64,000 nucleotides of DNA, from assembly GCA_050084515.1 (NCBI GenBank), contig CM114271.1, forward strand, positions 34,100,001 through 34,164,000. Direction: 5' to 3'. Source of the stretch: Blasia pusilla. Its lineage: Eukaryota. The notes beneath the pieces are model-generated. The model was given only the letters and a program-made list of their open reading frames with translations, was not told the DNA's origin and did not search any database. Shown one piece after another: positions 1 to 64,000 of the stretch (positions within the stretch are counted from its first letter, which is position 1; the number at the start of each line of letters is the position of its first letter). The translations under genes were made by a program, and so were the position numbers.

Positions 1-3000
1 TACTAATAGAAATTAGCTTTATTAAACTAAGCAAAACAAGAGGGAAGGCACATAAGAGGATACACTCCAACCAAAGACTAATTAAGATAGTTTTTCAAGG
101 GATTTGCTGATTTTCTTCATATATGTAATCATTAAATATTTTCTCTATGTAGGATTAGTGCTATGATATAGAAAGATATGCACTACCTAGAATATGGGAA
201 GACTCCACTCCGATGGGAGCTGGTCTCCATCCCCCCTTAGAGGCCTTGACTTTGTCATCTTAATATGTGGATGACGCATAATGCCATTTTTTTTCCGCCA
301 AAGGAAAATTAGACTCGAGAAGTGAGAAGAGGAAAGGTTATAAGTTTTATTTACATTTCCTCACATATTGTCATCCTTCTTAGTTCCTCAAAAGCATTTA
401 ATTTCCTGTATGGAGAGTAAATGCTATACCATGTCGATCGCCAATTTATACTCCATCCATTCTTGGGTATCTTACTAGTCTTGCTAATGGGAGATGTTAA
501 TGGATGGCCCTAGTATCTGTCTAACCAATAAAGTAAAATGCCAAATGGTATGTTCACTATCCTTTCTCCAACTTGAATAAAATAACTTTGAATTTTTTTA
601 ATCTAGTAAAACATCATAATTGATACTTTACTTCGTACCATTATTTAATAGTTATAGGGAGACTACGTGTGCTTAAAATCCGATTCTTCCGGACTTCCTT
701 CCACTCTCCGATAGTCAAAAGACGTCCTAATACCCCCCACGCGCGAGAGGAAACGAAAGTTGCGAAAAGAAAAAGAAGCGGATAAGGCAATTTTCAATAT
801 GCAGCGCGAGCGGGAGATTCGGAAGGCGCCTAAGCTGAACACGGAGGTCATGGGGGGCGTCATCACATGTAATGGCCAACGGTCCCCTTTCTAAATTCAG
901 CCTCTGCGTAGCGGTGTCAAGTGGTATCTTGAGGCACCGCTATTCTAGCCGTAGTCCTGCTAGAAAGGCGAACTTGCGAAGCAGTCGTGGACGGACTCGG
1001 TAGTGGCCGTCACCGATTCTGGGACCCGGTAGCCGGTCGTACTGATGTGTAACTTCCAATCCGCACTTCCGTTGACCCGGAGTTCGGCATCCTGCTCTAA
1101 CGGTCGCGACGAATGGAGAGGGAGTTTGGTAGTCGGTGACCGGTCAACAGTGGCAGTTGCTAGCTGCCCCTCTTTCCGGAATTCCGCCGGAGCACTGGGA
1201 GACCTTCCTTTGCGGCTTTGCCTTCCCACTCTGACCTCACGGGGAGATATTGCCGATCAAGACCAAAAGGCATTTATTTCGCGTCGGGAAATTTTAATTA
1301 AATATTTGAATCGAAACTAGATTGCGGGTGCTCGACGACCGGAGCTGCTGGTATTCGGTACGGCGGATCGGGGGAGAATTTACGTGGGGTTTGAAAGCAT
1401 CACGCGTGACCAGCCATCACTCATCAAGTCTGGTACGAACTGCAGGCCCCCCGATCTCGTCCCGTACCATATTCCTGTCAGGAATATGGTCCCCCGTAGA
1501 TACTCAGAGGCATACCGGGAATTACCGAAAGTCACCTATACGGGTCTAGGAATTCTCAAATACCCGTCGGGAATTTCAAGCTAAAAAAATTAGCGTCGGG
1601 AAACAGCTAAACAATTTCTAAATTCTAGTTGCTACGAGGCTTTCTTGCTAGGTTCATTTTTTATGTGGAAATTTTTTTAAAACACTTGGAGGAAAACATC
1701 TTCGAGAAAATATGTGAGACCTTAAATTGAAGTGGTAAATTAGAGGGGACTAGTATAACTAGGGTGAAAATCACTGTTAGATTATGTTACATTGTACACG
1801 TGCCATCACCACATAGAACCAAAATGGACACGTGTCGAAATCAGACAAGGGATTTCCCAAACCCCGTCAGTAATATGAATGAAATAAAATTCGGAGAAAA
1901 TGAAAATGGATATTAAATTGCAATTTCTATGTCATTAACAACACCCCTCTCACCGATGAACACCTCACAAACCCGTTCTTGGGACATATGTCCTCATCTC
2001 ACATATTTATTTAGTGCAAACAAGTATTATTGGGTGTAGGGTAACTTTCAAATAAAATGTTCCAATTAAATGAAATGACTTGTGCATTGGCATCTTATTC
2101 ATCACATGTTATTCGATCACAAAAAGGAATTGTAGTGACAAACAAAAAGAAATCCACACATAGAAAATTTACAAATAAATTATAATTGGGATTACATAAC
2201 TTTTTACATGTCTTGGGTGTATAATAGTGTATGTATGATTAAATTTTTTAATGATGATAAATAAATAATTCATGTAACATTGAGATGAATTTTTTTTAAT
2301 TCATCTCAATGTTACATGATCAATTTTCGTCTCATGGGAATTTTATGAGCTCAAATGACCCTATGAGGCTTCTCTTCAAAAAGTAACATGTATATTTTTG
2401 GTCCATGGGTCTAAGAGTTACACGATTCAGACCAAAAAGATTAATAGCAATGGGAAATTAAAAAGTGTTTGTTAATGTATAGTTCTCGAAGGAAGACATT
2501 AATGATGGTATACACAAATTCAAATAAGTCATGCATAAAATATAGAGATGTTTTAAATCGAAATCTTCTTTTACCATAATAATATAAATTTGAAAAGATA
2601 AGAGAATATAGAAACGATGGGAATAAAATATAATTTCTAACCAATATCCCTTAAATTTATTTATTTATAATTGTAAAATGGATCTCGCCCTAGTCCGGTA
2701 TCAGCGCTTGAATGCTCGTTCCTAGTGTACTAATCATCCTTGTATCGAATACTTATCTCCGTCAGCAACTGCGGAATGGGCTCTCATTATTAACCCTCCA
2801 TCAGTTGATTCCGTCCGTCCCTCCCTCATGTCCGTGCTTTCCTCCCCTCTCTTCAATTAAATTCTACGCACCTTTCCTGCGGGAGCTCCACAGGTACGTT
2901 CACCCGACGGCATATGTCTCCCGTGCCTTCTGCCACGCGCACTCGCGGGTCTGGACTCTGGGGCTGCGAATTGTGCTGCTGCGTTGCATAGATTCATCGC

Positions 3001-3588
3001 CGTTCAGATGACAGGACGTCACTGGAGGAGATTTTGATGTGGCCGGCGGTCGATCGATCGGATCTCATAGTTGTTTATCATCTGTGCTTGCTACCGGTTC
3101 TACAATAAGATACTGCGCACTGTTGTCTTGTTGTGGCCCGCGAGATGTTTGGTAGCTGGTCTAGCTGTTGTAGAAGTATATGATGCAATGCGAGCGTGGC
3201 GCATCCGGATAGATTCCGCACAATCGACTTGAGGCGGTCGAGTGCTCCATGCACACTACTGACTGCGTTGCTTTGAATTGATCCGTCGCGCTTGTTGCAA
3301 CGCCGGGAGCTTCATGCATGGCATGAATCCGCCGGGATCCATCTCGCTCGTCTCACTATCTGCGGCACGTTCCCCGCACGTTTAGGCACTAGCAGCGTCC
3401 AAGCAGGGGCTGAAGCGAAGACGGACGGTACTTAATGTGTACACACTCTCTCTCAGTCCCTCTTCAGTCCCACGGGCCTCTCGGGTCCTCGTGGACAACA
3501 GATCAGTTCTTTCATTTACTCTCACTTTCTCCTTCTCCAATCGTCAGGGATCCTTAAGCAATTCCGCAGCAATCCCCGAGCGATCGAG

Positions 3589-6500
3589 ATGGGGATTATA
3601 TCTAGGAGGGTACTGCCGGTGTGCGGCAGTCTCTGCGTTTTTTGTCCTGAAATGCGAACAAGATCTCGTCAGCCGGTGAAGCGATACAAGAAGCTCTTGA
3701 CAGATATTTTCCCCAAGTCTCAGGTCTAAATCTTCCCCTTGCTTCTAGGCAATGCAGTGGATCTGGTACTATGTTTGTGTCAACTATCTGCATTGTTTAG
3801 TAACGATTTCCTCAATTCCGGCTCGGTGTTGAGGTTGCTGAATCATGCACACAGGCGAGATTTGCTCATGCTGAAGTGCTGGCTGCAGGATGAACTTCCC
3901 AACGATCGCAAGATTTCAAAACTGGTTGAGTATGCTTTGAAGAATCCGTTGCGTATACCCAAGGTGCTCCTCTTATTTACCCCAACGAATCATTGAAGTC
4001 GTCTACCAGGATCGAGGTTCTCAATACTGTAGGATAAATCGACGGACGTCCGAGGATTGGCGTCGCGGTTCACTACCTGGACGTCCTACATATCTGGAGA
4101 TTGGGACCTAAGAAACTTCCTGCAGGGCACAGATCGTGGGATAATTGTGGGAATCATGGCCATTGCACCGCATTCGTGTTATCTTACGCAGGGACGGGTG
4201 ACCAAGTTGGCTAACGTTTGGTTGCGTTGGCAGTTCTTCCATTAAACTGTGATCAACCTGCCCATCCAATGTATCCATTCCCATAAGTTTCAGCGACTTG
4301 GGCATATCATTAACCTCGCGGATGGAACAAGGTCTCCGTCAGTGGGAATCTATAAGTTTGGAAGGGAATTGGAGTCTCGTCAAGAGGAGGTGTTTTCCCA
4401 TGAAGTATATGTGGGAAGAATCACATCTTTTCCATTCACGTGAAGGCCATAGATCAGAGTTTCCAGCTAATGGATGACTCGTCAAATTATGTAGGTTTAG
4501 TCGTCATCAGAGGAAAGTTTGTAGGTGTTTCCTGGTTGATTATTTGTTAGTTTTTAGCAGTCGACTTCATTGTTAACTGTGTTTAGTCTTCTCGTGAATT
4601 GCCGCAATCTGCAGATTGCTGATGCTCTCGAAACTCGAGGGTATAAGGAATTGAGAAGCGACCATTCCCGTTCTGTGGAAGTCGTAATGCGAACCTACAG
4701 CAAGTTGCTGTCGTCATGCCGTGATCAGATGTAAGTCTTAACCTACTTATCGTCGTCAACGCTCATGATATTTAACTCGTCAATCTAAACGTAAGTTAGC
4801 AGCGAAAATATGCTTGTCTCTGCGTTTAATCGTCCTCGCATCCTTGTAACTCTCTTTGGGATAGACCTTCGGAGAGCAAATGGTGAAAGAGACATCAGTT
4901 GTTTTCCCTGCAAGAAAGTGTAGGGAGCCTTCTGCCGCTTATCCTGCTTATGTTGTCGCCACAATCCACTGCCAAAAGGAGTCCCCTGCTCAGCGTATCA
5001 CTAAATGGAAAACTTGAGAATAAATAGACTCGGAATGATCACGGATGAGGGAGAGATCTTAAGTAGCTTTCTTGTTATCCGAATGCAAATTGCACAAAAT
5101 CACGATACAACAAGCAGTACACAAGAAGCACAAGATGAATCTAATCTAGTAACATCTACTTTCATCTCTAGGACATGGCTGACATGTACAGAGACCGATT
5201 GTAGGCCGCTTTTTGCAAGGAGTATTCTGAACATGATCAAAGCTCTTTTTGATCAAGTTCGACAGGATCCAATGCGAATTCTAGGGAGTGTTGCCCTGGT
5301 AGACTTCCTAGAGAATCAGGTAATGTAGAGTTTGTGATTTGCTGAATTCCAGAAAGTGGGATTTTTCCTGTCTTATTTTAGAGCGAGATGGTCTCTTCCA
5401 AAGTTGGCGACTTGTTAATTCCCAGTAAGATAGGGTCATGGGATCTAGAGCTATTGCGTCCTTGTTTCCTGTGAATTTTAGATTCAATACTTAAACTTCG
5501 GATAGTGGATTGTGGACTTTGCAAGCAGACGGATTCAACATACCTGCGTAATGTAGATGCCTTTCTTCCAAAGTTGTGTGCAATGGGTCGTGAGACTGGT
5601 GATGAGACCAAAAGGATGCAGTTACGTGCAGCTGGGCTGCAAGCACTTGCTGCCATGGTATCAAGTCTATTTCGTCCTGTGTTGATTTGCCTTTTACAAT
5701 CTTGTAAGCTACAAAATGTTAGCATCTCCAAGGTTGTGGACAATTTGTAGTCAGCAGGTGAGCTTAAATACGGAAGTGACAATGACGTCGGACTCAGGTG
5801 AGGTTTTGACTCCTTGAATCATGTTTCCTTTAATCAAACAGATCAGCTTCATGGGCAAGTATTCACATATACCGGCAGAGTTTGAAGATGTACGTTACCA
5901 TCTTACCTGTAAGGGCTTTTGTGTACTGTGTAGTTGTGATCCTAGATGTGTACTTTTGCTGTATGTGCCATGGAGTCACGTTCACTTACTACCCGTGTCA
6001 AGTTGTGCTCCAAGTGGAGTGTTTCTGCCACCAACATGGGGCTTCTTAAAGTGTAGGTAATGTCTTTGACCAAGAGTCATGGAACTACTAGCTGCATGAT
6101 AAGTGTGAAGGTCAGGACAGTTATATTAGAACTGGTCTATCAGTCAGCCTTAAGGTTGTGGGAATTATGGAGTGTGAGCAAGTCTCATGTGAGCTGTCAT
6201 TGCTCCCATAAGGACTATTTTTTGGCTTGTCCATGCAGATCGTAGCTGTGATATTGGACAATTATGATGCTGATATTGCTGACTTGGAGGTTGAGCTACA
6301 AGAGAGGAGTGAGCCACAGACTAATAATAATAACTGGGTAAAGGAGGTACTGCAAGGTGAAGGCAGAGGGGCTGTATCTGCCATGAAGGGAGCCATTGCA
6401 AAGCTATATTCGCATAAAGAAAATGCTCGGTCAAAGGACCCTACAAAATTGACTAGGTACTAATCTTGATCTATTTTGCCATTTGTCACAATGATCAATC

Positions 6501-9500
6501 TTAACACTCATTGCAGCAGTCTTTGTGAAATCGTAATTAGGGCAGCAATAATCTTTACCTTCTTGTCAGACACTTCTGATTATACAGGCGAATTTAACGT
6601 TTCAATGCCTGCCTAAGGTCAACCATTGAGAACATTGTTACGTTTGTTTGTGGATGACTGGAGGTTTACATTTCAATGCTTGCTTGAGTTTAGGCTCAAG
6701 GTCAACCAAATGAGAAGAACTATGTCATGCTTGTCTGTGGATGGTTTTTGGAAATCAGAGACATGTTTTCACATTAATTGACCTGCCTTGACTGATCTTT
6801 GAATGTCACCCTTGATGTGACAGTATGGAGGCAGAGTCACCAAAGGTGTGGTCTCAGATTTGTGTCCAGAATCTGGCTAGATTAGCCAAGGAAGCTACCA
6901 CAGTGCGACGAATATTGGATCCTATGTTCCAGTATTTTGATAGAAGTAGTGTTAATTGGTCACCTGAAGAAGGCCTTGCCCTTCCAGTTCTTCGTGAGAT
7001 ACACTTTTTCATGGACAAGTCAGGCAAGTTCGTTGACAGGGAAAGCATCTTTCGTTGTTCATGGTTGTAATTTAAAAACTTCTGGTGTTTTATGATTGTA
7101 AAGGTCTTTCCCAGTTATACAGCATGCAAATGTTCAGACACTTGCTCATATTCAATCTTGATTGTGCAGGAAACGAAAAGTTGTTCCTTCCAGTGGTAGT
7201 AAGGCACCTTGATCATAAACTTCTTGTTGACCAGCCTGATCTGAAAATGAACATTGTGGAAGTCATTGGGACTTTGGCACGCCAATCAAAGGCAAAATCC
7301 AGTGTTGTGGATGTTGGATCCATGACTGAGCTTCTGCGACACCTCCGCAAAAGCATTCAGTACACCCGGGATACATCTCATGCTTCCCAAGTACAGATGC
7401 TTGAGGACCACAAAGCTCTTCAAACAGCATTAGAGGAGAGCCTTACTGAATTCGCGAAAAGGGTATCTGTAACTTGCTCTTGAAATCTTCCCAGCTAAAT
7501 CATTCTCTGTAGTAGTTCTGTTCATGTTGTGGTGGTGGTTCACTATGCGTCATCTCCTCACCCTCAATTACTAATGTTTGCAGGTTGGTAGTGCCGGTCC
7601 AGTTCTTGACATGATGGCATCAAATTTGGAAAAGCTTTCAACCAATCCTATGATTTCAAGAACAACTATTGAGGCTGTTTCTGTGCTGGCTCGTTGTGTT
7701 TCCTTTATTCCAGATCAGTCTTACACAGAACAGGTATCTCCAATATCTACAATTAATTTATTTTCTACTTTCTGCATAATGATCTACAGTTGATTTGTCT
7801 GGCAGATATTGATCTTCCATGTCTTGTTATGTTTGTGGACCTGCGTGTCAGCTCATTGTGGAATGCCTTGCACTAAAGTCAGCCTGTGTTCCAGTTGTTT
7901 CCAGAGGCATTGTTTCAGCAACTTGTACAGGCCATGATTCATTTTGATGCAGAAACCCGACTTCGTGCGCACCATGTACTTGCAGTTCTTCTGGCACCCA
8001 CTGCCAAACCTGCTGATGAACTTGACATTATGCGAACAGTACCTGAGGTGACCACTATGCTGGCAAGGACCTCTTCAGTATTCTCTACTGCAGCTGCACT
8101 GTTTGAGAAACTGAGGAGTGACAAATATGGATTTTCGTCTAGCTATAGGGACAGGGAGATCCAGAGGGATTCATCTGATGGAGATGAATTAAATAGGGAA
8201 AATGGAGAGATTATAGAATTCAAAAAAATAAGCTCTGTTAGAAAGAATGATGAGAATGGCGGTCCTTTGTCAAGCCCGAATCGGCTCTTTGGCTTTAAGC
8301 TGACAATGGATCGTACCACAGAGATTGGCCTGGATAGGTCTCCCTCACGACCAAGACGGCCTGCCAAGAGCCACAAAGATTTTGTAAGTGCATGCACTCC
8401 TTGTTTTGATCACCTATCACTTTCACATGTGTTGCGTGCTTTGCAATTAGGTCTTACTGCTGTTGGTGTGTGTTCTGTGGTTGTGTGAAAAGGAAATGAC
8501 TGCTGCAAGGCTTAGTGGACATCAAGCGGCTCTCCTTCTGTCTGCTTTGTGGATTCAAGCAAGCTTGCCAGACAATCTGCCCTCAAACTTTGAGGCGATT
8601 GCCCACACGTACATGTTGACTCTTCTATTCTCTCGTGCCAAGGTGGGGTGGCATCTTTCTTCATATAACATGAAAAGGAATTCTGTGTACAGTTTCTTTG
8701 TATGCATTTGTGCTCAAAAGATAATGAACTGTGAGTGGTAATAAAAGTCAATTGCTCTGACTTACCAATTCTGGCTAAGCTGGGATTGGAGGGTTGTTCA
8801 AAAAATTAGATATCATGGGAGTGTCAATTCATCCATCCATTCCGTTCTGGCTGAGCAACCACTGACCATGGACATATCATAACTTTTTGTAGACCTCCAG
8901 CCACAGCACCATTGCTCGTGCTTTTCAGCTGGCTTTCTCTATCAGGAGCTTGGCTCTTGACTGTGACAGTAAGATCTCAAACCCTTCCAACCAGCAATGC
9001 TTGTTGTATTCTCGGGCATGGGGCAAGCTCCTATCGTACGAAGAGGATTGGCTGTACACACCTGCCAGACATGAGCTTGGAGGTGTTTGACTTTATTGTC
9101 AATGTGAAAAGTGAATCTTGATGGTGACAACGGGTTAGGTGCATTGAAAGGCAGAAACTCCCAGTGCAAATTTGTCAACACCTTCAATGAAGAGTTTAGA
9201 ATCTTTACCGTACTTTAAATAAGGCAGTCTCCTGAGCTTTGAGTTCAGGGGTTATCCCTGAAATGGTTTGTCTTACTGCTTGCCCTGAACTTGTGCATGT
9301 GAGGTAGGTCCACCCATTCAGTTCCTTTCATGAATTATTGAATGATGGTGTATTGTGCAATTCAGACAACCAACTTCCACCATCAAGGCGTAGGTCTCTC
9401 TTCATGCTTGGGACTGCCATGCTTGTCTTTTCTGGTCGGGCATATAGTATTCCACAGCTTATTTCTTCTGCAAAGGCAGGTCTTACAAATGTTGTGGTGA

Positions 9501-11608
9501 GTTCCTGCAACATTTTTGATAACAACTGGTCCTCGAAAGATTTTTAAAAAAATGTTTACTTGAGTTCACTTTTGATAGTTCTCTGGGTTTATGAAGAGAA
9601 CAGGTTAGAATTGCTGTCTCTTTTGGTTCCTGAAATTATATCCAACTTTTTCCCTGAAGCTCTCAGGTCTTGATTCAATTTGATCCTTGGATGTGCAGAA
9701 GGATCCATATTTGGATCTTGTAGAGGACAACCGACTGAAAGTTGTTGCTGCAGCAACCATAAATTTAAAGGATTATGGCTCTGCCGCAGATGACCATGAT
9801 GCTCTCAAGTCCCTATCTTGCATATCCTTGCCTCAAAGCCAAACTTCTGAAGCTCTAGCTGATCTCATTCTTCAGAGTTCTACTTTCACAACAGAGGTGA
9901 GTGTAACAAGGCCTTAGGTTTATCTAAAAAAATGTTTTTTTATATACGTCGGACACCTTTTGGCAGGAGCATACTGGTTCTTTTTCTTATTATGGTGCTG
10001 GATAATTTGTGAGCAATGCAGTCTGAGGAATTTGCAGCAGACCAAATGCTTCAACCCTTCTCCCCAGACGAACTTCAAGGGTTGGGACAGCAGCTTTACT
10101 TAAATTCACCTCATCACACGCGACTATCTCATGGGGACTCTCTGGACTGCATTTCTTTTAATGATGTAGGTGCCGCTTTATTCTCCTTACAGGCAGCATA
10201 GTTTTGTGAAAATTCTGAGATATTTAATTAGATAATTGCAAAGTGCCCTCTGTGACAACCAGATTCTATGTAGTGAGGACTCTCTTGTCGGTGTCTTACA
10301 ATTCTGTGGTTGCTAAGTTGACATCCAATGATGGTGAATAGATTCTTTCAATGGTGACATCAGTTATTTGTCTCTTTTTTACAGTAGGATTTTAAATGCT
10401 GATCCTGGTAAAATGGGCATCAGAATATCAGTGATGCTATCATTACCTAGTTAAGTTGGACAAAAGAAAGATTAACAGCCTTGGAGCAGCTGAGATTCGC
10501 ACTTGATTGAGGACCCTCTAAAGTGGTTTACTTCTCCTGGCAGATTATAGCACACACAAGTGCATCTTTTGATGATGACCATGTCAGTGAAACTTCTGCT
10601 GGGGATCCATCTCGATTCCCTGCATGTTTCTCTACCCCAGCTCATGTGCAACACGCCATTGGGGTAACACAGCTTCTAGAAGCGGTAAGTTGCTTTTCAT
10701 GTTGGGTAGTTCCCTTTTTGTTTTCCGAAGTCGTTTTCTCTTGATTTTTCAGATTGATAACACATTGTTTCACCCGTACAGGCCCTTCAAACAGCAGGTC
10801 AAGTAGCATGTGTCCAGGTTCCAGACTCCCCATTGTCGTACAGAGCTATGGCTAGTCAGTGCGAAGCATTTGGGGTTGGAAGTAGGAGAAAGATGTTTTC
10901 TGTGTTGAGATTAGAAGCAGAGCAGGGTTCTATGCGCTTGACACTCCCTGATAAGGATTGGCCAGCCCTGATTTCCTTCACCGATGATCATCCTCAAGCG
11001 CAAGTTATGCAAGACACGGTAAAGTTTGGAAAATTGGCTTCTTTTCAAGGGGAGGATGACAATTTGGAATTGTTATTACTCACAAATGTCAGGATCTTGG
11101 TTTTAAGATGAGTTTTTGTTGTTCCCAATGACCACATGTTTATCTGGGGAAATGAACCTTATTTTTTGGTTACAAAGTGAGAAGAACTTGTCTAAGAGGT
11201 TGGCAGGCACTTTGATCTTGCCTTCAGTTAGCCAGACTCCTGTCCATGGAGGGTTAGGATATCTTCTTGGCTTCATGTAACAACTGTTGCATTTCCCATT
11301 GAGAGACTTGGTGCAATGATTGTCTGTATTTGGTATTGGATTTCAACTTTTGTTTGAGTTTGCATCTGATTCCTATCTGGAAAGAGTTCCTCATGCTTTT
11401 TTTATTTGGTGTCACTTTTGCGCAGCGATTGGAAGGCACACTGGAACTCTACGACTCACAAAGTACTCCGCTGCTGAAGCAAGTGTCACTTAATTCGATG
11501 TCTTTTAGCCCTGCTTGGCTCACACCTGCTGCTCCTGAACCTTGGCAAGTGTTCCGGCTCCCTCCAGCTAGCCCTTATGACAACTTTCTGAAGGCTGCTT
11601 GCTGCTAG
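3589..11608 (+). CDS. Multi-exon (~19 exons) EFR3-like / SEMI-ROLLED LEAF 2-like ARM-repeat protein (PI4K-complex membrane scaffold family)
   Basis: ATG 3589 gives MGIISRRVLPVCGSLCVFCPEMRTRSRQPVKRYKKLLTDIFPKSQ. Later exons give NDRKISKLVEYALKNPLRIPK, PKVWSQICVQNLARLAKEATTVRRILDPMFQYFD, FPEALFQQLVQAMIH, LPSNFEAIAHTY and the C-terminus FRLPPASPYDNFLKAACC* (11608), all hallmarks of plant EFR3/SRL2. GT-AG introns are visible (e.g. 3724-3888, 3964-4614). Internal exon edges are approximate. Confidence 0.93.
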
Positions 11609-14141
11609 GCTTCATACAGGGTTAAACACTGGGGTTTTTCCTAATCTTTTGTACGAACATGAGTACACCACTGAATCTCTAGTGGGAGACAGGTAAAGTC
11701 ATACGTTTACCCACAGGTCTTCCCATGTTTTGGAGCTGTTCAAGAGACCTGGATCAACAATGACATTTTATTCTGCAGTAGTCCATATATGTGAAGTATT
11801 TTTGGTCTAATGTTAGTCCAGTGATCGACAGTATATGGACTATTATCAGTTCCCAAGATGTTAAAATGGTCATGAGGTTTTCTTGATGGTAGTGGATATA
11901 CCTACCATAGAAATGAACAGATTTTTGGGGAGATAATCAATCTGTGTAGAGAAAGGAGTCAAAATTATAGTGCTACTTTGCCTCCAACAAAAGCAGCACA
12001 GGGAATTTAAAATAATGTCCATGTTCTGACATGGTGGAGACAATGTAGATGGAATAGACTTACACTAGGACTAAATGCTGCGTATCCATAGGTTTCCAAA
12101 CAGCATTCCTGTGTTGGTGAGAATAAGGATAAGCTTTAGTAATATGAACACGTATGCTAATCACGACCGTAACCTATCTTGTAATGTATACACATCTCTA
12201 CTGCACTTTTTGGATAGGTCTCCCCTCAGATTCACACAGGCGAACTTCACCAATAGCTGATGGATCTCAAAGTACAACTGGTGTGTAGGTTTGGCTGAGA
12301 GAAAGGAGCCATTGAAGTACAAGTAATGGTTCCTGCCTTATGGTTTCTGTCTTTGAAGGCTGAAGAGAATTGCACCTTTTGTTTACGGGCAGATGAGCAG
12401 GAATCCAAATTAACTAATCAGTTTTGTAGATTACATACTTGGACTGTGGGTTCGGCCATGTCTTCACAGTAAATGATATTTAAAGGCTCTCCCTATTCGA
12501 GAGAGCATGAGATTGAGCCAATTCGTACTGCAATTGCAATTGGAATGGAAGTATCCATAGGTGCCGATGGTTATTGAAGTATTCCATCAGTTGATGGCTG
12601 CTCTTAAGGATAGATCGGTGCATTGAATAAATATATTTGAGCGTGTCATGAGTGCATGGCATTCTCACGCTTGGCTACTTGCTACAGAAATTAGCAGATT
12701 ATACTATATAGATGTGCGAGTTTGGTTCATTGGTTGTGGATGAAATTGTCTGTAAAGAATAACAGGGTCGCAGGGACAGGATATCCAATGCATCCAGACA
12801 AGATGATTAGTTTGCTGGGGAGGAATACAGCGTTATTACGGGACGGTTCAAGTGCATCTTTCAGGATTTGCAAGCTCAATTGGGATCCAGTTATCTCCTG
12901 GAATGAAGATGCAAAATTTGTTTTGCTCGACAATATACTGAAATCCATTACAGGAATTTGACTATTATGTCAAAGTACACCAAGGACATCTGGTTCGTAA
13001 AAGATTCTTGTGAAGGCGGCGAAGCCAAGCAGTCAACTGTTTATACACCGTGAGTAGGCCGAATGTGAAACCGATTGTAGATGAAATGAAGTACAAGTTT
13101 CTTCTGACATATCACAGATTTGTGAGAGGATATGAGGGCATTAGATTTGGATTTTCTCATGTTGAGGGAGAGATTGGCTACATTATTATTATATGATGAT
13201 TTAGAGGTCGACATGTTTTCCAATTGATTTTCATTGTAGAAAGATATGCGTGTCGTATGGATTGATCCTGTGTCATAGATGTGAGTGAGTTTTATTGAAT
13301 CGATGTTGTGAGGGATGATTAAATTCCATGGTATACTATGTAACATTTGGATACTTATCTGCGAGGAATGTTAAGTTCGTGTAGAATCGTAAATCGAATG
13401 TGACATGGAACAAAGAGAGTCAAGGGTTTGATTAATGTTGTGGTTGTGTGCAAGTTATTGGGTGAGTGTGACTATGCACGAATTAGGCTAATTCTTGAAG
13501 GCACCCAATCTTGAGTTCAAAGGTACAGATCGGAGTTGTGAGGTGGTGCAACAAAGACCTAGTGTAACGTGAAATGAGAGCATGTGGTCCACATTAATGG
13601 GGATGCAATTTATGGGATTGAGTTGTTGTGACATGTAGTATTGTAAAAGCGTAAAGACATAGCTACTCTGGCTAATCTACTAGATTGAATTGAACTTCAA
13701 CATTGAATATGGTCGGAGTATATACATTCCTTGATGTGAAATTGCATTGAATCAATGCAAAACCAGAACGAAAATAGTTGATTAGGTGAAAGCTAGTATA
13801 TACAATTCATACACCAAAACCAATCAATGTAGATAGAATAGATAGATGAAATTCTCATATATCCATTAAATTGAATCGAAATGATTCTATATGTATATAT
13901 GTGTGTAATTGATGATTGTAAACTAGTCATCCATGAGCATCTAGAAATCCTGTAGCAAGTGTAAGCGCGGTCTAGCTATGGACGAAGCTCATATATCTCC
14001 CCCTCCCCAAGTCCTAAGCTTGAAAATACGCTGAAAGGTATGGTAGGGAGTTAAAGTGCCGTGGAAGAACAAGACTGATAAAACCAAAGAGCTACGAGCA
14101 CTTGCGAAAGCGCCACTGTTGTTTAGTGAAATCACCCACTA

Positions 14142-15177
14142 TGTAAACTCCTCTATCATTAAGTGATAGAAATAGTTTTATTAGTAGTGAGTAAATTATA
14201 ACTAAGGAAAATCAAATTTACATGTTTTAACCTCTTTAGGGTGGCATATTTGTGCGGGCCTAACTTTAGGGAAAGAGGTAATAAATAAGATATGAGAGTA
14301 TAAAAATAAAGTAATAAGGTTGGTGTACTAATGAAAGAAAATTAAAAGTAGTCTTGGTTGATAGGTAGTAATGGCTAGGGTAGTTGGGGTAGTTTGGAGG
14401 ATATGAAGTGAGTTGATGGAGATATTTTGGAGAAAATAACATGTAACCTACTTGTCAAAATGGGAGTGGTTAAGTCTTGAGAGAAAGCCATGTGGCACAA
14501 GATAAGATTAGCCCGATTTTGTGCTCTTGTGGATCCTTTGAAAGTATATAAAAAGGAGGGATCTTCAAGGGTTTACCCCTTCTACTTTAGTTTTTGAATC
14601 TTCCTTGTTGCTCTTTAGTGGATAGAATTAGCTCGCTTGCTCTTCCAATGAGAGTGGACCACCCCTCTTGGGAAAAGGACTTGGTTAAGTTCTATTCTTC
14701 AAGAGTTTCAAGAATCTGATATGAGATAATTATTTTGGGAGACTTATCGTCTTAGGGGAGTTTTGTCATATTAGGCATAGTGGATGGTTTTGATTTGTTA
14801 TTTTCCCAATGAGAATGGATTACGCCTCTTGCGAGAGCAACTCCGCCAAAACCCTTTCTTAAGGAGAGTAGAGAATGTTCGTTAAGTATGGATAGAGGTG
14901 GAGCACGAGTCCTACCTGATTTTCCTTTCTTTAATCCGTACCACGTGAAGGTTCTCTTCGTAGATAGACACTAGTTTACCACTTTGGGAAGGCATTCAGG
15001 AATCAGGTCATGCAATCTCAACTCTAGTGATTCTTCTTATTGTCACGTACGTAAATATATGAGATTATACTTTGTATGTCATTATATAACGATCTATGGA
15101 TGTTAATAGTCCTGCTCGAGTAGGGTTTAACACTAGTTGTGTTATTTTTTTGGTGTATAAGCGTAAAAGAGTTTACA
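14142..15177 (+). mobile_element. LTR-like sequence (~1.04 kb), solo or truncated LTR retrotransposon
   Basis: Perfect 9-bp terminal inverted repeat TGTAAACTC (14142) ... GAGTTTACA (15177), with an internal TATATAAA at ~14545. No TSD is evident and no partner LTR is in the window. Confidence 0.5.
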
Positions 15178-18100
15178 AGACTTCATGGTTAGGAATCTCC
15201 GGGTTTGATGTTATGAAGAAGTGATCGCCTCGACACTATCATTCTTGATTCCTGTCGTGAGAGAATGGAGAGAGTATATAATAATTCTGTATTGAAAAAA
15301 AGAACTTCTTAAAGAGTTCACCTTGCATCAACTACGTTTGCTGCAGCTTAAAGGTTTGACCTTACTCGAAGAAAAGCTCTCGATACGACACTGGTTTGAG
15401 GAAAAATAGATGGTACCCACAATTATAATTTTCGCACAACAACATCTGATCAACATCGTCTGTCCTTTGACATACTTGACATGGATAGTCAAGTGGAGGT
15501 ATCCAAGTAGCAGTGACGATGGTGGGATCCAAGTTAAACAAGTGGTATGGTGCGCAATTTTTCGAATGGTCTTGAATGGTGCGTCCATCAACCCTTTGTG
15601 ATTGTAACATACCTAAAGGCCTAAGTCTTGATCTGTAAGATGATGACAAGTAGAGGTGTCCAAGGGTTGCCGCTGAAGATAGAAAAAATTACCAACATCA
15701 AAGTGTCTCACCTTCGGTTTGTAACTGCCACCTCTCGTGTGAGCATACCGTAGTGTGTCTCGATGTTGCGCGATTGCCAAGTTCTCCATGGCCATGGGCA
15801 TGACTCTCCTGAATAGGTCAACCCTCTTTGAGATAACCCAAGCCCAGATTTAATCAGAATCCAAGACTACAACCTGGTCCATTTGAGAGGCAATGGAAGA
15901 GGGTGGAACCGAGTGTTTGCCAAAAAGCAAGAAATAGGGAGAAAAGTGTGACAATGAGGCATGCGTGGACATTCGATACCCCATAGCAACAGCAGAAAAG
16001 GCCAGGTCCCAATCCTCCTTGTTTTTGGTGAGGAAAATCTTACATAGGCTCTTCTTGCACGTTTGTACCATCCTCTTGGCAAGCCCATTAGCTTCAGGGT
16101 GATCTCTCGAAGTTTGCCAATGGTCGATGAGGGCATGGTCAAGCAGCTCCTGCTATTCACCTCTGAAATCTGATTCCTGATCAGTAAGACACCCAGCATG
16201 GGCCCAAAATTGACTAAGGACCTGCTGAAGGAAGGCTTGGCTAGTGCTTCGAGAACTCTTATCCGGAAATGCCACCAAATCTATCCATTTAGAAAAGTGC
16301 TCAATCATAATCATGATGTAAAGATTACCCCGAGCCGTATGAGGTAATTCTCCAGCTAAATCACATGACCAGAGATAGAACATGCTTTGGTTAGGGAGTG
16401 GATGAAGTGTGGGTTGTCGACAAGAGAGAAGTTCTCACTCTATCACATTGTTCACAACTAGCAATCAGATTTCGGACTTGAACGTACATGAGGAGTGAGA
16501 AGGCTGTAAGTGCGCTTAACTCCAAAGTGTCCAAGCTCTGAATGTACCTTTTGAATGAGGCCAGGTCTCGCATGTGGTGGGGGAACCACTCTATCTCCTT
16601 GTAGCAAGCATCGGACTAGGTGGTTGTTTCTCCATGAGTAGCGTTTAGACCGTTGCTGTACGCGATCCTGCTGACCTGACGTAACTTCCCCATGCTAAGG
16701 AAATCCCAGAGTGTCTTGGTCCTCCCATATATCCACAATGAGGTAGCATTGTGGATATATGGGAGGACCAAGACATTGCGCTATTGCATTGCAGTAGCGC
16801 AAGGTAGCTAGATGCATGAGATGCTTGCACCGCTGAAATCTGGTCAAAGTCTTGTCTTACTTCTGAGAAATCTTCAGATGTAGTGAGGGGTCTCCATGAC
16901 ATAGTACCCGCATTTTGATGAGTGACACCAGGTCGATGAATAACCTCAAACTCATACTCCTGAAGTATGAGTGCCCAACGAGCTAACTTGCCGGTAAGCC
17001 TTTTGTCGGTCATCAACGGCTTAAGTGGCTGATGGTCGTTGTACAGGGTGAACTTGGTGCCATAGAGGTAGGGTCTGAAATGTATGACAGCCCATACTAC
17101 AGCAAGGCACTCACCCTCGTAAGAGGAGTAGTTACTTTCCGCCTTGATGTCGCTCCTTGACACATAGGCAATGACATACTCATTATCTTTCTCATCGTGC
17201 TGGCCAAGTACAGCACCAATACCAAGAGCACTACAATCGGTATGTAGGATGAAGACCTGGCTGAAATCAGGTCTTTGAAGTATCGGGTACTCTGAAAGTT
17301 GCTCCTTGAGTGCTTGAAAGGCTAGTTGAGGGTCTTGATTCCAAGCCCAAGGGACGTCCTTCTTCAATAAGGCATAGAGAGGATATGCGATGGTGCTGAA
17401 ATTTTTGACGTAAATAGGGTAATAGTTACACAACCCAATGAAACTCCTCAACATGTGCACATCAGTAGGGTGAGGCATCTACAAAATGGCAACCACCATG
17501 GCCCAATGAGCCATGACGCCATTCGAAAGAATACGATGCCCAAGGTAAACTACTGATGTCACAAAAAACTCGCATTTCTTGGGATGTACTTTCATATCCA
17601 CAGAAATCAGCCTCTTGAATAGCTCCTCAAGATGAGCAAGGTGTTGCTCAATCCCCTTGCTGCGGACTAGCACGTTGTCAATGTAGAATTTCAGAAAATC
17701 TGCACCTTCAAGTACCTGGTCCATGACTAGTTGAAAGAATATGGGTCCATTCTTCAAGCCAAAGGGCATCAGCAGCCACTCCCATAGTTGATGGCTACCT
17801 TGGAATGCTGTTTTCTTGCATTCTTTTGCACGTAGTACAATCTGGTTGCAACCTTGCCGCAATTCCACAATGGTGAAGAGGTCCGAGTCCCCAATGCTAT
17901 CAAACAGCTCCTCTAAAATGGGCATGGGATATTGATGTTGAGGTGTAACCAAGTTCAGAGGTCGTTAATCCCCACACATTTCAGTCCACAATCCAGCGGA
18001 GTCCTTCTTTGCAGTCATAACCGTAGCCGTAGTGAAATCTGAACTAGAGGGATTTATGAGACCAGCCTCTTGGAGCTCCTGGCACCTCTTATCAACAAAC

Positions 18101-18619
18101 TCCCACTCATGCCTGCTCAGACGATGTCTCCTCCGATAGACAGGTGTCTCATCACTAAGGTCGATGGAGAACTGCATAGTCTTGTACTTGGCCAGATCCT
18201 TCATTGAAAACGCAAATACATTCTCATACTTCAGCAGCAATCTTGTGACCTGATCCCTTTGCTTCTTGTTGAGATGGTTTCCCATGATGAATGAGTAGTT
18301 AGCAACACATGGAATGGAGCTAGAAAGTGTGCCAAAAGAACCAGATGTACTAGCTTTTCCACTATCCAACTGCGCATATTCGTGGAGGAATGTAGTCGCC
18401 TCTCCAAAACCTGACGTAACTCCAGGTCTGATCTGATCCATGAATGAGGTATTTTCAGAGGATTCAGATGTATGAGAGGCCATTGGAATCAAATTACACG
18501 GTACTCCTCCCCCCCCAAATAGTCGGAATGAAGTGCAAAGTGTTGAAGATGGGAAGATGTACTTGATCGGGGTGCCATGTAATAGCATTGCTGCAACTGA
18601 ATGCGGATTGACCCAACGC

Positions 18620-19348
18620 TGGCTGTGTGTACATTTGAGATAGTACACAGGTCACCAAAAGCCATGTGAGAGAGTTCAGATCCATAACTCTCCGCAATAG
18701 AATAGAGCATTGCGCTCTAATCTAGTCACTTTGGTGTGACAAGTCATGCCGATTTTGAACCCCATAGCCCTCTCTCTCTCTCGCACCGTCCAACCAGGGC
18801 GCAGGGTTTATGGTCGCAAGGTTACGACAGGCACTACTTAATAATGAGTACAGTCTCTCTCTCTCTCTCTTTAGGGCTTGGTTCATCCCAAGTACCTGTA
18901 GAATGGTGATAGACTAGGCCTGGCCCATCTCCTTGAAAGGCACGGGCTCCTGGAAATGAAACTAGAGTGGTCAAGCACCTCTTGGTTCACCTATTACGTT
19001 CGTCGGAAACCATGGAGTCTTCCCTTGCCACGTAACTAGTTGGCAAGAACTTTGGTCATCCAAGATGTGAGAAACCTAGAGCATAGGGTCTCTAATCTTT
19101 TTTTCAGAGCCAACACAACAGAGTGGTCCAGAAGTTAGCAAACGGTGCGCATAAGAACCACATTGCGCCGCATCAGGTAGGACTCTAGGAGAGGTGCCTC
19201 GAGAAAATGTTGGACCAGCATGTAATGCTCTTGCACTTTCTCTCTCTGATTATCCTGAAAAGGAGTGTTCTGAATTCTACAAAAAAGAGTGGGAGAAAGG
19301 GCTTGGGTCCAAGTGATTACTCGCACCATGTCCACGAAAAGGCTGGAC
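18620..19348 (-). pseudogene. C-terminal half of a C5-cytosine methyltransferase domain in family-2 pol
   Basis: Hand translation of the minus strand: SLFVDMVRVI...RIQNTPF (motif VI, ENV-like), DAAQCGSYAHRL.NFWT (VIII), TLVSFPGARAFQGDGPGLV, ERAMGFKIGMT (IX), RRVMDLNSLTWLL (X). These are colinear with the DNMT at 38.9-39.8 kb. Confidence 0.8.
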
Positions 19349-19882
19349 TCTCAACTTATCGTCTTCAAGCGATAGTTCTTCTTCAACCTCTTGAAGAACC
19401 CTTGGCACTCCTGACCGATGGTGGGGCACTAGTACCTCCACTCAGTACTCCCAGGTTCCAAGAACCCCCAATCCTTCTCTGAATCATTTTCAATCGGGTG
19501 GGGACATAGTAGGAGCACTACTTCCATGACAATGGGTGATAACTGAGACCAATATTGTCTCTTGAATCTCAGCAACATGGTCCTTCCTAAACTCATGGTT
19601 CGCAATGGGTGGTCCCTCAAGTCTTCCAAACAATACCAAGCCAAGAAGGGTGTAAAAATTTGGCGTTGACTGCATATCACACCCTCTCAAACCTGAATAA
19701 AGTCCTCCAACTCAATGGTGCCCACTTCGAGTATATGTGGGCCCTTCATGGCCCCATGGTCCAAATACCAAATCAATGGAGCTTGCAAAGTAGCGGCTGA
19801 ATCGTGTTTGGAACATCCTTTTCCTCCTCTTCATCAACCTTCGGAAGTGGAAAAGGTAGCCGATACCTCAATCCACTCCTTG
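19349..19882 (-). mobile_element. gag fragment of the family-1 element embedded in family-2 pol
   Basis: RSGLRYRLPFPLPKVDEEE, CDMQ, LEGPPIANHEFRKDHVAEI and FFKRLKK match 36062-36670 closely at DNA level. Confidence 0.8.
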
Positions 19883-22800
19883 AGCCTCTGTAGAACTTCT
19901 GGTCCATGCTTAATTTCAGTAGGAATAGCCTCCAAGCTTTCAGCAGCTTGTGCATAGGCTATATATCTCTTCTTCATCATCCTCCATCCACTCACTCATG
20001 GCTAGCTTGCCGGATGTAGGAAATGGTGTTTACCTCTTTGAACATACAGTGGCGAGCCATAAGATTATGGTTCCCATGTAAATCCAGAGGAATGTATACG
20101 CGGCTGTGGCCATCAGTTTCCCAATCCACTCGATAGTATGCGTGCTCGAACCAATTGTCGATTGTGAAGCTTGGTGGAAACAAGGCCTCTTGCCCAATGA
20201 GCACATCATATCTGCTGGAATTGGTGACTAAGAATCTGACCTGTAGATGAAGCTCCTGATCTGTAACTTCACTGAAGGTAAGTGAAATCAGATCATAGCT
20301 CTCCCCAAGTACCTCCTCCACATTCCCACTAGTGGTTCGAATCTGCCACATGGATTTCCGCAGTTTGGAGTCTAGCATGCCCATCTTCTTGGCAAATTGT
20401 AATCCCAAAATCATTGGTTGGGCACCTGTATCAAAGAGTACTACTCTAGGTGTATGTCCTCCCACCTTATTTTTTGACTTGGTGTTGTCAACCGTGGCAA
20501 CTCCGGTGGCAATGGAGGTTCTCTCGATCACTAGGTACTACCTTTGGAAATGTGCGAGAAACCTTGTGGAGAGAATAGCTATCCACAACACCTTTGCTGA
20601 GTAGCAAGTTCAAAATTGAAGTAGTCTTTGACCCTCTCTGATCTTTAGATGTAGGTATAGCTGTAGAGGAGCCATCTAGTTAAGCGATGTTGCTAGAACG
20701 AATGATCAAATTGCGAACGCCCTCCGCGATATGCAAACCAGAAGAGTGTCCCTTTAGAATGTGGGACGGGACCTCCATGACATGTAAAAAAGGGGATGGT
20801 AGAGGGCCTGATGTAGTATTCAGGGTGTCCTCTAGTATCGTGATACACCTCCCTGATGCTTAGCTTCAGGTCCTCGAAGCTGAATAGCGGTGTAATCAAG
20901 AGCTTATGCGCCACTTCGTGAACTGGAAGTTGGCACTTCACAAACTGATCATTGGACAGATCAAACTTCTCGTGATGTAAGTATACTCCTGAAACAAAAT
21001 AATTTGATGTCCCAACAGCTTGTGGTGTAGAAGCTGTCTCCTCGCCAACAAGGTGCTCTCCTCCTCCAAAGTGAGGGGACGGAAAGATTGTGGCATGACT
21101 GCCCTAGCCCCTCTAGCCCTGGTCATGGGACCTGTACCAGATGCAAGATAATCAGTCTGAACCACTCTCCTGGTGGTAGAAACCTTGCGTGTCACACTAG
21201 CTTATTGCGCGACGAAGTAGGATGGACAAAATGATGTATCAAATTCTGCGGTGAGACCAGATTGGTTCGCTGGGGAGAGAACATACCCTCCCATCATGGC
21301 CTCATGTGGGAGGTCATAGAACGACCTTGGAAATCCTTTCCCTAATCCTGAACCTTTTACAGCTTGAGCATGACTAGCTGTTGGGGTAGACTTGCCCTTC
21401 AATGTGGCAAGTTGGGCTCGCAAAGCCTCTACAACGCCTTCAGCGTTTGAACCTTGTGCTTGGGGCACCGACTTCTTGGCAGCCTGGTACTCTTGTTCTT
21501 AGAATCCTTGCTGGAGCTACGCCTTAAAGGAAATCCCTGAGTTGAAGGCTGAGCTGGCTTGCCTTTGGGTAGAGAGGCAACGGCTGGTTGTTGCAGATTT
21601 TGTCACGGTTTCCGGAGTCGCTTGCATTCCGGAAATTTGGCAAAACAAACAGCCTCTCGATAAGCCTATTTCCCACAATAATCACAGAAGAGATCCTTGG
21701 AAGGGATGTTGCATTCACGAGCCTTGTGATCAGGGTTACCACAATAGTTGCAAGAAGGTAGGATGGGTGCCAAAAAGTGCACCCGTTTGCTACGAGAAGA
21801 GAAATGAGAAGATCTGGTCAGAGTAGCGGATGGTGGCAGAGGTCTAGCACGGGCTGTAGGCCTCATATTGATGGCCTCATAGTGAGCATGGGCCAACTCC
21901 AACTTCTCAGAGATGTTGTACACATCCAACAAGGCGTAGGAGTTGCCAAATTCTGCGAAAACTCGTTGCAAAACTTGCGCATGGAGTGCCGGAGTACTCT
22001 CCATCGCATGAAGATACCGATGGGCAGCCTCCAGGTTTGTGATGCTCTGAGTGTCCTCCTTAAGCTTGAGGAGCCTCCTGTATAGCATCTTGAGGGTCTC
22101 TTACTTCTGCTGAGAGAAGATGGCGAGCTGGAAAATGTTTTCAGAGCTCTTAACCGGGAATTCTAGCTCAAGAACCCGGAAGAATTCTCCCACTGGATCA
22201 GCAAGGGCTAGTGAATTAATGGTAGTGGAAATGTAGGCCGTAGCAGCGGCGAGTTGTTGTGGAGTCAGCGCCACTGAGATAGGTACCGGATCTAGATTAT
22301 TTGCCTCGGTACCATGATGCGCAAAGGTCTTCCGTTGAACTTCTCAATTTTCCCAGAGGAGTTGCTGACGTCCATGGTGAATGAATGTGATGGAGTGGCG
22401 GCTCGCAATGGGCCAATGTCACATACACAGCCGATGTGAAACCCAGTCCGGCAGCTGAAGTATCCCACTGATTCAGTCCACCAAATGGACTCTGATATAT
22501 TCTAGATGATGTGTATCCGGAACCTGAACTTCTGATAGGGCTTGTACTAGGTGACGGCAGCGATGAAGGCCCTTGATTGTATCACCATGAATGCCGTGAG
22601 CTCATAGAAATTGGTACAAATGGCCGTGGATCACTTCGCAGCCGATAGTGTGGCTCTGGTTGGTCACTAGATCTCTCATCTCCAGAGGACATGTTGATGT
22701 TCCATGCCCCAAGAGCATGGTAGAAAAAGCCGAAAGTAGCACGGAGCCCTTGCCAAGAACTTTCTAACGTAGCCTACTTAACTACACACAACTTGCACTC

Positions 22801-25800
22801 AAACTCAAATGTGGTTTGTCTTGCTAGCCAAGAGAAATCATTGGACACAGATTTTTTTGCACTTGCCACAATTAACAATCATTCAAACGCTGTAGGAATT
22901 GAAATGTTGAATGTTCAGTCGGTTCACATGTGTGCTCGTCATTAACTAACTAGCTTATCAAACCTACCGCTAATTGAATTTTCAACTAATGTATTTTTTC
23001 CCACAAACAACCTCTAGATTGTTCCGACAGTCAATTACTTCGTTCATAAACTGAAATCAGATGTGTGGCAGCTGCAGATCAACGCATGTCACGACTCACT
23101 GGCTAGTTATGGAAAAACTTGGAGCTAATTTTGAATTTTAAAAAAGCTTAAAAAATGCGGCCGACTTTTGATCGGTAAATTTTACAAAGGTTGGTGTTGC
23201 TTTCAGTCTGTAGATATGTTTTGGGAACGGCGGGACTCGTTACATTGCTAGGAAGCGCAACTCTGCTGGTGGGCCTGGAAACCCGGCACTCCAAACCATT
23301 GCCACAAAGAGAATTGCAGCTCGACAGCAACACCGATGCCCTGAAGCCATCTATGCAGACCGCTAAGGATCCCATTATGTGTGTGTGACCCTTCCTGCAG
23401 CACGAAAGCTCGCAGACTTGGCTATGGAGCGCCTTCCTTGCGGCCGATGGTGTTGGAGCTAGCAGTCGGTTCGTAGAATGTGGAGAGGTGGTTATGCTTT
23501 GAGTGTGCTCATATGTAGCTTCATGATTGAAGCAAAAGATGAACGTTCTTCAGAGACTAGGTAGGAACCAGAATGCGGGCTGATGAAGCGTGAGTTCGAA
23601 CTTGGAATCCTTTGTGCGGAGCAAGGACGTGTAGCAGCATTGCATATCCCATTGGCTTCCTGGTTTCTTTGCTTCGCACTTGTCGACACTCACTTCTGCA
23701 AGTACTAGATTTGCTCCGAAGCTTGGCTAGGGATTGGATAGATAGCCGACTTCCTCATCACTATACCATCTTGACAAGGGTATGAAGGTTACTGTGCCTA
23801 TTTTGACTCCGGTAGACAGCAACACATTACTATATCTTTGCGTATTCCTGTTATCCTTCCATACCAAGAGACGACAAACTGCTCTCTGCTTCAACCTACA
23901 ACCTCGCCCGCATGATGCAATTTCCTCATCCAACTCTCTCTTATCCGTTTTCCTGCCAGTTTGCGGATCGAATGAAACAGGCCGTTGAGTGCGGAGCACA
24001 AAGTAATTCACAACTCCATGTACTCCTCTCGACTGTCTAACCCCTAGCCTAAGGGGTCTTTTCACTTTTTAAATGATCAGACAGGAAAGCAACATCCACT
24101 CAGCCAAATCGCCATAGGGTTTTTGTGAGATCTCATGGCATTCATGAGTTGTTGGCTTTCACTTTCTCTTCACATCCTCTTGTTTGGTGTTTACAATTTT
24201 CTTCTTAATTTTCTATTGGAATGTCGGTTTTTGTGTGTTTGGTCTTGTTTTGATTTTCTTCATAAGTTTGTTTTTTTTCATACCAAGTGGATTTTCTAGT
24301 TTTTTTTTCCTTTTCCGTAGGCCCTTATTATTGTATTTGGGGTTTTTTAGATCAATTCCTCTTATACCTCTACCTACCTTGCTTTTTCAATATTAAACTT
24401 TACTACTTTGCCCCTCCCTAGTTTTGCTAACTCCTTAAGAGCATTATAGATGTCTATTCTTAAGCCACTTATTTTGATACCACATAGGTCACTTCTCTTT
24501 TTCAATTGTTTATTATATTTCTTAAAGTGACCTTCAATCATAAATCCTTCGATGACTAATCTTTTTCTTCCATCTAAATCTATTTTGGATGGATTCTACT
24601 ACTTTTATTATGGTCATTATTCTAATATTTTCACAAAATTATGGTTCATATATCTTCTCTTGTCTTGAATGACATCTCTACTTTTGGTTCTATGGATATG
24701 GAGTTGGACAATCCATGTACTCACTGATATGGTTTGATTACCCTCCCTAAACCGTAACCAAACTCTCTTTTCCTTGGTCCCCGTCCTCATTATAGATCTA
24801 TCCATTTTTCTCCAGATACTCATACACCCATTAAAAATTATATATTTCTTCTATATGTTTCTCTGCTCCCCTCTTTGCCTCTTCCTATTTATTATAACCT
24901 CGATCAAATACTACTAAATCCTACTACTTTTCCATCCTCACATATCTCATTTGAACCCTTGCTTCCAACTCGCATTTTTTCTATCCTTATCCTCCCTCTG
25001 TCCGCTCCTCCTTCCCCAATCATTTATCCCCTCTTTGGTGTCCTTCATCACCTCATGCATCTCCCATCTCCTCTCCTTGTAACCTTTCTTCTTCTACATC
25101 TATGCCAAAGGTTTGTTGCATACTTGCTGCTCCTATTGGGATCAAAAGACATCAATGGTACTATCAATTCATGCATGGGCCTTCAATCCCTAACCCGATA
25201 CCACCTCCTACTACCATCCTCATAATAGATGTTAGGACGTGGTTAAGCCAAATCGATCTCCTTCGCTCTTTCCATTCCCATTTTCCTCGTCTTAGAGGCT
25301 TGACTCGCATTATTCCCATTTCTCTTCGCCCCATTATCCAACAAGCATTTCTTTTCCTATTAGAAAAGTTAGCGTGTGATCCCATATATATCAATGCTTG
25401 GTATCTACTATTACTCTTCCCCCAACTCTTCCTCCCGGGGCCAGTAGCCAAGCACGCACAGGGCTCATGGCCTACGTAGGGCTCATGTTTGGGCCTTGCT
25501 ACGGTCCTTGTGTGGGCCTAGCCGTAGGCTCTACGTGGGCCTTGAGACCACCCTGCCCCAAGCTAGTGCAGGCCCCGCTCGGGCTAGGAAAGGGCTTATA
25601 GCCCATACACCCCTTTTTTTCCCTATGCTGCCAAGCCCGCACTTGTTCCCACATCCCAAGTCCGCGTGGGCCATTGGGATTCCAAAAGAACCGGACGGAG
25701 AAGTCATCAGGCAAGTCCGTCCATGGGATGGACATCCCTGACGGAAAGTCCATCTGACAAAAATGGATAACTCCGTCCATTTCCGTGCAACCTTGTTCTT

Positions 25801-26331
25801 CATACTCCTCGCTTATCAACAAGCAAAGCATCAACCGTGGGTTTTGAGCATCTATGTGATTGCTTTATCCCAGAAGATTGTGCAAGAGGATTATTGATCT
25901 CTCTCTCTCTCTCTATGGCTTTGTCCCTACTTTATTTAGCATCCACTTATTTCCTTGTCAATTTGAAGTGGCTACCCTTAGTGGTTCTGATGATGTGGCT
26001 CATGGGATACGCTCCACTATTGATATTCATCTAGACTAGGTAGCAATTCAAGTCGATGTGGCTAACACATTCAATTAGAGATTCAATGCAATTTCTTATG
26101 CAACCGTATTTGATGAGTTATGGTCTACATGAGGACAACTTGCGAGTTCCATTCTATTTTTCTTCTCCTTCTATGCATGTGATACACCTCTTATATATTC
26201 TAACAATATTACTACTTTCATAGAAAATAGTGTTTTCCAATCAGCTTGTGGTACACATCAAGGTGATCCCATGGGTTGCCCACTCCTTACCATCGCATAT
26301 TTTCATGCCCTTTGAGCAACAACCCATGCAT

Positions 26332-26627
26332 TTGTTGCACGTGGACAAAGTTTGTATCCACGGATATGTTTGTATATGTGGACTTACGTCCGTCTTATGG
26401 GAGGAATTTTCCACGTGGCCTTGTCTTTCTCATTCTCCCCACTTGCCTTCGTGTTCCGTATTTTCCTATTTCTTCCCCCCCCCCTTATTGCCCCACTTGC
26501 TCTTGTCTTGCCTTCCGTCATGAGTATAAGTGTGGGCGCCATCTCTTGCAATCCATGTCTGTGGACATATCCAAACTTGTCTGTCCATATCTGTCCTAGG
26601 GATGAACTTGTCGATTTTTGTACAACC
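26332..26627. mobile_element. Possible short solo-LTR/MITE-like insert in the LINE RT
   Basis: About 295 bp starting TGTTGCAC and ending TGTACAAC. It interrupts the RT between the QGDP and xxDD motifs. Confidence 0.3.
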
Positions 26628-27839
26628 ATGTCCACTGTATTGCTCATGATACCCATATTATAGGTCCTCTATCTCAAGTGGTTCCTACTTATACCCATTT
26701 TGTGGAGCAATCCTCTAGCTTAAAGCTTAAAGTCCAGCCTAGTAAATGTTTGGTATGGGCTTCTTTATGCCTTCCCTAAATATTCATCATGCCTATTCTT
26801 GATTTTACCGTCTACATTAAATGGGTTTGGATTCTTGGGGTCCCAATTGGTTTCATCGACTATATATTCAAGTTCTTGGATGAAGCCCTAAGATTTAGAA
26901 AGATGTAGAATGGCTTCATTTGTTATCTCATCAATAGGATTCCCAAGTGGCTTATGGGATTCTCTGCTAATATTTTATGATGTCCCTCCTACCTTCTTTG
27001 CACTTGTCCTTCCACTTTAGAGTTCTTATATTGGTTGGCCTCTTTTGACACTTATATCATGGCAACTTTCGATCAATTTCTCGGTCCAAATACATTTGAG
27101 GGAAATTACGATGTTTTGGTTTCACAAAAATCTATCTTGCCTATTTATTTTGGAGGGTTGGGGCTTTCCTTCACGGTTGCATTGGGTCTAGCAGCTTTTC
27201 TAGGGAGTTAGGCTTTAAGTGCCCTCATTTTTACTTCAAGGTTTCTCTAAGGAGATGCATTTATTGTGATGGATCATGTTGCTCATATAGTGTAGGGCAA
27301 TGAACAAGGAGATCCGGGGTTTAGAGTATTCGTAGCCGGCAGTTTTTTGGAATTTCCTTCCCTGCTCGAGAGAGGCCGGCTGAGATTCCGGCGCATTTGA
27401 CTGAGTTTTCGGAAGATGGCAGAGCGGATTCGGTGTAGCCAAAAACTCCCCGGGAATCGCAGAGGCTTGACTGGGATTACACCTGCGACAGGAGGAGACA
27501 CCGGAATTTGACCGATATTATATTACGGGCTGACGAAATGCTATTGGAATAGTTTTTGACAATTGGAAAATTGATGAGTTGTGATTGGAGGGTAGATGGA
27601 GGGACGGATATGCACTCCAACGTGTTTTCAAATCCTGGCCGCACAGTAGAGGGTTTTACAAAACTCTGTAAGGTGCCCCAAAATCAGCCGCACCCTAAAA
27701 CCTTCAGGCTGCCCCTCTAAAACCGTTCGATGCTTTGGAGTCTCATCCGACAATATTGAGCAAACCCCGGGTGGGACGGACTCTACGGAGTGAGGCGCGG
27801 ACAGAGGTGAGAGGGTGGGGGGTATATCTCTCCATGGCT

Positions 27840-28330
27840 CATTGTACGATTTTGCCCGCAGCTGCCCTGTTGTGCCCTCCTCTATGCCGCGGCTCTGCAT
27901 TTAGCGATCTTGCCCGTTGTGGCTCATTGTGTGATTTTTCCCGCTACTGCTATGCTCTACTCTACTCTATGCCGCGGCTCTGTGTCGAGTGCTTTTGCTT
28001 CCTGTTGCACCTTTGATAGTTGTTGTGCCCTTGCTCACTATTGCGCCCTTGCCCGCTGCTGCACTTTTGCTCGCTGTTGCGCCATTGTGCGCTCTTGCTC
28101 TTGCTCGCTGTTGCGCTGTTGTGCGCTGTTGTGCGCTCTTGCTCTTGCTCGCTGTTGCGCTATTGTGCGCTCCTGCTCGCTGCTGCGTTTTCGGCTCAGC
28201 AAGAGCAAGAGATTTGTGCGCTCTGCTTGCTTGCTATTGTCACTGCGTTCTTGCCCACTTAGGATGCTCTTGCCCAATATTGTGTGCTCTTGCTCACTGA
28301 TGCGCTCTTTCCTGCTATTGTGTACTCTTT
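27840..28330. repeat. Degenerate short tandem repeats (TGCGCTCTTGCTCTTGCTCGCTGT-like) in the hAT 5' subterminal region
   Basis: Repeated GCTCTT/GCGC/GCTGTT units directly visible. They produce the Cys/Ala/Leu-rich spurious ORFs in the ORF track. Confidence 0.7.
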
Positions 28331-28739
28331 TTGAGTCCCCATTTCCTCTGCTGCTGCGCTCAGAGCCTTCATTCCGACATGTGTCTTTTCTTGCCTGTTA
28401 GTTCGGCTGCCTTTCGTTCCTACTGCAACTCATAGCTGTATCTCTCGCTCTTCGTGACATGCTTTCGTTCTTGGAGTCCTGGTGCTATTCCCTAAACCCT
28501 AGGAGCGCGTTCATAGGACTCGTGTTGCCTTATCCCACGCTTTTGCGAGCGCTTTTGCTCTTGTTGCGGTTCCCTGGTTCGCGCTGCAAGATCTCTTGCT
28601 CTTGGTGCCTTGTAATCATGCTGCTAGCAATTTTTGTGTCATGTTGCAAAGCCCTGGTGTCACATATGAGTAGCCGATAGGCCGAGATCTATCGTGGATA
28701 GGGTGTAGGAGCCAACGGACTACACCCTGTAACTGCATT

Positions 28740-30675
28740 CATAGATCATGCAAAATCGAACGAGCAAGTAAAGCTTGCTTGGGCAGCCAATGGGGGTAAG
28801 AAATCTATGGCAAAGGCCATTGCCACATCCAACCGGACATGTGAGGTTGCACTCTTGACTTTATTCAAGTGTGCATATTTTCTTGCAAAGGAGGCCATGC
28901 CCTTCTCAAAATTCACGGCTCTTTGTAAATTGTTGCTTGCTGTGAATGCACCTATCACCATGGACCTTTATCAAGATGAAAAGAGTAGTAGTGACATTTG
29001 TTTATTCATTAGCCAAATTTTGATGAAGAAGACTCTAGCTAGAGTTCAATCATCTCCTTTCTTTGGGATTTTGATGGACGAATTTATAGATATTTTGGTG
29101 ACAGGGCATTTAGTTGTGTTTGCAACATTCATAGAAGAGGGTCACGTTGAGTATTGTTTTCTAGGGTTGATTCGTTGTGAATCTAAATGTTCTAATACTA
29201 TCACTAACACTTTGTTGGAGTTTATGAAAGATTGAGGGCCAGAGTATACCAAAATGGTTGGATTTGGTTCAGATGGGGCCTCTACAATGGTAGGTAGCCA
29301 AATTGGGGTAGCTTCTCAATTGAAGCAAAAGGTAAACCCTTTTCTGCTCTCTGTGCATTGTGCAGCGCACAGAACCAATCTTGCGGCTTTAACAGCAGCA
29401 AGAGCACCTGATTGTAAAGTCATTTCAACATAAATTGATTCTATTTTGAATGCCTTAGTAGGGTATTTCAAAAGGTCATCAAAGAGGAAAGCTAACCTAG
29501 CATCACTTCAAGTAAAGTTGAATGACTCTCAACGAGTCATGAAGAGGTATCATAAAATAAGATGGTTGTCATGCTTGCACGCTGTATGTACATTGTGTGA
29601 TTCGCTTGAGTCTATACTGACATACTTTAGGGATATTTCCCCTTTAGAAGATGACGGCAAGGCCTCAAATTTATACAACAAGTCAAGATCATTCCAAATG
29701 ATCTATTAGTTATATTTTTTAGCTGATATTCTTTCCAACCTTGCTAACTTGAGCAAGATTTTCCAATACAAGTTTGTTGACGTTAGTACTATTGGCAGCA
29801 TTGTTACTTCTGAGATTTCTTCTATTACCATGAATTTTGTGATGGAAAGTCGAGATTTGAATCCATCCATATTTTCAGAAGAAACAGGTTATCACATCCT
29901 ACCTGATTTTGGTCCCCCCGATGGATATCTTAGACCTTTGCAATCCGAGATTAGGGGTTATAAGTTTCATAGCATAGAAATGTTGAGAGAACGTACATGC
30001 AGGGATTTGGAATCTGCTCTCTTATTTCAGAAGTCATATGCTGAAAGTCTTTGCTTAACATTGCAAGAAAGATTTAGGGATAACAATCTTATTGGTGCAA
30101 TGAGGATTTTGAACCCATTGCACATGCCCTTCTGACAAGTTGGGTTAAATAGTTGGGGATGTAAGGACTTGGAAGATTTGTGTGCATATTTTGGGTGTGA
30201 GTTACCATTGAGGGGACATCTCCAACCCTCTGTCATAAATTCTGCTGCTGTGAAGCAAGAATTTTAGTCATTCAAGTTGATGGCTACAACCGAGTGGAAA
30301 GATCATAATTTTTGAGATTTAGGGGCAATGGTGAGTTGGAGCCCCACTTTACAATGTAAGTTTGCTAACTTGCTTGTTTTGGCTAATGTTGCAAGGGTTC
30401 AATGTGTTAGCAATGCCATATGTGAGAGGGCTTTTTCAATTCAGAATTTGATTAAGACTAAGACTCGTAATCGACTCGATACTAAACATCTAGATGTTGT
30501 ATCAAGGATTGCTTTAGAAGGACCTACAAGTGACTATGACGCCATGTTGTTTGAATATGTCATATTATGGAAGACTTCTGCTAATTTTAGGTACTTGTAT
30601 TCTAATCCCGATCAATACATGAACCCTCAAGCAGAAACAAAATGTGGCGCCCCATCTCTTGACTTGCTAGGTTGA
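28740..30675 (+). pseudogene. hAT transposase (ZNF862/DUF4371-like) pseudogene
   Basis: FFGILMDE, GFGSDGASTMVG, SVHCAAHRTNL, IRWLS, and the dimerization-domain motif VSNAICERAFSIQNLIKTKTRNRL. Several in-frame stops (e.g. 29233, 29707, 30133). Confidence 0.88.
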
Positions 30676-32697
30676 TGTGTGTTTTGTTTTGTAGGACTTA
30701 GAGCTCTTCTATAACACTTGGAGCTTAGAAACTCCAAGTATTATAGAAGGGCATGATCCTTGGCTCCCAACTGGTGGGGAGGCTTGGCCAGGTTTAACTC
30801 CTGCCGGGGATATCTCAAGGTAGAGAGCATAACATTTCCTTCATGTAAATTTTGGAAGGGAAGATTTTGGAAGGGAGGTTTTGCTCCAAGATAAAAGGGC
30901 ACAAGGTAGATGATGAGGTTAAGGTAAAAAGAAAATAAAAAGTGAAATTAAAGAGAGAAAAGGTGAAGGAAAGAAAGAAAAAAGGCTTGTTACATATATG
31001 CCGGAAATTGGCAGCCGTCTCGGAAAACACATCTGCCGGAAATCGTCCGCTGGCTGGGAAAAAAACCGGAAACTAGATGGGTCCATTTCCAAAGTACCAG
31101 AAACACAATGGGTACCTTTTGAAAAAATTCGGATTAAAACTGTGTGAAAAAATATGAACCATTTTTTAACTCTCTTGTTTAAATAATACCAGCCATGACC
31201 AGCTAGGGAAAAAAAAACCGACATGATAGTCTAAAGAGCAGTAATCGGCTGACAAATTAAAAAAATCTCCCCGGACCTTGGTGTAGGGGTGTCTATTATT
31301 CCAACGACAAGGGAGATCTAATCAATCTCATCTTCCTCTTGCTATACAAGTAATTCTACCCTCTTGCAATCCATTGATTATGGAATAACCATACGGACTT
31401 TAATACCATATCTCTCGGAACTTGCACTATATCAACTTTTCTTGTATTCTTTATGAGGCATCCTCTATCACTCATCAAGCTCGTCTATGTTGATATGCGG
31501 GCAGGGGAGTAGGGAAAGTCTGCTTATTCTTCCATTTTTTCTTCCTCAACGTATATTCTTGACAGCTTTGCGGTCATGACTTCCACTTCCTCATCCTTCT
31601 CAACGAGATGTGTCGGAGGATGTATATGGGAAAGGGAGGCCACTTATGCAAAGTATTGATTAAAAATTCACAAATATTAAAAAATGTATAACTTAAAAAA
31701 ATCCTCCACGAAAAAAAAATGAGAATATAGTTTGAAAAATTTTCACAACAAAATAACTCAAAAAACAAGCATCACATACTCCCGAACATCTCCAAGCAAC
31801 CATAAAGCTGCCACGTACCCATCGGTATAGAAACCTATCCTGTGTGTCCAGTGGCCATTGGACTTCGCCCGACAGCGTGGAAGTGACGTGGAGTTGAGAG
31901 ATATTTGGTCTGCCAGATGTCGGCGATCGAGAAGGAGTACCGTTCTCCAGTACAAAATAAACCTTAAAGCTCTCATCTTTTTCTGTACAGTACAGTTCAG
32001 TATAGTACAACCCCTAAGGACGAGTGTGTGGTACAAACGCACGTACCACTGGTTACAACAGCCCGAGCGGACTAACCGCTCCCCGCCAGCTGTCTCTCTA
32101 TCGGTCATGATGATCCTAGGGCTCCAGTCCCATGAGACGGACGTTCGCTCCTCTGCATCCGTTCCAAGCTCCGGGGATCTTTCAGGTAAGCCGGTCTGGA
32201 ACGGTCTTTTGTCAATTTCAACGAAATATAAAACCGGTGCGTTAATATATTGTAACATAATATACCGAGAAAAAACAAGCGATTGTATGCAGAGGTGCCA
32301 TAAGAAATACCTCGTTTAACTTAGCAGAAAATAATGGTATTATAATATTATCATTAAGAAAGATCGTAAACTCGCCCAATTTTCTAGTATTGATGTTTGA
32401 GTTTTCATTCTTTTATTTTGGGCAATGTAGTTGGTTGGGAGTCATTCAATCACGTTTATCAATTATCAATCGTTAGTGTCACTTCTTTTTTATATATACT
32501 AAGGAAAATATTAATATAAAATGAAAAAACTTTTTTTTTATTTTGGTGGGAAAGAATATTCTCTCTAAATTTTGGAAAAGAAATTTTGAAATTTTTGTTG
32601 GGTTTTAATAAGGGGCATGGGATTTTTTGTTTTTTCCCAAAATTTAGGATGGAAACGATGTGATTTTCTCTCAAAGTGAGGGAGAAGATTTTTCATA

Positions 32698-33747
32698 TCT
32701 ATATTATTAAAATAGGACGGGGTTTGATGTCTTAGCCTTAGGACACGTGAGGGGGAGGGGTATTCAAGTAGTAAGCCTGTTTGAATTTTATTATTTAAAC
32801 CACACTAGATGGGTAGAAATATTTCAAGTAGAAAAAATCAAAGGATTTTAATAAATAGAAAAATATATTGTATAAGTATTAATAATTTTTTAATATTATA
32901 CTGGTGGGATTATAAATATTAATAGAATGGAATATTTTGGATTAAAAAATTTTATAATTTTTTCTTAATTCACATGTGATGGAAAGGGAAAATTTTAATG
33001 GATAAGGAATAGATCAAATTTCATGGAAGGTTAAAATTATTTAGAGGATTAGGATATCATTTAAATTTGAATGGAGTACTGTACTTACTTAAAAGGGTGA
33101 AATTTTACTATTCTTCTAAGATTTTAGAAAATAATAACTATATTAAAAATTTTAAATAATTTATTTTATTATTTAAAATTAATCGTATAGTTCACATGTG
33201 ATATTTTGGGAAAAGAAAGTAAATCTGAATGGAAAAGGAAAATAATTTAATAAAAAAAAAAAATTTTTTAGTAAATGTGATTCTGGTAGAAAGAGTGGAA
33301 GGGGATGAATCATTTTTGTTTGAACTTTTAGGGAGAAATGTAATTATTTAGGGGAGATGGATATCATTTAAAGGTGATTTTCTTACTCTTCTAAGATTTA
33401 TAAGAGTGGAAATTACACCTAAATTTTGAAATGAAATATATTAAAAAAAATTAACATAATTTTTTGAAAATGTCATCGACATCTGTTTATAAGCTATTCT
33501 ATTGAGAAAACTATGCTAGGCTTGCATGGCACGGGCAACATCTACATTCTTATGGGAGAGTGCCTTCTTGATTTGCAAACACCTCACCTCTCTGTTTGAC
33601 ACCTGAAAATGTGTCTCCTTATGCACGCAGCGTTAAAAAAATTTGAATTTGTGTGTTGCATCATTAATCCCTTCCATTTACAAATAATACACTAAAAAAA
33701 ATTTCAAATTTTTTTTATTCCTGTCCATCACATGAGCACCTTACTAG
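32698..33747 (+). mobile_element. Possible non-autonomous Helitron
   Basis: A|TCTATATTATTAAAAT 5' end at 32698, AT-rich body, decayed GC hairpin GCTTGCATGGCACGGGC (~33520-33536), and CTAG|T at 33744-33748. The hairpin-to-end spacing is too long unless there is a secondary insert. Confidence 0.35.
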
Positions 33748-34131
33748 TTTTTTCAAATAAGGGTATTTCAAATCATATTCTCAATAATTGTGTCCAACTC
33801 ACTTTACAAAACCTACTTATGTTACAAAGTCCAAATTCATGGACATATCCTATTCCATGCGAGGAAAAATATAATAATTTTCTTTGTTGCCCCATTCAAG
33901 TTTAGGTTTGAAGATCTATGGTTTATAGTCTAAGGTGATAAACGTATTTTGCATCTCTAGTCCAAAAGTACTTGAATTTACCACATTTAGCAAAATTGGT
34001 GATTTTCTTTGAGCCAAAAAATCCAACAGTAATTGGGAATATTTCGAGATCAAATTTCCATCGTGGAAATTTTGAGATTTTCTTCATTTCAAAAATTCCG
34101 AATATAATATTTATATTATAATTCCTTATAT

Positions 34132-34499
34132 TGTCATGACCATACGGATTATGTCGTAGAGTACAGTGTGTTAGTAGAGGCCATTCCTTATGTAGGACCG
34201 TAGTGGCTTGGTAGAGATGCGGTTTCATACATAGGGTTGGGGGTTACTCAATTGGGGGTGACTTTCCCAATAGGGCCCGCTCTTAGGTTGGAGGATATAA
34301 GGTGGAGTGCACTCAAAGAACAGTCAGTTCTTTGAGTTGAGCCTGTTGCGTTGGGAGTTAGCCTTGGTAGTGAGTAGAGCTCTTGGCTATAGTGTTTCCC
34401 GCAAGCTTCGACTTAGATTCTCCCATCATGGAGTGGGTTTGGCTCGATTGTATGTGATTCTATACGTGTTTTATGACAGTAGGTCTTTCACGGATTTCA
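34132..34499 (+). repeat. Repeat A1 (368 bp; distal U3-R-U5 part of the LTR)
   Basis: Matches 43477-43844 with 9 substitutions by manual alignment. Contains TATAA at 34296 and Inr-like TCAGT at 34324-34328. Confidence 0.95.
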
Positions 34500-34509
34500 C
34501 TCAAAGAAC
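34499..34509 (+). promoter_or_regulatory. Self-priming primer-binding site (Tf1-like)
   Basis: ACTCAAAGAAC at the LTR end is the exact complement of GTTCTTTGAGT (34327-34337) at the predicted transcript 5' end. There is no TGG tRNA-type PBS. Confidence 0.75.
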
Positions 34510-35961
34510 AGGAGTAGATCGATGGTAGTTTCGATTGTGGTTCAATAGGATCTGGTTAGGGCTGATTGTGTACTCAGCCGTGGATGTTCGTGGCTTATGG
34601 CCTATGTTGGAGGTATGAATCTGGTGCGTGGTAGGGTTGCGAAAGAAGCGCCTTGCTGAGAGCTTTCCAACGCGCTTTAGATCGCCGGATTTTGTCAAGG
34701 GAGTTGGAAGTTATCAAGGATTGAAGATTCTGGTTCGTGTTCGACGGTTTTTTGATGTGGAGAGCTTGGAGTGCGGAAGCTCTGTTGAAGTTCATCCAGA
34801 TCGGGTGAGAGGTTCCTATTGCTACTTGTATTGTAATCTCATGTGAAGCTATCTGCTTGAGTGTGTGGAGTGTTGCGGATTTCTGCGTGCATGAAACTTG
34901 GCGGAAGCGCTGTCGGATTTGCGATTCTGGAGGTGTATGGACAGCAAGTTTGTCTGTGTTGTAGCTGTTTTTTGTGGAGAGATAGCTATGGTGGTCAATT
35001 GAATTCTGGTCAAAACAGATTTGATTTTGGTCACGGATTTGTGAAGTAATTGGTGATCGAAATTTTGCGGACTAGCTCAAGGTCCGGCTATGGTGGACAG
35101 CGGATCGGAGGGGCTGGTTGGTTAGTGACTCGTTCATTGTTGGAGACTCCTATCCCGTTGGGGGCGCGCTGGTTGGGCCTCTCTCCATAGCGAAAATGGC
35201 GAAGCGTGGCGATAGGGGCATGTCTCGAGCATTTCTCGGCGTTTTGAGGCTTCGAGGCAACTTGTGGTAACTCGGGGCGAGTGGGCGTGAGAGTCGGAGT
35301 AAGGAGCAAGGAGCAAGCAAGCAAGCTTGCTTGCTTGGGCGTGAGGCAATTTTTGCAGGATTTGTGATTTGAGTGTTGCATAACTGGTCACCTATCTTTG
35401 GGCTATTCTTCTTGGAGGACGCTTAGCTGCTGAGTTCTTAACTATGCCAGTGTACACACTGTTGTATCTCATTTGGTGCTGTTCGGAGATGTGTTAGGCG
35501 CTTTATGCATCTCAGGTTTTTGGTTGATGTACCTCTAGCACATAGTACAGTGTAGCCTCTCCATGCAGGTGATATTTTCAGGTGTTGCGAGTTCGACTAG
35601 CACGTTATCGACCCGCGGCGGAGTAGCTATTGCGTTAGAATTGTGTGGTGGGTTTTGTGGATTCAAGGGGCACCACGTTTGGTGGATTATGTTACCTTGA
35701 TTTCCATTTGCGATTGGAGGGTTGTCGTTGGACTTCCTGTGTTTGGATCCCCTCCATCGTTGCTTCTTGCTTGCGCGCCCATTGTTAGGGTTGACGTTGA
35801 TTTCCAAAGTAGTCTTACTCTTGTGTGCTATCGATAGTGAGGTTGGAGTGATAACCAATAGACCGTGGGAGGCTTCTTGTGGTGATGAAAGTTAGTTTGC
35901 CTACACCCATAGCTAGTAGAGCTAGAATAGTATAGCGACATCGACGTCACTTGGTTACTTA

Positions 35962-37540
35962 ATGGTGGTAATTTGGTGGTGGTGCGGCATCGGCGTTGGT
36001 CATCACGGAGTTGTCGGGTGGTCTGGTTGGGGACCGTGGTGCGGACAGTGGTGGTTTCACACGGAGTGGATTTAGGTATCGGCTACCTTTTCCACTTCCG
36101 ACGGTTGATGAAGAGGAGGACGAGGGTGTTCCAAACACCGAGTCTTCTACATTGTTATCGAGTGTTGGAGCTCCATTGATTTGGGACATGGACGGGATAT
36201 ATGGGGCCATGAAGGGCCCACGAAGATACTCGGGTGCAGTGGGCACCATTGAGTTGGAGGACTTCATGCACGAGTTTGATACGTGGTGTGATATGCAAAT
36301 GTTGGGGAACGCCACGTTGTTTACACCCTTCTTGGCTTGGAAGGGGTTGTTTCAGCACTTGGAAGGACCACCCATGGATGATAACCATGAGTTTAGGAAG
36401 GACCATGTTGCTGAGATTGAGGCGTGGAGACAATATTGGTCTCCAGGCTATGTGTCTATCACCCATGGTGGTATTGGTAGTAGTGCTCCTACTATGCCAG
36501 CCAGCCCGATGTTGAGTGGTACGAGTACGAGCCGGAGTGGGGGTACCAGTGGAGGTACCCATGGAGGTACTAGTGGGGGTACTAGTGCCCCACCATCGTT
36601 CAGCCCGGTGGCAGAGTTCTTCAAGAGGTTGAAGAAAACTATCAGGGAGTGAAGACAGAAAAGTTGAGGAGTCTTTAGGAATTTGAGCGAAAGACTGGTG
36701 AGAGTCTTCGTGAGGCATACACTCGTATGCAACGTTTGATTTTAGTTACCCAGAGTGTGACTGAGGCTCAGGCAATCCTGTTTTGGTATGGGATCTTGGA
36801 CAAAGATTTGCGCCGTAGGGTACGTGATGTTACTCTTATGAGTGATGATTCACCCACATTGACCCATGTGTTTGCTCTATTTGAGAAGATTGAGCTTAAC
36901 ATGGTGAAGGAGAGAATGGTGACATCCGGCATTCAGTAGGGATACAACTACTACTTCTCGTGTTCAACAGCCCACCTCACAGTCTCGTAATAGTGGTGGT
37001 GGTAGTAGTAGTGGGAGTCGTGGGGGGTACACACGACCTCAGTCAGGTCCAAGAGGGACACTTGCGCAGAGACCATTGCCTTCATTTGCTGCCCGCAGAA
37101 GGGCGATCATGTTGGACATGTGGAGGTGATCATGTTAGGAAGTTTTGTCCCCAAGAGGATGGGAGACGGACTTTGGAGGATGGGCCTCAGTTGGCCCCAA
37201 CTCAGTGTGATCATTGCGGGAGACCAGGTCATCCTCGAGAGCGTTGCTTTGATCTTCATCCAGAGTTGAGATCAGGCCGCGGCCGTGGTGGAGTAGCTCC
37301 GAGAGGCCGAGGTGGTAAAGGTGGTAGGGGTGGTAGAGGTGGACCGGTGGTTGAGAGCCTCACGGTGGCTACCCCTACCACTACGACAGAGTCAGCTATG
37401 GTCGCAGGATTGAGTGATTGGAGCGGAAGTTGGCTACTATGGTCGGGTATCCAACATAGATCAGGTTCAGGAGCAAGGGCTTTCACCTCTTATGGAGGGG
37501 ATGATCTCTCTTATATGGCGAGTGCAAAAGACAAAGGTTG
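35962..37540 (+). pseudogene. gag (capsid-like region, CCHC zinc knuckles, RGG tract), frameshifted
   Basis: PRRYSGAVGTIELEDFMHEFDTWC, CWTCGGDHVRKFC, CDHCGRPGHPRERC, GRGGKGGRGGRGG. Confidence 0.8.
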
Positions 37541-38010
37541 AGGCATCACTGCGATTCTGAGAGGAGCCACTCAAGCGTCGAGCCACGTGGTGCTCTTGTG
37601 GAGTTGGACCCACAGAGGGGTGAGGCGGGAGGCGAGGCTAGGCTTCCCAGTCATTCTTGTTGTCCGAGGTGCTTAGGACTCCATCCATGGTTCCCCACGC
37701 ACCCTATTGAGCCGCAGTGGGGACCGAGGCATCTACATCGCATGTAGTAGACACGGATGCAAAGATCCATCGGCAAGATTATGTGCGGATGGCAACTTCA
37801 GCGTTGGGATCCCCATTATTTTCGCCACGGAGTCGATGGCTTTAGGAGTTGACTTAGCTCTCAGTATTTCAGCTAGCACCACATTGTATGAACGTGGGGT
37901 GTTATTCGCTACACGTGCTCGAGGTGGATGAGGGTGTTGCGGTGGAGCGACCCTCTATGTCAGGTGTAGTATTGAGTACCAGTGCTACTTGACAGGCAAC
38001 AGCGGCGAAG

Positions 38011-38520
38011 ATGGATGCATTACCAGCCCGGCCAGCCATTGATCGTGAGAGGCTTACACTTGGTGTATGTATGTTGGACAAATGGAGTGGGATATTCCGA
38101 TTTGTGAGTCCTACAGGACAGGTGTATAGACCAGATAGAGTCTTGTTAGACTCTGGTGCCCAACCTTTGATGTTGGGAAAGGCGGCATGTATTGGTTTGG
38201 GTATTTGGAGGTCAGAGCTTGAGCCTTGCCCATTCCAGATTCAAACATTACTTGGAGGAGCCAATGATAGATCTCAATTCATGACATGGGAGAAGTTTTC
38301 TGTACAGTTGAGACCAGATCATGCGACTAATAGCTCCCGGTTGGGAGTATCTTCGGTAGTCACATCAGCCGAGTCGTATGATGTACTAGTTGGAGGAGCA
38401 GTATTGTACCCGATGGGTTTTCATATGGATTACTGGACTGAGACAGCGTCTTATAGACCTGGTTGGCAGTCCGGGGATGGACGTATGAGCCAAGTTCCTG
38501 TGAGATTTATTTATGGGGCT
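38011..38520 (+). pseudogene. Retroviral-type aspartic protease domain
   Basis: RVLLDSGAQPLMLG ... YDVLVG (D-S-G active site and D-x-L-x-G motif). Confidence 0.8.
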
Positions 38521-38874
38521 CAACCAGGAGGGTCTTCCCCAAGAGTGTTAGCATCTGTGGCTGGTTTTAGTGGAGTAGTCACTTGGCCAGGAGACTTTTT
38601 GGAGGGTAATGTTTCTGCTATGGATTCTCCTACGCATGAGGAGGTAAAGGAGGTCCCTATTTTTGCAGCCGTGGCATCCTCATCGTTGGATGTGCCACTT
38701 TGGAGTTCAGGCGGTGCACTACGGCAGGAGGCTGATCGCCTAGTGCAGAAGGCTTGGTGTGAGGCTGTTATACCTCACGAGGAAGAGGAGGCCCCACGGC
38801 GGACTCCAACTTCTGGTCCAGTTGGGTTATCCCCTTTGGATACTACACCCATTCTATGGCAGTATCCGCTGGAG

Positions 38875-39830
38875 GGCATTTGTGTGTTAGATCTCTTTGG
38901 TGGGATTAGCACTGGTTTGGCTGCAGTGTTGGAGGCCGATATTCCTGTGCGGAGATACGTGTATGTGGAGCGAGATGAGACGTCCCAGAGAGTCTCATCC
39001 CGACATATTGGTCAGTTGATGCGGAGATATCCTGAGTTGTTGCCGCCATCAGCTATTCGTGGGTACCAAAGTGCTTTGCCATCACACATTGCATTTTTTG
39101 GGGGCGCAGGACCTTGAGAGGGTTGGTCTGTGGATTTGGTGATTGTTGGATGGCCATGTCAGGATCATACACGTGCAGGTCGTGGTGAGGGATTACACGA
39201 CCCTAGGTCTCGATTGTTTTGGGAGATGTTACGGATGTTACGACATCTTCAGGTTCATTAGGCACGTGCTCCAGCTTACATTCTGGAGAATGTTCCATTG
39301 TTGGGTGACACTCGGACCCGGATGATGGCGAGTGTTCATGAGGTGCGGTCTTGGATTGGACCAGCGGTGTTGTTGGATGCAGCGCGAGTTGGCTCGCGTG
39401 CACATCGTCCACGCTTGTGGTGGACAAACTTGTTGCCTAGGGAGGTTCTACGTCGACCATATGATGCAGTGCAGCGGGATCCTTGCCTTACCGTGGATAG
39501 TATCTTGGATACTGGGCGACTTTCTCAAGTGGTGAGGGTTATTGATTAGTCACCCATGGCAGTGGTGAACCGTGTGGGCCAGCCTAGGATGGCACTACCC
39601 ACATTTGTGAGTTTTCCCTCGTCACATGCCTACAGGGAAGGTGGTCCGGGGCTTGTATGGGATTCTCATGCGGCGATTGGTGGAGCCTAACGCTGATGAG
39701 AAAGAGCGTGCGATGGGATTTGCTACTGGTGTGACAGTGGTTGCTTCTATTTCTGAGGCTTCACGACGTCATGTGTTGGGTCAGGCCATGGACCTGAATT
39801 GTTTGACTTGGATTTTGAGTCTTGGTATGG
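38875..39830 (+). pseudogene. C5-cytosine DNA methyltransferase (DNMT) domain inside pol
   Basis: Motif I VLDLFGGISTG (38884), II YVYVERDE, IV DLVIVGWPCQD (PCQ 39154-39162), VI ILENVP (ENV 39286-39294), VIII AHRPRLWWTN, IX ERAMGF and X LGQAMDLN, in canonical order. Disrupted by stops (39115, 39259, ~39547) and frameshifts. Confidence 0.92.
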
Positions 39831-40209
39831 CCGAGCAACGTCGACTTCGGACTACGTCTGTGGGTCTTCCACCCCTTGTAATGAGCTCGATGGCTATTGG
39901 GACGGTAGAGGCATCGGCTGGGGGCGAGGAGAATAGTATTTTGCATCCTTGGAGTAAATGGGATGTAATGGCTGGGCATGTGGAGTTGGTTGCTCATGTT
40001 GGTGGAGGAGTTATTTGCTCAGATGATGGTGTAGCTAAGGGTGTACCATCTTGTGAGGGGGTTATGAGTGACCAATGGCATCATCCTCTCCCTCTAGTGT
40101 GCCAGTGGAGGAGACTTGGGAGCCATTACTTGGGCCCAAGCTTACGGGAGGTGAGAAACGACGCTTGACATAGTTCCTACGTGCTTATAGGAGTTGTTTT
40201 GCCTTTTGC

Positions 40210-41560
40210 ATGAAGGAGTTGGGTTCTCTGGTTGGACCCGGTATACGGATTGATTTGGCTAGTGATACGCCAATCTTCCGTCGTCCCTACCGATATAGTG
40301 ATATGGAGAGGGACCTGATTCATAGTAGGACGTTGGACCTTTTGGAGGCTGGATTAGTGGAGTTGTCGCATGAAGAGTATGCATCGCCCATGTATCATGT
40401 CATGCTCGCTAAAAAGGATATGCATGGCAACTACACGGATAGGCGGATGTGTGGAGATTATCGTCCTATCAATCGGCAAACCAAGGCCGATAGGTATGCC
40501 ATGCCTACACCGAGGAGATCTTTGATGTGGTGGGACAGCAAAGATTTTCAGTACTTTGGATCTTCAGCAGGATATCATCAATTGCCGATTTGGGAGAGTG
40601 ACAAGGCCAAGACAGCATTTTGGGGTGTCAACTCTCATGGCAAGGATTGTTTGTACCAGTGGAAATTCTTACCCTTTGGGTTGAAGAATGCATCTTCCGA
40701 GTTTCAGAGAGTGATGGACAGGATCCTAGGAGGGTTGGATTTTGTTCGGTGTTACATTGATGATATCTTGGTGTTCAGTAACACGGTGGAGGAGCATCAG
40801 ATACATTTGCAGATGGTGTTTGAGCGGTTGAAAGCTCATGGTCTACGTTTGCATCCAGGAAAGTGTAAGTTCTTCCATGAGGATGTTGAGCACTTGGGTC
40901 ATGTGATCTATCCAGGTGGTTTGGGAGTTCAGCAAGCAAAGGTGGAGGCTATTGCACTTATTCCGCATCCGATAGATGTGAGTAGAGTTTGGGCATTCAT
41001 GGGATTGGCGAACTACTATCGGAGGTATGTGAAGGGATTTAGTGCTATGGCAAAGCCTTTGAACCAATTGCTGAAATCAGATCAAGAGTGGCACTGGGGA
41101 GATGATCAAGAGAGAGCTTTTGTGGAGCTTAAGGCCCAATTGGTGGCGGCGCCTATCTTGAGGAGACCTATCGAGGCGCCCATTTAGTTACACACTGATT
41201 GGACTACGTTGGGACTTGGAGCGGTGTTGACACAACATGATGATGAGCACATGGAGTTTGTGGTGGCCTATGCAAGTTGTTCGAATAATGCAGCGGAGTC
41301 GCGCTATAGTTCATATGACGGAGAGTGCTTGGCAGTAGTGTGGGCTGTGGCACACTTTAGGTGTTACTTGTTTGGCACATAGTTTACCCTTGTTACTGAT
41401 CACCAGCTGCTCAAGTGGTTGATGGAGTCTGACAAGCTTACAGGGGAAGCTTGCACGGTGGCTCTCTTATCTTACAGAGTATGACTTCCGGGTGGTACAT
41501 AGACCTGGAGTTGCCAACCTTGATGCTGATGGGTTGAGTAGGAACCCATGTACTAGCCAA
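40210..41560 (+). pseudogene. Reverse transcriptase + RNase H (Ty3 type)
   Basis: RMCGDYRPIN, LPFGLKNA, CYIDDILVFS (YIDD 40753-40764), HTDWTTLGLGAVL, TDHQLLKWL, NLDADGLSR. Confidence 0.95.
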
Positions 41561-41899
41561 GAGGATACAACTGGGGCTAGATGGCATGGCAAGGTTGATG
41601 AGGAGATGGTGCCAGGTTGGTATGCATCCGCCTTTTTATGTTGGTTAGGGGTGGACTCTAGTATGGAGGATCACATGATATCTTACTCTAGTCAGAGGGT
41701 AGATGGCCACCCTTCAAATCCTAAGGTTGGAGATGGTGGTAGGGATCAGCGTGATATTCATGATGATGCGTTGGTGTTGGAGTTCCTACGGACCAGTAGG
41801 GTGCCATGCATAGTGAGTGCCAAGGAGCGAGACCGTGTTCTTCAACGTGCTAAGAGGTATCGATTGGAGGGAACACATATTCTCCGCGTGTGGGAGGAT

Positions 41900-43030
41900 G
41901 GTAGAGTACGAGTAGTGCCACATTTGACTCAGAGAGAGCGCATTGTGCGACATGCCCATGAGGAGTTGGGACATTTTGGGGTAAAGCGTATGTATAGCTT
42001 ACTCCTTGGCCAGTATTGGTGGCGTGGCATGCATTCTCAGGTGCAGCAGTTGATGTCACGTTATATGGTTTGTGATCGGGTGAGGGCATCATTCAATGCC
42101 CCTACACCACAATTACACCCCTCGCCTATTATGGGGTTGAGTTATCGTTGGAGTGTGGACTTTGCGGGACCGTTACCGTTGACTGCACGACATCATCGAT
42201 ATGTGTTGGTGATGGTGGAGCACTTCTCCAAGTAGATTGAGTTGGTGGCATTACCGGACAAGGCAAGTGAGGGAACGGCGTATGCGTTTCTTGATAGAGT
42301 ACTTAGTCATTTTGGTGCACCAGCTGAAGTGTTGACCGACCAGGGTACAGAGTTTCAGGGTGAGTTTCATGTCTTGTGTAACAAGACGTTCATTGATCAT
42401 CGGACCACATCTCGAGATCATCCAGAGGCAGATGGTTTGGCTGAGCGTGTGGTTTAGACGGTGAAGAGGGCATTGCGCAAGTATGGCCTATAGAAGGGGC
42501 ATCTTGGAGACTAGGATATTCAGTTGCCATGGTTAGTCATGGGGTATAGGTTTAGTCGCCAAGCATCCTTGGCTTCCTTCTCACCTTATTTTCTGTTATA
42601 CGGCCGAGATCCAGACTTGCCAGCAGCAATTTGTCGGGAGTCTAGTGAGGTGGTGATCCTTGATGACCCAGAGATGTGGATGAGGATGTATTCTCAGCGG
42701 GCGGAGCTCTTTCGGAGAGTTATGCCAACAGCCTTTGAGAATCTTGCCATTGCTCAACACAGGGATACGTTGCGATATGCAACCATTCGGGGTGGAGATT
42801 ATCGACCATCGATTCGTAGGTTCCATGTGGGGGACTATGTCTATTTGCAGCAAATTGCACCGACAACATTGGATGTGACGGCAGGCCGCACTATTTTACG
42901 AGTGTGCAAGGTGTTAGCTTCTGGAGTTCTCATGTTGGAGGGTCGTGATGGAGTTGTTTGGAAGGACCATGTGCGTAATTGTGCGTCATGTCATCTTCCA
43001 AATGTGGATGGTATTGTTGACCCAAGCTTA
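41900..43030 (+). pseudogene. DDE integrase (HHCC zinc finger + rve core)
   Basis: HEELGHFG...YWW...CDR, WSVDFAGPLP (~42150), VLTDQGTEFQG (~42330), HPEADGLAER (~42420), SPYFLLYGR. Confidence 0.92.
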
Positions 43031-43054
43031 GTCATGATACGTGCTAGCTTGAGG

Positions 43055-43195
43055 TGCATGTTGTGTGGGTCTACTGGTAACGCAGCCCGTATGTTGGTGT
43101 GTGATCGGTGTTCTAGGGGTTGGCACATGATGTGTTTGACTCCACGTATGGATGTTGTTCCTACTGGAAGGTGGGTTTTTCCTCGATGTACTTAG
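43055..43195 (+). pseudogene. PHD finger at the integrase C-terminus
   Basis: CMLC...MLVCDRCSRGWHMMCLTP...GRWVFPRC is a C4HC3 pattern with one Cys mutated to Phe. Confidence 0.9.
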
Positions 43196-43358
43196 GAGAG
43201 GTAGATGACTTGATCTTTGCATGATATGGATTACAGATGTGCGACTAACAATGGGGCAACCTAGCACCCGACCTTCTGATTCGGGCACCCAAGAAGGTGT
43301 ATAGCATGTAGTAGATGTATAGGGCTACCTAGGAGTTAGAGAGACCTAACCGCCAGTT

Positions 43359-43369
43359 AGGGGGGCGAG
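43359..43369 (+). promoter_or_regulatory. Polypurine tract
   Basis: AGGGGGGCGAG immediately before B1 (TGTGG at 43371). Confidence 0.8.
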
Positions 43370-43370
43370 T

Positions 43371-43844
43371 TGTGGTACACTTGTGTTTGTGGATGTTCTC
43401 GTCTATGTTATGTATGTATGTGAGTATGGTATGTCAACGATGTATGTTGTATGACGATGTGGATTCGCACGACAGCTGTCATGACCATACGGATTATGTC
43501 GTAGAGTATAGTGTGCTAGTAGAGGCCATTCCTTATGTAGGACCGTAGTGGCTTGGTAGAGATGCGGTTTCATACATATGGTTGGGGGTTACTCAGTTGG
43601 GGGTGACTTTCCCAATAGGGCCCGCTCTTAGGTTGGAGGATATAAGGTGGAGGGCACTCAAAGAACAGTCAGTTCTTTGAGTTGAGCCTGTTGCGTTGGG
43701 AGTTAGCCTTGGTAGTGAGTAGAGCTCTTGGCTATGGTGTTTCCCGCAAGCTTCGACATAGATTCTCCCATCGTGGAGTGGGTTTGGCTCGATTGTATGT
43801 GATTCTATACGTGTTTTATGATAGTAGGTCTTTCACGGATTTCA
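43371..43844 (+). repeat. Complete LTR unit B1-GC-A2 (474 bp, TG...CA)
   Basis: Begins right after the PPT and ends at the same CA that precedes the PBS in A1. Contains the internal palindrome GACAGCTGTC at 43471-43480. Confidence 0.9.
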
Positions 43845-43846
43845 GT

Positions 43847-43950
43847 TGTGGTACACTTGTGTTTGTGGATGCTCTCGTCTATGTTATGTATGTATATGAG
43901 TATGGTATGTCAGCGATGTATGTTGTATGACGATGTGGATTCGCACGACA
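43847..43950 (+). repeat. Repeat B2 (104 bp), right terminus
   Basis: Matches B1 43371-43474 with 3 substitutions. Joined to A2 by CA-GT-TG. Confidence 0.95.
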
Positions 43951-46900
43951 ATACTTTTTCTTATTTGAAAACAATATTCATAACATATGGCTTTCATGGA
44001 GATAAACTTGTATGAATTGGTCTTATTTTTTGCATTAGTAATTTCATTTCATTAATAAAAATTTATAATATATTAAATAAGGAAATATTTTTATTTTCCT
44101 TAAGATTATGTATATGATTGTAGAAAATAGGCATAAACCTGAAAATGTAAATTTTTTACTTAGATTTCTTATTTCTATTTTTTAATTCTAGTAAAATCAA
44201 AGGCATTGATGTCCCGTTTACATATTAATTTTTTAGCATGGTTGATTTTTTAAATTATAAAAAAAATCAATCAATATTTCTAGAATTTTAAGAAATAACT
44301 CCAAATCTAGGAAATAAAAATATATCTTACTATTCCTATATGAAATTTTACTTCTTTTCATAACTATTCCCTCTTCTTTTAATATTAAAATAAATGAGAC
44401 TTGTGAATGTTTCATATATTTTGACCTTATCATTTGCAACTTAGTAAGTAATAATGGAAAAACCATCTCTCAAAATAATTTTTGAAATAAGTACAAAAAT
44501 GCAATATGGGGAGTTGGAGAAGATCCTATATATTAGCAAAAACAATTATTAGAATATTTTGAAAGAAATAATTTACAAAATTAAATTGGAAATAATCTCT
44601 ATTATGGTGACTAAATTTTGAGAGAAGCTTAGGGTAAGATTGGAGTGGCAAGGATGATTAATGGAAATTTCATGCAGATACTTGGTCAAAGTCTATGACC
44701 ACAAAAAATTTCATGTAAGACCTTACCCATTGTCATTATCATAGAAAGTAGGTTGTGTTTAATATGGATTAGCTTATTCATGTTTCTTTATGAATTTGGA
44801 AGACTTGGAAATAATTTCATCAACTATTTTCCAAAGTTTTAATGATATGCAAATCATTGATCTAAAATAAGAAGGGATGATATAGCTATAATACATATCG
44901 GTGAACAACCCACACCTTGCACAAGGATAAATCATTCTTCACAAAAATTAAAAAAGAAAATATCCTTTCATTCAAGTAATGATAATATAGATTCTTCTAT
45001 TGCATCCTCTTATTCCATCTTTTTACATGTAGAGAGGTTCTTCATATACATATTAAAAATTGTGGAAATTTACTTCCCGTTGGACCAAAATTCAATCTTT
45101 ACGGCCCCGACGATAATTCCCTTTTTTTCCCTGTCCATCTGGTCTATCCACATGTCCTCTATACTTGTTCACTAATTACTTCCTCTCCCACCCCTCTCAA
45201 GGAACCCCATACTGGTTTTACGTAATAACAAAAATTGAATTATAATTATTCTTTTCCTAAAAACTTTCATTCATCAAAGATTTATTTTGGTTATCATGTT
45301 TTCATGCAAGTGGATGAGCGTGACATATTAACCCACATACAAAGGTCTAGAGAGGAAAAAGTAATAACTAGATTGGAGATACATAAGTGCCATGAGGAGA
45401 TGTTAAACCTTCTCTTGTTTGCTTCGTAGTTGTTCTTAAGTGCTCCACAACACAACTAGAATTGATGAATTATCATCGCCTCCCACCTAGTTTAAGAGAT
45501 GCATCTCAAGTCTTTTCTGATAGTCCATATTCTTAAAATATATTGCGTTCCACCAATTTAATTTGGATCTTTATGTCGTAATCAACCGTGTTGCTTGCAC
45601 CTTTCAGAGCGTCGGGAATGGGGGTCGGAAAAGTTTAGGGTGAGGAAAAAATTACGGGTCATATATAAACTCTTGGATTTCCCAGTGGAAATTAAAAATA
45701 CGCCGACCGGCTTATTAACCGGCGGCTCTAAAATAACCAGTGAATCCACGTCAGTGAATAATACTGAATATGCGCACTGCAGTTGCCCTCCAAGGACTCG
45801 GGAGAATCGAAGGTCCGGAAACGCGGTCCTCCGACGTTCATCGAACGGTCCAGATTACGCGATGGGCGGACGCTCTGGTCTATGAATCTAGGAAGAAAAG
45901 AGGTAGTAAGACTCAAGCGTTCGAAAACTGCTACCGAGCAGCCGCCGGCTTCCCATTGGTAGCTAGGCCTGTTAAAGTTAGCGTGTACGGTAGAAGCGTC
46001 CACGTGGATTACCACACGGCGCAGGAACGACTGTCGCCCGCCCACGCACGCAGTTACCGGTCCGCGCAATCACGACCGCGAGTCCGAGGCCACGAAGAAG
46101 CTGGTGGTCCCGGTCCGGCCTCCTGCCACATAGTCATGACTCCGCTTGCCACGTCCCGACTCCCGGTCCCTCGAGCCTTCACAGCCGTAGGCGTCCCCGT
46201 CAAGTTGTCTAGTACGCAGAGTTGTCCGCCGAAATTGAGGCCGCGCTCTGCCGCCATTCCCCATCAACTGGATCGGAATCCACCTCCACGCAACAACAAC
46301 GATTTCGAGAACCGGCTTTGTTTTGATTCATTGTTTGGCGTGTCTGTGAATCTCTCTCTCTCTCTATCTCGCTCTGGGAGACCGATTCTGGTGAGGCGGG
46401 AGGAGTTTCAAGAGGAAAGGAGAGAGCCAGAGAGAGAGAGAGCTATACAACGATTGAAAAGTGTGTAAGCCGCCGGAGATCGGTTGCTTGATTGCGTGTA
46501 GGATCGTCGATTCGGCGGCGGGCTGCTGCGGTTGATGATCTTTTCTGCGTCTGTGGCCTGCGGTGGTGGGATTCAAGCGTGAACGGTTGGAATCCCGAAA
46601 GGTGAGGGGGGGAGACGAGCAGCGGCGGAAGTGGTGGTAGAACTGAGAGAGGGAGCGGGAAGAAAACAATCTCAGATTTGTCTGGTTCAACACAGTCGGG
46701 ATTTGGTCAATTCGGAAAAGTTGCCCACACACGCTCCCTTGGAGTAGATTGTCCGCCCCCTCCACGGTGCCTTCCCACTCACGGTGGTCCACCGATAGAC
46801 TGGTCCCCTGCGTCCTCTCGTTGGAGAAGTCTTTAACTCAGAGGGCATGTAGATAGGCGATTAATTGTACTGTCTCCCTCCAGACACAATCAGACGGAGA

Positions 46901-49900
46901 GAGAGAGAGAGAGAGGGTTGAACTTCTCCGTGGAAGTAATGGGTGTCTCTTTATGCCACAGCCATGCGAGAATCGTAGGCAAACACTCTCACTCCAATCC
47001 GAAAGATCCATTCCCGGGAGTTCAAACTGCTGCACCGATCGTGGCATTTCGAAGGGAGAATACTGCTCCAATTTCCACCCTGAGCAACGAGGAAAATTCT
47101 GATTTCAGGTCCAGCAGGTACCGTCTTACCAATCCAATTCAGGCTCCTGGAAGTCAAACTCCCTTGAGCTCCAACTGCTCTTGGCAAATGAGGGTGGTGC
47201 CGATTCACCTGAATGACGATTAGGCTGCTGCGTCGTGATTGTTGTCCATAGTCCTAAAGGGTTTGCAGAGAACGTCGAATCTATTTCAATTTTACAACTT
47301 TGTGTCATCTACCGTGGCAGTTTACTGTCTAAGCTGGTCAGTCTGAATTAGGTTCCCACTTCAAGGCTGTGCTGTACCCGTACCCCATCGTGTATGAAGC
47401 CAATTCAGTTCTTTAATCTGTATCGAATGTCCTCTTTTCTGGAACAGGTGTGTCCGATGGGTGACTTTGGCAGCTACAGCTGCAGTTGGTTTATCGCTGG
47501 CTGCAACTGCACCTGCTGGTATGGCTGCAGAGGTGGACGCTTCCACCAACGTAATATCGCACTTGGTTCCGGGAGACTACAGCTTGAGTATAGCAATTCC
47601 TATCCCTGATCAAGAAACATGGATATTTTCAACCTACGGATTTCTCGCTCCTCCCCCGAGAAGTATTAGTGGAGGAGGAATTTCTATTATGCAGTACCAA
47701 GGGGGTTGTCCTTCATGGCATCCAACCCAATTCGAGAGAGTAGTTCCAGACGGTCTTCATTCCAAGTCTTTTCCCCGACAGGGAACCCAGTGGCCTGCTC
47801 TCTACACCCTCGAGGAGGCTACCATCGAGTACGGCGCCATGGACTCACCTGACCCAAGCATAAAGTACGCTTCGATAATAGATGTACTCCTCAAGATGTC
47901 GGACAATGGCCTCACTTGCTTCAGCCTCTAGCACTACCATCGATCTCATGATCAGAACGCTGCCATTTTGATGAACTGGTGATATTCAAAAGCTGCAGAT
48001 CACTCAGGAGCCTGAAATCATCACTCGCAGCGAAGTTCTCATCGGGGAGGATTTCTAGTTAAGCCCCGATTCCTTGCATAAACAATCTACATGCGGACTC
48101 GTGCAGCTCATAGATTGTTCGCGCTTCTCTGAGAGAGGAATCTGGAGATTATCTTCCTCAAATTTGGCGAAATTACTCCATTGAATTAGACCTCGTACGG
48201 GACAGTATGGGCGGATCACGCTTAGAATTGGACTCGGGTCGAGATCTAGAAGGTTAATGATATGCCATACTAGCCCAACTCGTCATGATCCCCGAGGATT
48301 CATTCACTTCTCATGCGGTTCATGTCAATACTCGATCTACATGAGAGTTACTTTTGTACATTACGTAGTAGCGGGCGATCGACATATGTGTATTGTTGTA
48401 GGCCATGGCAATTGTAAGTTAAACCTGCCGTGGTTTCTTGTATTATAATCACATCATTAGATATGAACACCTGCAAACTGGAGGATTCTTGGATGTACAG
48501 GATTATTTGTACAAACGTTTGACGAACTTCAAAGTCGCTTCGCACGTTCGAAGTCCCAATAAAGTATGCAAATAATATGAAACCTGTGTGGCGTCTTGAC
48601 AGAATCTGTTCTTCTGCCATGGTAGTGATTTCCAGTTCGATGTTAATTGCCTCTCTTTGAAGGATCTGCTTCTTTGAATTTGCTTCTATGGGTCATCCCT
48701 TCACGTTTATCAAGTTTGTTCTATGGCATGGATTGTATTAGAGCTCCAGTTCTAGATCCTTGAAATCAGCTACACATCTTTCTTAGAAGAAACTAGGAAA
48801 ATTAGACTTTATTTGGGTCGAAACTCAGGTTTTGTGTCCCCTTTTGATATGAGGGTCCTCCCATTTCTCTTACCCAACATGAACCAACTCTTTTTCTTTC
48901 TCTTCAAAAAAGAAAAAGAATGGGGAGACCATGGTACATTGGGAGGCTAGAGGCTTCTCTATGATAATCGAAGCTATAGGCTTCTCTTCAGCTCAAAGAT
49001 TCTTCTTCGTGCCAAGACCTTTGTCAACATCTCGAAGCTTCTCCATGACATCAAAGCTCCACAACACATAGACGTTAAAGGGGTGATCAACTTCGAAGGT
49101 GACCATAGATTCACCGCTCTACATCATGGTCTCATTAGGTTCCTTTTGGGAACGTGCAAATTTTATCACCTATTTCCAGATGTAGATTGTTTTGTTTTCC
49201 AGTGGAACCTGTTATTGTATGGAAAGCCATATTACATTGCTCTACTTCTAATCCGTGTTTGCTAGCTCTACTTCTAATCCGTGTTCTCTTCGAACTCTCC
49301 AATGGTGGAGTTTGTCTTCGCCTTAAGGTATAGGAGTGAACTCCCATAGTTATGGGTCTTCCTTAGAATATATGAGGTCTCTTGATTTATGAAAAAGATT
49401 AGGAAAAAAAATATCAATTGAGGTGTATGGAGTGTTAATTAGTGCTTGTACATTCCTAAAGCAGATGCACGAGTATAAATTTTCCCATACAATCTTAACA
49501 TATTTAAAAATTATCTTCGAAAGGAATGCATAATCATTTGAGCTTTGGAAGGCTTCAAGCCAACATGGAAGACTTTTTCAACCATAATAATATAGATTGA
49601 GGAGGTTTTGTTTTAATATGGATTGGATCACATGAACAAGTTTTTGGTTTTATGAGTCTTGGTGTTTTTTACCTAGAAACTAGCTTGATAGGGAGGGAAA
49701 TCAATACGACACCGAATACAAAATATTGACACAAAGTGGAGAGAGTTTGAATAATAGTAAATTTGTTCACATGATCACATCTCCATTCAATGTCGGATTG
49801 AGCAAGTTTAAGGGGATAACTTGCATTTTGTAATTTGAATCGAGTTAGCACCCATAGATGACCAAAATACATGGCAGCATGAGAAAGAGAATCGCATAGT

Positions 49901-50492
49901 AAGGTCTAGTAGTAGGGGGTGTTGTAATAATACTTTTCATGCCCTTTGATGAATGGTTAAGAAAAAATCCACTTCGTCTCATTTTGAGAAACTTTATTTT
50001 TTAAAACCCTACATTCCTTCATTTTGAAAACCTTCATCCCAAATACTTATAGGGCAAGAAAAGAAGAGAAATTTTTCACCCCCTCATTTTGGAAAAAAAA
50101 CTCCTCTTCCCATCCTTAAGTACAAAAAAGTTTCCCCAAAACCTCAACTTTTCATTTAGAAAAAGGAAAAACGCAAAACTATCATCATCCCTCCTTCCCA
50201 TAAGTTATCCTTAAATATAATTGTTTCTTCCTCTTACCTTTTCATTGTTATCCTTTTTCTTTTAAAGATTTTAAATGAGAATTTTAAATGTTGCTAGTTT
50301 TTTATAGCTACTTGTGGATTCTCCAGTAATGATATAGAATTTAAAATATTTGATGAAAAATATTTATTTAATAGTTTCTTTTATTATGGTATATATCTTA
50401 TTTAGAAGTTTCAATATGTTTCCAACATAATAAGTTATGTGGATGGTGAGATTGATGTACATTTTGTACTCATGGGTATGTGCGTGACACAC

Positions 50493-51187
50493 TATTGTGC
50501 ACATTCACTTCGCTACACAACCCAGATTGCTAGTCATATCTACACAAAATCGATCTTCCCAACACACGGGTAGATCCACATACATACAAAAATGAACTCA
50601 TGCATGTACACCAAAACCACACAACAAAATCAACGTAAAAATGGCTCACACAGCCAAGTGCACTCTCGAATCTACACATCATATTAAGCCATATCCACCC
50701 TCCACTATATGGGAATCCAGATTCTAGCACCCTAGTTCCTACCAAACACTAAGCAAGATAGATGATCTAAAGGCTCAATATGAGAACGATTGCTTTTGAA
50801 AGCCTAATCTTCCTCTCTTATACCGTTGGGAAGATGTAGAAGCTTTTCCCCAAAAAATAGCCATCCAAATGGTAACATGCGTGCACAGGTTATTGGGTGA
50901 TCCTTAACTTGGTCAAAAAGTTACCAAACCAAAAATAGCAAAAGAGGGCATTTTTCATAAACGATGATTCCAATGCAACAGACCTGTCGTCAACCTCATC
51001 TGAAACTTCACGACATAGTTACACTTGAAAATCCCGTTGATCCCCTATATTAGTTGACACGGTAGAACTCTATCTGTCAACTAACTAAGATGTGACAGTT
51101 GTCATGCACATACATATCACTACATAATCCAAATCGCTAGTCACATCCACAAAATGCACAACAATGATCTTCCCAACACATAGGTAG
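50493..51187 (-). mobile_element. B-A-B type 3' end of another, older split-LTR element
   Basis: Degenerate direct repeat 50493-~50573 vs 51100-51187 (shared GCTAGTCA and GATCTTCCCAACACA..GGTAG). Junction GACA-GT-TGTC at 51094-51103. Confidence 0.55.
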
Positions 51188-51515
51188 TGTTGAAATTAGA
51201 ATTCTAATTCTCTTATATCGCACTTTTAAAACTTTAAAAGCACAAAAAGATCCCGATAAGATCTTTCGTTGAACCATGTACATAAGGGTAATCACTTACA
51301 AACCTGAAAGAGCAAATTTGAAATGGAATATATGTTGAACTAGTCTACAAATTCTATTGAGAATTAGGTGATTTGCAAAGAAATATCTTATTAGAATCCA
51401 CAACACTTGAAGAGAGGTGGTCCGAACCAAGGTACTAGAGTATATGGCAGATTGGTTCTTGGAGCATTCTCCACACCAATGCTTATTCCTTCTTAGTTGA
51501 TCAAGGCACCAACAT

Positions 51516-51519
<4 letters not shown>

Positions 51520-51610
<91 letters not shown>
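51520..51610. repeat. (GA)~45 microsatellite
   Basis: Direct observation. Confidence 0.98.
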
Positions 51611-51611
<1 letters not shown>

Positions 51612-51649
51612 ACGATATCAAATAAAAAATAAGTAGCTTAACTCTATGG

Positions 51650-54600
51650 TTGGAGAAAAGCGTATTATCGGCGACCCGGCTAGAGCGGTCGTGGCTATGG
51701 ACACTCCTCTCCATAGAAATTTCACGAATGGGAGCATCCTCTGCATGGACATGTCTCTCAATCAAATCACTAGGCCAAGTGATGGCACTGCTAAATGCTG
51801 CTAAGGTTGCCATCTCTCCTGGACGTCGCTCGATCACTGCACATGTGAATCGAACGGGTAATGATCTAAGGCGCCCATCTCCTGACTCCCATCCTGGTCT
51901 GTCGAACGCTCACTTCTCCCTGTAATCTAGGGAAAACCCCATCGGATATAACATTGCTCCACCAACCAAGACGTCGTAGGACTCTGCATCAGTCACTATC
52001 GCCTTGGCTCGCACCACAGACTCATCTGTAGGATGTCCTAGGCGAATCCTCACTACAACCTCCTGTCGGGTGATATACTGTGTGGTACTCGCTCCACCCA
52101 AGGATGTCTGTATCCGAAATGGACAATGCTCCACATCAACTCTTGTCAAGCCCAATCCTCTCCATGATGCTTTCCCCAACATCAGGGGTTGCGCTCCTGA
52201 ATCCAAAAAGACATGTTGCAGACTAAAAGCTCTATCTCCTAGACTCACAAACTGGAAGACCTCTCCCCAATTATCCAGCAACACAACACTAGGAGAAGCC
52301 ATGGCACGCTCTATCGCGGGTCTAGCGGGCATCTCCGCTATCCTACCAGCCGCAGCCTGCCATGAATCTGATGTGGACGGCCTGAGCATCCGCTCCAAGG
52401 GCAGGTCATTCACATCCTCTGCAATCACCTCTGAACGTGATGTAGGAACTCCAACTCCACACTCACATAGCATAGCGGCCAGCCAGAAAATCTATACAAG
52501 AGTATCTCCCAACATCATAACATTGGAAGCAGTAAACAACGGAGCACGATACACCATCATGGCCGCCCCCAACATCGTACTCGACATATCCTCCTCTTGA
52601 GCATCAGCAATAGGAGTCATCGCACTCGCTTCTCCCATCATCCTCCGTACCTGCACACCAATAACATCACCAACTCTCCAGGAACTCTCATCAGGACCCA
52701 TCGATGCGGTCCTCAAGTAGCCTCGTCTGTTTCCTGGCTTCCCCTCGCTGTGGATCCAACTCTACGGCTGCTCCACGCGTCATAATTGCGGCAGCCTCCA
52801 TCTGGGAAATCCCACACATCCAACCAAGATCCTCCACATCTCTGGCTGCTCCATATGATGTCGATGCCACGGATCCAGCATCGGCTAACCTCAATGCCAT
52901 AGCGGCAATCTGCTCTTGTAACTGCTGTATCTGAGCAGCCATCCCAGCCTCACGCTCGGCTGAGGTCTCTGTGGCACGGCCTTTTGGTATTCTCCTTGAG
53001 CTCGTGGTGCCACAATTGACCTATCTCGGAGTCCACGTTGTTGCACTGGTGGTGTTGCCATGCCTCAATCTCCTGGGCATATCTGTGGGAGAACTCATGG
53101 TAATCGTCCATGGGTGCCTCCTCTAAATGCTAGAACATACCGTTCCATGTTGTAAATGGGTTGAACTCTCTAGAGTTCCTAGCCCCTTGTGAGTCGCACC
53201 AACTCCTAAACTCCCCAATGAAGTCGTGTAGCTCTATAGTGCCTATAGCACCCGAAAACCTATGTGGTCCTCTACCCGGGTCGTCCATCTTGTATGCCCA
53301 ACTGGTAGGACCACTCAATGTGTACGGTGGATCACTAACACACTCCTCTACACGCTCCCCCTCATCAGAAGACGACATAGAAGGAGATCGAAGTGGTCTC
53401 TCACGTGGAGACCCTTGAAACCTCGCACCACTCCGAGTAAACCCTCTAGAGCTACTCTCAAGTCCACTACCTCGCCTCCCAAAATCCCGAAAGGATGCCG
53501 TGATGGCCCTCGTGCCCCTCTCACACGATCACTCTCAATCTCGCAAGTCATCCCTCAATCACTAAAACTAAACATGTGGCACTCAATGTACACTCTCTCA
53601 TTGAGACGTGTGTTGTGCGGCAACAAGCAGCGCAGTCCGGAAAATCAACTGATCTATCGTCTCATTGACAAACCATCCCCAACTCTGGACATCCCACACA
53701 AGTCTATGTCCCCTAAACCCATACATCATCGATGCTCTCAGCATCAACACAAAACCCAATATCCCAAATAACTTCCCAATATCCAAAAATCCCTCACACG
53801 TGCAGGGTAAGAGACCAAAATGGGTAACCTGACAATAAATGTCGATGCGCTCCCCGGCAACTGCAAATATCGACCCCAACTTGGTGGTGAAGAGAACTCC
53901 TCCAATCAGCAAGTTGTACTCCTCTCATACTGACGCCGCTCAAACCTCCTCAATATGCGATGCAGGTCCAGCCCTCCGGTGCGGCACTGGCGGCACGGAA
54001 AGGCTACAAACGGTACGACACTCGGGAATGGGATGCGGAACTTGGCAGCATACCCTCCTCAATCAGAAATTCACACGCTCTGCTCCTTAGTGAAGGAGCG
54101 GCTCCGCTCGGTTCGGCCACGAGCGGCACGACGCGGAAATTGGCGTCGCGTTGCGGCTACATGCGTCACGGCACGGTACTCGATCGTCGCAACATAGCAG
54201 CATGAAATAAAAACTCAAACACCATAACCTGAGGTCACGTGCCATCATTGGTTGATGACAAAACTGCGATGACGGTGGCAACCAAAACAAAGTACGTGAT
54301 GGTGGCGCAAGTCAGAGAATCAACAGTCATCGTGGAAGACCCTTCACTCCGTAATGGCGGCAATGCCAACCTAGGGTGGAAAACGGCCGAACGTGGCTCT
54401 AAGCAGCGCTAGGCGGCGGCGGCGGCCGACGGTGGATGGTGGACGATGACGGTTGATCATTGATGGTGATGTCGGACCATTGACAGTGACGGTTGACCAT
54501 CGATTATGATGGTTGATGGTGACTATGACGACGACGGCCGGCGGCGGCACGACAGCTGGTTTAGGGTTTGAACAATTTAACCCTAAAAATCGCCTAACAA

Positions 54601-55947
54601 TAGTAATTTTGCCAGATTGACCATAACTTTTTGCTCGCAACTCTAAATTGCACACCGTCTATTGCACACGCGTACAACTTCACGATCTACAACGACATCA
54701 AAAAATATTTTCACGGTTGACCATCGATTGTGATGGTTGATGGTGAATATGACGGCGACAGCCGAAGGCGGCGCGGCGGCTGGTTTAGGGTTTGAACAAT
54801 TTAACCCTAAAAATCGCCTAACAATGGCAATTTTGCAAGATTGACCATAAGTTTTTGCTCGCAACTCTAAATTTCACACCATCTATTGCACATGTGTACA
54901 ACTTCACGATCTACGACGACATCAAAAAATATTTTGAATCGAACATTCCAATAAAAAGTGAGGGGGATTGTTGTACAGCCCAATGTCTCTTTCTCCTACA
55001 CAAAATTCGGCAGCGCTTCCGCGCTGATTTCTCCCAAAAAAATGTAAAACCTATGAGAACACAAATCAACATGCTACATGGTACTCCCGAGAGCACTCGC
55101 ATGGAGCAACCCGCCCCCATACTCAATTCCTATCAAAAATTGGGCAGCGCTTCCGCGTGCCACTCTCCCGTACAAAAAATCAGCAAAGAAAAACAGCAAA
55201 CTCGCACGACTCTTGCTCCGGTGAGCACTCCCATGAGCCATAAAGCGGGGAACACTGTCCCCCAACCTGCACCGAACATCGAGCAACGAGCGAGCTCCCC
55301 CATGAAGCTCTCTCACGCAGTCATTCTCTCTTTGTAAAATAAGATCCAATCTTGCTCACAACATCATACTTCTCACATGTGTGCACTCTCACATGTCTCT
55401 CTTAATGTCAAACCAAACCCACTCTCTTGATGAAAGGCTTGGGTTACACTCACAAGGAAAGGGACCATAGCTCTGCCGCCTCGTGCCAAGAGGTTCAACA
55501 AAGAGAGAATGAGCTCTCAAGCTCTCTCTCCTTGAGGTATACCCCTCCCCTCTCCCAAGCTCTCTCCATGGTAACCTATGCTCCTAAGTCACCTTCTTGG
55601 CTCTTGACTTGATGTAGGAGGTCAAAGACCACTTACCAAAACTAGAAAGTCGACCATATACTCAAAATGGTACTTGCCTAAAATAGTAGGTTCCTCAATA
55701 TGGCTCTAAATGAGCAGAAACGAAGGGGAAACATGCTCTCTCAGGTTTCCCGAGGCCTTAGTAGGTCATCCTCAACCTCCTGAGTTTGTCTTCCACTACT
55801 CGTGAAGGCGCTCTACTTGATCTCATCGATCTATCCTAAAAGACGTGATATCTAATCAATCTTCATGAGAGCTCTACATGCAAGTAAGCACCTTCTCCAC
55901 TTAAAACCCCATTTTCTCGATAAATTAAAAGGCTTTCATAGATGACA
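51650..55947 (-). mobile_element. 5' half of a third Ty3-type relative (LTR A, leader, internally deleted gag, protease), truncated just before the DNMT position
   Basis: GPHRFSGAIGTIELHDFIGEFRSWCD, VELDPQRGEA, HVFLDSGAQPLMLGKA, AESYDVLVGGAMLYPMGF and AAFSSAITWPSDL are all homologous to family 1. The LTR-like segment 55333-55947 starts TGTCA and ends TTACA on the minus strand, and shares GAGTGGGTTTGG with repeat A. Confidence 0.8.
54489..54935. repeat. Two tandem ~224-bp units containing TTTAGGG...CCCTAAA
   Basis: Units start ACGGTTGACCATCGATT at 54489 and 54713 and are highly similar throughout. Confidence 0.9.
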
Positions 55948-57130
55948 AGCTCTAATTTACTTCCAATAACATATGTCATTTGTAGTTTATTAGACAATAG
56001 TCCACGAGCGCGTTTAATTCTAGTTGCTATGCTTATTGTATGGGATGAAGTATCTATGAGTCATCGCTATACATTTGAGGCAGTAAATCGTACTTTTCAA
56101 GATATTATGGGGTGGTCTCTCTTGAATTACAGCAAGTACCATTCGGTGGCAAACTCATTACATTTGGTAGTGACTTTCTTCAAGCATTACCTATTGTTTG
56201 TTATGGGGATCATCCACAAATTATCCAAGCGAGTATAAAGAGGTCATCTCTATGGTCTTATATAAAAGTGATGAAGTTAACGACAAACATGTGAGTACAA
56301 ATGTTAGAAGCTTATTTGCGTGGTGACCAACAAGCTTTTACTAATTGGTTATTGGAGGTGAGAGAGGATCGTGTACCTTTGCACCCTCATTTTGGGAATG
56401 ACTTTATACGATTACCATCAAGAATGGTTACTAAAAGTCAAAAGATGATGCCATCTATGGAAATTCAAAGTCAATTCCATAATATTGACTTCTTTAGAGA
56501 TACGGTTATTCTAATACCAAGAATCAAAGATGTTGACGATATAAATGCAGATCTCATGTCTCGATTTCTTGAAGAGGTGCTAGTTATTTCGCATTTATCC
56601 TTTCTTATTTCCACATGATTTCATTAATCATTTAATAAAGTATTCTTACCATTCTCCTCTTTTATTGTTTACATGAGCATTTATATTTCATCGTTGACTC
56701 TATTCCAAACAAGGGGATGATTTATACATCTCTCACAGAATTTTGAACACATGCTTGTCTTTTGGACTACCTCCATATTGTTTGTGTTTGACGATTGGTG
56801 CATCAATCATACTTTTACGAGACATGAATGGATCACAAGGAAAAGCGAAGGGGACAAGATTAATGATTTTTGGATTATGCAAAATTGCATAAATGCTGAA
56901 ATCATCATAGAAAAGAATATTTGAGATTGAGTTTTTATTTCAAATATCTCATTGATTGCATTTAAATATGATTTTCCATTTAATCTAGGTAAATTTCAAT
57001 CCCCTATTCATCCAACTTTCCAAATGACTAGTAATAAATTTCAAATTCAAACTCTAGAAACCGTAGAAATTTAGTTGCCTACTTCAATTTTCTCTAATGA
57101 TCCATCATATGCAACATTATCTAAAATAAT
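55948..57130 (+). pseudogene. Helitron PIF1-type helicase relic
   Basis: LIVWDEVSMSHRYTFEAVNRTFQDIM, PFGGKLITFGSDFLQALP, LWSYIKVMKLTTNM, AFTNWLLEV, IGASIILLRDMN...GTRL, and decayed TxNKxQxQTL. The 5' part is cut at the LTR boundary 55947. Confidence 0.88.
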
Positions 57131-60100
57131 GAAAAAAAATTCCACTTTCATCCGAGAACATTAAAATAAGAAAGGTCCTTATTTGAATAAGTATTTCCTT
57201 ATACAATTGAAATAAAACATTTCAAATTTGTTTTAATAACTCATATTATTGGCACGGGTATTTTATTAGTATTTTCGATACATGAAGTGTATCGAAATGA
57301 ATAATAAGATGAGCACTTTTGTAGTTCGTTCCATGTGACGACTTTGATGCCAACTCTCCATTTCTCGTCGATTCTCAGAATGTCGTTCCTAAAGCTGAAG
57401 GTAACCTCTTGAATCAGAGGCTTTTCCAAACTTGCTCGTCGATTATCCGTTCGTCGGGGCTAAATCTGAAGGCAGTTTCTTGAATCTGAGGCTTTTCTAG
57501 AATTGTTCTCGTCTGTTCATTTCTCGTCGACGTTCAGTCTGTCACCAATGAAGCTTATCTGTTCATGTCTGCCACTCTCGCACGCACTGGGCCGCATTCG
57601 GCATGACCCTGCATTCTCTCAGATACTCAAGAATGGCGAGAGAATTTCAGATGTTGTTCTGTTCTTTAGTTCAAGAACAGATTAGCCTCAACGTGAATTC
57701 CCACCACGGCGTGTGAATCTGTGTCATACGGGAGATGTAGGCTTTCAGAGTGCGAACTCTGCTTGCTACTGATCCAATTCTGAGATCAGCTCTTCCTCAA
57801 ACCTCCAAATTAGAGATCTCTGGCAGGAAATCCGAAGGGGATGAAACCTTACATCCTGAAGAACGGGATGTCTCAGATGGTCTTTGGTCGACAATCGGAT
57901 ATGAATGTGATGATGTTCAACAGTTGGGATACAAAAGATGTAAAGATTTATCCTTCAATCACCCCCTTTTCTCACTTGACCAAGCTTCTCAATTGCGAGA
58001 CCCTCCACTCAACCTCCACATGTCCTGCAGAAAGCTTGAAGCGGATGGAAGCCAAGCGTGACTTACCAGGTTGATGAAGGAGTGAATTTCTGACTCGTAA
58101 ACTCCATGACTGAATCGCAACTCGAAGATCTTCCAGAGGCGATGGGAAAATGGCACGCGAACTAGCCACTACAACCACACAGCAACGTTATACATCCTTG
58201 AGATTTTGAATGCATCTCTCACCTCGAATCCAGGTGTTCAAATAGTCACCAAAGAATTCCCCTGAAGCTTCAATCTCTGCAGGTAACGAGGCGATGTGGA
58301 GACGGTGAAAATTTCAAGGGAAACCAACAAAAGGTAATCAGTTCTTGGTCGAGTTTATTACAAGGGTGTGGAATCGGATGCAAGGCCAGACGAAGAGAAG
58401 TAGTCAAATAAATGGATGGCTGAAGTCTTAGGTCAGGCGTGCAAACAGCAATGAATATAATCCACAGCGCAAGAGAATAGGAGCTTTTGTCGATGAAGGC
58501 CAGTGGCTCCAGCATGGCAAGAGGTGACTTCTCTTTCTCCAATCAACTTCATGAAACTCTTTACCACTGAACACGACAGTGAAGGGGGGAATCTTGACCA
58601 AGAAACACGTCCCCAGCGAGACACTGACCTCGCACCCCACCTGTAGATGTATACATGCCTCTCTCATTTAGAATTCCAATTACCTTCCCCCTCCCTCGTC
58701 TAAGATCTGTATCAGATTGAACTCGCCATGTAGATCCGCTGCAAGGGTAAGGGAGTGATTGGTCGAGTCCTTCCGCAGGGATCGCGGAATTTCATGAAAC
58801 GAAGACTCAATCAGCCAGTCGGTAGAAAGGTGCAGGACTCGAGTTTGACCTCATTGGCATGGGCAGATTGCTGTCCTCGCAGAATTGCAGGACAGACCCT
58901 GGGAGAGGTAAAGGAGAACACTCAATGCCCAGCCAGGCCAGGCCTGTGCAAGCGGACCAGGCCTGTGCAAGCGGACAGTCCCATAGCTGTAAGTGAATTG
59001 GAACGACACTGTCAACGTAATGATCGGGACGCAAGCATGGGCCACATTTCGCAAAGAGATGAGGGTGAGGTAAGACAATGTCATGCTCTTTCTGAATTCA
59101 TTGACTTAGTCTACTGCTGCTCAGTCATGATAACCCATTACACTTGGACATCGCACTTTCTGAAATCCTCCCGTCCCCCATTTGCCGTCTTGACAGGAAA
59201 AGATGATGGCGCACATAGCGAGCGAGTCGAGCTGAAAGGCAACAGGAGCTGGCTGGCCTGGCATGATGAAACGAGGCAGCGGTGGCGCACTTGCAGCAGC
59301 CTGCCCGGGATCCACTTCGTCAACTGACGCTTTCAATGTCCGCGTACCCTGCACTAATTGCTGGGGACGGAGTGTGCACTTCATGGTGTAATTTCGTGGA
59401 GGCTGGGCCCCGCGGAGCTTTCGGAAGGGGAAGAGAATCCCAACCTTCTTAGCTTGAGATTCCGTGGTTGGAAGAGGAGTGTGTGGGGGGGTTTCATCTA
59501 TACATCGGTAAGCTTGCCTTTGCTTCGGTGAGAAAGTAGGAATCTGTCAGTGGAATGCACCGAGACTCCAGAGTGGTTGGCTGGGAAGCAAGTCATCGGA
59601 ATCACGCTACGCACAGATAGACAAGCCCGTCACGTCCAACTTGGACTCGAGTTTATCCAAATCCAAGTTGTCGAAATCACCTAAATTCAAGTTACCGCTG
59701 GAAAGTGCTGAGTTCGATTGCTGTGGCAGAGGGAGGAGCGAGGACCTTCGCGGTAGACTCATGCAGTTCCACGATTGGAGACCCATGTGGGCATGGCGGT
59801 CAGTTCCACCAATTCAGGGCTGGGAATCCGCGGGTACGAAGAATCGAAGGGGAAATGCTGTGGTGGATGCCCTCTGTCCGGTGGATTGGTCTCGCAGTTG
59901 TGGGGAGGGCTCAGCTTTCGTGTGGCAGTTAGTGGGGCGAGAAGGAATCACGATTCACGACTGCCCTTTCCCCTTCAGGCGGACTTCGTACTTGGGCTGA
60001 TGCAGCAGTTCCAAATTTATCCAGGAGACGACGAACTTCTGGAATCTGGGCCGAATCGTTCGGAGAGAAGACGAGAGGAGAGCATCACGAATGACGAAGG

Positions 60101-63100
60101 AACATACGTCTCACTGCCTTGGTGCCATGGCTTCTCGGTGAGCAATCCGGGAACTTCATCGAGGTTCTAGCATGCGGCAGGGACCCCAGAGCTTCGGAAA
60201 AACGGATACATACTGCGGGGGTTCGGATCTGAGCAGCTCTTGGAGGATCAATCGAGGATTAAGCGAGCGGGGCAAACCAGATGAGTGAAGATTTGCCTCC
60301 AAGCTTTTTCTGTTGCTGGAGGTGAGCTCTCGTCCTGGAAGCACGTAAGTTCTACAGTGAATCCCAACGGTTCGACCCGGACGGCAGATCGGAGAAGAAA
60401 CACGGTGTGCCGCGCGAATTGTCAGGGGTTGGAGGCGTAGCAGATGGCTACCGATTTCACTCCGCTCTTGTTTGGGTGGAAGCGAGAGACCACTGCCACC
60501 CCTTTCGGGACGCACGCAATTCCATGATTCCGACCCCCTTGGGCCCAACCGCTGGCGCAGAGATTCAGAGGAATCAGATATTCAGAACTCAGACAGAAAT
60601 CCCGTAGTCATCTTCTGTTAGCGCAGTTGTAGCTAGGCAGCTAGCCGCCTACTTTCGGCCTTGAGCACTCAACCCCAAACGTAGGCAGTTCCGTTCCTCG
60701 CAGGCCTGTTCTCATCCTCAATCTCTGAGCAGGAGAGCGGATAACAAGCATGAATGGATGGTGGGTGTTTGGCAGCAGTAGCGGAAGGAGGAAGGTCCAT
60801 GATCCATGAGCAAAGGAAACTAGCGAGAGAGCGAGTTGGAAAGAGGACAAGAGGGCGTGGGAATCATACCACTGACAGAAAAGACACTCGAATGTGACGC
60901 TGCACTGCTGTTCTCCTTCCTGAACACGTTTTCGGTGTTGCAAGACAGGAATTCTTTTCAGTACCCGAACATATACGCATGCATCCCTCTGTCGTCTGTC
61001 CGTGACAGTCCGTCTGTCTGTACACCACCACCACTCTCTCTTCTCTCTATCTCCCTCACCGTCCTGACGTGCTGCTGTTTCTGGACTATCTGGAGTCAGG
61101 AATCCTGGCAGGAGGGTTGACTCTGCTCTCCACCATGGCAGCTGAATCACAAAAGCGGAACGAGGCAGTTCATTCATTCTCTTCCTTCTCTCCGAGTTAG
61201 TTGACTAACGTTTCCACCTCCCGAGCCCGTTTCCATAGTCTATACCCGCAGCGAGCGAGCGACAACACCACACTCGACAAACAACCTAGCCCCAGCGCAC
61301 ATCGCCGTGCGAACAGACCGACACACAGACAGACGGCGACAATTTGCAGCATTTGCGCTCCACCTCCACATCAAAATAGATAGACAGCTCCAGGCGTACC
61401 TACGGCGTATTTCTATGCGTTTGCCTGATTACCGTTGAGCGATTTCTACTCGAAGCACGAGCGATGGAGAATGCGCCATTACATACAGTCCACCGGTAAA
61501 TCCACTCACGAGCCTCCCTCGCGAAGAGGGAGTCCCTCCGTCCCTCGCGGCCCCGCCCTCTCGCTCGCTCGCCCGTCCTCTTCTGTCAGTGCTCGCTCTT
61601 CTACCGAGTGCTCCAGCAGTTCCGCTGCCATCCACATCCTTCGGACCGTCGGACACCCGGGGCTTAACGCGCCAGTATTAAAACTAATAAAACTAATTAG
61701 TTATTGCCACTACGACGGTCTAAATATAAGCAACTATTTATGGGCAAATTTTCTCATGTTGGGCACGGCTCGTTCTTTGTTTCGTCTACAGGAAGATCCC
61801 ACAGTCCCCACGGACAGATGGACAGTTCGCAGCCATACGCTTGTCCCCGGCGCGACGTCACGGTGAAAGGGGTTCCCGGCGGCGTCGACGGCGGCCAGAC
61901 GTCTCGGTTTCTTTCCAGGGGTCAGGGTTCCCGACGGCGCGACTGTATACTGTAGCGTCAGTACTAGTGGCGAATTGTAAGACGGTGTCTCCTTCGCCGG
62001 CTTCCCAGAGAATGTCTCGGAGGAAGAGGGTATTCGCGATACGTTACCGGCATTTTAGTTTCCGAACTATATTATTAATATTTTCAGTTGTTTCTATTGA
62101 ATTATGTCCTTATGAAATCTACTTGGATGTAGCCATATTTCATCCATCCACGGACATCTTGGGAAAGGAGAGAGACCTGATGACCACTTTGGTAGAGGGG
62201 AGGGTTTAGGGTACTATACATGTACCAAAAATTAAATGAGAGCTACATGGGTAAATTAGTCCTCCTAAGTCCCTGGTTTAATGATCATAGGTATCACGTA
62301 AAGGAATGGGTTGGGGGCAAATCAGTCATGCGAAATCCATGGTTTAATGATGATAGATCTCACTTAAGCAATGGGTTGGAAATATTTATGAAAGCAAAAT
62401 AGTTATGGTGATGCATAAGGAGGCGTTAAAGGTTGAGACTCCCATATCTTACTAGTGTGATCTTATACGGTAGTAGTTGTATGATCAGCCTTTACTTTTA
62501 AGGTGTGCTTCTAAGTAGTCGGTAGTTGAGTGGGAATATTCATGATTTTAGGGTTAGGGCATGTTTCCCATCGCTTTAAAGGGGTATTTTTCTCATATCT
62601 TTAAGGGAGCGTATGGTATAGAGATAGGGGGCATTTAAGGTGAAGTTTAAAGAGTTGTTATTTCAAGAAAAAAATGGATGTTTGTCCCGTTTTCATCATC
62701 TCTTTCCAAATATTTTAGAGAGTTCTAACGTGAGCATTCATTTCCAAAACCGCACGGGCATGAGTTTTTTTATCCTTCCGTCACTTGTTTCATCCATAAC
62801 CGCATGGGCATGAGTTTAAGGGGCTCTAGTCACTTCATATATTTCTGCTAAGAAACATCTGAAGTGATGAAGAAATTTATGCGACCCCTTTTTGCATTCA
62901 AATAGTTTCCAAATCCTAACCTTTAAATATAGTTCATGTCAAATTTGTGCCACCGTATGCTCTCTCCTCCTCTAACCCTACCTACCTTTAAGGAATGTTT
63001 TAGTGACCTTCATATATATTGCTTGGAGGCTGCTCTTATAATGGACACTAGTTAGGAAAACTAGTTCGGAGCTGCAAGGGATCGTGAGATGCATGGCACG

Positions 63101-64000
63101 ATGATTAATAAATTCACTCTCTTTACCAATTATCAGACCCTGTTAAGATGAAAATTTTATTTTTGAGAGAATTTTAGTGACAAGTGTCAAATAGAGGAGC
63201 AGCTTAAAAAACTGCATCCACCAATTAATATATAGATACACTGTCACACTCAACTTTTGAAACATCGCGGAAATGTTCATTGTTTGAAGCATAAGAGGAC
63301 TAAAAAAATTGTGGTGGAGCTTGTTAAATAACGTTGTGGTTACATAGCTACAACCTTTACAGTAATTTTGACAAGATAAGCTAGTTTCACATGAAAAAAA
63401 GGTCTTTCAAAACTGCAATAAGAGAAAAAAAAAACCCCTAAAATGGAAAGTTCTCATACGGTGCGGTGTAATTAGTTTAAGTCAGATGTATCTTCTCACA
63501 CAAGAAATAGGGATCCTTTCACCCCCACTTTCAAAAGGCTGAGATTTTCGATAAAAATCTGGCCACAATAAAGAGCGCAGATTCCTTTTTCTCGTTCTGA
63601 TTCCCGAACGTAGCGAGTGAGCATACTTTATTGACTGGGAACCATAATTGTGGAATAGTCAACAATGGGGCAATAAGAAGTGCATCGTCGTCCCCCCACC
63701 CCAACGATCTTTCGAGCAATGGGGCAACGGAGCAGCGATTTTGGGCGGGGATGGCGAGAGGCATGGACGGGGACGGCGGGAGGAAGGACGGAGGGCGTAG
63801 GGGACGAAAAGAGATGTGCTACATGTCGAAACGGAGAGCGTGACGAGAGCTTCGTTTTGATCCGGACCTTGCTGCATGGCGTGAAGTATTTTTATTTTTA
63901 TTCATCTTTTTAGAATTCGGTTCATATTAGGGTTCCAAATGTGAATATTAGGGCTTAGCTTATTGTCATTTGGAGAAATTTCCCAAGGTAACGTCCTCTA

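Follow-up and report, generated by a model that had tools for sequence, protein, structure and literature searches.

Remains of a DNMT3-type methyltransferase in a second Ty3 retrotransposon family of Blasia pusilla

The stretch of Blasia pusilla DNA analysed here (64,000 nucleotides, referred to as the window) carries on the minus strand at 18,656-19,347 a sequence whose similarities mark it as the real C-terminal half of a DNMT3-type methyltransferase (DNMT) in a second Ty3 family, family 2. It very probably represents the remains of a domain native to family 2, which would be a second bryophyte lineage of the Gypsy-Dnmt3 clade, with a single ancestral capture of the domain and a later move behind RNase H. 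To judge from its sequence, the family-2 copy in the window is a dead chimera that possesses a methyltransferase minus the catalytic half, and being dead it contributes only one example of exchange between families. Its parts are the following:

21,492-22,712, minus strand: 5' leader and gag with two Cys/His knuckles (zf-CCHC E 0.02), 72% identical to protein P0035 in amino acids and colinear with related loci from 22,712
20,085-20,525, minus strand: aspartic protease (PR; PF13975 E 4.6e-5), 79-80% identical to P0033 and P0035
19,880-19,986, minus strand: first part of the PR-DNMT linker; family-2 sequence breaks off at 19,880, where 71 of the 74 alignment ends of this zone lie
19,348-19,879, minus strand: family-1 gag piece of 532 nt in the same sense, 75% identical in DNA, with many small gaps, to 36,060-36,673
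18,656-19,347, minus strand: C-terminal half of the DNMT3-type domain, frameshifted, with remnants of motifs VI, VIII, IX and X; groups with family 2 (SH-aLRT 100)
18,782-18,858, strand not given: high-copy insertion of about 78 nt between (GA)n runs, within the DNMT before motif IX
17,485-18,321, minus strand: reverse transcriptase (RT) with stops (PF00078 E 3.8e-20), 77% identical to locus L040
16,966-17,478, minus strand: RT connection and RNase H (RH; PF17917 E 8.9e-36)
15,670-16,685, minus strand: integrase (INT), zinc-binding part and core, frameshifted (PF17921 E 1.3e-3; PF00665 E 3.1e-8)
15,392-15,481, minus strand: PHD finger remnant, cut off; 77% identity to P0070 over 15,625-15,392, likeness to relatives ending at 15,393

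The DNMT remnants are spread over three frames from 19,347 to 18,656. A profile built from 17 homologous DNMT domains matches five pieces of them (best iE 1e-9 and 1e-8), and a frameshift-aware alignment with 74 of 192 positions identical scores 156, compared with at most 32 in 22 null sequences; both results bear out the first-pass annotation, which had recognized a methyltransferase here. The PF00145 search that it had proposed gives no match in any of the three frames of 18,600-19,400; in family 1 and in intact family-2 proteins the PF00145 match covers the motif IV region only, and this region is missing from the window copy. Remnants of motif VI (IQNTP, its Glu lost), motif VIII (DAAQCGSYAHRL, then a deletion), motif IX (ERERAMGF) and motif X (RVMDLNSL) are all present as had been claimed; the loss of motifs I-IV, including motif I and the catalytic Cys of motif IV, had escaped notice. 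The domain is also broken by several small indels, some of which are not the same in the window and in run X1 and may therefore be allelic or assembly-related. The insertion at 18,782-18,858 has a depth of about 4,000 in run X1, where one contig crosses its 18,858 edge, and no second copy of it was found in the window or in related loci.

The element is distinct from family 1, as the annotation had stated: both peptides that it quoted are present, TLVSFPGARAFQGDGPGLV lying at 18,968-18,912 on the minus strand and its family-1 counterpart at about 39,600-39,660, and gag, PR (29% amino acid identity) and RT-RH (44%) all differ. The PHD finger that had been attached to the methyltransferase stretch exists only as the truncated remnant at 15,481-15,392, beyond the integrase and outside the interval then annotated, and has no Pfam match. 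A different high-copy repeat at 15,000-15,392 adjoins and truncates the PHD end of the copy, and a search around the copy for terminal repeats (A or B of related loci) found none. About 245 nt are deleted from gag near 22,325. At 27,835-28,185, 54,489-55,176 and 16,697-16,790 the window also has tandem repeats, with lengths of 85, about 18-34, 224 and 134 nt, as well as a 44-nt inverted duplication that lies in the linker between RNase H and integrase; no tRNA genes were found within the 64 kb, and 13 other open reading frames have no Pfam match.

A scan of metagenome contigs yielded 345 relatives, of which the best 80 by DNMT similarity were taken, corresponding to 58 distinct family-2 copies with a median DNA identity of 89%; choosing loci in this way biases the sample towards conservation. 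The window DNMT is 72-84% identical in DNA to these family-2 loci. The order PR-DNMT-RT is found in 60 of the 80 loci and no other order was seen; among the remaining loci, ten have no PR match and eleven no RT match (one has neither), and ten of these eleven end at a contig edge. The integrase tail and PHD are visible in 34 of the 80, and the PHD of relatives is clear to Pfam (L040, E 6.5e-12; P0070, E 8.4e-10). The claim that the DNMT lies between PR and RT is therefore correct for family 2 in its native state; in the window the family-1 gag piece at 19,879-19,348 separates DNMT from PR. In 16 translated loci the DNMT continues into RT in one frame, one locus being frameshifted in the linker, and no stop in the DNMT-RT linker is common to the 16. 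These translations show that family 2 is predicted to encode gag-PR-DNMT-RT-RH-INT-PHD as a single frame, and the idea of a programmed frameshift between DNMT and RT was dropped because one open frame runs across both. In some lineages, unlike in family 2, a second frame may serve to express RT, since the gag-PR-DNMT frames of P0001, P0002, P0020, P0022 and P0024 end shortly after DNMT, before RT. Family-2 proteins with a named source belong to five Sphagnum species and to Calypogeia fissa. Two family-2 copies stand in tandem on contig L009, and the outgroups include two unrelated Ty3 RTs that neighbour family-2 copies on the other strand (L058:2074-2676 and L074:4455-5114).

When compared with solved structures, the DNMT profile matches DNMT3A best (E 2e-22), with DRM at E 5e-13 and M.HhaI at E 3e-9. 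The L040 domain, modelled with a pLDDT of 95.3, has its structural matches in DNMT3A/B at E ~1e-19, DNMT3A being the top match (E 2.4e-19), and modelling thus shows a predicted DNMT3A-like fold for the family-2 domain. Motifs I, IV, VI, VIII, IX and X are all present in family 2, IV and VI as variants: motif IV is GWECQG, with EC and not PC (Glu in 53 of 58 copies, the catalytic Cys in 55), and motif VI is ENT, not ENV. These replacements, together with the negative yeast assay of the Klebsormidium enzyme described in the main text of PMC5890265, would suit a domain retained as a non-catalytic DNA- or SAM-binding module instead of an active methyltransferase. Such retention is rather unlikely, however, considering that an alignment of 39 rows shows no variation at the Cys, the motif VI Glu, one Arg of motif VIII or the Trp and Asn after it, and that EC occurs in 34 of 116 proteins (PC in 80), in several lineages and mostly paired with ENT. 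An acidic residue before the Cys also occurs in some bacterial and phage C5 enzymes, which likewise speaks against a non-catalytic module.

The dN/dS comparison that had been suggested as a check shows apparent purifying selection on the family-2 DNMT between subfamilies: the ratio is 0.12 for L001 against 57 copies and 0.19 for the window copy against 56, compared with a within-family baseline of 0.33 among decayed copies, which is below 1 probably because C-to-T change dominates decay. Other domains of the window copy give 0.16 (gag), 0.22 (PR), 0.07 (RT, where dS is near saturation) and 0.15 (PHD). Decaying copies have undergone C-to-T change at 23% of CHG, 18% of CG and 7% of CHH sites, compared with 2% for any change at A/T, a pattern that fits methylation of inserted copies by the host and is uninformative as to the enzyme encoded by the element. 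Cis methylation of new cDNA, as proposed earlier by de Mendoza et al. (PMC5890265), is suggested by where the DNMT sits in Pol and by the selection on it. The protease would free the DNMT inside the particle, the DNMT would methylate the element's own new cDNA, and the PHD of the integrase would read histone H3 at the insertion site. Cis methylation by a protease-freed DNMT, with the PHD guiding insertion, is on balance the role that the sequences favour, ahead of a non-catalytic role in family 2 and of further roles.

A single clade (SH-aLRT 99) takes in all 54 RTs that come with a DNMT and leaves out the 18 outgroup RTs, in a tree of 99 rows that also includes five other rows and 22 in-clade rows that are too short to reveal a DNMT, so that losses may have occurred among them. 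Sixteen of the outgroups were random draws from multi-RT matches and two came from locus flanks; the RT and DNMT trees are quick ones with SH-aLRT support only, without bootstrap, and no plant host DNMT3 is among their rows. Across the 46 elements in which both domains are available, the two trees have 18 of 43 splits in common, ten of them strong, and the Mantel correlation is 0.70, compared with at most 0.22 in 2,000 permutations. The congruence check suggested by the first-pass annotation thus finds agreement at ten strong splits and one strong conflict (P0339, a long branch). Tree agreement of this kind shows DNMT and RT to be apparently co-descended and is no sign of co-adaptation, since kinship alone yields it.

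The DNMT lies between RNase H and integrase in 34 of the RTs, which form a subclade (99) nested among PR-DNMT-RT elements. The members of this large subclade, of the order RT-RH-DNMT-INT-PHD, include P0028, P0104, P0303, P0312 and others; P0117 and P0122 also have a precomputed PF01585 match. Of the 43 proteins that combine DNMT and integrase, 33 also have a PHD. An RT search blind to DNMT returned 15 DNMT-bearing proteins among 150 matches, many of the others being multi-RT proteins in a ranking by summed score. A single capture of the DNMT in the ancestor of the clade would have been followed by its shift to a place behind RNase H in one of the subclades. The two DNMT positions in pol could instead reflect domain swapping among related Ty3 lineages or more than one capture, and so could the P0339 conflict, the limited share of common splits (18 of 43), the exchange between families at the window locus itself and the movement of DAM domains between retrotransposon classes reported in the accessible part of bioRxiv 10.64898/2026.05.21.726589. 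Swapping or multiple capture is nevertheless improbable, as a single clade holds every DNMT-bearing RT, the DNMT tree repeats 10 of the 13 strong splits of the RT tree, and the conflicting branch is a long one. The earlier proposal that DNMT and PHD are old in the clade and were retained is thus supported by the single RT clade, the agreement of the trees and the dN/dS of 0.12-0.19, with the qualifications given above. The trees do not place families 1 and 2 as sisters, although an AU test on 32 chosen rows does not reject their sisterhood (p 0.154). Both families contain moss and liverwort members, which indicates either an old origin or horizontal transfer.

The gag piece at 19,879-19,348 takes the place of 448 nt that comprise the end of the linker and DNMT motifs I-IV, including the catalytic Cys: in the uninterrupted family-2 protein P0035, residue 915 corresponds to 19,879 and residue 1,065 to 19,347. 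The piece is absent from 80 of 80 related loci, which were chosen for a whole DNMT. Its depth in contigs of run X1 is about 10,000, compared with about 7 for the flanking family-2 parts, and the chimera therefore looks unamplified. Loose ends at 19,879 in run X1 run on as family 1, and the junctions have microhomology of a few bases only. The piece may have come by template copying, either in double-strand-break repair or through an RT template switch, with a product that was not amplified. That it is an assembly artefact of a very high-copy repeat is a thought prompted by its copy number and by the fact that no listed run X1 contig bridges either junction; this is very improbable, since a similar length is replaced at sharp points and the piece has its own scattered small gaps relative to family 1. 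That the stretch downstream is a nested, decayed fragment of family 1, as the gag piece directly upstream might suggest, is ruled out by blastn, in which the window DNMT matches nothing in family-1 DNMT DNA at E<=1, and by its grouping with family 2 (support 100).

The family-1 element of the window has its own complete, decayed methyltransferase:

34,132-43,950, plus strand: family-1 element with split repeats, TG..CA ends and flanks ATAT/ATAC
34,132-34,499 (A1), 43,368-43,474 (B1), 43,477-43,844 (A2) and 43,844-43,950 (B2), plus strand: family-1 repeats, split as A1..B1-A2-B2
38,851-39,835, plus strand: family-1 DNMT with every motif present, stops and one frameshift (PF00145 E 3.5e-9; 17-domain profile iE 1.7e-132)

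Family-1 DNMT is 68-72% identical to the best Marchantia and Calypogeia proteins, and the named sources of family-1 proteins are Marchantia polymorpha, Calypogeia and Sphagnum. The two flanks match at three of four bases of the target duplication. Family-2 loci have the same split repeats, A..B-A-B with TG..CA ends; B-A-B is found in 10 of the 58 distinct copies, most others being cut short or collapsed. A perfect 4-bp target duplication flanks six of the ten family-2 loci with both ends, and of the other four, two run off the contig, one is mislocated and in one the flanks do not match; L052, in which one cut-off copy is assembled further, has a 4-bp duplication as well. A G-tract before B1 and a B1/A2 junction that reads GACA-GC-TGTC or a decayed form of it are common to both families, and inspection by eye found no tRNA primer site after A1 in either. 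At 34,132-43,950 and in L028, L049, L052, L064 and L080, split direct repeats are found together with TG..CA ends, a DDE integrase, 4-bp target duplications (three of four bases at 34,132-43,950) and a B/A junction that is palindromic. L068 and L072 have A..B only, with intact target duplications, as expected from recombination between B1 and B2 that removes A2. In replication, the G-tract would prime the plus strand, the internal B1/A2 junction would serve as template for both ends, and the integrase would trim the two bases after CA.

It can tentatively be proposed that Gypsy-Dnmt3 is a deep Ty3 lineage, diverse among green plants, whose members almost always possess DNMT3 and PHD and include at least two old moss/liverwort families; that the DNMT moved once within pol; that replication is of an undescribed type, in which both TG..CA ends are rebuilt by the split repeats from a palindromic junction inside the element (GACA-GC-TGTC) and the product is inserted by a DDE integrase with a 4-bp duplication; and that the enzyme methylates the cDNA of its own element. 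The presence of cytosine methyltransferases in retrotransposons is a standing question, and the sole Gypsy-borne enzyme tested showed no activity in yeast according to the main text of PMC5890265. Elements of this kind are also present in Marchantia polymorpha, where gag-PR-DNMT frames are annotated as uninterrupted (P0002 represents 18 member sequences), and these copies put the question into a genetic model plant with methylation mutants. Such elements also artificially raise the number of annotated 'DNA methyltransferase' genes in bryophytes, and their ends may be misread by software built for paired LTRs.

Among known systems, host DNMT3 (human DNMT3A/B; moss PpDNMT3, PMC6453930) has the same fold and linear motif order, but identity to animal DNMT3, the only host sequences compared, is 20-25%, and the element DNMT is intronless and lies inside a polyprotein. 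Chromoviruses (Tcn1, Chlamyvir) and Phygy/Selgy resemble the elements in Ty3 domain order, and the chromovirus reader is also fused behind the integrase; the comparison with these groups is one of published descriptions. A chromovirus was rejected because Pfam finds a PHD and no chromodomain after the integrase. The main text of the REXdb survey (PMC6317226) has no occurrence of PHD, methyltransferase or Marchantia. EpiLTRs and DAM-LTRs (bioRxiv 10.64898/2026.05.21.726589) are LTR elements that combine a methyltransferase with a chromatin reader; their DNMT is DNMT4-related and comes with DAM and a chromodomain, unlike the DNMT3 and PHD described here. Troyka, considered as a candidate split-repeat element, was rejected because PMC12440569 gives it ordinary LTRs, CG..CG ends, 3-bp duplications and animal hosts, whereas TG..CA ends and 4-bp duplications are found here.

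The elements have a DDE integrase, TG..CA ends and 4-bp duplications, unlike SymbioDIRS-Dnmt3, a DIRS element that they resemble in having a retrotransposon-borne DNMT3 and split repeats. DIRS elements integrate by a tyrosine recombinase. DIRS, Ngaro and PAT elements, with a tyrosine recombinase and usually no target duplication, are excluded by the rve match and by the 4-bp duplications in six of ten loci. SymbioDIRS-Dnmt3 methylates CG in yeast and is treated in the main text of PMC5890265 as a capture independent of KnitGypsy-Dnmt3.

KnitGypsy-Dnmt3 of Klebsormidium nitens is described in the main text of PMC5890265 as an unrearranged DNMT3-type domain in the Gypsy Pol frame, under purifying selection, with A..B-A-B repeats termed DIRS-like; it gave no DNA methylation in yeast, a result that its authors call inconclusive. 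PHD does not occur in that main text, although a figure or supplement may show one. The literature covered, which excludes subscription journals and Repbase, contains no land-plant description of Gypsy-Dnmt3 elements, although a figure or supplement of PMC5890265 may list more hosts; the parts of PMC12344493 and bioRxiv 10.64898/2026.05.21.726589 covered give 'streptophytes' for such elements and name no land plants. Sphagnum, Marchantia, Calypogeia, Closterium and Klebsormidium nitens all supply named relatives of the DNMT-bearing elements. P0149, a gag-PR-DNMT protein, shares 98% identity over 176 amino acids of the PR region with a K. nitens protein, the published K. nitens copies themselves being outside the comparison; its DNMT falls into one group (support 93) with those of families 1 and 2, and the Closterium proteins also belong there. 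The present elements differ from KnitGypsy-Dnmt3 in their moss and liverwort hosts, in their EC/ENT motifs and in a DNMT only 34% identical to that of P0149. They share with it the Ty3 order PR-RT-RH-INT with a DDE integrase, an unrearranged DNMT3-type domain in frame with RT and RNase H (family 2), DIRS-like A..B-A-B repeats (family 1 and family-2 loci) and purifying selection on the DNMT. With K. nitens among the named relatives, the bryophyte elements are, by these sequence comparisons, of the published KnitGypsy-Dnmt3 kind.

Follow-up and report, generated by a model that had tools for sequence, protein, structure and literature searches.

A Ty3/Gypsy-type retrotransposon of Blasia pusilla with permuted long terminal repeats, apparently integrated at a palindrome inside the repeat

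Results

Coding content of the element

The window, i.e. the whole stretch of 64,000 nucleotides of Blasia pusilla DNA that was analysed (GCA_050084515.1, contig CM114271.1, positions 34,100,001 to 34,164,000), contains a copy of a high-copy Ty3/Gypsy-type retrotransposon. Its gene order is gag, protease, C5-DNA methyltransferase, reverse transcriptase (RT), RNase H, DDE integrase and PHD finger (Table 1). The copy is dead, since its frames are broken and its repeat pairs are 2.4-2.9% diverged.

Table 1. Features of the retrotransposon copy, numbered from the first base of the window
Feature	Position	Strand	Remarks
Left target-site duplication copy, ATAT	34128..34131	.	3/4 bases equal to ATAC at 43951-43954; in related insertions the 4 bp here match fully
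A1, 3' part of the LTR (rest of U3, R, U5)	34132..34499	+	starts TGTCATG; 9/368 positions differ from A2
Inverted repeat inside A	34311..34337	+	right arm 34325-34336 CAGTTCTTTGAG, putative self-primer and R start; complementary to the primer-binding site
Primer-binding site CTCAAAGAAC(A)G, directly after A1	34500..34511	+	not tRNA-like (no TGG)
gag-like region	35972..37541	+	ORFs 35972-36652 and 36900-37541; second ORF with two CCHC-type knuckles
Protease (DSG motif) and C5 cytosine DNA methyltransferase	37993..39549	+	over three frames; LLDSGAQ, DLFGGISTG and ENV motifs
Reverse transcriptase and RNase H	40174..41379	+	PF00078 E 1.8e-24; PF17919/PF17917 E about 1e-18
Integrase (H2C2 zinc domain, DDE core, C-terminal part) and terminal PHD finger	41423..43195	+	over three frames
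Polypurine tract AGGGGGGCGAG and T	43359..43370	+	last bases GT recur at the A2/B2 joint
B1, 5' part of the LTR (U3 start)	43371..43474	+	ends CACGACA; 3/104 positions differ from B2
Palindromic attachment site (putative), GACA-GC-TGTC	43471..43480	.	B1/A2 joint; halves equal the integrated element ends
A2	43477..43844	+	9/368 positions differ from A1
GT, A2/B2 joint	43845..43846	+	U5 end to U3 start, with two bases derived from the polypurine tract; joint varies among insertions, including indels
B2, right end of the insertion	43847..43950	+	ends CACGACA; 3/104 positions differ from B1
Right target-site duplication copy, ATAC	43951..43954	.	flank sequence

No Pfam match was obtained for the gag-like region; its translation contains the knuckle CDHCGRPGHPRERC, a canonical CX2CX4HX4C, and a relative (P0001) is named a 'CCHC-type domain' protein in a source. 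In the profile search of the window ORFs, the methyltransferase profile PF00145 matched at 39118-39258 (E 1.7e-8), and both PF00145 and Asp_protease_2 were also found in relatives. The integrase region matched PF17921 (4.5e-13), rve (PF00665, 9.2e-7) and PHD (2e-8). Because the piece is short, rve scored 29.5 bits in the window copy, under the cut-off of 32.6, and it was above its cut-off in a related locus, L039. The DDE motifs WSVDFAG, LTDQGTEF and DGLAERVV are present, and the best solved structure match to the integrase, with a relative (P0033) as the query, was Ty3 (7q5b, E 2.9e-13). In both the window copy and L039, the domain order PF00078, PF17919/PF17917, PF17921, PF00665 is that of Ty3/Gypsy elements (Metaviridae).

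The earlier note on this DNA saw a DDE integrase and no tyrosine recombinase, and the HMM search agreed with it: Phage_integrase matched none of the 127 six-frame ORFs of at least 40 aa in the window copy (E<=1) and none of the 49 ORFs of L039. Three features had escaped the note, namely the methyltransferase, the PHD finger and the putative self-priming site. Since the element encodes a C5 DNA methyltransferase and also a PHD finger, we placed it with the streptophyte 'Gypsy-DNMT3' elements, with which it is grouped by gene content and repeat layout. Named relatives of its proteins come from Marchantia, Calypogeia and Sphagnum.

Permuted repeats of the window copy

The repeats follow one another, to the base, in the order A1, internal region, B1, GC, A2, GT, B2, and no further A or B copies were found in the window. 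The GC between B1 and A2 completes a perfect palindrome, GACAGCTGTC. The GT between A2 and B2 is the same two bases that stand before B1, after the polypurine tract AGGGGGGCGAG (43359-43369). The insertion begins with TGTC and ends with GACA, and its flanks read ...TTATAT on the left and ATACTT... on the right. The repeat delimited by the primer-binding site (PBS) and the polypurine tract (PPT) is B-GC-A, and each integrated end is one half of a palindrome inside it. The repeat coordinates, divergences, joints and ends given earlier were all reproduced.

We then compared this layout with raw WGS reads of the same organism label (run X24). The depth of the element was about 1000x, with approximately 400-600 reads per direction in the element versus 0 in the right flank bin. 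Before the start of A, 478 reads continued into unrelated, AT-rich and diverse sequence (agreement 0.32), and 380 reads did so past the end of B at 43950 (agreement 0.33). Loose ends at the start of B or the end of A were absent among the best-supported read ends listed, the smallest of which had 263 reads; conventional copies may exist beyond these as a minority in the genome of the window. As the architecture recurs in independent assemblies and the raw reads have the same ends, the split layout is neither a chance repeat nor an assembly artefact.

Forms and target-site duplications in related loci

The permuted architecture is common to 80 related metagenome loci. A recognisable B follows the PPT in 60 of them, continuing into the palindrome and A in 26 and into diverse flank in 34. 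After de-duplication by eye, these were 17 B-palindrome-A insertions versus 29 A-internal-B insertions. B2 was visible in 14 of the 17, and four related loci were complete (A1-internal-B1-A2-B2). The earlier expectation that most copies are A-internal-B-A-B therefore failed in the related loci, where A-internal-B was the commoner form. B was never found ahead of A1 (0/10 distinct 5' ends).

Perfect 4-bp target-site duplications around TGTC...GACA were found in 6/9 insertions, 3 of which were A-internal-B. The controls gave 0/72 for cross-pairs and 0 at eight offsets. The match was 3/4 in the window copy and L005, and L054, with 2/4, has no duplication. The duplications flank the start of A and the end of B, inside the LTR as defined by PBS and PPT, and not the LTR tips. 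As the earlier note had predicted, other copies share these ends and duplications, and no conventional BA-internal-BA was present among the copies examined (reads and related loci).

Conserved palindrome and variable A2/B2 joint

The spacer between B and A was exactly 2 nt in 26/26 related joints (GC 14, AC 5, AT 4, GT 2, TC 1). CACGACA-NN-TGTCATG is conserved at this joint even across subfamilies in which the rest of the repeat cannot be aligned. The version with GC, CACGACA-GC-TGTCATG, persists in subfamilies at 47-49% integrase identity with otherwise different A and B; the palindrome is likewise kept in L043 and L066. In those diverged subfamilies the cDNA tip, ATACATG..., is without TG.

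The A2/B2 joint differed per insertion, being GT, AT, none or CGAAT, and in L013 it consisted of a 17-nt filler and CGAGT from the PPT. Such variability with PPT remnants is as expected if the ends are joined anew in each cycle. In L001, A2 continues into A from 180 to 1 in reverse complement; this stretch starts with a 14-mer identical to the PBS and ends in ...CATGACA directly before the flank. L001 is a snap-back fossil with this ending, and therefore the attachment (att) half-site was used wherever it arose. It shows that the integrase site can also serve on non-circular, snap-back cDNA.

Putative self-priming site

A motif of the CTCAAAGAA type follows A1 in 12 of 14 A1 rows (13 loci and the window) and was not found in L049 and L054. 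Raw reads have T at 34510 in 416/435 and 411/425 cases, so the match between self-primer and PBS is 12 nt; it is 14 nt in L021/L045. Overall, the PBS is complementary over 10-14 nt to a site in A that lies approximately 170 nt further upstream; one pair is compensatory between families, and the snap-back joint of L001 lies exactly at the putative self-primer site. The R-U5-PBS RNA fold of the window copy was no better than shuffles (z -0.21). In our model, reverse transcription is probably self-primed in a Tf1-like manner.

Discussion

The permuted LTR is found family-wide, apparently because an ordinary integrase inserts the DNA at the palindrome inside the LTR and not at the tips. The best explanation overall, to which we assign a probability of about 0.65, is that the integrase acts at this internal palindrome on joined cDNA, in the simplest case a 2-LTR circle. 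Self-primed reverse transcription would yield ordinary cDNA with the LTR B-GC-A. The integrase would ignore the cDNA tips, recognise both halves of CACGACA-GC-TGTCATG and make a nick behind each CA. As in ordinary 3' processing, overhangs of 2 nt (GC) would remain, and the DNA would be inserted via a 4-bp staggered cut. If one site were cut in cDNA with the U5 end joined to the U3 start, A-internal-B-GC-A-GT-B would result, the only form that could be transcribed into complete genomic RNA. Sterile A-internal-B would arise when both sites are cut, when a 1-LTR circle is opened, or by later B1xB2 deletion.

We infer the cutting at the palindrome, the self-priming and the joined or circular intermediate, the last being a reconstruction from integrated copies. 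The earlier note had proposed a 2-LTR circle opened at an internal att site; the internal site is supported by the copies and their target-site duplications, and the circle is a deduction, beside which L001 stands as a case of non-circular use. Cutting the other of the two identical sites of a 2-LTR circle is expected to give a mirror form, A-GT-B-GC-A-internal-B. No such form occurred among the 10 distinct 5' ends, 4 of them from B-A-B copies, which is weak evidence against the circle (with equal odds for the two cuts, a chance of about 1 in 16); fast A x A deletion could be another reason for the missing forms. The commonest form in the related loci, A-internal-B, would be replication-incompetent under the model, and this counts against it.

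The same internal-site integrase could also work with no circle, if the extra B came from end-to-end template jumping of the RT or from a concatemer and the linear molecule were trimmed at the att sites. L001, a linear snap-back extension integrated after an att half-site was cut, speaks for this reading, as does the abundance of A-internal-B, the expected product of internal trimming of plain linear cDNA; the absence of mirror forms at the ten 5' ends fits an asymmetric process. Against it, no such jump from one end of a molecule to its own other end is, to our knowledge, established as part of LTR-element replication. The A2/B2 fillers and variable PPT remnants fit ligation and jumping equally, so they do not tell the two readings apart. 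We consider a route with no circle rather unlikely.

The remaining explanations are far less probable. The A1-internal-B1-A2-B2 order is a hallmark of PAT/Ngaro-type DIRS elements according to passages of PMC8969392, and a tyrosine recombinase, acting in trans or undetected, might recombine circular cDNA into the genome. This is close to refuted by the lack of Phage_integrase matches in the window copy and L039, by the TG...CA inverted-repeat ends with a conserved DDE integrase, and by the 4-bp target duplications, which passages of the same source describe as absent in DIRS elements. Secondary rearrangement of a conventional element through recombination of neighbouring or tandem copies draws on the unequal recombination that does occur in LTR elements and on L054, which has no duplication. 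It is already contradicted, as the same event would be needed in all copies examined, across several subfamilies, and the duplications lie at the permuted ends, not at the conventional tips. A one-off rearrangement or an assembly error of the window copy, for which nothing speaks but the structural oddity, is refuted, since raw reads and dozens of separately assembled contigs show the same joints and ends.

In the textbook view, LTR retrotransposons and retroviruses integrate their cDNA as a linear molecule through its tips, and circles lead nowhere. In thousands of copies of the present kind, spread over several bryophyte-type genomes, the ends sit within the LTR and are flanked by 4-bp duplications of the integrase type. 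The commoner A-internal-B form, the variable A/B joint with PPT remnants, the putative Tf1-like self-priming site and the L001 snap-back are new beyond the earlier note. If insertion of joined cDNA at the palindrome is true, DDE integrases could evolve towards joined cDNA and an att site that is internal and templated, and the DIRS-like look of Gypsy-DNMT3 elements would be explained. It would also give an annotation rule, since LTR finders that expect identical terminal repeats would misplace the ends and miss A-internal-B copies, and it would provide a natural system for studying how integrase chooses DNA ends.

A wider reading seems to us an even bet. A whole streptophyte Ty3/Gypsy lineage would have given up tip integration and would use only the internal templated palindrome, through an obligate 2-LTR-circle-type intermediate, with most other products (A-internal-B, snap-back) being sterile by-products. 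If only the internal att site is used, a replication-competent insertion would therefore need cDNA with pre-joined ends. Such an obligate circle would amount to the long-abandoned 'circle junction' route of integration occurring in nature and as a required step, in an integrase element convergent on the DIRS architecture.

Comparison with known systems

The closest description is that of KnitGypsy-Dnmt3 from Klebsormidium nitens, with DIRS-type repeats and Gypsy domains according to the Fig. 4c legend of de Mendoza et al. 2018 (PMC5890265). Going by that article's description, both elements have a Gypsy-type pol whose polyprotein includes a C5 DNA methyltransferase, and both combine DIRS-like repeats with Gypsy domains, a match by description and not by sequence; the window element differs in that its relatives are bryophyte proteins. 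The earlier note did not know this pathway to be described for Ty3 elements, but split repeats in Gypsy-DNMT3 were already given, with no mechanism, in the 2018 legend. The passages of PMC5890265 that were consulted give no target-site duplications, att palindrome, PHD finger or integration mechanism.

The PAT/Ngaro/TOC-type DIRS elements have the same A1-internal-B1-A2-B2 order, formally a 2-LTR circle opened inside the LTR. They encode a tyrosine recombinase and leave the target site unduplicated, as passages of PMC8969392 state, whereas the window family has a DDE integrase, 4-bp duplications and TG...CA ends. With conventional Ty3/Gypsy elements (Ty3, chromoviruses) it shares the RT-RNase H-integrase order, the H2C2 and DDE domains, the CCHC gag and the PPT. 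In those elements linear cDNA enters by the LTR tips to give LTR-internal-LTR, whereas in the window family the tips are unused; a DNMT is added, and the PHD finger takes the position of the chromovirus chromodomain. Tf1-type elements have a PBS complementary to the 5' end of their own transcript. The likeness to Tf1/sushi lies in a PBS right after U5 that is complementary to an upstream LTR site and not to a tRNA end.

In foamy virus and HIV-1, the spacer of the LTR-LTR junction is four bases. The integrases of both viruses cleave palindromic LTR-LTR junctions, according to PMC1180852 and PMC1905944. In these 2-LTR circles a DDE integrase nicks both strands of a CA...TG palindrome, as we infer for the window family. 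The viral palindrome arises from tip ligation and serves a side path, whereas that of the window family is templated in the LTR, has a 2-nt spacer and is apparently the sole site used.

Results

The layout of the studied element was established by repeat finding, reading of the sequence and scripted comparison. The 3' and 5' parts of the LTR, A and B, form B-GC-A in the LTR defined by the polypurine tract (PPT) and the primer-binding site (PBS), and the insertion reads A1-internal-B1-GC-A2-GT-B2. The PPT, AGGGGGGCGAG followed by T, stands before B1, and CTCAAAGAACAGG lies directly 3' of A1. The B1/A2 joint, GACAGCTGTC, is a perfect palindrome. The A2/B2 joint is TTTCA-GT-TGTGG, and the same GT also stands before B1. 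What the earlier note had read from the sequence (A/B coordinates, differences between the copies, joints and flanks) was all correct on re-check. No paralogous empty site for the insertion flanks was found within the window. The element is strand-asymmetric, with a GC skew of +0.22 to +0.28 and an AT skew down to -0.22 (34001-44000), and its flanks are AT-rich (GC 0.31-0.33).

Features of the window copy, of the rest of the window and of related loci (window coordinates unless a locus is named)
Feature	Position	Strand	Description
A1	34132-34499	+	begins TGTC
B1	43371-43474	+	directly after PPT
Spacer B1/A2	43475-43476	+	GC
A2	43477-43844	+	9/368 positions differ from A1
Joint A2/B2	43845-43846	+	GT
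B2	43847-43950	+	terminates in GACA; 3/104 positions differ from B1
gag-like region		+	two CCHC-type knuckles
Protease		+	LLDSGAQ motif
C5 cytosine DNA methyltransferase	39118-39258	+	PF00145, E 1.7e-8; DLFGGISTG and ENV motifs near
Reverse transcriptase		+	E 1.8e-24
Gypsy-type RNase H		+	Pfam match
Integrase H2C2 domain		+	Pfam match
rve core fragment		+	E 9.2e-7; 29.5 bits, cut-off 32.6
C-terminal PHD finger		+	E 2e-8
Second, fragmentary Gypsy-type element	16645-20534	-	protease, RT, RNase H
(GA)n microsatellite	51516-51611		long
Tandem duplication, 223 nt	54489-54935		92%
Tandem duplication, 85 nt	27835-28004		73%
Unrelated 650-800-nt repeat	L037:1241-2519, L038		within A2
Unrelated 650-800-nt repeat	L049:10672-11387		after ORF
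Unrelated 650-800-nt repeat	L054:3485-4142		internal

Coding content was examined with + strand translations and Pfam scans; the reading frames are broken many times. The rve core and the methyltransferase escaped a search of the 12 large ORFs at E ≤ 0.01, and a scan of all 127 fragments recovered both. The rve score of the window copy falls under its cut-off because the piece is short; in L039, a better preserved relative, it was above its cut-off (48.1 bits). The DDE motifs WSVDFAG, LTDQGTEF and DGLAERVV are readable in the window copy and most relatives, with K replacing the E of DDE in one relative's protein (P0033). Ty3 was the best solved-structure match for a relative's integrase core (7q5b, E 2.9e-13). 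At E ≤ 1, none of the 127 six-frame ORFs (at least 40 aa) of the window copy matched a tyrosine recombinase, nor did any of 49 ORFs in L039, which bears out the earlier claim that only a DDE integrase is visible; the methyltransferase and PHD finger are additions to that account. Among named proteins, the nearest were hypothetical ones from Marchantia polymorpha, Calypogeia fissa and Sphagnum fallax, which share this domain set. The second Gypsy-type element of the window shares a 621-nt stretch (19346-19882) that is 75% identical to the studied element's gag-like region, and no A or B repeats were detected alongside it.

Raw WGS reads carrying the same organism label (run X24, sampled at about 1 in 100) were mapped onto 33500-44500 together with three contig sets. 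X24 depth was about 400-600 reads per direction across the element and 0 in the right flank bin 44143-44500, indicating that the element family is very abundant. The left flank (33500-34131) had about 34 reads per direction, and from this unequal flank depth the insertion site appears to lie within, or on the border of, another moderately repeated sequence. In 478 reads an unmatched part preceded 43477, the A start (consensus agreement 0.32), and in 380 it followed 43950, the B end (0.33); many differing AT-rich flanks adjoin exactly these two points. Neither the B start nor the A end was among the six best-supported X24 places, each with at least 263 reads (3379 further entries over all four runs lie outside them), and a minority of conventional copies in the window's genome may be compatible with this result. 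At the remaining four places (37921, 39134, 41445 and 41945) 263-435 reads break off with an agreement of 0.88-0.95, and these consistent continuations indicate that the window copy has short segments there unlike those of most family members. Joints skipping 87-89 nt occur near the same four places. Differences between copies in X24 were mostly C>T (415 places) and G>A (471 places), as expected of methylated repeats.

Related metagenome loci were collected with a query alignment that spanned the C-terminal integrase part and the PHD finger. The best 80 of 407 relatives (422 candidate stretches) were kept and classified by self-comparison and by mapping of A and B reference sequences. B was recognizable directly after the PPT in 60 of the 80 loci, the other 20 mostly ending too early. 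After this B came the palindrome plus A in 26 loci, and unrelated, mutually differing sequence in 34. Many loci are one insertion assembled from several samples. De-duplication by flank, by eye, left 17 distinct B-A insertions against 29 with B then flank (loci L003-L080), so that A-internal-B outnumbers A-internal-B-A-B. B2 was present in 14 of the 17; two others (L032, L078) stop at the contig end, and L001 is a special case. Four loci (L013, L021, L022 and L039) show the complete A1-internal-B1-A2-B2, L022 and L039 being the same insertion. The 5' end was visible in 14 loci, or 10 distinct insertions, and in 10/10 non-B sequence preceded A1; the mirror form A-B-A-internal-B was thus seen at 0/10 5' ends. 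No copy among the loci examined had the conventional BA-internal-BA layout.

Two assignments were rejected. A second B repeat in L009, a 921-nt match of 66% identity, was taken as spurious and the locus classed as B then flank. L057, a candidate solo A-x-B recombination product, proved to be a paralogue of the L063 3' end, truncated and bordered by homologous flank. One unrelated repeat of about 650-800 nt sits at differing places in several copies and is probably a small non-autonomous element favouring these retrotransposons.

Target-site duplications were examined in the nine insertions with both ends. A perfect 4-bp duplication was found in 6/9, including 3/5 testable A-internal-B copies. 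Controls gave no match in 72 cross-pairings and none at each of eight offsets. Such duplications bordering TG...CA ends are a hallmark of DDE integrases. Of the predictions for other copies in the earlier note, the TGTC/GACA ends, the 4-bp duplications and the lack of conventional copies held in the copies examined, and the expected majority of A-internal-B-A-B did not hold in the related loci.

The 4 nt before TGTC and after GACA in nine insertions
Insertion	Form	Left / right	Match
L021	A-int-B-A-B	AAGG / AAGG	perfect
L022 (= L039)	A-int-B-A-B	CATA / CATA	perfect
L013	A-int-B-A-B	TCTC / TCTC	perfect
L006	A-int-B	ACTA / ACTA	perfect
L048	A-int-B	ATTA / ATTA	perfect
L049	A-int-B	TGTG / TGTG	perfect
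Window copy	A-int-B-A-B	ATAT / ATAC	3/4
L005	A-int-B	GGTT / TGTT	3/4; scored by eye
L054	A-int-B	ATCA / AACC	2/4

The palindrome at the B/A joint was compared across subfamilies. The spacer was exactly 2 nt in 26/26 B-A joints (GC 14, AC 5, AT 4, GT 2, TC 1), and all variants except TC are transitions from GC. In a distant subfamily the integrase-PHD part is 47-49% identical, and B (ATACATGAG...) and A (TGTCATGCCC...) are unalignable with those of the window. This subfamily keeps CACGACA-GC-TGTCATG at the joint, and its insertion terminates in GACA followed by flank. The joint is CACGACA-GT-TGTCACG in the L043 subfamily and CACGTGACA-GC-TGTCACG in the L066 subfamily. These results indicate that the integrated ends are a conserved inverted repeat, TGTC(A/G)TG. 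The tips expected from reverse transcription vary among subfamilies, and that of the distant subfamily lacks an initial TG.

A second exact match to the motif (GACAGTTGTCATG) occurs at window 51094-51106. No reference A or B was similar to this motif, and the sequence after it is faintly like the A start of the distant subfamily. A 73% repeat of 83 nt is located 614 nt upstream. The window holds 5 motif matches against 1.9 expected, with at least 5 in 6/100 shuffles, and this match could be either an ancient relic or a chance occurrence.

The A2/B2 joint behaved differently from the B1/A2 joint. The form TTTCA-GT-TGTGG was found in the window, the L022 group, L015 and L020, all of the main subfamily. 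The linking bases were AT in L021, (G/A)T in L014/L024, and CGAAT in L040 (TTTT-CGAAT-TGTGG). L013/L018 have TTTTC, a 17-nt filler resembling nearby A, and CGAGT, the final five bases of the PPT. In the distant subfamily, L067 has zero extra bases and L070 and L075 have AT. Joined cDNA ends typically show indels and variable PPT remnants. Variation at B1/A2 consists of substitutions only, whereas A2/B2 varies by indels and by how much of the PPT it retains. Judged from these sequences, the A2/B2 joint looks freshly made at each insertion, and the B1/A2 joint is templated. Of the evidence gathered, this difference between the joints argues most strongly that U5 is joined to U3 after reverse transcription.

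The sequence following A1 lacks an initial TGG, with which a tRNA-type PBS begins. Within A, about 170 nt upstream, lies a site complementary to the candidate PBS over 10 nt in the window copy, 11 nt in L005 and 14 nt in L021/L045. With T at 34510, as in 416/435 and 411/425 reads, the window's complementarity is 12 nt. One position of the pair is altered on both sides between families. The complement was not detected in 3 loci, nor the PBS itself in 2. The complementary arrangement resembles Tf1-type self-priming. The RNA fold of 34325-34530 in the mutated window copy was no better than shuffles (z -0.21), a value that is neutral with regard to self-priming in this copy.

L001 bears on this pair. 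At L001:1282-1800 a full A2 runs straight into A positions 180 to 1 in reverse complement. This stretch opens with a 14-mer identical to the PBS and closes with ...CATGACA beside the flank. Over 179 aligned positions there are 8 differences between the two A parts. Plus-strand strong-stop DNA ending in a PBS copy may have folded onto the complementary site and been extended, and the att site that this extension re-created may have been where the product was cut. L001 looks like a fossil of such an integrated snap-back DNA. Its structure argues that the complementary pair is real. From the half-site at its flank we infer that integrase uses an att half-site wherever it is located, also on a non-circular molecule.

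Discussion

We propose the following mechanism. Reverse transcription would yield (GT)B-GC-A-PBS-internal-PPT-B-GC-A. Integrase would nick after CA on each strand of GACA/GC/TGTC. As the nicks are 2 bp apart, each new end would have a recessed CA-3'OH and a 5' GC overhang, and strand transfer would follow with a 4-bp stagger and loss of GC. One cut in a molecule with U5 joined to U3, of which a 2-LTR circle is the simplest case, would give A-internal-B-GC-A-GT-B, the window form and the sole form whose A1-to-A2 transcript would hold all information. A-internal-B could arise from two cuts, from one cut in a 1-LTR circle, from trimmed plain linear cDNA, or from a later B1 x B2 deletion. Its copies may represent direct products of integration or the outcome of B x B deletion.

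The circular permutation in the earlier note stands as a structure, and the circular intermediate is deduced from integrated copies. A serious rival, which we consider less likely, is a linear route in which template jumping makes the joined cDNA. It agrees with the half-site use on a non-circular molecule implied by L001, and with the missing product of cutting the other LTR, although such mirror copies could have been lost by A x A deletion.

A split architecture in a DNMT-bearing Gypsy element is already in print, since the accessible text of de Mendoza et al. 2018 (PMC5890265) describes KnitGypsy-Dnmt3 of Klebsormidium nitens with DIRS-type repeats and Gypsy domains; this lessens the novelty of the observation. 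The accessible part of a 2026 preprint mentions 'streptophytes (Gypsy-DNMT3)'. In the accessible portions of open-access full text we found no proposed mechanism that explains split repeats in an element with an integrase. Nor did these portions state 4-bp duplications, an internal palindrome as att site, a variable A/B joint, an A-internal-B class or a self-priming site for such elements. The window contributes a bryophyte-type member of the DNMT-bearing Gypsy elements.

Foamy virus and HIV-1 integrases cleave palindromic LTR-LTR junctions, according to the accessible text of PMC1180852 and PMC1905944. The ends proposed for the att site would be exactly like normally processed retroviral ends. 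DIRS elements are described as having no target-site duplication in the accessible text of PMC8969392, whereas the family studied here has perfect 4-bp duplications in most of the insertions examined.

Follow-up and report, generated by a model that had tools for sequence, protein, structure and literature searches.

What is a cytosine DNA methyltransferase doing inside the pol region of a retrotransposon, and in which organisms? The question is posed by positions 38875-39830 of a 64-kb stretch of Blasia pusilla DNA (64,000 nucleotides of contig CM114271.1), referred to below as the window. What a transposon gains from a DNA methyltransferase of its own has been an open question since 2018, and the sole streptophyte example has been algal. 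A first-pass annotation of the window placed a methyltransferase (DNMT) domain at these coordinates, embedded in pol between the protease (PR) and the reverse transcriptase (RT). The coordinates proved accurate, and the embedding is borne out both by the element in question, called element A here, and by the open reading frames (ORFs) of its relatives. The region is the DNMT domain of a degraded "Gypsy-DNMT3" retrotransposon of the Ty3/gypsy type, with a probability that we put at about 0.88.

Structure and decay of element A

Element A is a 9.8-kb Ty3/gypsy-like retrotransposon that occupies positions 34132-43950 on the plus strand. Its parts are arranged in the order A - leader - gag(CCHC) - PR - DNMT3 - RT - RNase H - integrase (IN) - PHD - G-run - B - A - B, where A and B are repeats:

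34132-34499, plus strand: repeat A1, 368 nt, beginning with TGTCATG and having a TATAAG box near 34295; 97.6% identical to 43477-43844
36188-37650, plus strand: gag region, matched by tblastn to residues 1-474 of Marchantia protein P0004 with 37-42% identity
37993-38870, plus strand: aspartic protease region and linker, frame 1, with LLDSGA at 38143-38160
38878-39820, plus strand: DNMT3-type C5 cytosine methyltransferase domain, motifs I-X in order
40117-41187, plus strand: reverse transcriptase (PF00078, E = 1.8e-24), with YIDD at 40753-40764
41190-41650, plus strand: RNase H region, assigned by tblastn to P0006 and P0036, the matching parts of which carry PF17917/PF17919
41927-42499, plus strand: integrase, an H2C2 zinc domain (PF17921, E = 4.5e-13) followed by the core (VDFAG, TDQG, GLAE)
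43055-43192, plus strand: PHD finger (PF00628, E = 2e-8), the C-terminal end of pol
43340-43367, plus strand: purine-rich tract ending in GGGGGG, polypurine-tract-like, directly 5' of B1
43368-43474, plus strand: repeat B1, 107 nt, ending with CACGACA
43477-43844, plus strand: repeat A2, 97.6% identical to A1
43844-43950, plus strand: repeat B2, the right end of element A, 97% identical to B1

The Ty3/gypsy features are the order PR-RT-RNase H-IN, an integrase core with D, D and E, and a gag with a CCHC knuckle (CDHCGRPGHPRERC at 37206-37247). The protease of element A has no Pfam match of its own. It is homologous to the protease of a second element in the window, element B, which matches PF13975/PF13650, and to that of an ORF of the related locus L043, which encodes PR and DNMT. 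The best PDB matches of the PHD finger are KMT2C, CHD4, DPF2/3, ATXR5, KDM5A/B, PHF21A, UHRF1 and AIRE. Scanning the window for tRNAs and Rfam families gave no matches, and a Pfam search of the 28 other window ORFs of at least 130 aa detected only the PR, RT and RNase H of element B and no host gene.

The DNMT domain has motif I (DLFGGIS) at 38890-38910, motif IV (GWPCQ) at 39148-39162, motif VI (LENV) at 39283-39294, motif VIII (SRAHRPRLWW) at 39394-39423, motif IX (ERAMGF) at 39704-39721 and motif X (LGQAMD) at 39776-39793. The motifs, in their conventional numbering, follow each other in the canonical, non-rearranged order. Thus, all of the C5-methyltransferase motifs that had been reported for this region, including the preserved PCQ and ENV, are present in their places. 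It had also been reported that the domain continues in frame from the protease. This holds for the first part of the domain, which lies in frame 1 within the ORF 37993-39117 that also encodes the protease LLDSGA. Further on, the domain is broken by three stops and a frameshift, which the annotation did not mention.

When the stops are replaced by X, the domain has an E-value of 1.8e-9 for PF00145, a check that had been proposed, and of 2.6e-11 for the catalytic domain of DNMT3A in the PDB. The best 29 of the 51 PDB matches are all DNMT3A/B/C, and the scores of M.HaeIII (0.004), DNMT2 (0.02) and DRM2 (0.5) are weaker. Upon comparing a profile of nine relatives with the PDB, DNMT3A was found at 1.9e-20, co-linear in three blocks (motif I, motifs IV-VIII and motifs IX-X). 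The DRM enzymes were matched over one part only (3e-16 and 4e-13), as is expected of a rearranged enzyme. M.HhaI scored 4e-8 and DNMT2 about 1e-6, and this profile gave no DNMT1 match at 1e-3. The scores of the domain and of the profile justify the name "DNMT3-type", a resemblance already noted from the motifs, and not "Dcm-type" or "DRM-type". A Dcm-type or bacterial origin is rejected on the same two sets of PDB scores, and a DRM type on the non-rearranged motif order.

The in-frame stops in the DNMT domain are situated at 39115 (TGA), 39259 (TAG) and 39547 (TAG), and the reading frame changes from 1 to 2 near 39650-39668. A second shift, between 40033 and 40117, restores frame 1. In-frame TAG codons stand in the RT interval at 40171, where the codon falls just 5' of RT, and at 41185. 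The integrase has stops at 42233, 42455 and 42491. Both gag and the RNase H region contain stops, the former together with frameshifts and the latter with one. In total, the rest of pol has at least 11 more in-frame stops and at least two more frameshifts. When the stop-to-stop ORF pieces of the DNMT domain were scanned singly, none reached the Pfam threshold. Element A is dead and cannot yield an enzyme.

All 32 stops in the homology-guided frames of element A are TGA or TAG, a count in which some gag stops may stem from alignments continued in a wrong frame. Relative to other copies in a DNA sequencing run, element A is enriched in G-to-A and C-to-T changes, as decaying methylated DNA would be. 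The observed-to-expected CpG ratio of element A (0.66) equals that of the window (0.65), and there is thus no special trace of self-methylation.

The repeats of element A are arranged as A-int-B-A-B, and the standard LTR-int-LTR layout with a flanking primer binding site (PBS) and polypurine tract (PPT) was not found in it. The G-run is situated 5' of B1 and not of A2. A candidate PBS starting with TGG lies 23 nt after A1 and matched no tRNA. The same A-int-B-A-B arrangement was found in four of 12 related loci, namely L039, which belongs to lineage A, and L054, L068 and L069 of lineage B; two more of the 12 show the B..B part. All five full elements start with TGTCATG and have TG..CA termini. 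Four end with CACGACA and L068 ends with CACAACA. The G-run 5' of B1 is common to element A and the four others. At the B1-A2 junction each of the five has two extra bases that form a palindrome; in element A these are "gc" and the 10-bp palindrome is GACAGCTGTC. A 4-bp target duplication is clear in two of the five (AAGG in L039 and GGTC in L054), is matched in three of four bases in element A and is not seen in the other two.

The termini and the duplications suggest that a DDE integrase acts on the element as a linear A...B unit. The arrangement A-int-B-A-B is a rotation of [B-A]-int-[B-A], which suggests a circular or concatemeric step in replication and fits the circular intermediate hinted at in the first-pass annotation. 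A circle rotated in this way would be in keeping with the repeat order, with the palindrome at the B|A junction and with the position of the G-run 5' of B1. Two rotations are possible, however, and the idea leaves unexplained why just one of them is observed.

Relatives, domain orders and expression

Two further related copies are found in the window, making three within a single 64-kb stretch:

15392-22247, minus strand: element B, DNMT-bearing, deeply divergent and degraded, with gag, PR, the C-terminal half of DNMT, RT-RNase H, IN and PHD
51721-53294, minus strand: element C, a gag-PR fragment of lineage A, truncated before DNMT

The half domain of element B is at 19183-18712, and no terminal repeats of this element were found. 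The protease of element C is 46% identical to that of element A.

Protein searches with the DNMT domain of element A returned 25 longer relatives and 63 of similar length. An exhaustive HMMER search of 1.84 billion representative sequences with the nine-sequence profile gave 15388 matches at E ≤ 1e-3, 2830 at 1e-10 and 464 clusters at E ≤ 1e-30. The best 150 matches all have E-values below 1e-66, and many of them lie in polyproteins of 1000-3456 aa. The relatives from land plants are already in public databases, as dozens of hypothetical proteins without names, and the window is therefore not in itself the discovery. In a separate Atlas search, P0004 was placed with a 57-member streptophyte DNMT cluster at a score of 0.90 and with viral methylase clusters at 0.89, which we treat as leads only.

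Open frames that element A has lost are preserved in some of the relatives, which have PR-DNMT, DNMT-RT-RNase H and GAG-PR-DNMT-RT-IN without interruption. In the raw DNA, locus L054 has an uninterrupted 847-aa ORF containing DNMT, RVT_1 and RNase H, separated from the remaining pol by just three in-frame stops, and locus L043 has a 728-aa ORF containing PR and DNMT. Protein P0096, with 2188 aa encoded on a 6.8-kb contig, contains zf-CCHC, DNMT, RT, RNase H and IN. PR-DNMT-RT is read as one frame in relatives, and the open PR-DNMT and DNMT-RT frames support the first-pass annotation in this respect. An ORF spanning the DNMT domain was found in just three of 80 metagenome loci, and 45 of the 47 lineage-A copies compared have at least one stop in this domain.

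The position of the domain within pol varies. In 21 of 24 long representatives DNMT is situated between RNase H and IN, usually with a terminal PHD finger. P0096 and P0110 have DNMT 5' of RT, as in element A, and P0116 has it 5' of PR. Three domain orders thus occur in the clade: PR-DNMT-RT, RT-RNase H-DNMT-IN and DNMT-PR-RT. In a tree of 52 domains, the ten rows with the order RT-RNase H-DNMT form one clade with a support of 99. Lineage A and its relatives at 46-50% identity form another, also with a support of 99, and lineage B stands apart at the unresolved base.

The dN/dS ratio of the DNMT domain of element A against other copies is 0.21-0.33 at dS values of 0.58-0.75. Among all 1068 pairs compared, dN/dS has a median of 0.56, with 0.76 for the 19 closest pairs and 0.17 where dS exceeds 1. 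Such a trend is characteristic of active lines that are under purifying selection and whose copies decay neutrally once inserted.

The family is very abundant in the best-matching DNA run, with a summed word depth of 1e4-1e5 per bin (which is no estimate of copy number), and its transcripts are in sense. Three stranded RNA-seq runs, chosen by the organism label of that DNA run and not themselves among the indexed-run matches, have reads over all 30 bins of the element. The first mate is on the minus strand in nearly all reads, which points to sense RNA, given the usual library type. The runs, of each of which 6-12% was read, reach a depth of 43-76 in the DNMT bins, in reads pooled over intact and broken copies. 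Most reads are 90-99% alike to element A and about 1.5% are alike at 99% or more, showing that the transcripts come from other copies.

Possible function and host range

For intact members of the family a tentative scheme may be proposed. The DNMT would be made within Gag-Pol and would travel with RT and IN. It would methylate the newly made DNA of the element before or at integration, while the PHD finger on the integrase would direct the complex to chromatin in which the tail of histone H3 is unmodified. Most of the PHD fingers among the best solved matches read the unmodified H3 tail. We hold this combination of a Gag-Pol-borne DNMT methylating its own DNA and PHD-guided targeting to be possible, at clearly less than even odds. 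Packaging and cDNA methylation by the enzyme, as already suggested in the first-pass annotation, are our best guess.

Alternatively, the domain might have ceased to methylate DNA and act as a DNA- or SAM-binding module or as a scaffold, as DNMT3L does for DNMT3A, or it might methylate the RNA of the element. The motifs themselves speak on both sides. Many lineages, including that of element B, have GWECQ, GWDCS, GWSCE or GFECA, in which the proline of the PC pair is replaced, and ENT for ENV. However, lineage A, to which element A belongs, retains the motif I glycines, GWPCQ, ENV and the motif VIII RxR in liverworts and mosses, and all nine aligned relatives have the motif IV cysteine. The dN/dS values of 0.2-0.3 show the whole domain to be constrained, although such constraint is compatible with any function. 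Lineage A thus keeps the residues needed for catalysis, and catalysis itself is predicted. The related domain of Klebsormidium nitens produced no methylation in yeast, a result that its authors call inconclusive, and methylation of RNA has been raised for a LINE-borne DNMT, both in the accessible text of PMC5890265. A domain that has stopped methylating DNA is, on balance, unlikely.

An enzyme that does methylate DNA might act in trans, its targets being the host genome or rival elements and not the cDNA in the particle, in epigenetic manipulation or in self-limitation after integration. Such action would be consistent with the abundance and transcription of the family and with the PHD finger, which may mediate an interaction with chromatin. 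An accidental effect of a transposon-borne Dnmt3 on the host genome is also discussed in PMC5890265, as far as its text is available. In all 24 long relatives scanned, however, DNMT lies inside pol or a pol-containing polyprotein and is not a separate gene. This favours action alongside RT and IN. Action in trans is rated as unlikely.

The host of the window bears on whether the family extends to land plants, as had been claimed. The nearest named relatives, at 61-78% identity, are from Marchantia polymorpha (many loci), Calypogeia fissa, Riccia sorocarpa and four Sphagnum species (S. fallax, S. troendelagicum, S. tenellum and S. jensenii). The named algal relatives are from Scenedesmus sp. 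(annotated as "pol"), Cymbomonas tetramitiformis, Haematococcus lacustris and Mesostigma viride; they are seen only with the profile of relatives and have 34-41% identity to P0028, the closest intact relative of element A. The protein and profile searches showed no named relative from a vascular plant. The family is thus present in bryophytes and in green algae. Its presence in algae, together with the air metagenomes among the sequencing runs that have matches, might suggest that the contig is algal or a contaminant and that nothing extends to land plants.

The identities given above argue against this, as do the trees. In both FastTree (196 domains) and IQ-TREE (52 domains) element A falls in a 14-row clade, with supports of 96 and 99, that includes Marchantia, Calypogeia and Sphagnum troendelagicum, the rows nearest to it being P0028, P0029, P0039 and P0041; the outsiders in these trees are animal DNMT3 and two bacterial-like rows only. 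Moreover, the NCBI-named Marchantia and Sphagnum proteins have the same architecture as element A whatever the host of the window. An algal or contaminant contig is therefore highly improbable, a bryophyte being the favoured host. The claim for land plants is supported by the bryophyte relatives, and its novelty is reduced because these were already public as hypothetical proteins.

That a host DNMT3 gene or pseudogene came to lie beside a retrotransposon by chance or nested insertion, as a degraded copy in a mosaic of elements might lead one to think, is refuted, because the domain shares the frame of PR within the A..B-A-B boundaries, the same order stands in uninterrupted ORFs of relatives and it recurs in element B.

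Element A itself is a fossil, and its value lies in the abundant, transcribed family behind it. If elements of this kind are abundant and transcribed in bryophytes, the question of what they gain moves to land plants with genetics, methylomes and methyltransferase mutants. In Marchantia polymorpha, a transformable model, dozens of gene models have the catalytic motifs preserved. Two further questions are touched by the finding, namely the age of the capture and the origin of DIRS-like split repeats in an element with a DDE integrase.

Comparison with known systems

The Gypsy-DNMT3 kind is already known from Klebsormidium (2018). The bryophyte member is new, with an earlier mention possible: no description of a DNMT-bearing retrotransposon in a bryophyte was found in the literature searched, which left most subscription papers outside. 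In the portions available, a 2026 preprint (10.64898/2026.05.21.726589) speaks only of "streptophytes (Gypsy-DNMT3)", and PMC12344493 does not list Marchantia or Sphagnum.

The closest system is KnitGypsy-Dnmt3 of Klebsormidium nitens, described by de Mendoza et al. in 2018 as combining DIRS-like repeats with gypsy domains (PMC5890265). According to the accessible part of that paper, it resembles the family of element A in having a non-rearranged Dnmt3-type domain in a gypsy Pol ORF with the key catalytic residues kept. Purifying selection on the domain is also common to both, with a Ka/Ks below 0.2 in KnitGypsy-Dnmt3 against 0.21-0.33 here. The "A - coding - B - A - B" layout, described there for DIRS elements, is combined with gypsy domains in KnitGypsy-Dnmt3 as in element A. 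The hosts differ, being a charophyte alga in the one case and a bryophyte-like land plant in the other. No protein named as Klebsormidium was found in any protein or profile search, and the kinship to KnitGypsy-Dnmt3 therefore rests on shared features and not on alignment.

In the text seen of PMC5890265, the Dnmt3 capture is taken as specific to the K. nitens lineage, and the species list has Physcomitrella and Selaginella without Marchantia or Sphagnum. The breadth of the family, which spans bryophytes, Mesostigma and chlorophytes, argues for a capture that is older or more mobile than a K. nitens-specific one. The clade is much wider than the published capture and probably older. One conceivable history, which we rate as clearly less likely to be right than wrong, is that a gypsy lineage with a PHD finger captured the domain just once, long ago and close to the root of the green plants, and not in Klebsormidium alone. 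This capture would have given rise to a huge clade, with the 464 clusters and three domain orders described above and an A-int-B-A-B replication that is like a rotated two-LTR circle and yet inserted by a DDE enzyme, still transcribed in living bryophytes and including relatives in Marchantia.

SymbioDIRS-Dnmt3 of Symbiodinium is likewise similar to the family of element A in its Dnmt3-type domain in Pol, in its A-coding-B-A-B repeats and in having differing domain orders, here two, in a single family (PMC5890265, as far as accessible). It differs in using a tyrosine recombinase and a DIRS-type RT, whereas the family of element A has a DDE integrase (H2C2 and rve), TG..CA termini and, in two of the five full elements, clear 4-bp duplications. 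In the same text, CG methylation in yeast is shown only for the Symbiodinium domains, and enzymatic activity for no Gypsy-DNMT3.

Among solved structures, the best relatives of the DNMT domain of element A are animal DNMT3A/B/C, with which it shares a co-linear motif order. In contrast to these enzymes it has no PWWP or ADD domain, and it is related to them at low identity through a long branch. The PHD finger of element A is situated at the far end of pol and does not adjoin the catalytic domain, unlike in animal DNMT3.

The chromoviruses are Ty3/gypsy elements with a chromodomain at the C-terminus of the integrase. They and element A have in common a module on the integrase that reads histones or, in element A, is predicted to do so; it is a chromodomain in the chromoviruses and a PHD finger (PF00628) in element A.

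Repeat layout and termini

The window contains three related gypsy-type elements:

34132-43950, plus strand: element A, a decayed Gypsy-DNMT3 retrotransposon
15392-22247, minus strand: element B, a second gypsy copy bearing a DNMT, deeply divergent
51721-53294, minus strand: element C, a gag-PR fragment of element A's lineage that ends before the DNMT

Element A (34132-43950) and the related DNA loci L039, L054, L068 and L069 combine a DDE integrase with split direct repeats, arranged around the internal part (int) in the order A-int-B-A-B. The termini are TGTCATG...CACGACA (in L068 the right end is CACAACA), the first B repeat is preceded by a G-run, and the junction of B with the following A carries a palindrome, which reads GACAGCTGTC in the window copy. 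Target duplications of 4 bp are clear in two of the five. If the LTR is taken as B plus A, the order A-int-B-A-B is that of a rotated two-LTR circle.

The 13-nt word ACTCAAAGAACAG is found twice in the window. One occurrence (34311-34323) lies immediately 3' of the TATAAG box of repeat A, and the other (34498-34510) spans the end of the first A repeat. The pair may represent a strand-transfer microhomology, or else chance.

In element B, a gag-like fragment (19758-19369) occupies the place expected for the N-terminal half of the DNMT. Elsewhere in the window, positions 54489-54935 are a tandem duplication of a 223-nt unit with 92% identity.

Decay, base composition and transcripts

In homology-guided frames of element A, all 32 in-frame stops between 35900 and 43400 are TGA or TAG and none is TAA, although part of the gag stops may stem from HSPs extended in a wrong frame. 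Against the other copies in DNA run X1, element A has 110 G-to-A and 75 C-to-T changes, as opposed to 50 and 49 in the reverse directions. This excess reflects decay through cytosine deamination, the pattern expected of methylated DNA.

The coding strand of element A's DNMT lineage is rich in G and T, with a GC skew of about +0.21 to +0.25 and an AT skew of about -0.15 (window 34001-44000 and 48 loci of this lineage). The lineage of element B has no skew, and its CpG depletion is much stronger (observed/expected 0.32).

RNA reads skip 41714-42723, 36268-42804 and 35339-35991, but the DNA contigs compared show no such skips. The skips lack GT..AG ends, and nine other letters are inserted between the two sides of the first. 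They are probably transcribed deletion derivatives.

DNMT relationships and catalytic motifs

In two trees, a FastTree of 196 DNMT domains and an IQ-TREE of 52, the Marchantia domains lie closer to the group of Sphagnum and the window copy than to the domains of Calypogeia, although Calypogeia is also a liverwort (support 96 and 93, respectively). This placement could be due to ancient paralogous lineages or to transfer among bryophytes.

In the relatives of element B (proteins P0074, P0076 and P0077, locus L054), methylase motif IV reads GWECQ instead of PCQ, and motif VI reads ENT instead of ENV. Many algal-type members among the related proteins P0093-P0236 have likewise replaced the proline of the PC motif (GWECQ, GWDCS, GWSCE, GFECA) while keeping its catalytic cysteine. 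Replacement of this proline is unusual for C5 methylases.

Follow-up and report, generated by a model that had tools for sequence, protein, structure and literature searches.

A putative integrase attachment site inside the U3 region of a Ty3/gypsy element with permuted ends in Blasia pusilla

By which ends is an LTR retroelement inserted when its boundaries with the host DNA lie inside its own LTR? Textbook LTR elements integrate a linear DNA via its tips, and end-joined circles are regarded as dead ends. A circle-junction route was reportedly proposed for retroviruses in 1984. Early reports of retroviral circles as integration precursors 'have not been substantiated', according to the available part of PMC1180852. 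The question is raised here by an element in a window of 64,000 nt, the whole stretch of DNA that we analysed (Blasia pusilla, GCA_050084515.1, contig CM114271.1, positions 34,100,001-34,164,000 of the forward strand). The Ty3/gypsy element occupies positions 34132-43950 of this window and has the layout A-internal-PPT-B-GC-A-GT-B. Its features are as follows.

34128..34131, + strand: target duplication, left copy, ATAT (from the sequence; 4-bp duplications are found family-wide)
34132..34499, + strand: A1, the 5' repeat (distal U3, R and U5), without B; opens with TGTCATG, the left integrase end; 9/368 differences from A2
34296..34300, + strand: TATA-like box within A1
34327..34336, + strand: predicted RNA 5' end and self-primer GTTCTTTGAG, complementary to the PBS, 31 nt past the TATA box
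34500..34509, + strand: self-priming PBS CTCAAAGAAC, immediately 3' of A1 (1015 A-PBS ends genome-wide)
35972..37541, + strand: gag-like region with zinc-knuckle-like motifs, interrupted by stops and frameshifts (translation only)
37993..39830, + strand: protease (LLDSG), then a DNMT3-like domain (LDLFGG, GWPCQ, ENV, RPRLWW), broken (motifs by eye)
40174..41420, + strand: reverse transcriptase and RNase H (Pfam RVT_1, RT_RNaseH)
41900..43020, + strand: DDE integrase with H2C2 finger and D(42158)-60-D(42338)-35-E(42443), in a frame with stops (Pfam rve, H2C2)
43055..43192, + strand: PHD finger at the integrase C-terminus (Pfam PF00628, E 2e-8)
43357..43368, + strand: polypurine tract (PPT) TTAGGGGGGCGA
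43369..43474, + strand: GT and B1 (104 bp, proximal U3; B1 is 43371-43474), ending CACGACA
43471..43480, no strand: internal att junction GACA-GC-TGTC, spacer at 43475-43476 (sequence and copies)
43477..43844, + strand: A2 (distal U3, R and U5), 368 bp; transcripts apparently end inside it (RNA-seq)
43845..43846, + strand: GT, the joint between the two cDNA tips (right tip TTTCA), new in each cycle
43847..43950, + strand: B2, the displaced 5' piece of the left LTR, ending CACGACA, the right integrase end
43951..43954, + strand: target duplication, right copy, ATAC, one mismatch

The domain order gag-PR-RT-RH-IN with a DDE integrase is that of Ty3/gypsy elements, gag and protease being recognized by motif only (Pfam searches of 35972-37541 and 37993-39830 gave no match). 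A preliminary description of the locus had supposed a DDE retro-integrase, and the rve and H2C2 domains as well as the D-60-D-35-E triad, which is intact in the window copy, bear this out. The best solved relatives of a family integrase profile were Ty3 Gag-Pol and then the integrase of prototype foamy virus (PFV), and homologues with names came from liverworts, Sphagnum, Closterium and Klebsormidium, which by themselves pointed to a probable bryophyte host. Pfam detected no chromodomain at the integrase C-terminus, where the PHD finger is found instead, and no tyrosine recombinase among 11 frames scanned. The DNMT3-like domain (~38880-39830) lies between protease and reverse transcriptase and has motifs common to the relatives; in a sister copy its best PDB matches were all DNMT3A, but weak (E about 0.5). 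One relative, L200, has the order RT-DNMT-integrase instead of the DNMT before the RT.

The 16-mer CACGACAGCTGTCATG at 43468-43483 encloses the perfect 10-bp palindrome GACAGCTGTC (43471-43480). At the left terminus of the element, CCTTATAT is followed by TGTCATG (from 34132), and at the right terminus CACGACA (to 43950) is followed by ATAC. The palindrome GACA-GC-TGTC, whose GC had been described as missing from the insertion ends, was thus seen at 43471-43480, and the GC occurs at neither terminus. GACA-NN-TGTCATG matched the genome 1790 times. The reversed control matched 54 times, and gaps of 3 bp and 1 bp gave 277 and 219 matches; the junction is far above chance. GACA-NN-TGTC alone was found at five further, unrelated sites inside the window, and the 10-mer is therefore informative in context only.

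Random variation of the spacer length, which the preliminary description had named as evidence against itself, was not seen: B-NN-A-B had a 2-bp spacer in 30/30 best-matching copies (40 scored, of 3186 candidates), and the length was the same in 47/47 copies. Right ends stopped at GACA in 28 of 29 best-matching copies. Of the 47 copies, 28 had GC as the spacer and another 13 had AC, GT or AT; these dinucleotides also predominate among metagenome relatives. In most cases, whatever the family, the spacer is GC or a C-to-T derivative of it, and it may therefore be constrained. Spacer changes outnumbered CA/TG changes (12/60 versus 1/60, Fisher p=0.002), a result on which we do not rely because assembly errors and the choice of best copies confound it.

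We also considered a 3-bp spacer as a real substrate. Ten copies with GACA-NNN-TGTCATG and the spacer ATT were fetched, of which nine belonged to the family, and a perfect 4-bp duplication was present in all seven two-ended ones. In copies of this kind (L230-L248) we counted 19 indels in B1, clustered at CG/CHG sites, versus 2 in B2 of the same copies. B1-only indels at such sites suggest unpolished read errors in repeats of the assembly, and some frameshifts in the copies may be artefacts of the same errors. We tentatively read the ATT spacer as a post-insertion change or an assembly error rather than as a 3-bp substrate.

Target duplications were then used to locate the insertion ends. A1 was found in 17 of 20 upstream regions, with a 4-bp duplication that was perfect in 13, had one mismatch in three and was absent in one (L020), whereas mismatched flank pairs agreed over 4 bp in 6/272 cases. 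Other families in the same genome share the layout, with a B of about 128-138 bp and an A of about 435-515 bp; six of the 14 copies examined were two-ended, and their duplications were perfect in five and had one mismatch in one. Relatives were also found in metagenomes as two lineages, with integrases 72-79% and 45-51% identical to the query. These comprised 80 loci, 56 with at least 700 bp downstream, and B..B was present in 25 of the 56 (some rows repeat one locus); of seven complete rows, four had a perfect duplication and three a duplication with one mismatch. In two metagenome loci (L138, L197) the junction was present and the ends were not found, and in L200 no junction was found. Across families B measures 104-176 bp and A about 290-515 bp, and the left junction is in each the att site nearest to the DNA end.

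A start of the type flank-B-A-PBS was found in none of five B-A-PBS matches, compared with 1015 A-PBS ends in the genome. The five B-NN-A-PBS copies were two joined to a leader, one opposite permutation (both described below) and two rearranged. Copies with a single B (A-int-PPT-B) made up 8 of 12 inspected from 68 matches, with a perfect duplication in six and one mismatch in one of seven, and such copies are common among the metagenome relatives. We do not count them as evidence because 1-LTR circles, double cutting and B1xB2 recombination would all fit. Two solo A-GT-B units (L097, L098) have 4-bp duplications and resemble normal solo LTRs.

The signals for reverse transcription define a different pair of ends. 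A purine tract adjoins B1, and none was found before A. The PBS CTCAAAGAAC lies directly 3' of A1 and is complementary to a site in A 31 nt past the TATA box. Such pairing was found 30-32 nt past the TATA box in 6 of 13 copies, from three families with different sequences; there was no call in four of the 13, and one further call was a poly-T match. A PBS complementary to the predicted RNA 5' end is the self-priming signature of Tf1/Tcn1 elements (PMC6317226, accessible part). The positions of the PPT and of the self-primer therefore give GT-B-GC-A as the LTR defined by reverse transcription, with the insertion ends 104 bp inside U3. The preliminary description had placed the att site about 104 bp into U3, which agrees with the length of B1 (43371-43474).

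It had also predicted stronger conservation at the junction than at the tips TGTGG and TTTCA. GACA/TGTC was present in 9/9 family representatives, which had been picked by this motif, and the next bases outward agreed in 8/9. The LTR tips diverge by family: TTTCA/GTTGTGG in that of the window, and CTTTA/TTGGAGA, TTTTT/GTTGTG and TCAAT/ATACATG in three others, from whose tips TG..CA is absent. The junction is thus conserved across families and the TGTGG/TTTCA tips are not.

If the insertion ends lie inside U3, the terminal B2 has to be accounted for. Over 47 copies there were 38 cases of a variant common to B1 and B2 of the same copy (1000 permutations gave 9.9 on average and 18 at most), and from column 13 on, which is most of its length, B2 follows the B1 of its own copy. 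In three RNA-seq runs of one study, with reads almost all in one orientation (sense if the library is dUTP-type), the depth per bin in the main orientation was 98-192 over B1 and the start of A2, and 1-3 beyond the boundary of A and B2, where spanning reads could be under-counted since B1 occurs in the same stretch. RNA loose ends listed at the end of A run on into the PBS in two of three runs. The RNA-seq reads gave no sign of the predicted start at 43672 (A2 coordinates). In two of three runs, read starts pile up at 43638, a short way 5' of the TATA box in A.

The joint between the tips was examined directly in the insertions. Of 960 tip joints, the first 100 listed were classified: 95 had the exact length, three had an additional A, one lacked one base and one contained PBS letters; larger deletions would escape the search pattern behind the 95/100. 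In lineage II, 15 rows comprised six blunt joints (4 distinct loci), two joints minus one base (AA; AT), six merged at AT and one deleted joint shared by two rows, where the AT-merged joints include L154 from outside the 15 and duplicate loci are included. The tip joint is therefore plainly variable in this lineage. Two copies have leader sequence between A2 and GT-B, 161 nt in one, which has a perfect TCTC duplication, and about 97 nt in the other; B was therefore fixed to whatever the right tip was. Another copy has the opposite permutation, A-GT-B-GC-A-int-PPT-B, with a perfect AAGT duplication. It is possibly the other cut of the same 2-LTR circle; alternatively, it could come from recombination between a solo A-B unit and a 1-LTR circle. 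Every cycle attaches the terminal B afresh.

Taken together, we put the probability that the element uses an internal att site and newly joined tips at roughly 0.9. We further think it rather likely that the ends of reverse transcriptase and those of integrase have come apart in this self-priming Ty3/gypsy element. In the form that we favour, with some reserve, the tips are joined to a closed 2-LTR circle and integrase nicks the internal palindrome. The RNA would run from R in A1 to within A2, its 3' limit being that of the RNA-seq reads and its 5' start a prediction. Its 5' end would fold onto the PBS, a pairing seen in the sequence, and prime as in Tf1. Ordinary reverse transcription, judged by the positions of PPT and PBS, would yield a linear DNA with two LTRs, each GT-B-GC-A. 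The two tips would be joined, mostly precisely, to a 2-LTR circle, of which the new joint is visible in the insertions. At the palindrome of the left LTR, integrase would nick each strand 3' of CA, leaving 2-nt 5' GC overhangs as expected from DDE chemistry. The processed ends would be inserted with a 4-bp stagger and the GC trimmed, consistent with the observed ends and duplications. The product A-int-PPT-B-GC-A-GT-B keeps one intact junction and would therefore be able to replicate again.

A closed circle has two equal junctions, and against it stand 538 copies of the left-cut pattern versus one opposite copy among 9 + 5 candidates. This one-sided choice would be explained if reverse transcriptase itself joined the tips. 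The plus strand at the right tip would jump to the left tip via a 1-2 nt overlap and copy GT-B-GC, the old strand would be displaced, and integrase would process the branched left junction; no full circle would be needed. LTR reverse transcriptases make clamp-type jumps. At the standard joint, and likewise at the three extended ones, the tips overlap by A or AG, and an AT overlap is merged in 6/15 lineage-II rows. However, the joint of family F4 has no overlap, 6/15 lineage-II rows (4 distinct loci) are blunt and the opposite permutation exists once. We regard the jump as unlikely, though a serious contender.

The same product would arise if integrase cut the left junction of the linear DNA and inserted both pieces, and host repair then joined the A tip to GT-B within the chromosome. 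In favour of such a repair after insertion, the left junction is the att site closest to the DNA end in every family, and cutting at both junctions would give single-B copies directly. It would require a chromosome break for each insertion, yet 95/100 joints (of the first 100 listed of 960) are exact in length, which makes it improbable in our view.

We see still less chance for templated copying similar to that of DIRS/Ngaro elements, in which the RNA would run through A2-GT-B2 and both junctions would be copied by extra strand jumps. The layout is indeed that of split direct repeats (legends of Fig. 1 and Fig. 4c in PMC5890265, a source available in part), and the tip joint is very uniform in the family of the window. 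Against it, the RNA depth falls to 1-3 past A2, B2 follows its own B1 from column 13 on, and joints contain remnants of the PBS or leader and, in lineage II, are variable.

That this is an ordinary LTR element (A-B or B-A), with a layout due to recombination, nesting or mis-assembly and an incidental palindrome, is hardly credible and largely refuted by the duplications at the A and B ends: the solo units L097 and L098 do look like TG..CA solo LTRs with 4-bp duplications and the assembly probably has errors near CG/CHG sites, but hundreds of independent insertions have exact ends, several families and independent metagenome assemblies show the same layout, and no flank-B-A-PBS copy occurs among five B-A-PBS matches versus 1015 A-PBS ends.

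DIRS-order elements have a circle intermediate, and we know of none with target duplications. The DIRS-order elements PAT, Ngaro and SymbioDIRS-Dnmt3 share the A-coding-B-A-B layout (PMC5890265, accessible part). They use a tyrosine recombinase, whereas the element described here has a protease, a DDE integrase, a PPT and 4-bp duplications. It has the Ty3/gypsy features of a PBS after the 5' repeat, a PPT before the 3' LTR and a 4-bp duplication (the class has 4-6 bp), but in place of two full co-linear LTRs with the outer tips as insertion ends it has A ... B-A-B. Tf1/Sushi and plant Tcn1 elements likewise have a PBS right after U5, a PPT and a DDE integrase (Neumann et al. 2019, PMC6317226, as far as accessible). 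They differ in having two full LTRs inside the duplication and a chromodomain, compared with a PHD finger, a DNMT-like domain and permuted ends here.

The nearest precedent in layout is KnitGypsy-Dnmt3 of Klebsormidium nitens, with DIRS-type repeats and Gypsy domains (de Mendoza et al. 2018, PMC5890265, Fig. 4c legend). It shares the Gypsy domain set and has a Dnmt3-like domain in Pol; here the DNMT is recognized by motifs. A K. nitens protein with integrase and PHD finger, P0112, was a 48% identical match and is assumed to be KnitGypsy-Dnmt3. The available text and supplementary text of PMC5890265 give no termini, target duplication, att junction or mechanism for this element.

The preliminary description had also proposed an 'IS-like circle-junction chemistry'. 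In that wording it found no support: the att junction is inherited in the LTR, and the joint made in each cycle is A-GT-B. Elements of the IS3/IS30/IS256 type form the junction afresh in each cycle, with a spacer taken from flanking DNA (PMC7780238, consulted in part, also for what follows). The likeness would be that a DDE enzyme integrates from abutted ends with a short spacer, which is then lost. There, however, transposase makes the junction via a figure-eight and the spacer length varies, whereas here the junction is copied by reverse transcriptase and GC is inherited. Because the spacer here is inherited and theirs comes from flanking DNA, IS3/IS30 serve as an analogy for the cleavage step only.

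The closest chemistry to the step proposed for this element, by analogy, would be junction cleavage by PFV integrase. In vitro this enzyme nicks both strands after CA at a palindromic LTR-LTR junction, leaving 2-nt 5' overhangs, and 2 nt are lost on integration, with 36/40 junctions exact (Delelis et al. 2005, PMC1180852, accessible part). The palindrome of PFV results from joining the true LTR tips, and use of the circle is optional and disputed (same source); here it is stored in U3. Unlike in PFV, the tips here need not carry TG/CA.

The junction and the mechanism were undescribed in the literature that we searched, with subscription papers, Repbase reports and bioRxiv supplements outside its scope. 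Nor is such a layout described in the accessible parts of PMC2774666, PMC2864245 and bioRxiv 10.64898/2026.05.21.726589. What is new is the proposed integration route; DIRS-like repeats on a Gypsy element have been known from a figure legend since 2018. We probably deal with an old streptophyte Ty3/gypsy clade in which end-joined DNA is obligatory for a replicating insertion, a heritable U3 palindrome serves as att, the tips made by reverse transcriptase are no longer integrase substrates, and an intermediate, possibly that of a reverse-transcriptase jump, directs the choice of junction. The element may be a natural instance of integration from end-joined retroviral-type DNA, an idea that is disputed. 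If this is true, a natural DDE retroelement lives by the circle-junction route, and the genome record would hold an integrase family whose replicating product needs tip joining and internal cleavage, which makes the circle-junction question testable. Annotation would also be affected: pipelines that require two TG..CA LTRs and a surrounding duplication, such as the LTR-FINDER screen in the available part of PMC6317226, would miss such elements or set their bounds wrongly. The elements potentially missed are numerous, with about a thousand 5' ends of one transcribed family in this genome.

Several copies have unusual structures. One (L096) reads int-B-A-B-A-B. Internal deletions have left L056 (about 1.9 kb) and L089/L216 (about 2.9 kb) with A...PPT-B-NN-A-B; L089 has a perfect 4-bp duplication, and these short copies are possible non-autonomous derivatives. 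The copy L222/L227 has an inverted B at the left and an inverted A at the right with the flanks CATG/CACG, the att ends being swapped via an internal inversion. The target of L104/L116 is an inverted repeat (TGAGCGTTTTGT-ATCT ... ATCT-ACAAAACGCTCA), with the insertion in its centre. In L229, A1, leader and flank are tripled with a period of 1036 bp.

Related elements were also found elsewhere in the window. A second att-like junction, of another family, is ATGTGCATGACA-AC-TGTCACATCTTAG at 51094-51103 on the minus strand. The 5' half of an element of a related family spans ~55855-51650 (minus strand), from an A1 with a mutated TG to an (AG)n run; its PBS, CAAAGAGAGAATG, lies near 55335, and its gag- and protease-like remnants are 43-46% identical. 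A degenerate related element at ~15400-22500 (minus strand) retains RT (41%), integrase core (56%) and a PHD remnant, and a piece of it at 19346-19882 is 75% identical to the gag region of the main element.
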